A DNA stretch of 64,000 bases, taken from NCBI GenBank assembly GCA_964106915.2, contig OZ066920.1; one strand, given 5' to 3'. A program made the translations under genes and the position numbers. Positions 1 to 64,000 of the stretch are shown in pieces; the first letter of the stretch is position 1, and each line of letters starts with the position of its first letter. This DNA comes from Podarcis gaigeae. Lineage: Eukaryota. The notes beneath the pieces were generated by a model that was not told where the DNA came from, made no database searches, and was given only the letters and a program-made list of their open reading frames with translations.

Positions 1-520
<520 letters not shown>

Positions 521-1507
521 TAATAGAGTGAATTATATACTCTCAGCAATCTCTTAAACTGTTCAGTTCATTCCAGTGTAAGCTAATGGAACCAGATTCC
601 TATTCTGCATAGTAGGAGCATGCTGCAACCATGTTACTTTTTGCTTGATAGTTCTGCATGCTCCTTGCCACCCTCTGTCCCCATCCCATAACAATAGTAT
701 ATTTTACTTTCTGCATAAACTAAATGAGAAAGGGGATGTTTTTGCGTAAGGAGAATAGCTATGCTGCTGTTTTCTACTTTCTTATTAAATGTAAAACAAA
801 TATGTATTTTTGATGCAATCAGCTGATGCCAAAAGGGCCAAGAAAATACTCATGAGTAGCATAGTTTGCTTTCCACATTTTTTACAAGATAACTTTACAT
901 TGCCCTTTTGGCTCCAGTGATTATGCAACTGGAAAGTTGCTAGGAGGACTTGTTAGCCAGATTTTTGGAGAAGACAGATAATGCTGTCAAAAGGTGAAGG
1001 AGTTTGGAAGCTTCCACTTCTGTTTAAACATTACATCTGAACCTTAAACTGCAGATTAACTGTTATTATGAACTACGGTTTACTCAAGTAAGCCAGCTTC
1101 TTAAACTACAATTTGAAATTGGCTTTGTTTTTGTAAACAGTTGTTAAAACTAACTGCAGTTTGTCTGGTTCAGAAGTCAATCTGAAACAGAAACAAGCTT
1201 TCAAATTCCTTGCAAGCTGTGCCAGGGAAAAATAGACAAGGCTAACACAGACTTGTCCTATGCCATGGTTTAGCATTACATATGAATGCAGTCCATTGAC
1301 TTGCATCTGCTTGATGTGCTGCTTTCATATATATAAAGATTCTTCAAACAATGTTTCATGTTAACACAGTAAACTTCATATATTTAATTCCGTATTTGTG
1401 ATACAAATATGTGCATTCGGTGACATTTTAAGCACCATAATTTTTTCCTCCAGTTGACTACGTTATGGCTCTTGCTTATGTATATGTATATAAATGATAT
1501 TGCATGA

Positions 1508-1678
<171 letters not shown>

Positions 1679-1792
1679 TAGACTGATGACTGTATAAAGA
1701 TGGGCAAGTCTTTTAAAAGTTTTATCGTTTTAAAGAGAAAGGATTAGAATGAAGAAAAACTGTTACATGTTAAGATTTAAGCACAATATGTA

Positions 1793-2162
1793 CCGTACTT
1801 TTCGCTCCATTGGACACAGTTTTTCCCCTCCAAAAACTGAGTGGAAATGTGTGTGCGTCCTATGGAGCGAATGCAGGCTTGTGTCAAAGCTGTGCGCAGC
1901 CCCTCCAGCAGGGAGAGGCTGCACGGGGCTATGGTTTCTTTAGCCCCGCGCAGCCTCTCCCGGTAGGGAGGGATTGCGCGGGGCTAAAGAGGAAGCCAAA
2001 ACAGCCAGCGCGATCCATCCCGCTCTCCGGCAAGGAGAGGTTGTGCGCAGCCTGTACGCTGCTCTTTGGGGCTGGGGGGGGGAGATTTTTTTTATTGATT
2101 TCCCCACTTAAAAACTAGGTGCGCCCTATGGTCCAGTGCGCCCTATGGTGCGAAAAATACGG
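1793..2162. mobile_element. Non-autonomous Tc1/mariner-superfamily (Tc2/pogo-like) MITE
   Basis: TIRs CCGTACTTTTCGCTCCAT / ATGGTGCGAAAAATACGG, TA on both sides, GC-rich interior. Confidence 0.85.
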
Positions 2163-2523
2163 TAGATTGTAAAGAAGTTGTTAAAAACTTGCTTCTCCAT
2201 TCAGAACCTATATATACCTGGGAATTCCTTTAAAGAAAAGGAGAGTTTACACTGTGCTAAGAAATTCATATAAGAAGCCATTCTTACTGGGAAGTTTTGA
2301 AAGTTCTACCTAGATTTCTAAGCCAAGTCCCATAGTATTTTCTGTATGAAATCTCTGTAAATGTGCATGTTTATTGGTATGAATTAATAGAGAGAATTAA
2401 TAGAAATATTACATTTCAAAAATCTTTAAAGTGTACTTCAGAAAAGGAAAAACAATGATCAAATAGTATTTTAATGAAATTTTGTGTTTTAAAACTCTGA
2501 TTATTATTTTTTTGTTTAACTAG

Positions 2524-2691
<168 letters not shown>

Positions 2692-2775
2692 TAAGGTTTG
2701 GTTTGGAAAATAACCCATAGCTGAAGTTACGTTTTCGAAGTAAGTCTAATAAAGTTAACATGAAAACAAGTTTTA

Positions 2776-3383
2776 CCATATTGGCCCAAATATAAGCTGC
2801 ACTTTTCCCCATTTTCAGACCCTGAAAGGTTAAAGTGTGGCTAATATTTGTGATTTTTTACCATATGCTGCTGAAAGTGGCTGGGAAGCACACGTACTCC
2901 CTAGCTGCTTGATGGCGGGAGTGGGGGAAGCAGCATCCGCCTCCCAGTTGGTTGGCAGTGTTCGCTCCCTAGCAGCTTGGTGGTGGGGGGAAGCAGCGCG
3001 ACCGCCTCCCAGCTGGTTGGTGGGGGGAGTGGCACGCCTGCCTCCCAGCTGGTTGGCGGGGGGGGGAGCATGCGCAGGTCATCCAGCTAGGGAGCACAGG
3101 CACCGCCAAAAAGCTGGGAGGGAGGCGCACACCCCCCCAGCTAGGGAGTGCACGCACCACCAACCAGCTGGTAGGTGGGCACCCAGCTCCCCAAGCCGGT
3201 GCCGGCGCTCGGCTCTTGAGTGCGCTGTGTGCCCGCCTCCTGGCATTACTGCCCTGAACGGGGGAGGCCAGCACCGGCTTGGGGAGCGGGGCGCCGAGTG
3301 TCAGCACCAGCTTGGTGGCCACACCTGCAAATAAGCCTTGAATTTTAAGGGTGTGGGTGCAGCATATATTCGGGCCAATATGG
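2776..3383. mobile_element. Non-autonomous Tc1/mariner-superfamily MITE
   Basis: TIRs CCATATTGGCCCAAATATAAGCTGCAC / GTGCAGCATATATTCGGGCCAATATGG, TA TSD, interior built of CCTCCCAGCTGGTTGG-like repeats. Confidence 0.85.
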
Positions 3384-3849
3384 TATTTAAATTTAATTCT
3401 AATTTTAAAAGTTGCTGATTCAGACAGCATACTGCTAGAGTTCTTTAAGAATTCACATATGAAATTGTTCGTTGAATTGTCTAAACTTCTAGCAACTTGT
3501 TCCTAAAATTATCTTCCTTGCTGGACATTTGGAAGGTACCCATTGTAAAACCAATTTGTTAAAAAGGAATCTGTTGAGGAGAAATTACTCTATTTGGCTA
3601 ATCTCAGTCCTAATTAAATTAGTGGGAAACATTAGGCTAGAATTCTTATATAGAAGAACTGGATGCTGAAGACAAATTTGTATGGTCTGCAGAGAAGAAA
3701 GTTTTTCACTTTTAGCTTTTTAAAAATATTGAAAGAGTTTGTGTAAAGTCTTGTGTAAACAGATTTAATCTGGCTCATGGGAGAATCACTTTTTTCACTC
3801 TCCACACTAGGTCAGAAACAGCCTGACTGGAAGAGGCCTTCTGCTAGTG

Positions 3850-3977
3850 CAGAAACGGCAAACCTGTGGACCTCCAGGTGTAGCTAACTCCCATCAACCT
3901 CAGCCAGTATGTCCAGTGGTCAGAGATGGTGGGAGTTGTAGTTCCAACATCTGGTGGGCCACAGGTTCCCCATTCTG
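3850..3977. mobile_element. Short palindromic hAT-like MITE (degenerate)
   Basis: Inverted arms AACCTGTGG...ACTCCCATCA / TGGTGGGAGT...CCACAGGTT. Similar to the copies at 53480 and 57002. Confidence 0.6.
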
Positions 3978-4089
3978 CACCTAATGGAGACAAGGTCACA
4001 TTTGGATCCAAACTACTATTTTTCATCACTCTTAACATTTTAAAAATATGGGTCTACCATTTTTAGCATTGGAATAAATTGCTATATAA

Positions 4090-4266
<177 letters not shown>

Positions 4267-5046
4267 TAGAAAGCTGCAATAAACAATCTAGCACGTGGTC
4301 TCCTTCACATTCTTTGTGTCATAGCAAATTCAGGAGAAAATAGATAATACATGTCTTAATTCATTAAGTTGCTCACATGTATGGAATAGAACAACACCTG
4401 AGTTCCTGCCTCCATGGGTTTCTCAGTTCAGGGAATTTGCAGGGATCACAAACGTGTCAATTTTATTTGTAGAACTGCCTTAATATTGCACTGAATGAGG
4501 AAGCCAGTACTAAGTGAGTAGACTTCATGTATATCAAGGTGTCAGGAGGATATTCTTAGTGTATCCCGTGTATCCATCCAAAAGGGTCGCGTGGGGAACA
4601 AAATATGGAGAAGCCCTGAAGTGCACATGGAAGCATTTCCACTCACCTTAAGAATTCTTTTGAAATCATGCCATTGGCATCTATGGAATATATGGTGTAT
4701 GTCTAGAGGGCTTGGACCCAGAATTAAGTGCATGTAACAAGGTTGGCAGTAGCTGACTTCCCCACCCGACCTACTCTCCACAGCAGTTCTCCCAAAATAC
4801 CTAGAAATCTTTCAGGGGACTCTGCTAAATGGGATGGGCTGTGAGACAGAGAGATGAGGGTAAAGGGAGGATACCTGAAAATTAGGAGGGGATACTTTTC
4901 ATGAGCAGATGTCCTGTTCATGGAAGTTGCCTTTTTAATTACACATGCTTAGTACTGGATCTAATTCAGAGTGAACTGCATATGTACAGAGTTGAGAAAA
5001 GAAAATGGTGCAGAATGAATATCTTTTTCTAAAGACCCCCTTAAAG

Positions 5047-5278
5047 CAGGAATAGCCAGCATTTTAAAGCTTTAGGTAGAAGGAGCTGACGCTTTAGCAT
5101 CTAATTGCTCTAGGGTTGATTTATTAAAAGTGCTAGCATTGTTTTATGGAATATTTAATTGCCTCTAGAATTACAAAAAATAAAAACCCAATTCAAAACA
5201 TGAATAGGCTCACAAGTATAAGATCAAATCGTCTCAGGGGTTTGATTGGCCTGTTGACTGTCAAATTGGCCATCCCTG
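5047..5278. mobile_element. Possible degenerate hAT MITE
   Basis: Ends CAGGAATAGCCA / TGGCCATCCCTG. The flanking 8-mers match at only 5 of 8 positions. Confidence 0.35.
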
Positions 5279-5356
5279 TCTTGGAGAATTCAGTATGCGG
5301 TTCACATTAAGGTGTACTTGGAATAATTGACTATTCATCTGTTTATTTTGAAATAG

Positions 5357-5542
<186 letters not shown>

Positions 5543-6800
5543 CTGCTAGCATCTCTTTGCTGTCTGTTACAGCTTAACGTTGTGAAATATATATGTAATT
5601 TGTTTAAAAATATAGCACTAATGTGGAATACAGCCTTTTTCAATCTTCCATATATAACATCAAAATGCTTCACAAAATCTCATTCAATGTTGTAAATGTT
5701 CATACCATTTATTACAAATGGTATTTATTTTAGATCCTAGGTCCAAAAAGCATCTTCCCAACAGAGCTATTTATGTACAAAAAAAAAAAAAATCTTTCAC
5801 TGAAGTTTTAACAGCGCTGGCAGCTGTTACAAAAAAATCTGCTGAAAAGCACTTGCTATTTTATGTTCACTTTAATGATTTTTATTAAACTTAAACTCCT
5901 ACAAAAAACAAAACATCAAGCTGTGGGAAATATTACACGCTTGTGGGAATGTGGGGAGTGAGGGTCTATTCATCTTATATAATTTATAGGTTAACTGTAC
6001 AGTTTTCTTTTTGGAAAAGATGTAATATTGTTTTCATTTTTTAAAATAACTTATTTTATACATATTGCGCAATTGTAAATAATCTTGTATTTAACGTTCA
6101 ACCCTGTATAAAAATAGATATTTTAATTGTAAAACTGTTTTGTCTAATGTTTTATTGGACCAAAGTTGTTGTTTCTTATGTGTAGTGTATAGGCAATTTT
6201 CTTTTAAAAGGCATGTATTTGATTTAGCTACTTGTTCCATCACCATAACTGTTAAGATTTGAGACTGAGTGGTATTGCATGCTAGCTCAGTTCAGGTTTT
6301 TTCCTACTGTGTGGTACCTAAATGATTGCAACATACGGTGCCGATCCACCAAGCACTGCTTCTGTACAGCATCCATTCATTCAGAGGAATTTGCATGAGT
6401 GTCCCTTTCAGTGTGGTTGCAGCAGTGCTTAATGGATTACACTTTGACTTCCTAGAGCCATTTGTCTTTTGCTATGCTGCTGTAATGCCATGCCTATGAC
6501 TTACTATGAAGAGTATTATGTTTAAAATCTTAAAAGATTATAAATCTGCTCTTACATTGTGGTCTCAAAACAAGCCTTTTAGTGTCCTGCTTCTCCCTTA
6601 CAAATGCCTCTCAATGAAAAATTGTACATTGTCTATTTTAATATTTACCTATTAAAGCATATGTAAATAGTTGTAAATACAATGTTTAATAAATTCTATT
6701 GGTCATGCTAACAGATGGTTGAATCCTTGTGATGGTGAAATTTTCATTCTTGAAGTTTTATACACTTTGACAAAAATAAATCTTTGAAAGTTCCATGATA
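5543..6800 (+). terminator. ANKRD12: ANKRD12 3' UTR with poly(A) signals ATTAAA 6651, AATAAA 6688 and AATAAA 6775
   Basis: AT-rich sequence after the stop codon, with hexamers followed by U/GU-rich sequence. The cleavage site is inferred. Confidence 0.65.
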
Positions 6801-7040
6801 AGATTGTAGTTTTATATTCTGACCAATTCTCCATTTTTTGTGAAGAACTGACTAATAATATAATGTTCTTATTGTACTATTAGAATGACTGCCATTATGA
6901 TTGGGTATACGTTATGTGGAGGGAGGGATTCTGGATGTGCCTAGGGAGAGGTGGATCCAAATCCTCAGTCACTATGTCTCAGCTTAAGCCTATCTGAGCT
7001 CCTGGGGGGAACTCTGTTAAATTGTCCCAGAAGAGTATTA

Positions 7041-7284
7041 TTATTATTTTTTGTTAAATCATTTTAATTAATTTTCCAATAAAAAAACATCCAATTATCA
7101 TATCAAATTATAATCCAATTAAAATAAAAAACTAAAATAAAAAGACTAAATTATCATCCAGATTATAATTATTAATTTTTCGGGACTTCCCATAGCCTGG
7201 ACCTTGAAGCATATCTCCAAATCTCAATCCTGCTTCTCCTCGTTGTTTCCATATTTTCCACATCTCGATTTTAACGCTTTAACG
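7041..7284 (-). mobile_element. 5'-truncated non-LTR retrotransposon 3' end (L1/Tx1-like)
   Basis: Perfect 13-bp TSD CAGAAGAGTATTA (7028-7040 and 7285-7297). A-rich/(TAA)n tail on the minus strand. Confidence 0.7.
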
Positions 7285-7710
7285 CAGAAGAGTATTAAAA
7301 TACATTGCCCTCTGTGTCCTATCTGTTGGTGATGGTCAGACCACTCCACTATAAGGGAGTTTGCTTGCTCATGCTAAATTTGTCAAAAAGTTTAGTGTTT
7401 TATTTTCCCTAGTGTGAATGAATAACAAACACAAAATTAACCTTCCTTTGTAAGGTTAACAAGAACATTGAGAAACCCTAGTGCCTTTGGGTGGGTGGAG
7501 GTGAAGAGGGGCAATTTTTGCTGCCTCTGATCTGTCTCCCAAATTGGAGGCTCTTTGCCATCTACTCAAGGGAGGCTCATGAAAACTGTCCATCCCTGTC
7601 TGCATAGACTCTTTCATCTACAGAAATGTGTCCCTTAGTCATGCCAAAAGTGTGACTAATGTTTCAAGAGTGTGACACAGAGAATGTTGGAAATCGTTAG
7701 ATAGATGGAT

Positions 7711-7810
7711 TAAGAACATAAAAAGAGCCTTGTTAAAGTAGATTGAGATCCATCTCACACAGCATCCTGTTTTCAAGTATGGCCAACCAGATCCCTCTGT
7801 GAAGCCTTCC
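7711..7810 (-). mobile_element. CR1-type LINE 3' end fragment
   Basis: TAAGAACATAA...CAGCATCCTG...TGGCCAACCAGAT, the reverse complement of the 3' end seen at 31130-31208. Confidence 0.55.
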
Positions 7811-7956
7811 TTACTCTTTGTCTCTGGCACTGTCTATTCCAAAGATAGAATAACTCCAAACAAGGACTTCAATTTGGCTATGCTGATTGCTGTTGATAGC
7901 TATGTGATGAACTACTATTTCTTGCTATTTTTGTTTTAAACTATTTAATCAAAGTA

Positions 7957-8793
7957 CAGTGGTGCCTCGCAAGACGAAATTAATTCGTTCCGCAAGTCTT
8001 TTCGTCTTGCGAGTTTTTCGTCTTGCGAAGCACGGTTTCCCATAGGAATGCATTAAAAATCAATTAATGCGTTCCTATGGAAACCGCCTTCAGACCAGGT
8101 CCGGGGACAGTCTGTCCCCCGACCTCTTCTGAAGGCCGGTGGGGGGGCGAAAGTCTTTGCTCCCCCCCCCCGCCTGCCTTCCCGGGACAGCGGAGACTTC
8201 TCCGCTGTCCCGGGGCGGTCTTAAAATGCTGGCGGGCGGCAGCGAAACCTTCGCTGCCGTCCCCCAGCTTTTTAAAAGCCCCTGGGACAGCGGAGACTTC
8301 CCGGGGCGATTTTAAAATGCTGGCGGGCAGCAGCGCTGCGTTTCTCCGCTCTCCCGGGAAGGCAGGCAGGGGGGACAAAGACTTTTGCCCCCCGCCCGCC
8401 TTCAGAAGAGGTCCAGGACCTCTTCTGAAGGCCGGTGGGGGGCGAAAGTCTTTGCTCCCCCCCCCCGCCGCCTGCCTTCACAAGCCATCCGGGATAGCGG
8501 GAAGCGCTTCCCTGCTATCCCGGACTGCTTTTAAAATGCTGGCGGTGGGGAGCAAAGCCTTTCGGCCCCCGCCGGCCTTCCTGGACCTCTTCTGAAGGCC
8601 GGAGGGGGGGGAAAAGGCTTTGCTCCCCACCGCTAGCATTTAAAAGAGGTCCCCGGAGATTTCCCTATGGGCTTTCTTCTTGTGAAGCAAGCCCATAGGG
8701 AAATTCGTTTTGCGAAGCGCCTCCAAAACGGAAAACCCTTTCGTCTAGCGGGTTTTTCGTCTCGCGAGGCCTTCGTCTTGCGGGGCACCACTG
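7957..8793. mobile_element. Tigger/pogo-like MITE with GC-rich repetitive interior
   Basis: TIRs CAGTGGTGCCTCGCAAGACGAA / TTCGTCTTGCGGGGCACCACTG, TA TSD. Confidence 0.88.
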
Positions 8794-11700
8794 TACTTTA
8801 TAAGCAGTGTAGAAATTGTAGATGGAGCATAACTAAACTAATGTGGTCATTGTGCATTTTTGCTGCATGTAGAGGGGATCTGGTTGTAGCATCCAAGTGT
8901 ATAAACATGTCAAAATTCATGTATGTGGAATATTCACACAGGAAGCGTGTGATGCTTGTATTAATTCAGACACAGGATGCTTGTATTAATTCAGAAGCTA
9001 ACCCAGCAGAATAGGCACACAGATTCTTCATTTTCCTGTTGCTGATTAAAATGGGATAAGCACAGAAGCAGCAAAGTGGTACAAAGTTTCCCAGCAGGTT
9101 TTTGTGTTTTGGCACATTGTTTGCTCCCAGAGAAATGGTGTTTGGAGTATACATGCCACAGGCAGAACACTAAGCTGGAATTTCGCTAGGAACTTCTGTT
9201 TCCCATGGACAGTATTCAACTATAATGTCCTATCAGCACAAGAATTCCTGCTTCCACAACAGGACTTTCCACCTTCTCCCCACACTTTCCCTGAACCTTC
9301 CCTATATCTGCTCCATAGAGTTGGGGGGACTCCTAGAACAAATTGGGGGTGAAATGAAGGTAGGAGAGGGAGAAAACATTCTGTGGCACAAGCAGAAATC
9401 CTTGCACTTAAAGGATGTTCACATAGTACAACATTGGACACAACTCTACATGTTTATTCACCATGCGGATGTTCTTGACGTTCAGGTTTGAAAAGGATAT
9501 TGTTGCTGTTTAGAGAGTATGATGGGCCAATAATTGCACACCGCTAGCTCTCTGGTTAAGCACCATATAATATTCTATATAGTTCCTTGGGACATCGCAA
9601 TAAAGTAAGGAATGTAAACAGTTCCCTGGGGCATCCAACATCAAATTTCAAGAGGCACCATCATGCACATCCGTGTGTGTGTGTGTGCATGCCCCTGTAT
9701 GCAGGAAATGGATGCCTTTTCCCTCCCTTTCCCTCATAGCTTGGGAGGGAAGGAGTTTAGTGCAGTTGTGCCACCATGCTTAAAATGCACATGTGGAGCT
9801 TGGAATCCACAAGAAAATAATAGACACTGCCCCGCCTCTCCTCTCCAGTCACACAAGCAAGTAAAGCAGCATTTGATAAGAAGAGGTTGGGTGGACAAGG
9901 CTTTAGTAGCAGCTGGTGAAAGCTATAGTAGAAGCTGCCCAGTCTCAATAATGGAGAAAACCTAGCCAGCAGACGATAAGGATACTGCTACAAAGGACTG
10001 TGTGGCAAACTTGTTCAAAGCTACCAGGTATTCTTTTTCTTTTTATATCTCCCCATAGACACCTGTGTGTTTAATACCTTTACGGCAGGCAGAATTCAGC
10101 AGCTTCACTTGCTGAATTTTTGCCTCCCATGTTAAAAGAAAGGCCTAGCGCCCACTTATTTATCATTGTACAAATTACTCACTGGTGTTAGATGCACTGA
10201 GCTCTAATAGAGACAATTATTTTACATCTAGGGAGCAAATATTGTCGGCCTGTTGCCATTTATTTTTATTTTGTCTTTAGGATATGGTTTTATTTACACA
10301 TATATACAACCTGAGCATTGGATGGGAGGGGGTTGGTCTGTTCCCATTTACGTATATGAAACTTCTCTGTACATATGCTGCATTGTGTATGTGTAAATAT
10401 TAATAGGAATGTGAATTGGATTATAACCATTTCTTGTCATGATTCAACAAATGAAGCTTTCACTTATTTTCATGTTGGAAGAAACATCTACAGAATTTTA
10501 CAGCTGCTATATACATAGGAAATATACTGTGGTGGGGAAAAATGGTGGTAACCTCATCTTCATTTCAAGTTGTGTTCTAGGGTTCCTTTTCCGTCATACT
10601 TCTGACACTTTCTTACCTGTCCCAGATGGGATTAAATAATCTACCCACCTCCCAGGGCACATTTATTTTCATGCACCCTCAGTATGACTCATGGGATGCT
10701 CTTCCTCTCATTTGCAGAGGGAAGAATTTCCCCCCTCTTATTTTCCTTTTTCTTAAATAGAAAGCCAAAATGTTTTTTCCCAGTGAATCTGTTTCACCCA
10801 CTAGGACTTCGATCCTGTGAACATTTAGGAGTAAGCCCCACTGAAAATGAGGAAATACTACAAAGGTTGATTGCCTCTTAACATGCTTTAACCAGCCACA
10901 AATGAAGTAAGATAATGTGTGAGAAAGCATTGGTTTTGCTCCCTCTTTAAAAGTATGGTTATGGATAAAATGGGAGTTCTTAGAGTTTAATGGTGTTGCA
11001 GGGGCTAATCACCTGGGTCTTAGTCTTGCAGTTGGCACGTCATGCTGTGCCATATTATCTCTAAAAATCCACACACTTGATGTCGCTTAATGTTACAGGC
11101 TACTTATTGACCATGTTTAACAACTCTCTTGTAGAAAACCCATGAGAAGGCGGCAAATTTCTGTTCCACTCATCCATTATATGCTTATGAGTGAAGTGGG
11201 AATTTTAGTCCATGCTAACACTGATGGATAATCCCCATTACAGTAATAGATTTTATGATAGATAAAAGTTATGGTGGTAAACAATTTCTACCTGTAATTT
11301 GTAAATTTAATTTGTAATTAATTAATTGTAAATATTGAGGCAGAAATTAAATGACTTTCATATAATCGGATTAACAAAGGTGAGTACTGAATAAGGATTG
11401 CATCTCAGTGATAATTTTGAAACCACTGTCCTATACAGAAAGGATTGAAATACTTATGACTATGAATGAATCATGACCAAATCCATTAAATGGCAGGTCT
11501 CTTCAACTTTCATACCCTTTCTTTCAACCTTTATTCTCTTCATTAATTTCTAAAACTGGCTGGGAGCTGTACTGTACAACAGAAGACTGGTTGAATGTTG
11601 TATGAGCTTACTAATTATAAGAAACAGGGAGGGAGGCTGTTCCTGAAATAACTAGATCCAGATTACAGTGTAGCTGAAAGGGACAGAGATCTCACCATAC

Positions 11701-12279
11701 TGAATTACATAAGAAACCTATGTAGCTTAACATGTTCTTTCCTGTTTGCTAAGATCGGAAATGAGAGGTGTGTTATTGTGTACCTGTTGGCCAAAGAGAC
11801 TACTGTCTTTTCTGTGCACAATTACTTAGGAATAAGGCACATTGACAGAACTGGAAATTACTTTTGAGCAAGCATGAATAGGACTGCACATAAACTTCTT
11901 ATTGTGGACCAGTCTATTATTTACATTCATGCCCAGATGGATCCTGAGAAGTTGTTTCTCCTTGAAATGCTAGTAAATGCCCAAATGGGTCGTGAGCTAT
12001 AGTCTTTCTTAGACATATTACATTTTTTCACTTACTTTGTTCATCTATACCCTGTTTGTCCTTGTTCTTCTGTTTAAGGTGAATTCTGGAATGACCTCGC
12101 ATTTGGAATCTCTAGTTACTGGTGCCCATTGAAATTTGAAGGGTGGAAGGGAGACCAACAATAGGTAGAGCCAAAGCCAGTGACAGGCAGAGCAAATTCT
12201 AATTTTGTTAAAGCGAATTATACCACGGAGGAAGGGACACCGCTTGGGCGTAAATTTAACGCTAATTCGGACGCCTATA

Positions 12280-12960
12280 CAATGCGCATGCGTGCTCCTG
12301 GCTCAAACCATCCCTTCGCTTCCACACATACCCCTTATAAGACTACATCTCCCAAAATGCATCAAACAAAAAAAAAGGGCAGGCGGGACTTTCTACCCGT
12401 TATATAAAAATAGGGAGAACAAGTGCGCAGGCGCAGGCTCCCTTCTCCGCTCCTCTTGGGTAGCTCGCTCCCTCAGCTACTACGACAGCCCCTCCTTGTG
12501 CGTCATGCGCGTGCGCTGCCTAATTCCGGCCTCTGCCCTCGATAGCCAAAGGGCTGCAAGAAACAGGCCGGAGAAGCGGGGGGAGGAGGAGAGAAGGGCG
12601 TTCGCGCATGCGCCTCCAAACTGCCTCCTTCTGTTCCCTATACCCGACCTTGTAAGCGGGCGGCGAGGGGATGGGGCGCGGAGCGGGGCCCGGATGAGGC
12701 CGAAGAGGAGCCAGGCTCAGCACAGCCGTCCTGCCAGCGACGGGCTCCCCACCCACCCGCTCAGGTCAGTGCTGGGGCCATGCTCATGCGCGTGAGGACT
12801 CCCCACCCGACCCGGGTTCTCCCTCACATCAGCTCCGTTGCCCCCGAGAAGGGGGTGAGGGAGGGAAATGTGGCCGAGCTTGTGGGAGAAGGGCATTAAC
12901 TGAAGCTCTCTCTGCGGCGCGCATGCGCTAGTATCCCTGTGCAGCGCCCCCTAGCGCCTG
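12280..12960 (+). promoter_or_regulatory. RALBP1: RALBP1 CpG-island promoter with NRF1, ZNF143 (SBS) and CTCF-like motifs
   Basis: The main CpG-dense region outside transposons. GCGCATGCGC-type sites at 12283, 12424, 12506, 12603, 12781 and 12918. ACTACATCTCCCAAAATGCA at 12342. GCAGCGCCCCCTAGCGCC at 12941. Confidence 0.8.
12650..12764 (+). other. RALBP1: RALBP1 non-coding exon 1 (start approximate)
   Basis: Donor CAG|GTCAGT at 12764/12765 inside the CpG island. Exon 2 begins at an acceptor upstream of the ATG, so an upstream exon is required. Confidence 0.55.
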
Positions 12961-13657
12961 GGGGCGTCTTGTGACTGAGGCCCGGTTGGGTCTCAGGCTG
13001 CCACTCCCTTTTTCTCCTCAGGATTGCCGAATGGGGTGTTGGCATATTGACACACCCTGCGGGTGGGATGAAAACGATGCAAGCAACGTCGACATTAGCA
13101 ACCGCTTTGAGGTTTTTTTTTGGGGGGGGGTGCACTCAAGCGGTGTATAAATTTTATGAAATAAATAAATACTCTGCAACAAGTGGTTCAGGTTGCAATC
13201 CTATGCACGCTTAACATGTTAAAAAGGCCCTTTGCATGTAGTGGGGTTAACCTCTGAGTAAATGTGTGTTGTCCGAGTATCTTCCACTCACCATCATTCC
13301 CTCCACCCACTTTTGCCTGCTTAATGCTCCCGGTGACTACTTATGTGGACTCTCTTAATGCATAAACATGCCCCTTTGAGACTATGGCAGGATGGTTAAA
13401 AGATAACTAATGAATGATGTTAAATTGCAACCAGCCAGCCCCCATTCACAAGCATCCTGTTTGTAAGATCAAATAAACTTATGAAATGGGAACACAGTGG
13501 TAACTATTGTGATTCAGGATGCATTTATGTAATGGTTTTTCTTTTTGGGGGAGTAACTGTTGCAGTCTTCCATGTACCCTTTCTTAGTTACTTAGATGTG
13601 CAAAAATAAACAGGGATTTATTTATTTTTTAAAAAAAGGATTACAGAAGCTCATATA

Positions 13658-14227
13658 CCGTATTTTTCGCCCCATAGGACGCACTTTTTCCCCGTCCAAA
13701 AATGAAGGGGAAATCTGGGTGCGTCCTATGGAGCGAGTGCAGGCTTTTGCTGAAGCTTGGAGAGCGAGAGGGTCGGTGTGCATCGACCCCTCTCGCTCTC
13801 CAGGCTTCGGGAAGACATCCGCAGCCTAGGCAGCCTTGCTGGCGCGCTGGGCACGCTGAAAGCAGATCGCCCGGCGCTTTGGGAACACATCTGCAGCCTA
13901 GGCAGCCCTGCAGGGCTCCCCACGCAGATAGCAGCCTGCCGCCCGGCACGCCCTAAAGCAGAGCGCCCCTCGTGCCAGGCAGACATCTGCAGCGTGGGGA
14001 GTAGCCCGGCACGCGGCGCGCCCTGAAGCAGGGCGCCCCTCGCGCCGGGCAGACATCGGCCAGCCCCACAAGCTCGGGCGACAGCAGGGAGGCGCAGTGC
14101 CGCCATCCCGCTGTTCCCCGACTTGGTTTTGGGGGAGAAATAAAGGAAAACATTTTTCCTTTATTTCCCCCCAAAAAAACTAGGTGCGTCCTATGGGATG
14201 GAGCATCCTATGGGACAAAAAATACGG
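13658..14227. mobile_element. Tc2/pogo-like MITE, same family ends as 1793-2162
   Basis: TIRs CCGTATTTTTCGCCCCATAGGA / TCCTATGGGACAAAAAATACGG, TA TSD. Confidence 0.85.
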
Positions 14228-14239
14228 TATGTGTCAGCA

Positions 14240-14580
14240 GCCAAACAGAAATCAAACAGAATTGGGGATAAAAAGCACCCCGTGGCACCCCATGGTGCAA
14301 CTGCCAAAGGGTAAAACCTAATCCCCTAATGCTATTTACTAAATCCAGCCCCTTAGGTATGAACGGAATCGCTTCAACACAGTGCCACCAACTCACAACA
14401 CAGAAGTGGCCATAGTCAAAGGTATCAAAAGCTGCTGAGGGACCAAGCAAGAGCAACAAGGTCTGTCCTGCTTCTGAAGGACATCATGTATCAGGACACC
14501 CAAAGATGATTTTGTTCCCAAACAAGGCTCAAACCCAGACTGAAATGGGTCAATATCATCAGCTTCCTCTAAGAGTGTCT
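14240..14580 (-). mobile_element. Decayed L2/CR1-clade LINE reverse transcriptase fragment
   Basis: Minus-strand translations give DPFQSGF...GT, LLGPSAAFDTFD (compare LDLSAAFDTIDH) and GVPRG (compare GVPQG), with frameshifts. Confidence 0.75.
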
Positions 14581-17500
14581 GCCAGCCCCCTCTCAAGCAC
14601 CTTACCCCCAAAAGGGGATATTTGTGATAGGGTGGTAGTTGTCAAACACCTCAAGATCCAAGCAAGGCTGCTTTGGGAGCACTACGGCCTCCTTTGTGTA
14701 CGTTTATAACATACTTTAGTTTCTGTATTTAATGAAAACCATAACATACCAGGATTAGTTGAAGAAACAAATACTGTGATATATTTTAAAAGATTTCTAG
14801 ATTTGTGTCTATGCTCGTAATTGTATTGGTCACACAGAATGCTTGTTATTAGCAACAGAGCAAATACTAAAGATACCAGTGCACCTTGTAAAAGAAAAAA
14901 AGTTTTAAAATACCTCTCTCTGAAATCCTGGAGAGCTACTGTCAGACAGGACTGTCCTCATTCAGGCACAATTGGTCTGGCTTGGGAAAAGGCAGCTGCT
15001 TATATCCTTCAGCACCACAAAGAACTCTCTCTAAGAAAGGTTTCTTTTTGTATGTGTCCTGTTGGGTGCATTTGTTAACACAAGGAATTGTTTTAGCCAC
15101 ACAGAATGATCTCTGTATAGGTGGCTACAGTTTCACTAAAGGTTTTGGAAGTGCTTCAAACTGTAGCTGGTTATATATTTACCCGAGCTACATGGTTGCA
15201 GCTGCTCCATGGCTGGATCTTCCACAGCTCTGGTAATATTTGAGTAACAGAGATCAGTGCAGCAGCAGGAGTGTTTAAATCAAGCTGTGTATAGGTAAAT
15301 ACAGCTTGCATAGTGCAAGTAACCCCATCCTGAAGATTGTTAAAGCACACTAAAGCAATTTCAAGTTTGCCTTCCTGGTTCACAGTGAAAGCTTTTCTTC
15401 CTCCAATCGGTGACTGATTTGGAAGTCCCATGTTCTGTTTTGTATCCCATATCTACATTGCTTGCGCTGTGCTAGTATACCGACCACTGAGATCAAAACA
15501 GATTTCATGCCCTGACTTTCAAGGAAAAGAGATGGGGAAATATCATTTTTAAATTTTTCTTGTGATCAGAGAACCTTTGCTAAGCATCAGGCAAAAACTA
15601 CCATTCTTCCCACCTCCTCTCTTTCCTTTAGGAAAGGTCGGCAGGAAGCTTCTCGGGCTGCTTCTCCATAATAGGGCTCATCTGATGAGCTTTTGTGACC
15701 ATAATTTTTGGCTTTGCAGGCAAGGCCAGCCAAAAAATATGGACCTCTGCACAGATGTCACAAAGTAAAATCTTCCTCAAAGCTGTGGAAAGCAGTGTTC
15801 TCCCCATTCATATTTTTTGGTGTAACCCAGCCCATTTTAGCCACAATTCAGTTTTAGATCCCACTGACTTCAGTGGGAGATACGTATGTGCTTAGTTCTC
15901 TCTCTGAATTTAATTGAATTGTTCATCCGGATAAGATTTTTTTCTTTTTTATTGAGGCAAACATTCTGCCAGATTTGAGCATGTGTGGACACATTATATT
16001 AGCTGTGGCTCAGCAAATGAGGAATCTGGAATAAGAAAATGTTTCCCAGAACATTTCAACACCAGAGAGAGCGGAACTGTTCAGTGTTTGTTATTTGTTG
16101 TACCATGACTTTGAAATGAACTTATGATAAGGTTATACTGTGTCTGAATGTTTGCTAATAAACTGCTTAAAAAGCAAATTGTGTATGGACTTGAAGAGTT
16201 GCAGCTGTGCTGTTAACAAAATAGGAACCTGACATGGGTCAAATCAGGTTTGTTTATGATGCATAGATTCTTTGTATTCCTTCCCTTTGACCCACTTAGA
16301 GTTAAAGGGACCTTATGGACACTTTTCTAGCTTTTAGTCATTCAAGGTCAGTGGGGCTACTCAGGGCAAAGTGGTTTAAGTTTTGACTCATGAAGCTCAA
16401 TTCAGTGCATATTTAGTGAGGGCTAAGTCTGTTCAGTTATGCTAGGATTGCAGGCTCAGCTGAGAAAACTTCAATTCTGAAATGCAAGGCAATGCTTTCA
16501 GAATGAGTTATCTTCTGATTTGGTAGCAGTAGCTGTTTGATTCAGGGCCAAAACTGCATGAGAGACATGGCATCTATGGTAGGAGCTCCCATTTTTATTT
16601 TTTATTTTGAAGTAATTTTAAGGGGATTCAATTTTTTTTGGAACAGTTGTGTGGAAGGAGAGAGAGATAAACTCCATGGCTTCATACTCCTTATCTAAAT
16701 CTCCAAGGTGTTGCTTCACTGGTGGTTTGGCACTTGCTCTTGGCTGTGCAACTTAATTGGAGGACCTTCGTAAGACTTTCATAAGCAATAGTAGGCAAGA
16801 GAGTGATTCACATGGGAGTTACGAGTTGTCCTGATAATTTTTATTCTATGATTCTAGTTTTGAAATAACAACATGTTCTACCAGTGTATAGTCTACACAT
16901 GATAAACTTTAGCGCTGAGAGAGAACAGAGTGTTCTTTACATAAATGCAAATCAGTCTGACAGCAAGGATAGCTAAGGCAAGAGATTCAAACAAGGCTTA
17001 TAGTTTTGCCCTAAGACAACCCCCAGGTTCTGTGATGGAAATAAACAATGTGCATGCAGGAAATTGGCACAAACATACTTTAAACTAGAGTACTCTTATA
17101 CTTCTTGTTTTAGGTTTACCTCCTGTTCCAAGATATAGAATTCTTCTCTCAGAATTGACATAAAAGGGGAGAGATTATGAGCTAATAGGAGTGTAGGGCA
17201 TGAACTAGGGTCCAGGGAGAAAAGGAAGTATGAAGAGTAGGTGGGGTGGGGGATCTTCAAATTGCTAAGATTTATTGAGATTAGCAGACCTCTTTGAAAG
17301 GTACCTCTGAATATTGAAGGGTTCCCTCTTCTGCATTGAATTTTGAACTTCAGGTCCCTTTGTTTAAAGTCCTGACTTTAGAAATCCTATAATACTTCAC
17401 CGCTTGCAAAAAAAAGTGCACTTGCAAGGCTGAGATGACTGATGAATTTTCTGTCTGATGTACATCATTCCAACATCACATTAACCATGCTGTGCTGGGA

Positions 17501-18500
17501 TAACATTGTATTGCATTGTTTGTATTGCTTTCTTTAAAGTACTTGTACTCTGCCCTTCCAGGCTTGCAGAAGGCAGCACACAATAAAAAAAAAAATACAT
17601 AACAGGGCTAACAGGATAAAGTAGTCAAACTTAAAAATAGCACAGTTTGCTTCAGGTCGAAAGTGGATGTCAGATTTCTCCATCTGATCCATAGTCCCTT
17701 TGCTGTAATAGACTTCTACAGGAAAGTCCATTACTGATTGAAGTTTCTACTTGGATGACATAGAAGATATAATTTGGAATGGAAAAACCCTAGGTTGCAG
17801 ACGTTTTCCAAAATAGCCAATGTCATTCTCCTCCTGTCTCATGAACCATGGCATCTACATCCATAAAATTATGCCAAACTGTAAGCTTTAAAATGTTTTC
17901 ACAATAGCTTCTGCTCTGTCATTTAACATATACAATGCCAGTAATAACCAAAATATGTAGAAGAGAGTCAGAAACTTTGGGGGTGTACACTTCAAAATAA
18001 GCTTTGGGCCACCACAGATTATATGCCTACTCTTCTAGTAGAAAGTTCCCAGTGAGGTAGCATTGCATTGCATCTCTCTCTGTATCTGTTTGGGGACAAG
18101 TTATAACCAACATAGTGCCACATACCAATCATATCCAAAATAAACAAACTACTGGACTGAACTTGATACAGTCTCATAGAAGACACTGTCCTGGATGTAT
18201 GAGTATATGATTTGTGATGAGCCAGAATGTGGGGTGTAAAGGAAGCTACTCTTAACAAATTCTGAAAATTGAAATTGTACTTCATGGTTGCAGTTGAATT
18301 TCAGATTTTTAAACTTGAATCTGAATGTATGTGATATTATGAGTAGTCCTGTTTATATCATGTGATGAATTCTTGAGTGAAATTGAGTGTAATACATATT
18401 GAGTGTAATACATATAGAGCTGTATTGAAAGCAGTTTCTCTCACTATAATAGTATTTTGCAGCGACAAAAATACTTTGTGTTCTTTTTATTGCAGGCATA

Positions 18501-18512
18501 ATGGATAGGTAA
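18501..18512 (+). promoter_or_regulatory. Minimal upstream ORF (ATG GAT AGG TAA; M-D-R-stop) in the RALBP1 5' UTR
   Basis: Lies in exon 2 (acceptor at 18495/18496) and ends 36 nt before the main ATG at 18549. Context ATAATGG has A at -3 and G at +4. Confidence 0.7.
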
Positions 18513-18548
18513 CAGGGTATTGTTCTGCTGTGGTGCCAGAGAGTAAGA

Positions 18549-18792
18549 ATGACGGAGTGCTTCCTGCCTCCCACCAGCAGCCCCAGTGAGCACCGCAGAG
18601 TAGAGCATGGCGGGAGTCTTGCTCGGACCCCGAGCTCTGAAGAAATCAGCCCAACAAAATTCCCTGGCTTATATCGAACTGGCGAGCCATCACCACCTCA
18701 TGACAGCCTGCATGAGCCTCCAGATATTGTGTCTGATGATGAGAAAGAACATGGGAAGAAGAAAGGAAAATTTAAAAAGAAGGAGAAAAGAA
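18549..18792 (+). CDS. RALBP1: RALBP1 (RalA-binding protein 1 / RLIP76), first coding exon
   Basis: MTECFLPPTSSPSEHRRVEHG...KKKEKR is the RALBP1 N-terminus. The exon starts at 18496, with phase-1 donor GTAGGT. Confidence 0.97.
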
Positions 18793-19029
18793 GTAGGTAG
18801 TCCTTCTCCTCTTCCAATCTGTGTGCTACTAGTGTGCTTTTTAGTATTTACGGTTTGCTTTTCATGACTCAATACTTGTGTGCATGTGTTTTCATGTACA
18901 GCACGATCCCATCTTGTGCACAGTTAACGAGTGTGATTTCAGTCTTGCGCAGTTGAAAGCAGGCCAGTTGAAATTGCGTGAATTAATTGCACACTTAAAG
19001 GCTCCTTTTGCACTGGGTTTTCCCAGTGT

Positions 19030-19272
19030 GGAAAGAGCTTTTAAGCTCTCCATCTTGCTTACCAGGCAAGTCCTGCTCAGTATGCGAGTTCTGGGATGCT
19101 CTTGCAAGATCTTGTGGGAATGTGGATGCCCCCATGAGATCTCACGAGAGCATCCCAGAGACCACAAGCTGAGCATGACTTGCCCGCTAAGCAAGGCGAG
19201 AGCATCCCAGAGACCACAAGCTGAGCATGACTTGCCCGCTAAGCAAGGCAAAGAGCTCAAAAGCTCTTCCTT
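19030..19272. repeat. Fold-back (palindromic) element with a perfect 52-bp tandem duplication in one arm
   Basis: 19054-19102 is the reverse complement of the unit CGAGAGCATCCCAGAGACCACAAGCTGAGCATGACTTGCCCGCTAAGCAAGG, which occurs twice (19145-19196 and 19197-19248). Confidence 0.85.
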
Positions 19273-21380
19273 CCTTGGGTATAAGGTCCACTTGGCACAT
19301 TGGCTCGGGAAGGTAAAGTATGGTCGCACCGTGACAGTTTCAAGGGGGTGGGCTGAGTATATGGGCCATCTCCAGAGTCTAACCCTGTGCAAGATGTGAT
19401 TATACTGTAGCCCTTTATATAATTTATTCATTTAGTTTCAGTGTGTGTGGCACCACAAGTGTAAATGTATTTCATAAGTGTTACAGGGGTTTTTTTTGTA
19501 TGTAAATGTTTTCTAAGGCATAAGGTGCTATAAAATCTGTGCTAATTCTAATCAAATGTTTTGGTATGTGATGCCTTCGTATCCATCAGAGTCTTAAGAT
19601 TATTTGTAAATCTGCTAAGGCTTTCATGACATCTAAATGAGGACTATAAAAATATTTCCAAATTGCAGCAGTGACATCATGGCTGTGTATCGACTATCAT
19701 ACCTCATAATTAACTGAGGTATGAACAAGCCTCATGGAGCCACCTCAGTCCTTCCCTATGATCTAGGAAGTAAGCCTGGAATTCTCAGTTAACCTATAGT
19801 TTCCTTATAGGTTTGTACTGGCAAACTATGGTTAACAAATTCCAAACAAACCAGGATATTAAACCAACTTTAAACAGTGCCTTAGTATTCCATGCATGTT
19901 TGTAAGCATTAAGTGTAGTTTCCTGGTTTGGAAACAATGGGAAACCCTTGTTAACAGAAACTTGTTGACTTACTTGCCTGCTCATGCAAAGGGAGGAGCA
20001 AAACAGCTCTCTGCAAGTGTACGATACTCATTCATATCTTGGCTTCTTAAGCTAAAGAAAATTACAGTCTGAAGCTAATGCCATCACTTTAAAACAGGTG
20101 GGGAACCATTTTCAGCCCAAGAGCTGAATCAGAAATTGGGCCACCCCTCCATGGGCCTCTTTTTAAGGTGGTTGGGGCAGATCAGCTTATTGGTTCTAAA
20201 AGCCCCCTTGAAGTTGTTCATTTACAGGTGCAGTTTGGTATGAAACCTCGCTTGCAAATGGACATTTTTCTTTGGCATTTGCAGGTGCAAATGATTAAAC
20301 GATTAAATATTGCAAGGGGGAGATAGCAGCAATGCCTTTTCCCAGCCCTGTGCATGCTGTGGCCACTACTGCCATCCAACCTGTGTTTAATGTGTAGATA
20401 ACTAAAGACTGATGAATCGATCTTCTGTTCATTTAAAATTGTTGACATTAATTTCTCTCTTTGGTTTCCGTTGTGACAGATTCATGTATTGTCTAGCTAT
20501 CTGAAAATAAATTTATTGCAAAAAATGGCATTAGCAGTAAAATCTCCAAAGACAACTGTTTTCTAAGCCTTGTCAAAAAGTTCTGAAATTGCTTCTCTAA
20601 TTGTATTGGGAGTTATGGCTTTTGGCATTTTTATCCACATCCACTGTTTCAGCGCTAATTCTACTACATCTGTTCTCCTTCTACAAGTACCATAGCTGTC
20701 AGAATGGCAGCTATGGTACTTGTAGAATAATACATTTTTTAGGGATTGCTAGTTCTCCATTTTTTGTATTTTGCAAGACACATTGGTTAATCAAAGTTTG
20801 AATTCTTTGAAAAGTTACATTTTATCTTGGTGCCTTGATCTGTGGTGAACATTCTGTACTGTGATGCTGTTAGATTTTTGTGTATACAGAAGTATCAGTA
20901 GGCATTCAGAAAAACTCAAGATGCTTAGCTTCAAATTATGGATCTAATATTTCAGTAGCTGTTTATTTATTAAATATTTTAAACAAATATGAGAACCCAG
21001 AATTTCAGACTTCAACTGTGTGTTTTCCTTCTTTTAAAAGTGGCAGCATTGTTTGCCTGCTGGTTTTTGAAGTAATGTGAAGAATTAGAGTTTCTTAGAG
21101 CAGAAGTCTATGAATGTTTGCTTGGAAATAAATCCCACCATGTTCAGTGGCGCTTACTCCAAAGTAAGTGTGCATCCCTAGGTCATTTTGGATTTGATTT
21201 TTAGTGCAGGGCTGCAGCTGTTGGGTCAAGGCTTGGTTACTCTCAGTCCTAGGGTGTGGCAATCTATTTATGGACCATATATTCTAGTTCCAAGTTGGTC
21301 CACATCTCTGGATACAGAGCTCTTACCCCCACTTTGGTGGCCTGACATTCATGCTGGAATATCACTTCAGCGCTCTAGCA

Positions 21381-21520
21381 CAGTGGCTCTGCGTAACTCA
21401 CCCAGGGCACCATTCACATAAAAACTACCATAAATATATCAAAATTTTCAAAAGTAGGGTCCACGGCTTGGCTTTTGAAAAACAGGGGGTCCACAGTACT
21501 TAGCTAATTGGGAACCAATG
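21381..21520. mobile_element. hAT (Charlie-type) MITE
   Basis: Perfect 8-bp TSD CTCTAGCA. Ends CAGTGGCTC / GGGAACCAATG. Confidence 0.75.
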
Positions 21521-22389
21521 CTCTAGCAGGTTCTCCATCAAATTTAGTTCAGGTTTTTTTTTTAGCCATTTCCTCCTCTGTCTTAGCATATGTGCTGCAA
21601 TAAGTGATGGGTGTGTTTTAGATATTTATTTTCTTGTTCTTCCCTACAGGGTAGGCAGGGCTAGTTGCAGAAGAGGTGTAGCTTATTGGACTCCTGTGCA
21701 TTTATTTCAGAGGCAGCACAGTAAAGCACCTGATAATTTGCAGCAAAAGCTTTGTTTGTCTTATGGCTGTGGAATTGAACTCTCTTGTGCAGTTTACATA
21801 ATCCAAATGGGCACATGTAGTTAGAGATTTTTCAGGATGATTGGGACAACTTTGCCCATGGAACTGAAAAGTAAGTTATTTCTTTTTAGAGGTTGTACAT
21901 TAATTTTTTACATTGTAGAATATCTGGTTTGCCTAGAATATCTGGTCTAGCCTTTTTATTACAAGCAGTTAACTTAGTGGTTTGTGCAATGCAATCCACT
22001 TCTCATTGAAGTCAGTAGCAAAGCTCTCACTCATTTTAATGCAGCAGGATTGTATTATTTGTACTTTTTGCAGGTTGATTTTCAGATGTGCCTGTAAAGA
22101 TGTTGAACTGATGCCATGACAGTGTGTTATATTCACTGCAAAAATACATATATTTTTGACATTCTAATTTTAATAATAATGATTCTTATAATTAATATTT
22201 ATGATGAAAATAACAAATGTACAAGTTCAAGAAGTTCTGACTAATTTTCTATACTTTTTGCAAGTATGAACAACTGTGTTATAATGCTTCTTTAATAACA
22301 AATGAAAGTTCAAACCATTTATTAGTGGCAAATGTGTGTTGTTTGAATATTGTTTCTGATTGCAATGGTTATTAAATAATTTTATTCAC

Positions 22390-22585
22390 TTTCATACAAC
22401 TCTTCTTCCAAGGAACCCAAGGCAGGACAGTGTACATGCCCCACCTACACACAGACACACACTAATCCTTATAATAACTTTGTTGAGGTAGGTTAGGCTA
22501 AGATAGGCTTACCAGCCAAATGGCATCCATTAAATTTCCAAAGCTTAGCATGGATTTGAATCTGGGTCTTCCTGCTCATATTCTG
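22390..22585 (-). mobile_element. Old CORE-SINE (MIR/Squam3-like) remnant
   Basis: Degenerate similarity to the SINEs at 27441 and 45111 (TGAGGTAGGTTAGGCTAAGA...GGATTTGAATCTGGGTCT). Confidence 0.5.
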
Positions 22586-23373
22586 CTTCTTATCCGTGAG
22601 ACCCTCCTGGTGGTAATAGAGACTAGCAATAGCTCTTCTACTCATCTTGTTTAACAAACTCTTTTGCCACCATAATGAGCTTTATATATGCACTCATTCA
22701 TAAATTATCACATATCCCTGTTTGCCTGTTGGCCATCTTAGAAAATGGTAACCAAACTGGAAAATTCATACAACAGGATGCAAGTGTCTACCCAAGTAAA
22801 ATCACATAGGCCTGAATCATATACAAACTTCAAGATTCTCTGCACATTCTGTTGTTTTACAAGAGTCTACAGCAGATCCTGGAATATTGCTAAGGTTTAA
22901 GATAAGCAGATATGTGCCATTCATATCACTTTACAGCATCAGTTCTGTATTGATTTTGATGTTACATTTTACTTTAGGAGGAAACGATGAAAAACATTAA
23001 GGTGCCAGTACTAAGTTTATTTCACAGGGAATAACTCCACTGAACACAATGGGATATTCAAGCCTTGGCTTAGGCTTGCATTGCAAGTTGGAGTTAAACT
23101 TCAAACTGTACATTTTTGCATATTGTTGTCAGCAGGTAATCAAGTGATTCTGCTTGTGTATGAAGCTTTCATACCAGAGTAATATTTTTAAAAATTCATG
23201 TACATTATTCAGGGGAAGAAAATACATCAGAATTGTCTCCAAGTCCTGCATAATTCTGCAAATCTGTGTATGTAGCACATTATTGCTGAGCATTTTTCTG
23301 CCTTTTGGCTTTTCTAGGTAGATTATGCATTTGATATTTTCCCTCCTTCATGTCTTCCTTTTTCTCTTAACAG

Positions 23374-23832
23374 CGGAAGGCTATGCAGCCTTCCAGGAAG
23401 ACAGCTCTGGGGATGAAGCTGAAAGCCCCTCCAAGTTAAAGCGCTCCAAAGGGATCCATGTTTTCAAGAAGCCAAGTTTCTCCAAAAAGAAGGAAAAAGA
23501 TTTTAAGATAAAAGAAAAACCCAAAGATGAAAAACATAAAGAGGACAAGCACAAGGAGGAAAAACATAAAGAGAAAAAATCTAAAGACTTGACAGCAGCG
23601 GATGTTGTGAAACAGTGGAAAGAGAAGAAGAAGAAGAAGAAACCAGCTCAAGAGGCAGAGATACCGCAGGTGGATATTCCCAGGCCTCGCCCTGTGTTTG
23701 GTATCCCTTTGGCAGATGCAGCAGAAAGGACCATGTTGTATGATGGCATCCGCCTGCCAGCAGTTTTCCGGGAATGTATAGATTACGTAGAGAAATATGG
23801 CATGAAATGCGAAGGCATCTACAGAGTTTCAG
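23374..23832 (+). CDS. RALBP1: RALBP1 coding exon (EGYAAFQEDSSGDEAES...K/E-rich region...start of RhoGAP domain, EGIYRVS)
   Basis: Acceptor ttaacAG, donor GTATAG, 459 nt, phase 1/1. Contains the GAP arginine-finger motif GIYRVSG. Confidence 0.97.
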
Positions 23833-26519
23833 GTATAGTGGCCCAATTGAAGGTAGTTTTCCTCTGCTTTGCCTCCTGTCTTTTGACCCAAAGGGCATGG
23901 TGGGGCTCTCCACCTTCACATTGCCCAAAACTTCATGTGACTTTGTAAATGCCTGCAGCTTCCTAAAACCAAATGTGTTTAGCTGCTGTTGAATTTAGGC
24001 TAGCTCTAAATTTAAGGCTGGAAGAATTGCTGATAAGCAGGTATAATTGAAAAATGTTTTACCCTGCTTATACATATTAAAGTTCAAGACACAATTCTAT
24101 ATACATCTACTATTTGTGTTTAGTGGTGCTTGCTCCTGGGTAAATGCGCATTTTATTTATCTATTTAGTTCATAAAATTTATAAATTGCTTGATTGTGGG
24201 TGGTTTTTTTAACAAGTTACATACATTACCACTGCAATTAAGACTGCAAATCTTATGCCCAGTTTCCTAGAAGTAAGCCCTTTGAATTTGACTGGATTTC
24301 CTTTTCAATGAACATATAAGATTATGCCGTAAGTTAGCAAATCTAGTCTTTTGCATTTGAGGGCACAGTGTCTTATCAGATCCATTAAAGTCATGCTTCC
24401 CTAGAGTGGCACTGATTTCCAAGCGGTTTCCTCAGCCATCTGCCACAACCTGCTTGCTGAGTAGAGCAATTGAAAAAAACAACAACATGGTTCAGTCTTT
24501 GTGATAGAAAGAGAAAATTGGCATGTGGCATTTCCCAACTGCATTCCTCACAACGCTTGCTCTGGAGTAGTGACTTCAGTATGTATAATGGTATAGAGTG
24601 GTGTAAGTAACTTGAGGACTGTGAGAATATAACCTAATCAGAGATGTTAAGAACCTTGCAGTTTTTTGCTATATATTTTTAATTATGTTGTATAAAAGAT
24701 TCAGGGCTAGCAAGTAAAATAGTGATTTGTCAAGTGGCATATGGTGGGGAGAGAACATATTCTTCAGCTGTTTTTCCCTCCTACACTTTCATTTTGACTT
24801 TCTTCCAAATGGAATTTATACACAATGTCCTCATTAGCTGGTATCTTGAAAAAACAGGGGAAATGTTGCAATAGCAGTTGAGGATTTAGCTTGGATTTGA
24901 AAAAAACACTCTGGTGGTAATGCCAAGATAATTAGCAGCCACAGTAGTTGTGTAACCCTTGATCCACATAAAAGTAACAATGATTCAAGTCATTTATTTA
25001 ATTATACAGCTGTATTTTGAATTGTGAATGCCACCTGTGAGAGGCATCATGCCCGTGATCGAAATGCAGTGCACGAGCTGTTTTGACAGGAACTGAAATG
25101 CAAATTCCAAGGCGGAATTTAAAGACAAAACTGCACAGGAAGTAAATATTTTGAAGAGATGTTTAGTGCAAACATTGCACATTAGTGAAACATAAATATG
25201 AAAGCATAGCCACACTTTTATTGACACTATGTCACTATTTCTTGCAGAAATATAATTTTCTGATCTTTGAGGTTCATAGGCTTATATCCTTTACTATGCC
25301 AGGCCGTGCTGCAGTATGACCATGACAGTGTTAAGTGTCCTTCTCTGGGTAGTAGATATGGATGCTGCTTGGAATTTAAGCTTGAAAGGGAATTTGTGCA
25401 AGCATTGGAAAGTGTTCGGGCAAGTCTGAACAATGCAGAGAAGTGAAGTACTCTGATTATAACTGACTTGTAAATAAGTCCATAAAAGTTAGTATCCTGC
25501 AACCTTGCTTTATTTTATTTTTACTAACCTGCCTCCTAGCAGACTAGTGGTGTGGATGGGTGTTTAAGCCTTCTGCATTTCTGTGCCTGTCCTTCCTCTG
25601 TGGCTAGCATGGAAACCGAACACACTGGCAGAGGACAGCAGGGCAGTTTGTCTCTCCTTCACCAGTGTGCTCATTCATCAGCATAGAATTCCATGCACTT
25701 GCCTGCATGGAATTTTACTGGCCTTTGATGACCAGGTGTGTTCTTAGAAATAAGGATTGAAAGTGGATAGTGTACAACACATCAGAACATGGGTGTGGTT
25801 TATTATTATTAAACAAATTAAAGAGATGGTCGAAATTCCAAATCAAAAAGTCACCATCCAACCACTATCTCTGCTGTTTCTCCTCTACCTGCTTTTGCTG
25901 TAAATTGGAGACCCTGGATGCACCCACAAAATACACAAAACTATGGTTTAACACCCAAGGGTGAGCCTGAGTGACTTGTCAGGCTTGCATGCATTGTTCT
26001 CTTCCGTCATGGTCTTGAGGTACATTTTGGCAGAGTTTAGTTTCACAGAATCCTGGATCGTTACTACATTTGAAACATGGATTCTAATTTAAAACAAACT
26101 GGCAAGTTTCATAACAAGCTGGTGTCAGACTGTGGGTTTGTTCTGCTTGGACTTGTTCTGGCTCATCCATGCCGTGCTAAACCATGCAGACACAGCCTAG
26201 TGCACCTTCCTTCCTTCTTCCATTGTACACCACACCCTTATCTGCAGTCAGCATGCTGTAGTGTTATTTCTTGAGTTAAGAGCCCAGGGTGGTATTCCAA
26301 CAAAGTTTTCCTGAGAGCAGACCTATTGAAATTAATGAACGCAACTAAGGTAGGTCCATTAATTTCAATGGGTCTGCTCTGAATAAAACTTACTTTAGTA
26401 CTTTCCCTGGTGTTTTGTGACTTTGCAAAATGAAGATAGTGCTTTACATGTGTGATTGCTCTATTTTTGTATGTTTTTGGAATTATTTTGTGAAATCATT
26501 CTAATTTTATTTTTTTTAG

Positions 26520-26869
26520 GAATTAAATCAAAGGTGGATGAGCTAAAAGCAGCATACGACCGAGAAGAATCCCCCAACCTGGAGGAGTATGAGCCTAACA
26601 CGGTAGCCAGCTTGTTGAAGCAGTATCTGCGTGAACTTCCTGAAAATTTGCTTACCAAAGAGCTCATGCCTCGCTTTGAAGATGCTTGTGGGAAGAGCCT
26701 GGAGGTTGAGAAATTGCAGGAGTGCCAGCGTCTCCTGAAAGAACTACCAGAGTGTAACTATCTCCTAATTTCTTGGCTGATTGTGCACATGGACCATGTA
26801 ATTGCAAAGGAACTAGAAACAAAAATGAATATACAGAACATTTCCATAGTACTCAGCCCAACTGTTCAG
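26520..26869 (+). CDS. RALBP1: RALBP1 coding exon, RhoGAP domain (GIKSKVDELK...NISIVLSPTVQ)
   Basis: Acceptor ttttttAG, donor GTATGC, 350 nt. Contains the ASLLKQYLRELP RhoGAP signature. Confidence 0.97.
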
Positions 26870-26931
26870 GTATGCGTAATAGGCTCTCTCTTTCCCTACT
26901 CTCCCCCCCCCCTCTCTCTCTATATATATAT

Positions 26932-27195
26932 CAGTGGTTTTCAGACTTATTTCTCTGGGCCAATTTCAGAAAAATAATTTGCTCTTGCCACACTGAATTT
27001 TTAATTGATAAGAAATACATTGGGACACAAAAAGAAGCAACAACTAGCAGTGCTTCATTTTGAAAAGATCTCTGATGCTATACTATACTACACTGGAATG
27101 TTTAGGTGTTTATTTGATTTTCCTTGAATCTTCCCGCCACACTTGCTATCCTTTCCTGCCACATCATGGCATGTCACACTCTTTGAGAACCACTG
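26932..27195. mobile_element. hAT (Charlie-type) MITE
   Basis: TIRs CAGTGGTTTTCAGA / TTTGAGAACCACTG. The TSD is obscured by a (TA)n run. Confidence 0.65.
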
Positions 27196-27440
27196 CCTAT
27201 ATCCCTGCCTACATCCATATGTTGCTGAAGGTAAGCAGAGTTGGGATCTGCGTAGGACGCATATAGAAGCTGTTTTGACTCTTCAAAGGAAGAGGAGATG
27301 TAATTGTAATTAATTGTGAACCAAGCTATCATTTATAGTTGGTTGGGACCAACAAATTAAACTTAATGACCTTCTGGTAGTACCCAGTCACCCTCTTACA
27401 TAATCCAGACCAGTGTGCAACTATCAGAGAGCAAGTGTAC

Positions 27441-27680
27441 AGGAGGAGGAGGAGGAGGAGTTTTGACTTGATATCCCTTAAGGAGTCTCAAAGCGGCTCA
27501 CAATCTCCTTTCCCTTCCTCCCCCACAACAAACACTCTGTGAGGTGAGTGGGGCTGAGAGACTGCAAAGAAGTGTGACTAGCCCAAGGTCACCCAGCAAC
27601 TGCATGTGGAAGAGCGGAGACGCAAACCCGGTTCCCCAGACTATGAGTCTGCCGCTCTTAACCACTACACCACACTGGCT
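27441..27680 (-). mobile_element. tRNA-derived CORE-SINE (Squam3-like)
   Basis: Minus strand reads AGCCAGTGTGGTGTAGTGGTTAAGAGC (A box), then the GTGACCTTGGGCTAGTCAC core and a (CCT)n tail. Highly similar to 45111-45352. Confidence 0.85.
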
Positions 27681-30528
27681 CCACACACACAGTAAAATGG
27701 TACCTGCAAAGTACACAGTTCCAGATGGTGTTCAGGCAAGGGAGCCACGTTAGACACTCCTAAACTGGGACTGTGTCCTCCTCCCCAGCCTCCCAAGGTC
27801 TAGAACAGAATGGATCTTTGTTTTGGTTGAGGGTTTATTTGACATACCCTAAAGTTATACATAATTTACCATTCTTCCTGCAATGGCTCTCATCCATTAC
27901 TTCTGTTCTCTCAATTAGCATTGCAGGGAAAGAAAATTATGCAAACGAAACCCAGCTTTACCAAGCAGCAGCAACTTTTGAGATTTTGAAGCTTAAAACA
28001 GCCATCCTTTCTTTGATATATTTAGTAATGTCTTTACAGTCTTGGATAATTTTGAAATCAGAGGCCACTGTCTTTGGCATCCCAAATGGTTGGCATTTTT
28101 AAGCCTTTTGCCGTGGAGGCATGAGAAAGGGTTGCAGAAAATATACTTTCTAGGTATTAAGTCCCATTGAACATAGTGAACTAACTTTTGAGTACACAAG
28201 GGCTACACTGTTAGTCATAGTTACATATATCAGTATAAAAGCACTAGAACCTGGACTTTTGCTAGGTACTGAGAGCTTAACCACCTGCTACCTTCACATC
28301 TCCAAATTTAGATCACATATGTTGATCTCCTTCCAGAATGAGTAATCACAGTAATCTCATTTTAATTTTATTATTGAATAATGATGCTGTCAAACCAGTT
28401 GTTCAAGTGCTAAACAAGATATTCTGGTTGAAACTCCTTTTGTGCAATGTATCAACTAAAGTCAAGACAAAAATCAAATCATTTGATAGTGTTATACTTT
28501 TTGTTGTTTAAATTTATTCCATTATATCTTTGAATTTCAATTATTCCCAGTTGAGAATTGAAGTCTAGGTAATATTTGTTTTTTAATCTCACTGCCATTT
28601 TTATGTAATCCAATGAGAGAGTGAAACTTTTTTGGCATGTGGATTAGGCAATGTTCTTTGATGTCTTTGCTTTGCTCCATCTCCTTTCTTAGCAGCCAAC
28701 GTAAAATGAATGCAACATGGTATTACCCTGTCATATCTTGTTATATATGTAGGATTAAGTTCAATTAAAGTCATATATTTCTAGACTCCAGATTTTTTCT
28801 GGAAACTAATGTGACAGCTAGATTCCAAAACAAATCAGTTTTCAAGACCATGAACAGTAGTATCTCTTCTCAGTGTATACTTCCTTGTGTTTTTTAAAAT
28901 GACTGACAAGTGATAAAAAATATTTTATGTGTTGAATATTCTTATTATAGGTGGAGAGTTAAAAAGGCATTTTTTAAAAATGTTGCAGGTATTCAAAGTA
29001 CTATGTAAAGACTTCATAGGAAGGATCTCACTATATCAATGCTTTAACCCAGCTGGAGATTCTGGAATTGACAGTATAAAATTTTAGCTAATATTTTGCT
29101 TTCTAAGCGTTCTGACATTTTGGGATTGCAAGATATACAGTTAACACTTCGCCTGGGATCCATTTCTCAGTGCTTAGACTAACAAAGAAGGCTAACAGCA
29201 CAGGGTCTTTATTAAAAAAACCCTGCTCTTGCCTAGTCAATTTTAGGAAGTTTGTGGGAACAGACTGGATGGATGTCTCTGGTTTACTGTTATGTAAGAG
29301 CATCAAACTGAGGCATTAGGATTAGGCTGTCAGAAGTGCACGTTTGACACATCACCTTCATAATCCATTTATATTAAAATGTTGAATAATAGTATTGCTG
29401 CTATTTTACACTTCTAAGCCTATATGTGTATTAAAGATAAGGCAGTCTCTGCCTGCAGACACAACATCTCATATACATCTCATAAAAGGAATGGGAAAGG
29501 GAGAAGTGAGCAAGCATTGGAGCAGCTGTTCCTTCTCTGATCAATGAATTAATCTTCTGTTTTCCATAGTGTTCTTCCTGGGAGGCAGGGGGTGCAGCCT
29601 CTCATTGGTAGAGGCCAGAGTCTTCTTCCCTTTTGTTTTGTAGCACTAGAGCAACTGGTGTTATAATGCAGTTGGTATTGCCTAAATAAGAGAAGTCCAA
29701 TGGTGCCGTTTTATCGTAAAGCCAAATCATGGTGAAAAGAACAAAGGAAAGATTGTCAGAAAGGTTTTTGCAACTTCCCTTTGTGGATTCTTCTACTGTT
29801 CTAGAACTACCTGCCATTTAGTCCATCCTTGGCCTCTTCTCAGAACCCCTCCCATATCAGGCTAATGGAGATAAACTCAAATATTGATTTCAGATCATCT
29901 TCCACTGGAAGAAAATGTACTGCTATTGCAGAGCAGAACACTCTACATTACTCTTAAAGGCAGGTCATGCCAAAAGTTTAAAGGAAAAAGTAAAACAAAA
30001 TAAAACTGTAAGATCATTTACTTAGCCTTTCCTGGATAAAAATTTCTCCTTGCCTGAAGGTTGCAAATGGTCAGACCCCAATGTTTAAATAAAATACTCA
30101 TTTACCAGATTCCTTTGGAGCCTTTACAGTTTTGGAGTTAACAAACAGTAGCAGCAGCCTGGAGTTGTTATTAAAGCCAATTTGGAACTTAATTCTTATT
30201 TGCTGATGGTTACAATTGACATAAATGAGTAACTTGTTTAGGATCAAAGAGTCGGCCATTACATTTCCGCCCAGATAATTGTGTGATTTTTTTTTTTAGG
30301 GGAAACTACGCAATTTTAACATGATTACATTAGATTTTAACATGATTACATTTCAACGGCTAATTATTTTTAAACATGATCTCTGCGTCTTTAGCCTGTT
30401 CAGGAAGTTACAGGAAGGACTATCTTAGGTCTGTTAGAATTATTTAGCATCTGTGCTGTGGATGTTTGCAGACCAAGTGATTAGATAGGAAGATCAAAAG
30501 TAGTAATTTGACTGTTACGTCTTTTCAG

Positions 30529-30690
30529 ATCAGCAATCGTGTCTTGTATGTGTTTTTCACACATGTTCAAGAGTTCTTTGGAAAGGTGATTCTGAAACGG
30601 GTGACAAAGCCTCTACGCTGGTCTAACATGGCAACAATGCCAGCATTGCCTGAAACACAGGAAAGCATCAAAGAAGAAATTAGAAGACAG
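30529..30690 (+). CDS. RALBP1: RALBP1 coding exon (ISNRVLYVFF...EEIRRQ)
   Basis: Acceptor cttttcAG, donor GTTGGT, 162 nt. Confidence 0.95.
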
Positions 30691-31129
30691 GTTGGTGCAC
30701 TTGTACTTTTCTTGGCTCTTTCAGCTGAATTTTTATATTGAAACAGGGCAAATTTCATACTGACCAGACAAGTAATCATACAGGAGAAATTATCTTCATT
30801 TTATAAGAAATAAGTTTGGGTTTTAACATAGGATGTGATACATCTCAACTACAGAGTTGCTTCTCCTACTTCTTTAATAAAAGAGGTGGTGAAGAAGGCT
30901 CCAGAATTTTCTGACTGGAAAGAACTAAAAATGAAGGAGCCTCAAGCTTCCCCTCCCATTGTAGACAATTGTGTGTTGGAGGACAGGGGAATAACACGGC
31001 AGGTTTACACCAGCTATCAACAGCTACTACTCACAATGGCTATGTTCTGCCTCCACTATGCTTCTGAATGCTATTCTGGGATTCACAAGTGGGTAGACTA
31101 CTATTGCGTTCAGATCCCGGTTTTGGGCT

Positions 31130-31208
31130 TCCCATAGACATCTGGTTCGCCATTGTGATATCAGGATGCTGGATGGGCTGATCCAGCAGGCTCTTCTTAT
31201 GTTCTTAA
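31130..31208 (+). mobile_element. CR1-type LINE 3' end fragment
   Basis: ...CAGGATGCTGGA...CTGATCCAGCAGGCTCTTCTTATGTTCTTA, with an octamer-type tail. Confidence 0.6.
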
Positions 31209-31267
31209 AAGTTTTTTTAAGCTTAGAAAGTGAATAATATTGCTGAATATGGTGTGTGTTTTACTAG

Positions 31268-31504
<237 letters not shown>

Positions 31505-32428
31505 TAACATTGTCTTAATCAAAATACCATGCTATCCCTGACAGGGGAGACAGAGCTGTTCTTCCTTTCTCCTATGTAGGCTTTTAACTAGTCTAGTGCG
31601 GGATTGTTTATAGTTTATAGTTCTGATGGATCAAAATGTCTCACAGCGTATTACTTCTTTCCCCCATCCTCAAATAAGAGGCACCCTTTGACCATTGCCG
31701 TCCAGCATAGTTGTCCTTACTTAACACAGCATCAGAGGCAGGGATTCAAGTTCCTTAAACACTGGACACTGCTGCACATCAACAGTGGTTGAATTCCAGG
31801 ATCTCATTATTGGGATCCTTGGTACCCTATCCTGTAATAATGAATGGCCTGGTGTACCAGCATGGTATCTGATAATGATAAAATTGTGTGTATTCCTGAT
31901 ACTTCACTTCTAAAGCGTGCTGAGTTTCTGTTGCAAAGGCATGGAATAGAAATGTTGCACTAGATGACTGCTCTTCTCTTGGGATGCTTACAGTTTCTGG
32001 CTTTCAGTTTCACAGTTTGGTGTTTGAGCTTCTGACAAGGTTACCTTTCAGACTTTTGTTGTAATTGCCTTGGGCTTTATTGGCCAATGCCTTTTGTGTG
32101 GTTAATCATGATATCTTCAGGTATGTGAAAATGTCTGCTTGCCACAGTGCATAAATCAACTGATCTGTCTGCTGGGGGAACCCACAGTCTGCTTGTTCAC
32201 AGAGAATCAAAAGCAGCTGCACAGATTTAACCGCCATCTGTCCTAGAAGGGAAAGCAAGTGATTAACCTGACCCACTAATGCTACTTTAGGAAGTTTGAA
32301 AAAATTCAGATATTTTCTCAGTATAATAACAGCACAAAAACCTCTGTGAGCTCCTGTTTAGATACAATTTCATTTAACCATATGGCTATGTTTGGCAGTG
32401 GCCATTAATCAAGATTTTTTCAATGCAG

Positions 32429-32536
32429 GAGTGTGAAACAAAGATTGCACGAGAGATTGCCAGCCTTTCAAAGGAGGATGTTTCCAAAGAGGAAATGAAT
32501 GAGAATGAAGAAGTTATTAATATTCTGCTCGCTCAG
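32429..32536 (+). CDS. RALBP1: RALBP1 coding exon (ECETKIAREIASLSKEDVSKEEMNENEEVINILLAQ)
   Basis: Acceptor aatgcAG, donor GTAGCT, 108 nt. Confidence 0.95.
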
Positions 32537-32720
32537 GTAGCTTCTGGTGCTGAATGCACTATTTTTTATTTTTCTTCCTCTTCTTCTTCTTCCCCTTTTC
32601 ACTATTCATTAAGGTAACATTTAACTGTTGCCAAACTGCCTTGGAGAGAAACGGACATTCATATTTGAAAGAATTCTTTGATACTTTAAGAATTCTTTGT
32701 TACTTTAATGAAACTTTATA

Positions 32721-32969
32721 CAGTGGGGGGGGGGGAGTATTTGATCCCCTGCTAAATTTGCCCATTTGCAAAAGGATCAAATGTTTATTTCATTCATAAT
32801 GCACATCAATCTCTGACTTTTGTCTTCTGGGTTTCTGGGGGGTTTCCTGTTGTTCTTCTGTCTCTCACAGCTACAATAAACCTACCATTAAAATTATGGA
32901 CTGGTCATTTCTTTGTCAGATGACAAACGGGCATATTTAGCAGGGGATCAAATACTTTTTCTCTCGCTG
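32721..32969. mobile_element. Internally deleted Tc1-like element
   Basis: TIRs CAGTGGGG..AGTATTTGATCCCCTGCTAAAT / ATTTAGCAGGGGATCAAATACT..CGCTG, TA TSD. Confidence 0.85.
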
Positions 32970-34003
32970 TAGGTGCATTCTAATTAAACCTATTGAGCAT
33001 CTGAAAGGTGGGGCAGGGATGGCTAGAAAGATGTCATGCTTAGTTCCAGATGGTCATTATGTTTCTGGTGACCTTGATGAGCACCTGATGAGGCTGGTAG
33101 AACTGCTTGTTCATCCCAAAATGGACCCTTCTTAGCTCAGACCCCTGGCATCCTCACTATTTGGGAGTGGAGGGGGAAGACGGTGATTTCAACCACTGGC
33201 TTCTGAGTTAACAAAGTTGTTACAGAAATGTTGTTAATTCAAGATAACAGGATGCCCTTTCAATAGTTGCTGTATGGGTTAATTTAATGAATTGCTGCCT
33301 TCCAGCAGTCCCTGCAATTTCTGGCACTACACTGGTCATCCCTACTAATGCTACTTGTTCCTCAGCTACCTGTAGGAATCCCATGCCCGTTCTTTACCAT
33401 CTTTGGTTCTTTTTTTATTTCGGGTCATGCACCCCAAAACAGTCCCTTAGGTGCCCAGGTTACACCCACCTCCCCATTATTCTTCCTATGTCTTCTCTTC
33501 ATAAAAAGAGAAAAATGTGGTCCAGGGCAAGGTTATCAAAATACTATAACTATGGTAAGTCAAGTTTAAATCATGCAGTACAGCCCAAACTCCACCAGGC
33601 CATCCTGCATTTGCTTATTCAGGACTTCTGTGGAATGTAGTGCTTCAGTTTTCCACTGGAGCTGAGAGCATTCAAGTGGTTAGGAATCAGGAGAGGAAGC
33701 AGAGCTGCCTAAATGGTGGTTTTGTACACTAAAGAACAAACAGTATATTGAACTTCCTCCCATAAGGTTGTGCAGTTGGTGAGATAAATGTCTGGAAAAT
33801 TATATGGGGAGATGTCTTGGCACGGCGAGCTTTAAGCTTTCTTTCCCTGTCGGCATCCTACCCATCTCTTCCCTTCTCCACCCCCTGCCCAGCAGCCTTA
33901 GAAGCTATAGTTCATGTGTTTAGTCAAGAAAGGAAGGGTAGGAATTGCAGTGTAATATCCCTGATCCATAAACCAAAGGCTTAAGTAATCTAATCTTTTG
34001 CAG

Positions 34004-34125
34004 GAGAATGAGATTTTGACAGAACAAGAAGAGCTGCTGGCAATGGAGCAGTTTTTGCGCAGACAAATTGCCACCGAAAAAGAGGAAATAGATCGCCTCC
34101 AAGCAGAAATAGCGGAAATTCAAAG
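34004..34125 (+). CDS. RALBP1: RALBP1 coding exon (ENEILTEQEELLAMEQFLRRQIATEKEEIDRLQAEIAEIQ)
   Basis: Acceptor ttttgcAG, donor GTAACC, 122 nt, ends in phase 2. Confidence 0.95.
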
Positions 34126-34545
34126 GTAACCACCTCTCTGGAATCAAGCTTTCTGAATTCTAAAATAACATTTTTTAAAGCAATATGCTTGTACTGAAGT
34201 GTGATGGAAGGATAATTACATTGCACCCTTTGGCTATTTTTGACAGCATCATTCTAACACTACACTTTGGCTTGAATCTTAGTAAAATCCAGTAAACTTA
34301 ACAGGCTGTTGAATTTTACCCTATTAACAGAAGTGGTTCTATGTTTTAGTGGTTCTGTAAGCAGCTTCTTGAAAAGTGTTCTAAGTGTAATATTTGAAAG
34401 TATATTTTTAGTCACACTTCTCCATATACAGTATAGCATACAGTAAACATGTATTTGTGCTCCAGATCATGTCCATTATGTGGCAATTGATTAATGCTGT
34501 ATAGCAATCTAGGCAAACAGTGAAGTAAGCTTTCATCTGTTTTAG

Positions 34546-34666
34546 TCGGCAGCATGGTCGAAGCGAAACCGAAGAATATTCTTCTGAAAGTGAGAGTGAG
34601 AGCGAAGATGAGGAAGAGCTACAAATAATCTTGGAAGACTTGCAGAGGCAGAATGAAGAACTGGAG
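34546..34666 (+). CDS. RALBP1: RALBP1 coding exon (SRQHGRSETEEYSSESESESEDEEELQIILEDLQRQNEELE)
   Basis: Acceptor gttttAG, donor GTGAGA, 121 nt. Confidence 0.95.
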
Positions 34667-36214
34667 GTGAGACTGCACTACTGCAAAATATTTATTCATT
34701 GAACTTTCTGTAGAGCTGAGAGGTTTAATCAGGAGAAGGATCAGAATATTTATGGCAGGTCTGTGTATGTCATCTGGAAACACAGCCTCTGATACGCCTC
34801 ATTCTGTCACCTAATGAATCACAACCTGTTTTTGGCAGCCATGAGGTTGTTTTCATTGAAAATGTCCTGAATATATGCAGTTCTGCTACAGTGCTGGCAA
34901 TTTTCAGGGGGGTGGGCAGATAATAGTGGTTAACTCCTTTTTACTAGTTTCCATTGCTTTAGCTTGGGAAATAGAAAAACAATATTGGAGCTACATATAC
35001 AGTATGTTCTTAGGACTAGTGATACATTTCAGCTGAATTGCTGCCTTACTGGTTTGACAAGTATAGAATAGACATTTTCAAATACTGGGTGTGTCTTCAG
35101 ATCTAAAAACATTCTTAATTGCTTTATTATATTTTACAATAACTTGACTATCTTATGTAACTTAATAAATATTAAAATTATAATAAAAAATGTGGAAGGG
35201 TGGACACTTAAAAGATTAAATTATATTGTACTATTGCCACATTTATATTGCAAATTATGACTCTTACCCTTCCTAGTGTTGCTTTTGTAATCTTTAATAC
35301 ACCTTCCCTGCTGTTCTTCACCGCACTGGCAAGGAAGTTAATCTCCATTACTAATGGAAATGATTGTATTATATGCATTTATTTTAGTTACTTTATATAG
35401 TAACTATAATACATAGATATGTGAAATCACAAAAACTACATAAAAACACGTGAAAGAGACTGTTGCCAAAGAACCACTGAATGAACTGGAAATACAAAAT
35501 TCTTCTCTGAAGCTAAATCTTAGATGGGAATTTTTTCGAGTTGTTGATGAGGTCTCTGGATTATATCTTGCTTTGTTGCTATTTCAAAACCAATGCAGAA
35601 ATTAGGAATTTTTGAAGCTTGGGACCTGCAGATAATCCTCTGGCTTCCTATGCATCTCTTCCAAAGCATGCTTCCTTGTGGAAAATTTGAATGCTAACAA
35701 ATTAATTAATTAAACAATTAACTTAGTTGAACAATACAAAATTACAAATATGAATCAGATACCTGATGTAAAGCATCCAAAATAACTTAACCTGCAGAAT
35801 TTCCTAAATAGGGTTTTTGCTCCCTACAAGTTACAGTATAAAAGGTCCTAAATGTTATTAACTACCGATATATCAACAAACCTTTTCAAGTTACTTCAAC
35901 ACAAAAAACAAATCCCAGTATTAAATAGTGGCAAAGGACTGTCTCTTAGGTTAGGTTTTGTAAATGTACTATACTATGTGAGCGGCAGGCAATTTCTTGA
36001 CTCATTGTGATATAATCTATGTGGCTCCCCCTCTGCTCCCCAGTTTTGTATCTGATTGTTAGTTATCAATACGGTAATTAACACAAATATCCTAACCTAC
36101 TTGAAGAGTTGACCAAAACTTTTTAAGTATTTCACCCTTTGAAAATGACATTTAGAAGATTTAAAGTATTTAGAGGATTTAAAGGATTTAGAGTACTCTG
36201 AGTGCTTCATAATA

Positions 36215-36400
36215 CAGTCTTACCTTGGTTTTCAAATGGCTTGGCTCCCAAACAAATCGGCTCCCAAATTGTGAGTGCTCCGGTTTGTGAACGTTTTTCA
36301 GAAGCCAAACGTCTGACACAGCTTCCGCTTGGTTTTTGAACAGTTTCAGAGTCGAATGGACTCCTGGAACAGATTAAGTTTGATAACCAAGGTTCCACCG
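36215..36400. mobile_element. Tigger-like MITE
   Basis: Ends CAGTCTTACCTTGGTTTTCAAA / TTTGATAACCAAGGTTCCACCG, TA on both sides. Confidence 0.7.
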
Positions 36401-36997
36401 TATTATCTCTGTAATCCATTCAGCAACCTTGAAGGTAGGTCACTATTGCCTCCATATTGCAGGTGGAAGAGTGAGGCTAAGAGACAGTGACTCAACTAAA
36501 TCAACCCTGTACTAACTTTCCTGAGAGTAAGCCCCACTGAACCTGAGATTTCACTTCTAGTACAATCTGAACTAGGGATTTGCTTCTCACATTCAAAGCC
36601 ACCATGTTACCTTCATTTTTGTAATACTGCAGGCACATAGTTCAGAATAAAGTGGAAATGCAAACTCTACAAACAAATGTAATTTCCCAGTGAATGCTAG
36701 GGATGAAAGACCCACAATTTTAAACTTGTGATTACTGCAAGGACCTTCTCTAGTGGAGAGGGAGTTAGCAGCATCTTGTGTCGCTGTTAAATCTCCTGTG
36801 GTTATAAATACCCAGTTCCTCCTGGGCTGGATTTTCCACGTGCTTCATTTCTAACCCTTCTCCCATGAACATACTTGTGCCCCTTCCAAGGAAAAGTTAC
36901 ATTGTGTGATGCTCTATTAACGATTCATTAGCTGCATAAGTAGCTGTTTGTAGCTGAAGTGACCCTCCCCCCTCCCTCCCTCTTGTGCTGGATAAAG

Positions 36998-37291
36998 ATT
37001 AAGAACAACCATCTGAACCAAGCGATTCATGAAGAGCGAGAGGCCATCATTGAATTGCGAGTGCAGCTCCGGCTCTTGCAGATGCAGCGAGCAAAATCGG
37101 AGCAGCAGGTGCAGGAAGAAGAGGAGCTTGAGAAACGGGCAGGCGCATCCCAGCAGCAGCAGCAGCAGCCCCAGCCCCAGCCGCCAAGAGAGACTGTCCC
37201 GGAGACAAAAGCAGCAAAAGAGCAGCCAAAGGCAATCAAGGAGCCAGTGAAGCCATCGCCAAGCAAGGAGCGAAAGGAAACACCAATTTAA
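36998..37291 (+). CDS. RALBP1: RALBP1 last coding exon (IKNNHLNQ...KERKETPI*)
   Basis: AAG acceptor after a pyrimidine tract, TAA at 37289-37291. The spliced CDS totals 1992 nt = 663 aa plus stop. Confidence 0.95.
   Translation: MKNNHLNQAIHEEREAIIELRVQLRLLQMQRAKSEQQVQEEEELEKRAGASQQQQQQPQPQPPRETVPETKAAKEQPKAIKEPVKPSPSKERKETPI
37151..37183 (+). repeat. Coding (CAG)6 followed by (CCCCAG)2: polyQ/PQ tract
   Basis: Read directly from the sequence. Encodes QQQQQQPQPQP. Confidence 0.9.
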
Positions 37292-39810
37292 TTGGATTCC
37301 TAAGGTATTCAGGAGACCACCTGGGGCAAAGCCAGGACTGTGCAACTTACTGTAAATCTGAGGCATGTATATTCTGTAAATAGGTTGTCTTTTACACCCT
37401 GGAGATATTTTGTCTCCTCCCTACCTGTGGCTTCTGCCTATCAGGCTCAGGTTATTTGGAAGGACAAAGCAATTTGAGATGGGGAAGAGGGTGCAGCACA
37501 GCTGTTACTTTGCGCCGTCAGATACTGGCACTGGGTGACAATAAATGACTCACTGGGAAGTTTTATTTTCAAACAGTCGGGTCTGGAGCAGTCTTGGAAA
37601 TTCTCTCATGTGTTTTCTTCCTAAGGGCTACTTCATGCGTTTCATTTCACTCCACTTAGTGTAGGGGGAAAGCCTACATACCCAGCCTTGTAATTGGCCA
37701 CTCTTCCTGGTGGAAGAGTAGAATAGGCAGTAGAATTTCCCACCAGTTGTATAGGCTGGTGGGAGAGGGATGGATTGCTCTGTTCCTTTTTCACCATACC
37801 ACTTGACAGAAGGCCTTTTTTTTAGTACTGACTCTAGAGAAGGGATCTTCCTTTCCTCTGCAGCCAACTTGGAAATGTAAGCAACTAGCCTCGTAGCCTG
37901 GATTTTTTAAAAAAAACTAGCCTGTTAGTAAGTTGTATGGGCTTATTTAAAAGGCTGCACATGTCTATGTATGTGTCATGTGCAGATCATGCTCGTTTCT
38001 ATTTTGCTGTACACACACACACACACACACACACGTTGGGAAGCCACAGTTGACAGCAACAAAATAGATAAATGCAACTATCATCCATAATCGTGTTCAC
38101 ATTTTTTCCACTGTGCTGGTGAAAGATAATGTGTGAAGTGGCTCTTGGGTCAGAATCAGTTCCAACCCATAACCATACATTTGCTTGCTTTGTGAATTTC
38201 TTTGCTCTCCATTGTAATTTCTATCTTTTTACTCACTCTTGCTTGTGCTTTTGGTACAGATTATGAGCAGTGGAGCTTTACAAAGTAGATTTGTCCTGAG
38301 TGGATGGAAGGTCTCCAAGGGCAAAACATTAGTGTTATTCAGCATGTTCTCATTCTCATTTGACATTTTTAAAGCTGTATGGAACTATACGTAAAGCTGA
38401 GATGCAAAGATTGATGAGCACAGCCCCATAAATGAAAGTTACCCACAAAGATCTGTTAAACCTTGGCAATGCACTTAAGTATAGGACTAATTAACTAGGA
38501 AATGTATGTTCCTTACAGGTGAGAATACAAGCACCGTATAAGTAAATAGCCAGCACCTCATAATGCAGACTCTGTTCATTTATTTTTAAAGTTTATTCCT
38601 ATGTTTGTGGAGAATGCTTTGATAATTTAACAGGGACCCACACATTTTTACTTAATAGCCAACCCCCAATTTGTGGTTGCTAAGCTTGGAAAGGGGCTGG
38701 AGTTTATTTTTGATGTACTGTTCTTCTGAGATGCAGAGTACTTTCAAGTACAGTGCAACACAAAGAACTCTGACCTCCTCCTGGAGCTAGGAAGGTGGTG
38801 GGAAATCACCTGTGCCATTGTACTGTGCCCCTGAGAAGCATGCAAATGTCTCCAGGATTGTCACAGAAGTTGCACTGTGCTTCTGGTGCATGTGGAATGC
38901 CTAGGAGACAGCATGACACAGAGAAGCAACTGCCCCCTTCTAAGGATTGAGGCTAGGAAGGGAATGGTTGATCATCCTTGAGAGTCATGCAGTGATTTTG
39001 GGGCACCCTAAGCTACTCTGAAGTATAGTGTGACTACTGAGACAAATCCTTAACTCCAAGCTCAGGAGGCGGACTGTGGCTCATCGTTCTTTCCAAAGGA
39101 CAATGGGACACTAGCCATGGTGAGCATATTTGTGAACTTCTGAGTATTTAAAGCTGTTGGACAATGTAGCTTACTTAATCAGGTAATATACACCTCTCTT
39201 TGTACACAAGTTCAAGCTATTCAGATGTCCTCCAACAATTCCTGATGGAGAGCTGCTTCCTTTTGCTTCATCATTTTCTGTTGCCAGGAACAAATTGTTT
39301 TGGTAACGTTTGTACTTCAGCAGCACCCATTTTTAAAAGCGCAGTTTAATTGAATTGGTCATCTCAGTAATGTAGAACAGATTCCACAGGGTGCTTTATA
39401 GCTTATTTACCGTAGTTTCTAGTCTGCATTATTTATTTTGTTTGGTGTGGTTTTCTTTGCCTATTGCACTGCTTATGAATCATTGGCCATGATTTTATTT
39501 TGTACAAATAACGCCTTGATATATGTTACAGAGAACAGCTTATTTTTTTAAACCTTGAAGAAAAGAATTTATGGGGACTGGTCAGATGACGGTTGTGTGT
39601 GCATAAAGCATTTTCCTTTGCCTGTTACATACATTTTATATTTTCTGGCAGTATTTAAACTTTTTTTTGTTTAAATTCTCACTAATTTCTATTAAATTGT
39701 CAAACCTTTATATAATCAATGTTCATCAAGCAAATATCTTGCTGCTGGTTAACTTCTATTTTGTCAATACCATGTTAATCAAGTAAATAAATTCTACAGC
39801 CATCAGCATG
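37292..39810 (+). terminator. RALBP1: RALBP1 3' UTR ending at AATAAA 39786-39791
   Basis: AATAAA followed about 17 nt later by CA and a GU/U-rich element (TGTGGTTTTATT). Confidence 0.65.
38010..38034. repeat. (CA)n microsatellite in the RALBP1 3' UTR
   Basis: About 12 AC units. Confidence 0.9.
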
Positions 39811-40319
39811 TGGTTTTATTTAGCTACAGGAAACAACAAATAACTTGGACAGGTTCAACTCCATAAAGAGCTGGGAATATTCCATCTGAAAGCCTGGAGT
39901 GGTGTTACCAAGTAGCGTAGACAGTACTGAGCTCAACAGTTCAGTGATCTGATTCCATGCAAGGCAGCTTCTAGGTAGATATCCACTGCAAGCTGTAACT
40001 ATCTCAAGCACTTGTTGCTGTCCAAATGTGACTTGTACAGGCACATGTAAGGCTTTTGGGGAAATGGGGAAGTGTTGTGTAATAGAGACTCTGCAACTGG
40101 GAACACCCACAGACAGCATTTGCAGTCTCTTGAGATGGGAGCAAATTCAATAAGGCTTGCTTTTGAATAGATGTGCATACATTTGCACCATTAATTTGCA
40201 GTCAGCATTGTTGCTGCTTCATGATAGGTAAAGTAAATATTAAGCAGCTGTCTGTGTGGTAACAGTACAAAAAAAATCTGGCAAGTTTGACATGTTATGA
40301 TCAAAACAAGTATGTTTTT

Positions 40320-40333
40320 CCACTAGATGGCAG
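40320..40333 (+). promoter_or_regulatory. Consensus CTCF motif between the convergent gene ends
   Basis: CCACTAGATGGCAG fits the CCASYAGRKGGCRS consensus exactly. Confidence 0.55.
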
Positions 40334-41450
40334 GTGATGGGAAAGAACAAGCTGAAAGAAAAAGATTAGTCAACCACATGAATATGAAGAACTGATTGAA
40401 TTAATCACTGTACATTTATTCTAACACTTTTATGAAAGCAAGTGCAGGTTTAAACATTTTTTTAAAAGGCTGCATGAACTCAGAAATGGGTATGCTTTTT
40501 TCCAGATTGTGGTGCTTTCTAATAGATAATATGGGGTGCACCAAGTGGTCAGATGCTGCAACATTGTTGAGTTAAGCAGCTATAGACCCTTGGATGAGAA
40601 ACCACTGAAACTGTAAAAAGCAGGGCATGAATACAACCATTAAAAAAAAGCCCAAAATGTAGCTCAAGGACTAAAGGAGCCTATAGTTCTAAAAAAGATA
40701 AAAAGAGCACTTCAATACAGAAACATACCAGCATTAGACACACTGAAAAAAACAATACAAAAACAAGTCAAAGGAAGGTGGTAGGGGCAGCATCATGGCT
40801 CACTGTGAACATTCTCCAGGAGACTGCATGAGATTTAGGACGCTGTCTGAACTGGAACACCCCATGCCACATGGTTACAACCCAGCTTTCCTACTCCATC
40901 AGAGCATTAGTGTGCCATACTACTTTCAGGCAGCCTAGTTTTCTAATACTGATTATCAGGCCAGGATCTGACCATGAATACTTGGACTCTACGGATTTAC
41001 AAAGTATGTTTTAGTTCAAACAAGTTCAACACATTTCTTTGAAAGCGCAGCTTCTCAGAGCTTCCAAATAACTAACACCATGGTTTTATCTGAACATCAC
41101 AAGTTGAGGTAGTAGCGTATGCATATAAATTCATGTATACATAGACAGACACATATATATGTGAAAGAACCGATATCACTAAACATAGTATATCGTAGTA
41201 GGGAGCTGCTACTACTACTATATGAAAAGAAATAAGGCAGAACCAGCATTCGTTATGCATTTCTAACCCCATGATTTTAACAGCCACTTTGCCCATCGAT
41301 AACTAGTCACCATGAACATGTGCAGCATTTGTCAGTCCCCTGTCCCCTCCATTATGACTCTTGAACCAAGCTTTCAGCCTGGGGACATACATGCAATACC
41401 AGTTACACACATTTCTTCAGAGTAGGACATCCACCTGTCCTTGGGTAACA

Positions 41451-41472
41451 GCACACACACACACACACACAC
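41451..41472. repeat. (CA)n microsatellite
   Basis: About 10 CA units. Confidence 0.85.
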
Positions 41473-41609
41473 TATCGCCATGAGAAGTTAAACACACAAT
41501 TTTAGACCCACATACCACCATCAGAACAGGAAAAGGAGAGACTTGATAAAAGCATTCCCTATTTGCAAGCTTTTATACGGTATTAAGAGAAGGAGATTTC
41601 ATTCACTCT

Positions 41610-42538
41610 TATTAATAAATTTTCTTTTTATTTGGACAAGGAGAGAACATTTTATCACAACAGTTTGAAATAGCATGATTAAAGACTGCAGCCCTCCCAG
41701 GAGTGGTCACAGATATGTACAGTATATGAAGAGCCGATCATGATCTAGTTAAAAATACCTGATGTGAAGTACATGTGCTAACAGGTTTCCTTCAGGTCAT
41801 GACCAGCATGAAAAACACATTAGGACACAGGTACTCAGTGGAGTTTTCTGCTAATGAGTACAGCAATATGCTGTGTTTAAAGGTTTACAATCAAATTCTT
41901 GTTAATGTTAGCACTGAGCCCTTAAGGGGAGAAAACAAACACCAAATCTCTACTTTTCCCTCTTTTACACACATCAAAACTATTCACACTTAAGGAGGTG
42001 CCCAGCTGCATACAAATTAAGTCTTTTCAAGGATAAAAACTTTTAATAGCTAATACTGGAGGTGTCTCTTGCTTCTTGGTACAAATCTGTCTTTATAGGG
42101 TATGAGAATTTCAGCTATCAGTTCCTAAGAGGGGGAAAGCTTGTTACATTAACTCCTCAGGAGAAAACAAATGCCGGTCTCTGGAAATCACATCCCTTCT
42201 ACACTGAAAATGCTCAGCCAATTCAAGTTTCACATATTCAGGAAGACAGAAGATTTAAGGCTCTGGTGGCAAATACAATCCTCTGAGCAAAGTTGTTCTA
42301 AAGTCAAGATTCAACAGGTAATGTTTATTTTTATTTTTCCTTGACTCTTAAAATCCTTGGTCTCAGGTTTAGATAACATCCAACTGAAGTTAAAAGTCTG
42401 GCAAGAAATTCCTTCCTCCATGGGAAAAAAAGAGGTTTCAGTCATCCATTTTAGGAGCACTTGAGGATTGCCCTGCGATTTTGTAATGTTTTTGGTTTGT
42501 TTTTTAATTAAAATTATAGCAACATTCAGGGGCTACTT
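41610..42538 (-). terminator. PPP4R1: PPP4R1 3' UTR with AATAAA (plus-strand TTTATT at 41627-41632)
   Basis: Hexamer about 0.9 kb downstream of the stop. Alternative hexamers at 42324-42335 and 40415-40420. Confidence 0.55.
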
Positions 42539-42702
42539 TTAGTAAGTTGAAGAGGCTGTGCTCATGGCATCATCTGCAATTTTGGTACTGGCAGGGTGGA
42601 TGCTTGCAAAGTATTTTACGTCATTATCATTATCCATTTGGAGGGCCACAATTGTCTGCTCCACTGCTTCTTGGTGAGCACTGACACATGTTAAAAAATA
42701 TT
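42539..42702 (-). CDS. PPP4R1: PPP4R1 last coding exon (EYFLTCVSAHQEAVEQ...AMSTASSTY*)
   Basis: C-terminus DVKYFASIHPASTKI..DAMSTASSTY is characteristic of PPP4R1. Acceptor catacAG. Confidence 0.95.
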
Positions 42703-44068
42703 CTGTATGGAGAAAAAGCAAGAGAATCTTTTTTTATAAAGGAAAAGGTAGCATCACAAAAGATATGCTTCTTATAAAACCCCAAATTAGGATGCAAAGT
42801 AAATGTTTTGTGTTTTTTTTTTTTTTGCTGCCAGTACAGAACATTTATACAAAATGCATACAAAGAGTAACATTTTAAATCATCCATATATATTATAATT
42901 TGGCATAAACAAACAAACAAAGGACCATGCTTATCATGACTGGGTTGCAGAAAGTATACAGCACAGGCTCCCACATTCTTCTGGCTCAATTTTAAGGTGT
43001 TAGTTATAATCAACATTCACTGAGAAATCATCTGTGCTGCATAAGGTTGAGCAGGGAAGAGTCACTGATCCTTAAAGCACTGTACTGGATGCCTGTGACC
43101 TACTGTGTGCAGCTTAGGACCCAAGTACTTAAAGGAATGCCTGTCCCTTACCTACTGACCTTTGTTTTGAGATCAGGAGGGGAGACCCTGCTCTTGATCC
43201 ACCAATGGGCATCGTCCTTGATAATGTGGCACAACACAGGGCAATGCCCCAATGGTGGAATCCTTTCCCTGGGGAATGGCAGTTGTCCCCTGTGCTGCTA
43301 ACGGCATACGTCTTCACCCAAGCTTCAATACCCTGGACCTAGCAGTGTTACCAATGTGTTTGTTGTCTCGTGCTGTTGTTTTGGTTTTGTAGTTTTTATA
43401 CGTTTTAACTATGGTGCATAAATGGCTGCAAAGGTGTAGAATGCAAGCAGAATAAATAATACTACCAGCACCTCTTTACGTTTTTCAGCCATGTCTCAAG
43501 TGAAAACTCCTGGCCTGCCCCAGCAACTTTTCTGGTCCTCTAGGATTGCATCAGTTTTGGTGTCAGTGGCAAAAAGGAAGGGGAGAATAGAGACTGTGCT
43601 GAAGTGAACAAAGCCCAGCACCCTGATAGGAATGCAAATCATGAAGAGAGGCGGCCATAACCCCCGTTCTCAGCTAATGTAGACCCTGAAGTACTGGCCA
43701 AGGCTGAATGCAACTCTTAGGCCAAATAACTTAGCCACTCCTGCTCTAGAAGATGCACAGAATCTTAAAGAGTGTTTCCATGTGAGGAGGAACCTTTCTT
43801 GGAGGCTTCCTGTCTTAGAATTTCCATTTCTGCTTCCAGTCTGGTACCTAGGAAATTCCCACAACCTCCTAGATGTTAACTTTTTTTCATCCCTTGTTAC
43901 AAGTATTTCAAACATCAGGAACCAGCCCAGAACAAAAGATGTGCTTGAGGAAAAAACAATGGCATGAGAGTACATTTACTAGCTAATACTACATTGTAAG
44001 GATGCACACAGGAAATGTGTGATTTCTACAGAGCAGGAAATGCAGCAAGAGTACTTGAGTCCACAAAC

Positions 44069-44210
44069 CTTTCTCTAGAAGCGTTTGCCTTAATGTTTTT
44101 GCAAGTAGGACTCGAACGTTTGGAACTCTATCTGAGGCCAAGAGCAGTAAATGGGGCAATAGATGCTCAGCAAACTGATCCATTGGTAGGCAGTCATCTT
44201 CTATGATAGT
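44069..44210 (-). CDS. PPP4R1: PPP4R1 exon (TIIEDDCLPMDQFAEHLLPHLLLLASDRVPNVRVLLAKTLRQTLLEK)
   Basis: GT-AG, 142 nt, HEAT repeat motif D.VPNVR. Confidence 0.95.
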
Positions 44211-44677
44211 CTGAAAAGAAGATAAAGTAACTGTTTTAGACTTCCCCGAAAAGCAGGAGCAAAGCCTCTAAAATAGCAATAAAATATATTCTATAGGGTC
44301 ATTTTGAAGCTCTCTTCTTTTTGCTTTCTTGGATTTGGGGCTGCTCCCCACCCATCCCCCTTCTCCACTGATACGCACAGCTAGCCATCCACATGAAAAG
44401 CTTCAAGGAGACATATTTTTGGATAACACACATTAAATTAGGACAAGAGAATGATAACCATCATTAGGCTCAACCTCCAAAAGCTCTTTATCTTTTTGTA
44501 AGGAGCGGAGTTCACAAATACTATCCAGTTAGCTACTCTTACTAACTTCCTATTGTACCCATGATCAAACTCTGGAATTCAAACTCTGGAATTCAGTGTT
44601 GAAAATGGAAAAAACTTGTAACTTTGTAGCAGTGGCTTACATGTCAAGAAAATAAGAAAAATTCATGAATCTCTTAC

Positions 44678-44812
44678 CTGGCAAATAAAGGCGAACGTTT
44701 GCCTGCCAGACCACTTTTGGCACCTGCAGAACGTTTCAACCAGTTCATTCATGAGATCGACCACAAATGTTGGCGGTGGAGCACTATATAGCTTCTTTAC
44801 CATTTCACTAAC
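44678..44812 (-). CDS. PPP4R1: PPP4R1 exon (VSEMVKKLYSAPPPTFVVDLMNELVETFCRCQKWSGRQTFAFICQ)
   Basis: GT-AG, 135 nt. Confidence 0.93.
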
Positions 44813-44906
44813 CTAGAAAATACGCAAAGATCCCAATACATGGATTACCTGCTAAAATGGTTACTAAGTCAAATTCCATTTTTAACGTTTACATTATAGT
44901 TCATAC

Positions 44907-45027
44907 CAGTTTGAAGGAAATCCAACGAACAGAGGAAACCTTGTCTGCACAAAGACTGAGAGCAATAGGTCGTAGGTAATCGTATATGTCTCTGGCACTA
45001 TACAGATCTAGAAGCAAGATCAGCTGC
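44907..45027 (-). CDS. PPP4R1: PPP4R1 exon (QLILLLDLYSARDIYDYLRPIALSLCADKVSSVRWISFKL)
   Basis: GT-AG, 121 nt, followed by a 94-nt intron. Confidence 0.93.
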
Positions 45028-45110
45028 CTACAAAAATAAAATAAAGGACTTAAAATTGCTAACCAATCATGAAAATGAAGCTATGTGCTGCAAGCAAAGG
45101 TGAATATTCC

Positions 45111-45352
45111 AAGAAGAAGAAGAAGAAGACACCGCTTTATCACTAACCTAAGGAGTCTGAAAGCGGCTAATCTCCCTTCCCCTCCTCCCCTACAACACCA
45201 CAATCTGTGAGGTGAGTGAGGCTGAGACACTTCAGAGAGAAGTGTGACTAGCCCAAGGTCACCCAGCAGCTGCACGTGGAGGAGCGGGGAATCGAACCCA
45301 GTTCACCAGATTACGAGTCCACTGCTCTTAACCACTACACCACACTGGCTCT
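45111..45352 (-). mobile_element. tRNA-derived CORE-SINE (Squam3-like) with (CTT)n tail
   Basis: A box TGGTGTAGTGG, B box GGTTCGATTCC, core GTGACCTTGGGCTAGTCAC, (CTT)6 tail. Confidence 0.88.
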
Positions 45353-45902
45353 ACACACCACACTGGCATAGAACAGCAGAGATGTGGGTTCCAGCCTGAT
45401 TGAGTAGTGTCTCTGAAGAAAAGCTACAGTGCAGGAGGAACTCCCGGTATCTTACCACCTGCTCTAATGGCCACCAATTGCTGCTGGAGTGTTCATTCAT
45501 TATAAGGCACCCCAGCAGCCTCTTTCTGGAGCTGAAATGGAGCATGCCCTTGTGCTGCTGATGGGGTGGAGAGGTTTGGTTCTGCTCTTTCTTAGATCTA
45601 AAAGATCCACACACTACAATTCCAAGCATGCTTACTCAGCAATAAATTCCAATGAGTTGAATTTTCTTGGGACTAAGTCCCACTGAACACACAAAAAATT
45701 ACTTTTTACTTAACTATACATAGACCCTAAGTTTCAGCCTCTCATCTGGCAAGTGGAATAAAAAACAAGCAGCTAGTGGGTCTTTCCACTAGTGGGTCTT
45801 CTCAGAACCTAAACTGTGCCCAAACAGAAGTGGTATTGTAATTCTATATTAATAATAATCAGGTCTAGCATTTAGACAGCATAGTTTACTACTAAAACTT
45901 AC

Positions 45903-46003
45903 TCAGCAAGTTCTGCTCGGAAACGCCAGTTCCTGCTGTTATCGGTGACTAAGAATTCCTGAAGCTGGTACAGATATTCCCGCCTTTTATCAGGGTGAAG
46001 AAG
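45903..46003 (-). CDS. PPP4R1: PPP4R1 exon (LLHPDKRREYLYQLQEFLVTDNSRNWRFRAELA)
   Basis: GT-AG, 101 nt. Confidence 0.95.
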
Positions 46004-46299
46004 CTGGAAAAATAAAGATGAATGTTTTCAGAACCATACAAATTATAGTTGATTGTAGTCTATCAAAAAATGAGGCTATTCCAGAATTTCTATGAAATAT
46101 CCTGGAACAAGACAGTAATGCAATATACAATGTGAATGATGGCAGAAATTAATCACATCTTCGGTTTCATCACATGATATCCATCAAGTTTTACTAAATA
46201 CTAAAAGTTTATAAATTTAATCATCTGTCACCACAGAAGTATGCATACAGGGAGGAGGAAAAGGGATGATTATTTTGTATGCATAAAAGGAGTATGTAC

Positions 46300-46461
46300 C
46301 TTCAGAAAATCATGCAGATGCTTAAGCACACCAATTCTGACTTCATCAAGGTCCTTTAAGAAGCCATTGAAGACTGGAACCAGATCACCAGCTGTAAGCT
46401 GGTCTCCAAGAATGACTGCAAGTTCATGTATAGAAAATGCCAACGTTCTTCGAACTTTCCA
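46300..46461 (-). CDS. PPP4R1: PPP4R1 exon (WKVRRTLAFSIHELAVILGDQLTAGDLVPVFNGFLKDLDEVRIGVLKHLHDFLK)
   Basis: GT-AG, 162 nt, HEAT repeats. Confidence 0.95.
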
Positions 46462-48339
46462 CTAAGAGGAAACAATGCACAAGGCCAACTTGTTAGCAAA
46501 TCATACAACTTATTCAATGTTAGGGTTAGATTTGTTGCACAGCCAAGAGTACAGCTTGATTTGAAGGCTGGAACAAGACGAAAAGGAGACGTGGTTGCTT
46601 CCATGCATCTCTTCTTTCCTCTGGTGAAGTCTAGTAACATAAAACCCATGTTGGACATCATGGTGCACTGGCAAGTCTACCCTGGCCTAACAAAATTTTC
46701 AATGCAATTAAATCACATTATGCATTTTTATTTATTGGGTATTACTGGAAACAGAGGAGATGTGGGGCTGTTTTCAGCAAAAAGCCAAGCATCTCTCATA
46801 TCTGGTTCTGCTACCATGTTACAACTCATCAGTTAACTTACAATCACTTAACATATTAATGCAGTTACTATTTACTGCTGAGAAAGGGGCTGGAGACGAA
46901 CTTTTTATTTGAGTGATAATATATAGAGATTTATATACCACTTAATCAAAAAAAAACACAGCTCTAAGCAGTTTATACAAAATAGAAATTATTTGGATCA
47001 GCTTTCCTAAACAAAAAATATGTTAAGCATGTTCTCATTCCATTCAATCCCTTATTATAACTTTTTTTTTTGGGGGGGGGGGTAACAGGAGAAAACAAAA
47101 GATGTCCTAACTTCCTCTACCAGTTCCCCAGAAGACCTTTTGTGTTCCTGCAAACCCAGCAGAGGAGGAACCTTTTCAAAATTCTGACACCACAGCCAAA
47201 GGATCAGGCATCCCTTGCATAGGTGTCTGAAGTACAATCCTAGGCTCTCTTCACCACTGCGAAACAACACACAATTGTGCTCATAATTCTATTTTACTGA
47301 TTTGCCTGGAATTTTAGACATAATAAGATTACTCCCATACAGCTGGTAAACTCTGGCCTTGTATGAATGCTATTGCAAACTCTTGGGATAAATGTTGGCA
47401 CAGAGCAAAGTTCTTTTCTAATCCTTCCTTTGAATTATTTTATGAGTTTAGCAGATTCATTACACTGAATTCAAAAAGGAAAAATGCTGGGGGGTTTCAG
47501 AAATTATATTAGAGCAAGCTGTTCCTACAGCAAATCTATTAGTTGATCAGTGTAAATGGAGAAAAGAAATCCAACAGGTTACTTATGGTTTACAGAGCAA
47601 TCTTACTGCAAGATCTGTTGGAATGAGTAGGTTAGGATTCAGCAGATCTCTGGCTGAACTGGGAGGTTCCCAGTACAGCCAGGCTACACTGCTTAACTCC
47701 TTCCTCTTCACCTCAGCCAGAGATCTACCAGATTGTATTCCCCATTCTAGCCCAGATGGAGCCCAGTTAGCTGAGCCAAGCCTAGTAGATCTTAAATCAG
47801 CATAAGCCCTGGAAAAGGGGTGTGACAGGGGCTGGATCCTAAACCTGATCATCTTGGTCATGTAATCTGGCAACCCGGTGTAAATTAAGCCAGTAAACAG
47901 GATGGTGTAACTCAAATACTATTTTAAAGGCTTACTTTCCCTTTGTCAGCCTTAAGATGACTTAGCCAGCAACAGCCTTGCTGCTGAATGGAGTTTGGAT
48001 CTGGAGTAATTTTATGCCAGCTTGATTTACACTGGTTTGCTTTACACTAGCCTACTATGTATAGGATTCCTCCCCTGGAAAGAAAAATATGATAAAGACA
48101 TGTGCAAATTCTCCTTCCAGGACACAAGTAGTTACCACCCCTTCCCCTCAGATATCCCTATTCTCAGGAAAAATATCAAGAATGCTATAGTAATGAGAAG
48201 CGGCCCAACATTTCTGCTTTCCTATTACATTAAGAACCCCAGACTCGTTTCTGGAAGACTAGAGAAGCCAAAGCATACAATTTCAAATTGCACATTGTAT
48301 CTAAGTACTTTCAGGGCTTATAAAGAGCTATAACATTAC

Positions 48340-48525
48340 CTGCATGTCAGAGGCTAACGTCTCATAAGTATCTTTCAGACAGTGCCAGTTCTGTCTACCT
48401 AAGGTAAGTGCCACACCTGGAAGGCTGTAGGCACAGTGCTTTGCAATCTCTGTATCAACAGTCTGAGCTCGAGAGGGATCAGTCATGGATAAATACTGGT
48501 CCAGCAAGGCCTGAGGTACAATGTC
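48340..48525 (-). CDS. PPP4R1: PPP4R1 exon (DIVPQALLDQYLSMTDPSRAQTVDTEIAKHCAYSLPGVALTLGRQNWHCLKDTYETLASDMQ)
   Basis: GT-AG, 186 nt. Confidence 0.95.
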
Positions 48526-49351
48526 CTAAAACACAAAGCATATGAATTTAAGCGTATGTTCTGAAAAAACTACATCGCCATAAAAAATAATTAATTAAAA
48601 ATGTTAAGACTGCAGGGAAAGAGAATGAAAAAGAAAATTCAAGTACTATTTCTTAGGTTACATTATTCTTCAAATAACCAACTTGTTACAAGTATAAATG
48701 GGAGCTTTTTAAGGAGAGCAGGAGCGAAGTTGCTCACCTTTCAACAGAGCTGATGGAGGGGCCCTGCAGTCCCATCTCCCTCCCTCTCCTGCAGTCCAAT
48801 AGGACGCCTGCTGATGACAGTTGAGGGAGAAGCCACAAAATGAGGATGGGAGTCATGTGCAGCCCCCATGGGTCAAGGCTGCCACATGTGCCCTAGGTCC
48901 TGAGAGTACAGAGTACAAGGGAAACGGTGACTCAGGGCAACGGGATTAGCTACCACCTTGCTGACTATATGGGCTATGATGTTTCTGTTTTGCTTACAGG
49001 TGCCTGAAGCCATTAAGGCAAAAGGGAAACAGAAAAGCTTGTACATAGTACAATCCATCTCTCTCACACACTCACTAGACCGGTGTGCAGTTACTGTAAG
49101 AGAAATTCTTGCCGACTGCATGTACAGGTCAGATTTGCAACTGATGATGCTCTCAAGGGGACAACAGTAGTCTGAGTGAGGAGGCTCAGATTTCAATTTT
49201 AAATTTCGAAGTTCAGAATTCTTTAAAAAAGAGGGAGAAACTTACAGTGCACAATTTAAGCAAAGTAAAAATTATACTTACAGGTGTCGGATCATATATT
49301 ACATGTAAAATTACTTTTAAGTTGTACAAGGAGAAAACTCTTTAAAAATAC

Positions 49352-49450
49352 CTGAATTTTAGATTTTTTTTCTTCTTCAGGGCTGAAACTACTATTAGTG
49401 CTAAAGTCGGAATCATTATGAATATAACGCAGAGCAGATTCTACAATGTC
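49352..49450 (-). CDS. PPP4R1: PPP4R1 exon (DIVESALRYIHNDSDFSTNSSFSPEEEKKSKIQ)
   Basis: GT-AG, 99 nt, in phase. Confidence 0.9.
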
Positions 49451-49622
49451 CTGTGGTGGAAAGTTAAAAACAACAACTTACAATGCAGGCATACTCTGCA
49501 GCACTATCCAATGCATATTTACTCAAAAGTAAATCCAAAGCATATGAAAATGAAGTTACTTGTTTTCTGACATTAACTGACAGGTGCTCAAGTGATAAAA
49601 TTCATAGCAGCCAAATATTTAC

Positions 49623-49798
49623 CTCAGCAGTATCACTGATTAAAGGCACTGGGTCATCCTGAATGGATGTAAAGCTCAGGTGATCTTTGATGCTCAGCTC
49701 ATTCTGAGAATCCACTGACTTGCCAATGCCTGCTGTCGTTTCCTCCTGGGGGTCCAGGCTTGAGGCTCGAAGGGCAGCAGAGAGCACCTCCACTTGTG
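49623..49798 (-). CDS. PPP4R1: PPP4R1 exon (AQVEVLSAALRASSLD...VPLISDTAE)
   Basis: GT-AG, 176 nt. Confidence 0.93.
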
Positions 49799-50203
49799 CT
49801 GTGCATGTAAGGAAGGGGGCAAGCAGGTCAAAAACTTGTTCTACACCCATTACACAAACATTTCAGTGGTGTAGTAGTACTTCCCCCACACCCTGCTTCA
49901 TATTCCATTAACACAGCAGTTGAGAACCTCCACTGATGGAAGCAGAGCCTTTACAGAAATGCCCTGTGGCCATGGAATGATCTTGCTGCTAAGGTGTAAA
50001 GTCTTTAAATGGTTTCAGAAAGAATTACAACACACGTCTGGTTAAGGATGGAATAAATCTGTTAGGTAAACTTTGGGAATACGCAGACTCTGATTTTATG
50101 CTGCATTTTTATTGCTTTTAGTATTTTACCCTGATGATGGCATGTAATCTGCTTTGTAAGCTGTTCCGAGCTTATGAAAAAGCATCCTAACAATGCTCTA
50201 AAT

Positions 50204-50456
50204 CAGGGGTCAGCAAGGTTTATCTTGCCTGCACTGGATCGGTCCCGTGGAGATCCCTCCGTGGGCCAGAGCGCATGCCCCCGTAATTTCTGGCGTCTGC
50301 TCATGCACGATTTCTGGAGCCGTGGAAGTGAGTTCCTGCGCTGCGCCGGTTTAGCGCAAAACGCGAGTGGGCAGCTCTGTTTGGGGGCAGCCCGTGGGCC
50401 GGTCAAACGACCTTCACGGGCCGCTTCTGGCCCATGGGCCTTAGGCTGCTGACCCG
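50204..50456. mobile_element. hAT MITE with GC-rich interior
   Basis: Ends CAGGGGTCAGCA / TGCTGACCCG. 8-bp TSD CTCTAAAT / TTCTAAAT (7 of 8). Confidence 0.8.
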
Positions 50457-51879
50457 TTCTAAATGAAAGCTGTACGACAGTGCAAGATGCAGTTCCATTA
50501 GGGTTTCCAAGCATGCATACTCAAAGATAAGAGTAAATAGGTGAATAGGCAGTACACATTTGGAGGCTACCAAGGAAGCCCTTTACTTCTTTCTGCAACC
50601 ATGTGGACTCTCGCAGCATTATTTGGCCCGTAAAAAAACCAGGGAGTACTATCTGGCTTCTTACATTGCTAGATATTTCTCTTCCTTCCTAACACTCCCC
50701 ACATATTGGTAACCTTCTCTTTTTTCCTGCACTTTGGAAACAATTCAAGGCATTATTCCTTGTTTTAAGTTCATAATCCATCATCTTATGGAGCCACCTA
50801 ATGCCTTTAAATATGAAAGGTTGTTTCTTCAAAATGTGCTGAGAACTGATGTTTCTCAGTTCTATTTAATTTAATTTAGTTTATTGCATTCACATTGTTT
50901 ATTATATTTTAGTTATAACATAAATGTAAGTAAAACTGAGAAGCTACAATTCTCTTACATGGTGGTCCTAATTCTTTGGTGTGGATCTGAAAACAAACTT
51001 TCAGCCGTCATAAATAGTTTTGAAAATGTGAAACAAAAATAACTAAAAAAAGAAACCAAGAATTTATTTGACTTTTAATTTTCATGATTATGTCTTTGGC
51101 TGGTATTCAACTAAATTTTACTCAGAGCAGAGCCAATGAAATTAATGAACCTGACTAAGTTAGGTCCTTTAAATAGGCTCACTCTGACCCCTTGCATCAG
51201 CATTTTTCATTTGCTTTCTAAAATCTTGCGTATTTTGATAGTAACAATGTAGGGGTCTATATAGTATTGTCTACTCACAGCTGATTCAAAGACCTGCATG
51301 TTCATGATATGCAAATTCTGCTAATTTATACATCCAGAGTATTTAAAGTAGTTATGGAGCTTTATCTCATTACATATTTTCTTCTGTTCTTGTAACTGCA
51401 CAAATTGACCACCATAGACTATAGGCATCAGTAGTGGCCAACAGACAAAGTTGACTGTATGGTTCTCCTCCTGCTACACGGTCAGCTGTATTAGTGGTTG
51501 TTATATTCAGCAAAGAGCTGAAAGAAGCAATTCATCCTGGGGAAGCCATTGTTTCTGGCCATTTGCCATTTGAGACAGGGGTCACTGTGTTAGTTATGTT
51601 CTGCCTAGGTTTTTAGGCTTTTCAAAAGACTCCGGGGGGGGGGGGAGCAGAATCTTCTTTTGAAGAAACCAAACAAAGCTTCAGTGTTAAATATGCAACT
51701 ATAAGAACCGAGACACTGGGAACTAACTGGTGACTGAATTAGGATTTGCTAGGCACAACTAAGCAAAGTTTGGTGACATGAAATGCATGTAGCCATATAA
51801 TGAATAATAAAAGCATCCATATAATAATAGTAATGATAACATACTCTGAATGCTTAACTATTTCTCTATTCACTACTTT

Positions 51880-52030
51880 ATTCATTCTTGTGACATCCTT
51901 AAAGAGATGCCAATTTTATTATCTCCAATTTGAGGGGAATGGGGAAGGAAAGGAGAGATAGAGAAACTTGCCAAAGGCTGTCTAGTGTCACAGTGGGCAG
52001 AAGTTAGATCTAGATCTACTTTTACATGCT
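51880..52030 (-). mobile_element. Old MIR-like SINE remnant
   Basis: TTATTATCTCCAATTT...ACTTGCCAAAGGC...GTGGGCAGAAGTTAGAT resembles the reverse complement of the MIR core. Confidence 0.45.
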
Positions 52031-53151
52031 TAGCAGTAGATTGGCATGGGCTTCTGATTCCCAATTGCATGTGAATAATAGCAACAAACTGATACCTCTC
52101 CCTACCACCCTAAATTATACTGCTGAAATGTAGAAAGCTTGGGGTAACCCAAATTAGAGTTTTGTGTGAAAGATTGTGAGCTCCATTCAGGATGCCTAGG
52201 CCCCAAATTATTTTATGTGCCTGCCTAGTGCACTAGGCAGCTTTGAGTAGATCTTGGGGTTTAGTAAAAAATACAGTATATTTTGCAAGCCTTAAGTCTG
52301 TCTACCCTGGTGTAGTGAACTCACAGTTGAGGTGATATTTGATTTTAAGACAGTTTGGAAAGCAGCCTCTCAGGTATGATTTTGATTAAGGGACTAACGC
52401 TTTTGCAAAGGATTTTAAAACATTTTTAAAAATGACTGGTAATTACTGTGTGATGAGTTGTGAGGTAGGGTTCAATTATTCAAAGGAACTAGATACTGCA
52501 ATTTCAGGACCATTTTTTTAGGTCCTGAAAGTGAAAGAATTTATTGTAAAACTTTAAGGAAATAAATATCATTCAGGTTTAGAATAATTTGGGGGCACCA
52601 CCTCTAATTGGTACTGGCTTTTATCCTTGTCTGACTCTGAAACTTCATGTGAATCATACCTCGGTTAGCATACATACCAAAACACATTGCTTTTGGCTCC
52701 TTTCCTATTTAGTTGAAACTTCCCCAACTCCCCCGGTTCAAATCAAAATGTATCTCTCTCAGACTACCTAAAACCCGGCGCCTACCAAACCATTACACGA
52801 GACATGTCATGCTGTTCTCTCTAATGCAACATGTGCATTATATGACATTGGCTGTGACAACCCATGTGATTTTTATTAACATTTATTATGTAATCACATC
52901 CAATGTAGTACTGTGGCATTAAAAAACCAACATGTTAGCCACTACAGGGAATAAGATTAAAGATTAAATAAGATTTGAAGCACGGGGAACACGGCAGATG
53001 ACTGTAAGGGCAAAGGAAGAAAGGCAGCAGAGACAATTATGGCTTTAAAGGAATATAAATGTGTACAAGTATCTGAGAATGCGATGGAAAGCACTTTCAT
53101 CTACTTATTAAAACAAGCATAAAATGAGGTAGGTAGTTAGAGCTGACCTAG

Positions 53152-53430
53152 TTCAAACTGACCTTAATAGACTGGAGAACTGGGTCCAAATGAACAAAAT
53201 GAATTTTAATAGGGACAAATGTAAGGTTTTATACTTAGGCAGGAACAGCCAGCTGCATAAATGGGGTAAACCTGGCTTACCAGTAGTACCTTGTGAAAAG
53301 GATTTAGGGGTCTTAGTAGACCCTAACTTAACATGAGTAAACAGCAAAAAAAGCTTATGCATCAACAGAAGTCTAGTGTCCTGATCAAGGGAAGTCATAG
53401 TACCGCTCTATTCTGCCTTGGTCAGATCAC
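53152..53430 (+). mobile_element. CR1 LINE ORF2 fragment (decayed)
   Basis: Translates as QTDLNRLENWVQMNKMNFNRDKCKVLYLG...EKDLGVLVD...PLYSALVR, the typical CR1 ORF2 C-terminal region. Confidence 0.85.
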
Positions 53431-53479
53431 ATTAGGTTATCTGGGGAAATTTCAGGGCAATGATCTGTTTAGTCGAATT

Positions 53480-53619
53480 CAGGGTTTCCTAAACGTGGGT
53501 CTCCAGCTGTTTTTGGACGACAATTCCCATCATCCCTGACAACTGGTTCTATCCTACCAGCTAGGGATGATGGGAGTTGTAGATCAAAGCAGTTGGAGAC
53601 TCAAGCTTGGGAAGCCCTG
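53480..53619. mobile_element. Short palindromic hAT-like MITE
   Basis: Ends CAGGGTTTCCTAAAC / GCTTGGGAAGCCCTG. Inner arms TCCCATCATCCCT / AGGGATGATGGGA. Confidence 0.75.
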
Positions 53620-54384
53620 ATTTAATTTATACTACCTCTTATTTCCTTCATTTAGTAAATTCTATTTATTATTTTAGTTGTGTGTGTAGTTGCTAAAATA
53701 CAATGCTTGCACAGCAATACAGCATCCTCCTGTTTTTTTATCATCTGCAGCTTCTGTTTCCTGAAGTGCTCTTTCTTACTTCCTTTCTACTTCACAACAC
53801 AGTAAGTTGCTATGTGATTACTTCACGGAGGAGCATAATTTTAAAACGCTTCCTGTGGTGCATTCGCATAGGGAACATTTCTAGTATTGAAAGTCATCTA
53901 ATAGATACAATACTTAAGAAGCTACTCAGTAGTACTCATGTTGGCAAGCTGCCTGCAAGTGAAAATTCATTTAAGCAAATCCGCTGTAAAACACAAGGGT
54001 GAGAAGCTTCCTAATAAAGTGTATTTTGAGATTCTGTATTCAAACCCAAGCCAACTGAGTTGAGACTATAATAAGCTGTCCAGAGTCACTATTTGGTATC
54101 TGACATCATTAATGGATCAAGTAGTTCATTTTCTAGCCCATTTTCTGCAATTAACCATTTATGGATTAAATTAGTAAATTAGCACAATGACCAACGGGAG
54201 TAATCCAAGATTCAAGAGACATACTTGGAAGGGCTAAGTAGTAGTAATGAAATGGACAAACTGGTTTTTGTTTTGGATGTAAGAGGCAGCTGACCTGTTT
54301 CTACCATAGTTCATAAAGAGGTGTACTGCAACCAAAACCCCTAATATGGTGATGGATCCTGCTACCAGAACTTTTATCTTTCAT

Positions 54385-54470
54385 ATGAACCTAAGAAGAG
54401 CCCTGCTGGAAAAGGCCTACCTAATCCTGCATTCTGTTCTCACAGTGGCCAATCAGATGCCTATGCAATG
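54385..54470 (-). mobile_element. CR1-type LINE 3' end fragment
   Basis: TAAGAAGAGCCCTGCTGG...CTGTTCTCACAGTGGCCAATCAGATGCCTATG, the same family as 7711 and 31130. Confidence 0.55.
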
Positions 54471-55516
54471 TCAACAAACTGGACACATGAGCACCCTTCC
54501 ACTCATGATTCTCAGCTAGTATAGAGGTTTCTGGAACTGATGCTGAATTACATTACACTAGCTGTCTCAGACCCAGCACTGCTTGGGAATTCTAAGAAAC
54601 AAAACAGTGAGTACCGTCTTGAAATTGGTAATGAAAATTTGCACAGTTTTAAAAGGTTCAGTACGCCATCTTGATTCAAAATGGTGTCCAATTATATCAA
54701 TAGACAAAAACCTGCTCCTTGATCTCAGGAACCATCATGCAAGCTTTCTTAAGAGGTGTCCAAATTCAGAGAGATGAGCTAAAGAGACCACCCTCCAAAA
54801 TACATGGTAGATTCAGCAGCACCTAGGAACATTCAGTAACTTTACAGAAAAAAACTGCCAAGAAGTGGGTTTGTAAACCAGTCCTGAGGGCAACTGTATT
54901 CAGGTGGAGACACAGATTTCTGCAAATTATTATGAAATACAACCACATCAAGACCTTCACATGCCACACCATATTTAAAAGTGAAGTGGAATAGGGATCA
55001 AGAGCCATGTTCCATGACATTTTCTGATAGCAAAATAGTCAATGAAATGCAAAATGTTTGCAGCCCTTGAAGGTTCCTGGAAATTAATCTATATAGGGAT
55101 GGTAGAGACTTTGGGCTTGCAGCTTCACTTCTAACGTACTGCAATATGTTGATATAGTTGAGATTTGATACCCAAATCACTTTTTAACAGGCAGCTTAAC
55201 ATTTAAACCAGGGAGTAAAATGGCCAGGGAAAACTGGCCCAACTAACTTGTAACAATTTGTCCACTCTGTAATTTAGATCTTTGTTTGAAATCAAGAAAA
55301 GGAAATGGAAGGACAGAAGGGGGGGGAGTAGTGGTGCAAAACAGAAACCTGATTTTCTTGATAAGTAAGCATAGTGTATTTGCATAAATCAAGGCTATTT
55401 ACCTACAGGATTCTAAGATTCATTTCAGTTTCAATCAATTGGCCTTAATCTTTCTTTTCTAGGCATCTAATTCACACCTCACCTGGAACTAGGAATGTAT
55501 TAACATGTATTAATAC

Positions 55517-56028
55517 CTTTAACATCTGGATCATCTATATGAGGCTCCAAATTTTCTATCATTTCTTCCAACTCCTTCCTTGTAGCCATGGTAACGTTTG
55601 AAGAAGCTGATGCAACAACTTCCTGCTCTCCTTCCTGAGTTTCTGAATCAAGTGTTTCTGCAGTTTCCTGAAGTTCTAAATCAATATCTATCTTGGGAAG
55701 TGGAGTCCTCCAGAAATTGAATGAGTTATATAGCTCTTGATCAGAAAGGGGTTTTTCCTGGGAACTCGGTGCAGGTGCTGGCAATACTGCTATACTACAG
55801 CAATCAAAACTTTGTTCGTTCTTATTTGCTGCTTCTTGACATGATTCTGAAGACGAAGTGCAATGAAACATTGTCTCAGGCAGGGAATGAACCAACATGG
55901 AGTTACTCTCTTCCTTGTCATTTTCAAGGGTCTCTGCAAAATCACTCTCATCAGCATCTAAAGACAACTCTGTCTGGCTTTGTACATCATGTGTTGGGAT
56001 ATCTTCTGTATCTACAATTCTTTCATTG
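55517..56028 (-). CDS. PPP4R1: PPP4R1 large linker exon (NERIVDTED...ELYNSFNFWRTPLPKID...IENLEPHIDDPDVK)
   Basis: GT-AG, 512 nt, in phase with both neighbours. Confidence 0.93.
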
Positions 56029-56591
56029 CTGGACAAAGAAAATAAATGTGTGTGTTATCTACCATAGTGGTTATAAAGACATATTTGGCTACAACATGGG
56101 TGGTCAATCTACAATATGGAGGTCACAAAGGGGAAAATGGAGGGTGGAAGGATGCTGGGAAAAACAAGCAAACACAAAATTAAAGACACGTGTTACACCA
56201 AAGCACAAGGAGCTGTATGTGCATTGTAGTGCAAAATAAACTGGCCTCAACTTCTGGCATAGTCAGTCACTGCTGGTCTACATAAGGACACTTGTGCCTT
56301 TCTTAGTTGCTCACAAACAGGCAGCATCAAAATTAAGGTCCTTCAAAAAGAATGAACATTTGGCACATATATTCTGTATCCACAATTTTTTCATTGCTAG
56401 ACCCAGAAAATGTGTATGTCTAATAATCAGAATGGTTGGGTTGTTTAAAAGAAATATTTTTTTAAACCCATCCTACCTCAGAACTTGGGACATGAAATTT
56501 CCTTCATAATGGTAGAACATACAATCAAAGTATTAGTAAAAAAAAAGCTAAGAGCCAATGAATTTAAATGAAATTAATAACCAATCCATAC

Positions 56592-56722
56592 CTATGTTCC
56601 TCTGCAAGGTTCCGATCCTCAGTGTTTTTACATTCTTCTTCTTTAAAAAATTGACCACTGCTGGATGGATTAGCGAACGTTGATATAAAAGGCCCCAGGG
56701 ATTGAAAGGCAGCTTGGCGGAC
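56592..56722 (-). CDS. PPP4R1: PPP4R1 exon (VRQAAFQSLGPFISTFANPSSSGQFFKEEECKNTEDRNLAEEH)
   Basis: GT-AG, 131 nt. Confidence 0.93.
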
Positions 56723-57001
56723 CTAGAGTAATGGATTCCAGAGAGTTCCTTTAAATATAGCTGCTTGTAATGAGTGCTCCAGCTGTCAGAAGTGGAAACA
56801 TCATAAGTTCCCCAAGGTATGCTGCAAGGAAATCTTGCATCTTGAAACAAGGCCAACAAGTGGGACATGGGAATGCATTATGCTCACAGCCTCAAGAATA
56901 TTACATTACAACCAGGTACATACTTGAGTGTCACACCAGTGTCTGAATACGCATATTAAAGTACATATCTGTCTCCAGAAGAATATTTAAAAACTCTAGA
57001 G

Positions 57002-57141
57002 CAAGGGTGGGGAACCTGCAAACCCTGCAGATGTTGTCAGACTCCAGCTTCCAAAAAACCTCAGTCAATATGACCAATGGTCAGGGATGATGTTCTTGGA
57101 CTACAGCTCCTGTCTGGAGGACCACAGGTTAGCCACCCCTT
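57002..57141. mobile_element. Short palindromic hAT-like MITE (degenerate)
   Basis: Ends CAAGGGTGGGGAACCTG / CAGGTTAGCCACCCCT, with a CTCTAGAG target on the left. Confidence 0.6.
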
Positions 57142-57866
57142 ATTCTAATCCAGAGAAATATTGCATTATTCACATATATTTCACCACAATTTTACTATAA
57201 ATTCCTACATTACATTTCCATCCATATTCAGAACTTACAGAAGTACACATCTCTTTAACAGAAGAAATCACAATTTGTCAAAGCAGATATTAGAATGGGT
57301 GAGCAGGAAATCCAAATATATTTTCAAATACATATTTTAAAAGCTAGAGAAGGAACCAAGTAACAAATACAAACCAGATTGTAAAGTGTTTAATAGATAT
57401 ATATGCATTTTCACATCCTGTTTCCTGCCCAATTGTTTATTCCTTTGTCAAACCATCTTAAGAACCTCTGTACACTTTCACTGTACATGATTATATTTAC
57501 TTTCATAATAGAAGATTTCATTTTGGGGCATATACTTTTACTTTTGGTTCTGACAAATAACAGCACCGTTCCTTACGCTTTTTCAAAGTAGTAAAATATG
57601 TTGTGGCATCTAACAAATAAGTAAAACGACAAAAGTATCTGGACATATAGAGTTGCCTTAAAATGCTAGCCCTAATAGTTATTGAAAACATAATCGATGT
57701 CTACAAAACACTACAGGGGATGGAGCTTCTATACCTTGCATAATACATTACCCCCTTCCACATGTCAATGGTATTATCAATACTTAAAACATTAATTAAA
57801 CTCTCTCAAAATAATTGTCAAGCATCTTGCAAGAGGAGAAGGGGAGCTTAACAACTGACACCTTAC

Positions 57867-58025
57867 CCATCGTGAAGGGTCACTGATAAGGTTAATAAAA
57901 AGTGTTGATAATTTTGTTCGCCGGACCTCCTGTGATGTGGCACATGAAACAGCCATAAAACATTCAGCACAAGCCTTCCGCACACCCCAAACATTATCAG
58001 AACAAAGCTGAAAAAATCTAGGAAG
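57867..58025 (-). CDS. PPP4R1: PPP4R1 exon (LPRFFQLCSDNVWGVRKACAECFMAVSCATSQEVRRTKLSTLFINLISDPSRW)
   Basis: GT-AG, 159 nt, HEAT repeat. Confidence 0.95.
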
Positions 58026-58517
58026 CTGAAAAATACAAAGCATAACACAAATTTTCTATGAATAATTTAAATGAGGTTTTGACTTTCTATCTTGACATAA
58101 TTCCTCATAAACTTGTAAAATGTTATAGTGGAAAATTATTAAGTGTGCTATGGACAAGAGTAAGACAAGGGTGAATTCATTTTTTTGCTTCCTATGTTTG
58201 GAATTGCTTTACAATATAGTTTCCTTTTGGTATTAGAAAACCATCCCATCATCTCACAAAGAGCTTAAGCTACTCCAGTAAGCTACTCCACTCAGCAGCA
58301 TTCTGTACAACTTGTAGCTTTTGGAACAGCCCCACACAGAATTCATGTGTAACTGTGGCCAGGATATCTAGGTCCAGGAATGGCCGTAGCTGATGCACTA
58401 AAGTTGGTGAAAGGCATTAATGAAATCTAGCATAAATCAGTGTACTTTGGTTCCAGTGATTTTAATAGGAAGAATTATAACTAACTGCAGATTTTCAAAA
58501 CCTATTCCAGAATTTAC

Positions 58518-58583
58518 CAGCATTTCTTCAGTGGCTTGCTGTCCAACTACACTACAGATGTCACCAAAATTGGCTGCACAAAC
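58518..58583 (-). CDS. PPP4R1: PPP4R1 exon (VCAANFGDICSVVGQQATEEML)
   Basis: GT-AG, 66 nt. Confidence 0.93.
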
Positions 58584-59484
58584 CTGAAAAAACAATACAT
58601 TTATTATAATATGGCACCGAGCAGACAAAAACTATTCAAAAAAAGCAAGACTGAGGTTCTCAAACTACAATTTTTGCAATCAACTGTAAATCTATTGCAC
58701 TGGGCCACAGGTTTACTACTCACAGGTTTACTACTCACTTCAGTTCTAATCTTGAAAGGTAGCTAATTTAAAAATAGGAGATACAATTTGATATGAACAA
58801 GAAGTCTTGTTTCCCTAAAAGTTGCAGGAACAAACTGGTAAAGAGCACAATTGGTTTAAGTATTAAGTAGGATAAAATATAGATTTTTTTAAAGGTTCTG
58901 GTAACTTAAGTTATGAGCCACTGTGAGCGATCAGAAGTCTTCTTTCCTAAATTGTTGAGTTTACCCAACTCCCTCTGGTTCATCGCCTTACTACAGAGCT
59001 GATGTTGAATGAGGTGAACATTCAATGCAATTATGTTTTCCTTTAGGGAGAATGAGGGTGGATCTCATTTCACATTTAGCTGTTAACGAATCACCAGATT
59101 TTGAGTCAAGAAAGAATTTCCCCCTAAAGTTCAGACTTTACTTGCATCTACACCATACATTTAAAGGGCCCTTCTTCCACCTTAGGAGTAATGGCTTCTC
59201 CTAAAGTATCCTGGGAACTGTAGTTTGTCAAGGGTCTCTGCACCTTTCACAAAATATGGTTTCCATTACTCTCTGGGAAAAGCCATGACTCTTAAAGTGG
59301 TGGAAGAGTGCTTTAAATGTTTGGTGTGGGTATGATGCCAATAACAAATTTGGAGAAATTTGCCCTTCCCATAGTGCAGCAATGGCTCATTTGTTTGTTA
59401 TCTGCTCTTGTCTTGCACTGATGTACCTCAGTACTATGGACTTGTTCTGCTTTGGCCAACAAATTGTGTTGTGTTGGTCATCTG

Positions 59485-59572
59485 TCATGGATGCTTTAGT
59501 TGAGATTCCTGCATTGCAGGGAGTTGGACTAGATGACCCTTGGGCTCCCTTCCAACTCTACAATTTTATGAT
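59485..59572 (+). mobile_element. CR1 LINE extreme 3' end
   Basis: GGAGTTGGACTAGATGACCCTTGGGCTCCCTTCCAACTCTACAATTTTATGATT, the CR1 3' terminus. Confidence 0.75.
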
Positions 59573-59919
59573 TTGAAGAGGAAATATTGATGTATGTAAG
59601 ATCTTGCCTTAGAGTAGCTGGGCTGATCTTTATGTTCTTCCTGATCCTTGCCAGCTTTATGATACTAGCATTTTAATTTCGGGATTCCATCATCTTTGCA
59701 GAATAAAGTGAGGATAGGATAGGATAGCAGTCAAATATTATCATTCTAATGCTTTTACAACTGTTTGACTGGACAATATTCAAAGTATGTGCTCTGGCGA
59801 GTCAAATGCCAAACCCTAGAGAGTATCAGCAACAGCTGACGTTTACTTGCTTCTTCATTTCCAGTGATGTCCTAAAAATCCTTCATTTCTGCCCTGCCTT
59901 ACTGTGAATGGAGCCTATG

Positions 59920-60110
59920 AATCCCGCCCTTCCTCCAAGAAATGCAAGATGGCATACAAGGAGTTATCACACTTTTAGCCTCTTAGCTACCATCTGTGAT
60001 GGTTAGCTATTGAGTTAATGACTCACTCAAAATTACCCACTAAGCTACCTGGCAGAGGAGGGACTTAAAAGTCATGTCTCCAGAGTCCCAAGTCATATTT
60101 TCTTGATGCC
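59920..60110 (-). mobile_element. Old CORE-SINE remnant
   Basis: Degenerate similarity to 22390-22585 and to the Squam3-like copies. Confidence 0.4.
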
Positions 60111-60351
60111 ACACTGACATCTTAAGACAATGGTTGTTTATGGCCATAATCGTTACCTATAGTTTCCTCATTCATTCCAATAAACAGGAAAGACCTACAT
60201 ATACAAAGCTGCCAAGAGATCAGTGCATTAACAAAGGAGGTTTTGATTCCTACTTAGAATAAATGCTTTCTATTTCCAAAAAAAGCAGGGCTAAAATTCT
60301 GGCAAGGTAAAGAAGGGAAATAAAGAGATTTACAAAGGAAAAAGGTCATAC

Positions 60352-60459
60352 CTTACGAACATGAAACATTCTGCAGTCACAGCACATCTCACAAAACCTG
60401 GGAAGAATGAGCCTCTCTGTAATGTCCTTTCCTACCATAGAGGCCATTTTGCACATTAT
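60352..60459 (-). CDS. PPP4R1: PPP4R1 exon (IMCKMASMVGKDITERLILPRFCEMCCDCRMFHVRK)
   Basis: GT-AG, 108 nt. Confidence 0.95.
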
Positions 60460-60914
60460 CTAATTACAAGAAAAACATTGATTATGCATCTGGTATCACT
60501 GCATTCCTAGATATGCAAAAATTCCTGCCTGTAATCCAATAGCATTTTTATGAAAATGTTTATTACAAAATGCTTAATTAGTATTTTCTCTTGCATCCTC
60601 TCTGTACATTGAAACAAAATGCTCTTGCCAATTAAAATTAACAGAAGGCAGATACAATGAAAAAATGTTTCTCTTGGTCTCAGCTAGGGGTTGCCTAGCT
60701 TTATGGTCTAGTAGTAGTATTTTGAATTTTAGGAAAGCACCATGGGCACCAGTCAAAAAATGGCTGGTGGTGGCATGACACAACATAAGAGCACACTCAT
60801 TGCTGCTTCATGCTCCACCCCTTATGAGTAATGTGAGAAGTTAGCTATGACCTTTTAATCCTGATTGTGGAGATTATACAATGTTGATTCCCCCCCCCCC
60901 AATTCCTACCAGGG

Positions 60915-61210
60915 AAAAATCTAGAAAATGGTTACACCACACACCACACTATGTCTTGCATAACACATGCACATGTTCACCACACACAGACAGACCACAG
61001 ACACATATGCATCTGCCTGCCCAAGTGCATCTCTCTCTCACAGACCTACCTGCAACTCCCCTCCCTACTCACACACACCAACCATACATACATACACTGG
61101 TACCTGAGACTCCTTTGGGAGGAAGGATGTGATAGAATTTTAATAAATGCAACTCTCTCACACAGATCACACATACCTCCCCCCACTCTTTCTCAGACAC
61201 AGACCACATT
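60915..61210. repeat. Degenerate CA-rich low-complexity tract
   Basis: Interrupted CACA/CACAT runs. Confidence 0.6.
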
Positions 61211-61750
61211 TGTCCCTGACCAAGTATGTGTCAAAGAAAGTGCCTGCTGCTAGCTTTCAATGGCTGTTGAGCTACAGCCAGCTGAATGAATGAGGTGAAC
61301 CCTTTCACTCCTTTTCCCCCTCCACCAGACATTGACAAAGAAAGAAATCATGGGTGAAATAATTTTCCTTGTTTGCAAGGCCCAATAAGACAGAACAAAG
61401 GCAATTAATTTTTTTCTAATTATTTTCTAATTTGAGTTCTTGATCCACATTAAGTTCAGTGGATGCAATCCTGTATAGTTTGGATGCTTTATTCCAGGAG
61501 TTTAACAACTTGTGAGCAGGATTGAAGCATCACCATTCTTCCATTTCCTCTGTTCTTGGTCCAAAAAAATGTTTTATGATCTCTGAAACATGCTTATCGC
61601 TATAACTACACCATTATCTTAGTCTGAAAAGCACTAGTTTACATCTCATTCATGACAAAGGTTACTCTATGGGAAAGCAAGCATGTTTGCTGTTTAGTAA
61701 ATCCAGATAATTAATTAATATAGACAATGCAAAGTCATCCTCCAACTTAC

Positions 61751-61897
61751 TGCCACAGCCTCTGTCTTCACATCATCATTGCTGTCTGGAGCCGTCAGCT
61801 CTACAAGAACTGGGCATACTTTGGCCTCCACATCATATCGTTCAATAAGTTCTTGCTCTAAAAGAACAAGTAATGCTGCCTGGCTTGTTTTTCTCAC
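61751..61897 (-). CDS. PPP4R1: PPP4R1 exon (VRKTSQAALLVLLEQELIERYDVEAKVCPVLVELTAPDSNDDVKTEAVA)
   Basis: GT-AG, 147 nt. Confidence 0.95.
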
Positions 61898-62152
61898 CTA
61901 TGTTTAAAAAGAAGAGAGGAAGGGACTTGAATTATGTTTCCACCTATGACACAAAGCTTTAGAACAAACATTTTATAAGACAGCAAGAACTAACTCCTGT
62001 GAATCGCTTTCAGGCTCCACTCTATATTTACCTAGAAATGTCCCACTGAACTCAATGGGCCTTATTTCTGAATAGGATCTACACAGGATTATGTTGTCTG
62101 GGATATTGCCATACACTGTTAGTATTTATTTCCATGAATTCTTTAACATATG

Positions 62153-62947
62153 TGTCAGGGGCTCAGGAGCAGAGGCACAGGAGGGGGAGGAAATGGAGAG
62201 CGAGGGAGAGGAATCCGAGGGGAGCATAGGAGAAGATGACAGTGGATCGGAAGATTCACAGAAGGGGGCGCCGGTGGCCAGGGCAAGGGGGGTCCCAAGG
62301 GGGACACTCCAGAAACAATGGGCCAGCGGGGACTCCCAGAGCAGCAGTTGGAGATCAGGACCAGCTTCCCCACCAGAGCATAGTGGGGGGGAAGAGTCCC
62401 AAGTATCGGGGCCAGTGCATTCCCCACCAGGGAGAGAAGACGAGGCAGAGATGACCACGCCTCCATCGGAGAGTCGGACAACGGAGGGGAGGTCAGATCC
62501 GGCCAGTATCCCGGAAGAGGGAAGCAGTGACGGAAGTAGTGTAACGGTTAGGAGAAAGGTCACTGGGTTGGCGCGAGAGGCAAGTTCAAATGTACAGGAG
62601 CGCGGACAGCAGAGAATGAGGATTGGGAACCGGGTCCTAAAGCCCGCCGGAGGGAGGGGGAGGAGCTAAGCGACTCAGCGTCGGAAGAGTCCAGAAAGGG
62701 CAATGCCCCAGCAGGCAGGAGGACCCAGAGGAGGAGAGAGCAGTGGAAAAGGTGGAGCAGGGCTAGGATCTTAAACTGGTGTCAAAGGGGAGGAGACTCA
62801 GACGGGACTTCGCCGATCTAGAGTCCAAGACGTAGTGCTGCACGCTGTGGCTTTGAAATGGAAATTGGACTTTAATAAAGACTTTTGTACATTACAACAA
62901 CTTAGCGTTGGTCCTCTGTGAGCTGGGACCTAGAGGCAGCACTGACA
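62153..62947 (+). mobile_element. Solo LTR-like element (probably Gypsy/Ty3-type), 795 bp
   Basis: TGTCAG...CTGACA termini, perfect 5-bp TSD ATATG (62148-62152 and 62948-62952), AATAAA at 62874-62879. Antisense to the host gene. Confidence 0.85.
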
Positions 62948-63793
62948 ATATGGAATGATACCATTGTAAATCTTTAATTTGATAATATTTATACTACTGC
63001 TACTATGTAACACTGGTCAAGTACCACTGCAAAAGGCACTAAAGAGAACACAGAAGTAAACAGGTTATTCATACAGACTAGCCTTTCCCAGCATGATGCC
63101 CTCCAGATGTTTTGAACTATAAGGACATCGGTTTGTGGAAGACTAATATAAATTTTTTAATTTAATTATGGAGTCTGTGACACAAATTTATTTCAAAACT
63201 CTTTAATCTAATTTTAGTTGTTGGGACATTAACTGATCCAAATAATTGTGAAATTTCAAAACCACTAAACTGCATTGTTTTTTCCCTCCCCTGTAGTGAA
63301 TGTTCAGGTGTCAGCCCCTATGGGAAGGGACCTGTCATGTTGCTACTTCAAAGTCCCATACACACTGATGCTGTTATGTAAACAATTTATTTGGATGAGT
63401 ATTAACATGGTACTATTAAACACAGGTCCCGCTTACCAAACACAATGCATTCTCAGGAAACTGTTTATTAGAAGAGCATTTACATAACAAGCTGGCAATT
63501 TCCATTATTTCCTGCAGGAACATTTCTAATCCATTATCCTCCCTCCCCCCCCCCAAAATGGCGGCCGCCAACCAGCAAAACATAAACAAGTACGGAGTGG
63601 ACAAATTGTGGCTATTCGGATATCTGAATCAACTGTGCGTGTAGTAAAGGTTTGGGAATAATTGTTTATGTTCAGGTAAGTGAATTTTTGGATAACAAGT
63701 GGGAGGATTGCAAGATCTGCATGCAGTTTATTTCAAACATGTAAAATCTGTACACAACTGTGTAATTATTCAATAACTTTAATGAATTCTCAC

Positions 63794-63936
63794 CTGGTTG
63801 TTCTGGTCTGCAAGGTATCTCACCACAATAGGCAATAAATATTTTGAAAAAGCGTAAGGGATTGAAGGCCTGTTTTCTTGACAAAACATAGCTATATGAG
63901 GCACCTGTTCCATCAATTCAGCTCGTACTGTTGGCT
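63794..63936 (-). CDS. PPP4R1: PPP4R1 exon (EPTVRAELMEQVPHIAMFCQENRPSIPYAFSKYLLPIVVRYLADQNNQ); gene continues beyond the window
   Basis: GT-AG, 143 nt. Confidence 0.95.
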
Positions 63937-64000
63937 CTATTGATAAAAATGTCAAGATGAACCAGTAAATCATATGTTATCGATCTCCTGATCGAAAGTC

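Follow-up and report, generated by a model that had tools for sequence, protein, structure and literature searches.

Relocation of TWSG1 from the ANKRD12–RALBP1 interval to a cluster of apparently displaced genes in a wall lizard, probably by DNA duplication and loss of the parent copy

The window analyzed is a 64,000-nucleotide stretch of Podarcis gaigeae from the 91.9 Mb contig C16. A first-pass annotation had named its flanking genes ANKRD12, RALBP1, and PPP4R1; the first and last of these names are assumed here. The last coding exon of the presumed ANKRD12 lies on the plus strand at 5357–5542 (stop codon at 5540–5542, read from the sequence), and a hexamer scan placed poly(A) hexamers of its 3′ UTR at 6651, 6688, and 6775. 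On the minus strand, an exon finder placed exons at 42542–61855 that we take to be PPP4R1. Neither PDB nor Atlas provided a name for the ANKRD12 exon, and PPP4R1 had no PDB match. The name RALBP1 was confirmed by a match to PDB 2MBG at E 3e-65 and nine exon hits. Its coding exons span 18549–37288 on the plus strand, preceded on the same strand at 12250–13050 by the promoter CpG island, which starts near 12.0–12.4 kb, and a non-coding first exon with a probable boundary at the putative donor at 12765.

The ANKRD12 poly(A) region and the RALBP1 promoter are separated by about 5.8 kb, as originally annotated; the hexamers and the start of the CpG island agree with that figure. Between them lies the vacated ancestral site of TWSG1 (6800–12400, unstranded), tiled by independent contigs. 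Mobile DNA accounts for about 1.1 kb, close to the earlier estimate of 1.2 kb, and consists of an 839 bp MITE with 28-nt terminal inverted repeats (7954–8792) and a short high-copy repeat at about 7050–7290, recognized by a depth spike and contig breaks; no strand is assigned to either. The MITE is missing in three of the four sequencing runs compared; it is recent and has no connection to the TWSG1 move. It is also the sole CpG-rich stretch before 12 kb, and the statement that the interval has no second CpG island stands.

No TWSG1 coding trace was found between ANKRD12 and RALBP1 by tblastn, nhmmer, or Pfam, in agreement with the reported absence of a TWSG1 exon. With the two Tsg proteins of this genome as tblastn queries, the best match in the interval had an E value of 0.046 over 13 aa; as a positive control, the same search recovered four of four exons of the gene on contig C24 at E ≤ 5e-20. 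Mouse, gecko, and bird TWSG1 gave a best E value of 0.72 in the interval. When six segments of the C24 gene were compared with the old site by nhmmer, four had no match and one matched the MITE ends only. The sixth gave a weak match (E 9e-4) in which the promoter of TWSG1 aligned to that of RALBP1; it was discarded because its score of 59 compared with a best of 56 among 71 CpG-rich controls and its alignment was gappy. Genome-wide profile searches with Pfam Tsg and Tsg_N matched 3/9 and 3/17 candidates, respectively, with zero matches on C16.

An intact TWSG1 orthologue of 222 aa is present on C24 (62.7 Mb) at 3.986–4.002 Mb. It has four GT-AG coding exons in an open frame, a signal-peptide-like N-terminus, and four introns, the coding introns occupying the same positions as in a paralogue on C25. 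Its Tsg_N and Tsg domains exceed the Pfam cut-off, and exon 5 matches human TWSG1 (PDB 8BWA) at E 1.5e-34. The gene resembles vertebrate TWSG1 (PF23782 and PF04668; PDB 8BWA; PMC11167000) in its four coding exons, in all 24 cysteines common to bird, crocodilian, and primate TWSG1, and in the equivalents of the BMP-binding residues Asp34 and Ile40 and in the three sites for N-glycosylation that PMC11167000 identifies. It differs in its chromosomal address and in five derived motifs; of the 159 Tsg proteins compared, 4 have all five, and these come from Rhineura, Podarcis, or Zootoca, that is, from lacertids and Rhineura only. The protein is identical to that of Podarcis lilfordi at 218/222 residues and to that of a primate at 186/222, with 84%–87% identity to gecko, bird, and mammal TWSG1. 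In a tree of 34 full-length rows selected from 106 hits plus our two sequences, it is sister to Rhineura TWSG1 (100/100) within the TWSG1 clade (99/97), apart from TWSG1-like. Judged by its sequence, the C24 gene is the TWSG1 orthologue, and no true gene loss has occurred in this lizard. The earlier inference was that TWSG1 had been deleted or moved, with a true loss of a core BMP modulator as the graver outcome. The move is upheld by an intact, intron-containing orthologue, the finding that the first-pass annotation had said would downgrade loss to translocation; loss from the genome would leave an intact orthologue nowhere, and that part of the claim falls.

There is, besides, a second, older Tsg gene on C25, 42% identical to C24 TWSG1. 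The first-pass annotation had proposed a tree of Tsg hits, and the tree does separate the C24 orthologue from this paralogue, which groups at 100/100 with the gnathostome "TWSG1-like" clade (RefSeq labels from shark, coelacanth, lungfish, sturgeon, and amphibians). The exon layout is the same as in that clade; the C25 gene is set apart by a long branch (1.14) and a Leu in the position equivalent to Ile40. Among the 106 hits, TWSG1-like had no representative from mammals or birds. With the C25 gene, lizards possess a BMP-modulator paralogue missing from mouse-based models. A processed TWSG1 copy on C2 has exons 1-2-3-4 joined, which indicates that TWSG1 was spliced in the germ line in the past.

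Non-coding DNA is common to the old and new sites. Relic 1, a low-copy element at 11505–11810 on the plus strand, has a match (E 6e-40; 70% identity over 309 nt) to C24:3979184–3978892, 6.8–7.1 kb downstream of the TWSG1 stop and in the ancestral TWSG1-to-RALBP1 orientation. Relic 2, within RALBP1 intron 1 (16711–16907, plus strand), is 64% identical over 207 nt to C24:3976911–3976705 (E 6e-15). The two are collinear at both sites, just downstream of TWSG1 on C24; both had been overlooked in the first-pass annotation. Two patterns from relic 1 each gave two genome-wide matches, only at these two places, and reversed controls gave 0; both matches are there by construction, so the patterns test solely for extra copies. 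Relic 2 occurs at two places within the 1,177,177 bases searched. A direct DNA search with relic 1 returned only the self-match and missed the 70% copy, and is therefore too insensitive for counting relic copies. Mismatches in the relics comprise 72 that are AT at the old site and GC at the new, versus 30 in the reverse direction. The ANKRD12 side yielded no relic, and there is no trace of a breakpoint, target-site duplication, or microhomology that would identify the copying mechanism, the block ends having decayed past alignment. The presence of two relics at both sites points to a likely duplication of a DNA block, with TWSG1 afterward deleted from the parent site. Relic 1, kept at both sites, is a candidate enhancer.

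The new site is a region of ∼280 kb with eight unrelated genes (KCT2, SRI, TWSG1, BCDIN3D, ADIPOR1, NDUFA4, EHD3, and IMPAD1), located where synteny is broken between CCDC13 and CDC25A, about 4 Mb in from the telomere repeats at C24:1–3466. There are no N gaps in C24 3.754–4.243 Mb, and no RALBP1 coding match was found at the new site. GC content is 0.45–0.49, and about half of the region is repeat-covered versus 9% of the window, a measure biased by the sequence sampled. The cluster copy is the sole copy for TWSG1, SRI, ADIPOR1, and IMPAD1. Donor loci are demonstrated for three of the eight genes: C16 for TWSG1, C3 for EHD3, and C24:26.1 Mb for SRI. Those of KCT2, BCDIN3D, ADIPOR1, NDUFA4, and IMPAD1 are presumed. 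EHD3 has two intact copies, the parent lying on C3 between CAPN14 and XDH; exon boundaries agree and intron relics are common to both (dS 1.31, dN 0.037), and GC3 is 0.81 versus 0.57, a GC shift toward the new site. The single SRI gene is within the cluster, and the ADAM22–STEAP4 interval at C24:26.13 Mb retains a broken, decayed SRI exon, 67% identical (STEAP4 was located with the F420_oxidored profile and missed by Ferric_reduct). The coding part of BCDIN3D is one open frame, and the gene may be a retrogene. An 83% ADIPOR match on C30 was rejected as the parent of ADIPOR1: its neighbors are, we assume, CCDC115 and IMP4, and it represents a third, older paralogue. A search of this genome did not locate CYB5R1, presumably the old neighbor of ADIPOR1. 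In the Bellott table, the anole cell has SRI on chromosome 4, contrary to the snake, chicken, and human rows. Table S3 of PMC7849413, which lists genes of the snake Z, has 0 entries for TWSG1, ADIPOR1, EHD3, IMPAD1, NDUFA4, and C5orf15, a weak blank since it also has 0 for HIGD1A, CDC25A, MAP4, and TBRG4, and one that is compatible with a shared move onto the snake Z or with none.

Mouse TWSG1 is at its ancestral place in the gene order (PMC2923722, Table 3). In the gecko Heteronotia, TWSG1 (XP_060099991) and RALBP1 (XP_060099992-4) have consecutive accessions on one contig of 138,576,041 bp, and the two outgroups thus agree that the donor site is ancestral. In Zootoca, TWSG1 and KCT2 are on a 59,632,304 bp contig and RALBP1 on one of 88,830,846; in P. 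lilfordi, TWSG1 and KCT2 are together on a 59,066,452 bp contig; in the amphisbaenian Rhineura, TWSG1 (91,898,290), RALBP1 (323,582,766), and KCT2 (232,427,479 bp) are on three contigs, placements that rest on database contigs and accession numbers and denote linkage, not adjacency. Since TWSG1 is unlinked from RALBP1 in Zootoca and Rhineura, the move is likely old. Dated with the gecko as sole outgroup, TWSG1 would have arrived before the lacertid–amphisbaenian split. A literature search found no report of a TWSG1 move or of such a gene landing site.

The reading we favor, with a probability of about 0.86, is that a DNA block carrying TWSG1 was copied to C24 and the parent gene was later deleted, vacating the old site. 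Retained introns and collinear, low-copy shared flanks are both found, as in DNA-based duplicative transposition. Because relics 1 and 2 are at both sites, the copied block would have taken in sequence upstream of the TWSG1 promoter, crossed the TWSG1–RALBP1 spacer, and reached into RALBP1 intron 1. Loss would then have been reciprocal, of TWSG1 from the old site and of the RALBP1 coding part from the new, with the deletion junction probably between about 6800 and 11505. Copying into the GC-rich, repeat-rich acceptor may have involved ectopic double-strand-break repair, and GC-biased gene conversion may have acted there afterward. Three stages of a single process seem to be represented: EHD3, with parent and copy both intact; SRI, whose parent is down to one decayed exon; and TWSG1, whose parent is gone while its flanks persist. 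The cluster genes may have arrived at different times. Adjacent blocks from several unlinked donors, in a distal, repeat-rich position, are found here, as expected of a landing site. On balance, and with only a slight preference, we suggest that a single distal site, on the chromosome that corresponds in lacertids to chicken 2p (snake Z), has served as a gene trap for >100 million years. It would repeatedly have received copies, as DNA, of conserved single-copy genes located on unrelated chromosomes; these copies would usually have replaced their parents, TWSG1 coming first, before the lacertid–amphisbaenian split. The eight genes would then form a natural series on surviving the loss of a regulatory neighborhood.

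Alternatively, a single ancient catastrophe (shattering with templated insertion) could have placed all eight genes, with no long-lived landing site. The similar identity of the three datable relics (64%–70%) and the gap-free packing of the genes suit this account, but in Rhineura TWSG1 is away from RALBP1 and yet KCT2 is on a third contig, which suggests separate arrivals; we consider it possible though rather unlikely. As an account of the cluster alone, it does not conflict with a duplicated TWSG1. Had TWSG1 instead moved by cut-and-paste or by rearrangement, without ever being duplicated, the shared elements would be chance or repeat matches. Such a move would explain an old site without coding relic and a cluster at a synteny break (PMC7849413, Table S3). 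It is improbable, as collinear non-coding elements, two at each site and one of them in RALBP1 intron 1, require a copy, relic 1 is low-copy, and the neighboring EHD3 and SRI display duplicated stages.

Still less credence is given to a true loss masked by an old duplicate on C24. An old Tsg paralogue lineage does exist, but it is the separate C25 gene; the position of the C24 protein in the tree, its identity to other TWSG1 proteins, and the ancestral-locus flank DNA beside its gene refute this reading. Assembly error at the window or at C24 is equally hard to sustain. No contig spans the entire interval and breaks persist at three repeats; against this, independent contigs from four runs of three studies cover 30/30, 30/30, 30/30, and 26/30 bins (the ANKRD12 3′ UTR lies outside coverage) at single-copy depth outside repeats, with breaks at repeats only and one contig covering 9699–12400. 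The C24 cluster is ungapped, the same linkage is present in the Zootoca and P. lilfordi assemblies, and collapse, which had been raised as a possible cause, cannot produce relics that are 30% diverged. Retrotransposition of TWSG1 mRNA to C24 has virtually nothing to recommend it beyond the C2 retrocopy and a possibly intronless BCDIN3D in the cluster: the C24 gene has four introns and RALBP1 intron 1 DNA, and only the C2 copy is processed.

Finding the intact gene corrects a false gene loss: synteny-based screens would call TWSG1, SRI, and probably ADIPOR1 absent in wall lizards. There is no developmental loss, and the interest lies in an apparently long-lived landing site. To our knowledge, single intron-bearing genes rarely switch chromosome in amniotes. 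If the proposal is true, eight genes at varied stages of parent decay would make it testable where duplicated DNA lands, why a copy outlives its parent, and whether a developmental regulator requires its ancestral neighborhood.

Gene relocation by DNA-based duplicative transposition and parent loss is known in Drosophila and plants. There, as here, introns and flanks travel, the parent decays or is deleted, and landing is near rearrangement breaks; the difference is that in this reptile conserved single-copy genes are assembled at one site. Subtelomeric and pericentromeric acceptors of segmental duplications in primates carry young copies, mostly partial or pseudogenes. They resemble the C24 region in that both are repeat-rich, distal mosaics of blocks drawn from several chromosomes, whereas the C24 copies are old (64%–70% non-coding identity) and are sole copies for four genes. 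Unlike metabolic clusters, the C24 cluster is without a visible functional theme, and a yeast analogue of clustered relocation was sought in print and not found. An account of yeast BNA6 describes a single gene that transposed to a rearrangement site and whose evolution accelerated (PMC4629796). The likeness is in the move to a lineage-specific rearrangement site and the lengthened branch, and the difference is in scale, with one gene moved in that account and eight on C24.

The window lies on C16 (91.9 Mb) of this genome, at G000:C16:49,042,001-49,106,000. The interval in which the first-pass annotation found TWSG1 to be missing runs from the poly(A) hexamers at the ANKRD12 end (window 6651, 6688 and 6775) to the RALBP1 CpG island, which starts at window ~12.0-12.4 kb. 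The identity of RALBP1 as a flank is confirmed by a match to PDB 2MBG and nine exon matches by a stored RALBP1 protein; ANKRD12 and PPP4R1 are names that we take to be correct. When the interval was searched by tblastn, the best E value was 0.046 with the genome's own Tsg-family proteins and 0.72 with mouse, gecko and bird TWSG1, so the absence of the gene is real; the positive control recovered four exons of a gene on C24 at E <= 5e-20. A second CpG island is likewise absent, the sole CpG-rich stretch being an 839-bp mobile element (MITE, window 7954-8792), a recent insertion that three of four public runs lack. Contigs from these runs (picked from 24 listed, three studies) fill 30, 30, 30 and 26 of 30 interval bins and are interrupted solely at repeats; one covers window 9699-12400 and none crosses the whole interval. 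Within a PPP4R1 intron, a GC-rich acidic open frame (window 62153-62491) matches C24:3717831-3718189 at 73% and is likely part of a mobile element.

Pfam searches across the genome revealed three Tsg loci, on C24, C25 and C2, and none on C16. The C24 gene, on the minus strand, has four coding exons (3996155-3996036, 3992000-3991901, 3988199-3987933 and 3986149-3985968) with GT-AG at all splice sites, a CpG-rich first exon (~4002438-4002117) and a 222-aa product that contains every TWSG1 motif sought in the first-pass annotation. All 24 shared cysteines are kept, as are Asp34, Ile40 and the glycosylation sites described in PMC11167000. A tree of 36 rows (34 full-length matches picked from 106, plus two proteins from this genome) pairs the C24 product with Rhineura TWSG1 as its sister (support 100/100). 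The TWSG1 and KCT2 proteins show 92-98% identity to Podarcis records, which marks the animal as a lacertid. The proposed loss of TWSG1 is refuted by this intact orthologue; the gene has moved. A weak, gappy likeness was observed between the RALBP1 and TWSG1 promoters (window 12404-12739 and C24:4002507-4002150); both sequences begin at a TATA-like word, and the match barely exceeds the best of 71 CpG-rich controls. A copy of the MITE family lies directly upstream of the moved promoter (C24 ~4.006-4.007 Mb), most likely by chance because the family is very abundant.

The second Tsg gene (C25:7122089-7128380) is intact and encodes 216 aa with 24 Cys. It has the same exon layout as the C24 gene, at 42% identity, carries Leu at the BMP-binding Ile40 position and is flanked by a CBM21 gene (PPP1R3E-like) and HOMEZ. 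Its product clusters with 'TWSG1-like' proteins of shark, coelacanth, lungfish, sturgeon and amphibian in a separate clade (100/100), and it is likely an ancient genome-duplication paralogue lost in mammals. The C2 locus (103505860-103506608) is a processed retrocopy in which exons 1-2-3 are fused to part of exon 4, where it breaks off; it retains the 5' UTR, its frame stays open for 133 codons, and its dS is 0.07 (73 codons). A Tsg_N-only protein resembling it is on record for Podarcis muralis.

Two pieces of non-coding DNA are common to the old and new sites. Relic 1 (window 11505-11810, C24:3979184-3978892) is 70% identical over 309 nt (E 6e-40), and relic 2, in RALBP1 intron 1 (window 16711-16907, C24:3976911-3976705), 64% over 207 nt (E 6e-15). 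On C24 both are found downstream of the moved TWSG1, with the same order and orientation as in the ancestral TWSG1-RALBP1 layout. Each occurs at two places in the 1,177,177 bases examined. Two degenerate relic 1 patterns, with 2 and 3 mismatches, matched genome-wide only at the two known places, which they do by construction, so that they test for further copies only; reversed controls gave 0 matches. The relics at both sites therefore indicate that a block extending into RALBP1 intron 1 was copied; no RALBP1 coding match was found at the new site. Relocation by duplication, then deletion, is the reading we favour (probability roughly 0.86): the block with TWSG1 would have been copied to C24 and the gene then deleted from C16. 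The repair pathway of copying is one that we infer; the ends of the block have decayed past reading.

The genes of C24:3.66-4.31 Mb were located with a simple exon finder and checked with Pfam and PDB. The left flank reads CCM2, NACAD, TBRG4, a zinc-finger gene, POMGNT2, HIGD1A and CCDC13, followed by eight apparently displaced genes (KCT2, SRI, TWSG1, BCDIN3D, ADIPOR1, NDUFA4, EHD3 and IMPAD1) and, on the right, CDC25A and MAP4; the names TBRG4, CCDC13, CDC25A and MAP4 are presumed. No N gaps occur within C24:3,753,492-4,243,361. Table S3 of PMC7849413 lists CCDC13 beside HHATL in chicken (chromosome 2), anole (chromosome 6), boa, viper and tiger snake. In the same table, SRI is flanked by STEAP4 and ADAM22 in human, chicken, boa and three further snakes, and the position given for POMGNT2 is 35-47 Mb. 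One cell of that table is discordant, with anole SRI on chromosome 4; its Ensembl number falls between those of STEAP4 and ADAM22. From these positions, C24 is the homologue of chicken 2p, anole 6 and snake Z, and its arrangement is derived. POMGNT2 and a 624-aa C2H2 zinc-finger frame (C24:3833099-3859283) are also displaced from their anole/snake position, and the mosaic zone may therefore reach past the eight genes.

Telomere repeats occupy C24:1-3466; at the far end, a 497-bp tandem satellite (62681775-62691774) adjoins the telomere, and this is possibly the centromeric end. The new-site copies are GC-richer (directional mismatches 72 vs 30; GC3 of EHD3 0.81 at C24 vs 0.57 for its parent), in keeping with a distal region of high recombination.

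Three donors were checked, TWSG1, SRI and EHD3. SRI has one copy in the genome, and its old ADAM22-STEAP4 interval holds a broken, decayed sorcin exon, 67% identical (C24:26134964-26135166). EHD3 has two intact copies (C24:4101402-4132496 and C3:90093423-90113058), the parent on C3 flanked by CAPN14 and XDH; they have common exon boundaries and intron relics, and with dS 1.31 and dN 0.037 (499 codons) both are under purifying selection. EHD loci number five, not four. For KCT2, BCDIN3D and NDUFA4, the donor loci are our assumption. The BCDIN3D coding region is one open frame (C24:4032378-4033232), and it may be a retrogene; the human gene presumably has a coding intron. ADIPOR1, with 63/64 residues as in human, and IMPAD1 occur in the genome solely in the cluster. 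The genome also carries a third adiponectin-receptor gene that is distinct from both ADIPOR1 and ADIPOR2; it lies 0.7 Mb from the end of its contig (C30:41522436-41530200), next to what we take to be CCDC115 and IMP4. In a genome-wide FAD_binding_6 search, none of three CYB5R-like loci was assignable to CYB5R1, which may reflect a missed match or loss.

Contigs and accessions of database proteins served as a proxy for linkage in relatives. TWSG1 and RALBP1 share a contig in the gecko Heteronotia (consecutive accessions) and the bird Rhynochetos; the mouse gene order is given in Table 3 of PMC2923722. TWSG1 and KCT2 are together in Zootoca (59.6 Mb, with RALBP1 on 88.8 Mb) and P. lilfordi (59.1 Mb), and in Rhineura three contigs carry TWSG1 (91.9 Mb), RALBP1 (323.6 Mb) and KCT2 (232.4 Mb). 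Of 159 Tsg proteins in the database, 4 combine five derived TWSG1 motifs, and each of these comes from Rhineura, Podarcis or Zootoca; all five ancestral forms are found in 61, one derived motif in four others and two in a retrocopy-like record. With the gecko as outgroup, the TWSG1 move is likely older than the lacertid-amphisbaenian split, and KCT2 likely reached the site later. That the cluster is a long-lived landing site is slightly favoured.

Database annotations already assign these proteins to their chromosomes without comment, and full-text literature searches turned up no account of the TWSG1 relocation, the gene cluster or the additional Tsg gene; one might exist in subscription papers or supplements. 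Genes of flies and plants are known to relocate through DNA duplication with loss of the parent copy, and primate genomes are known to contain regions that act as duplication acceptors.
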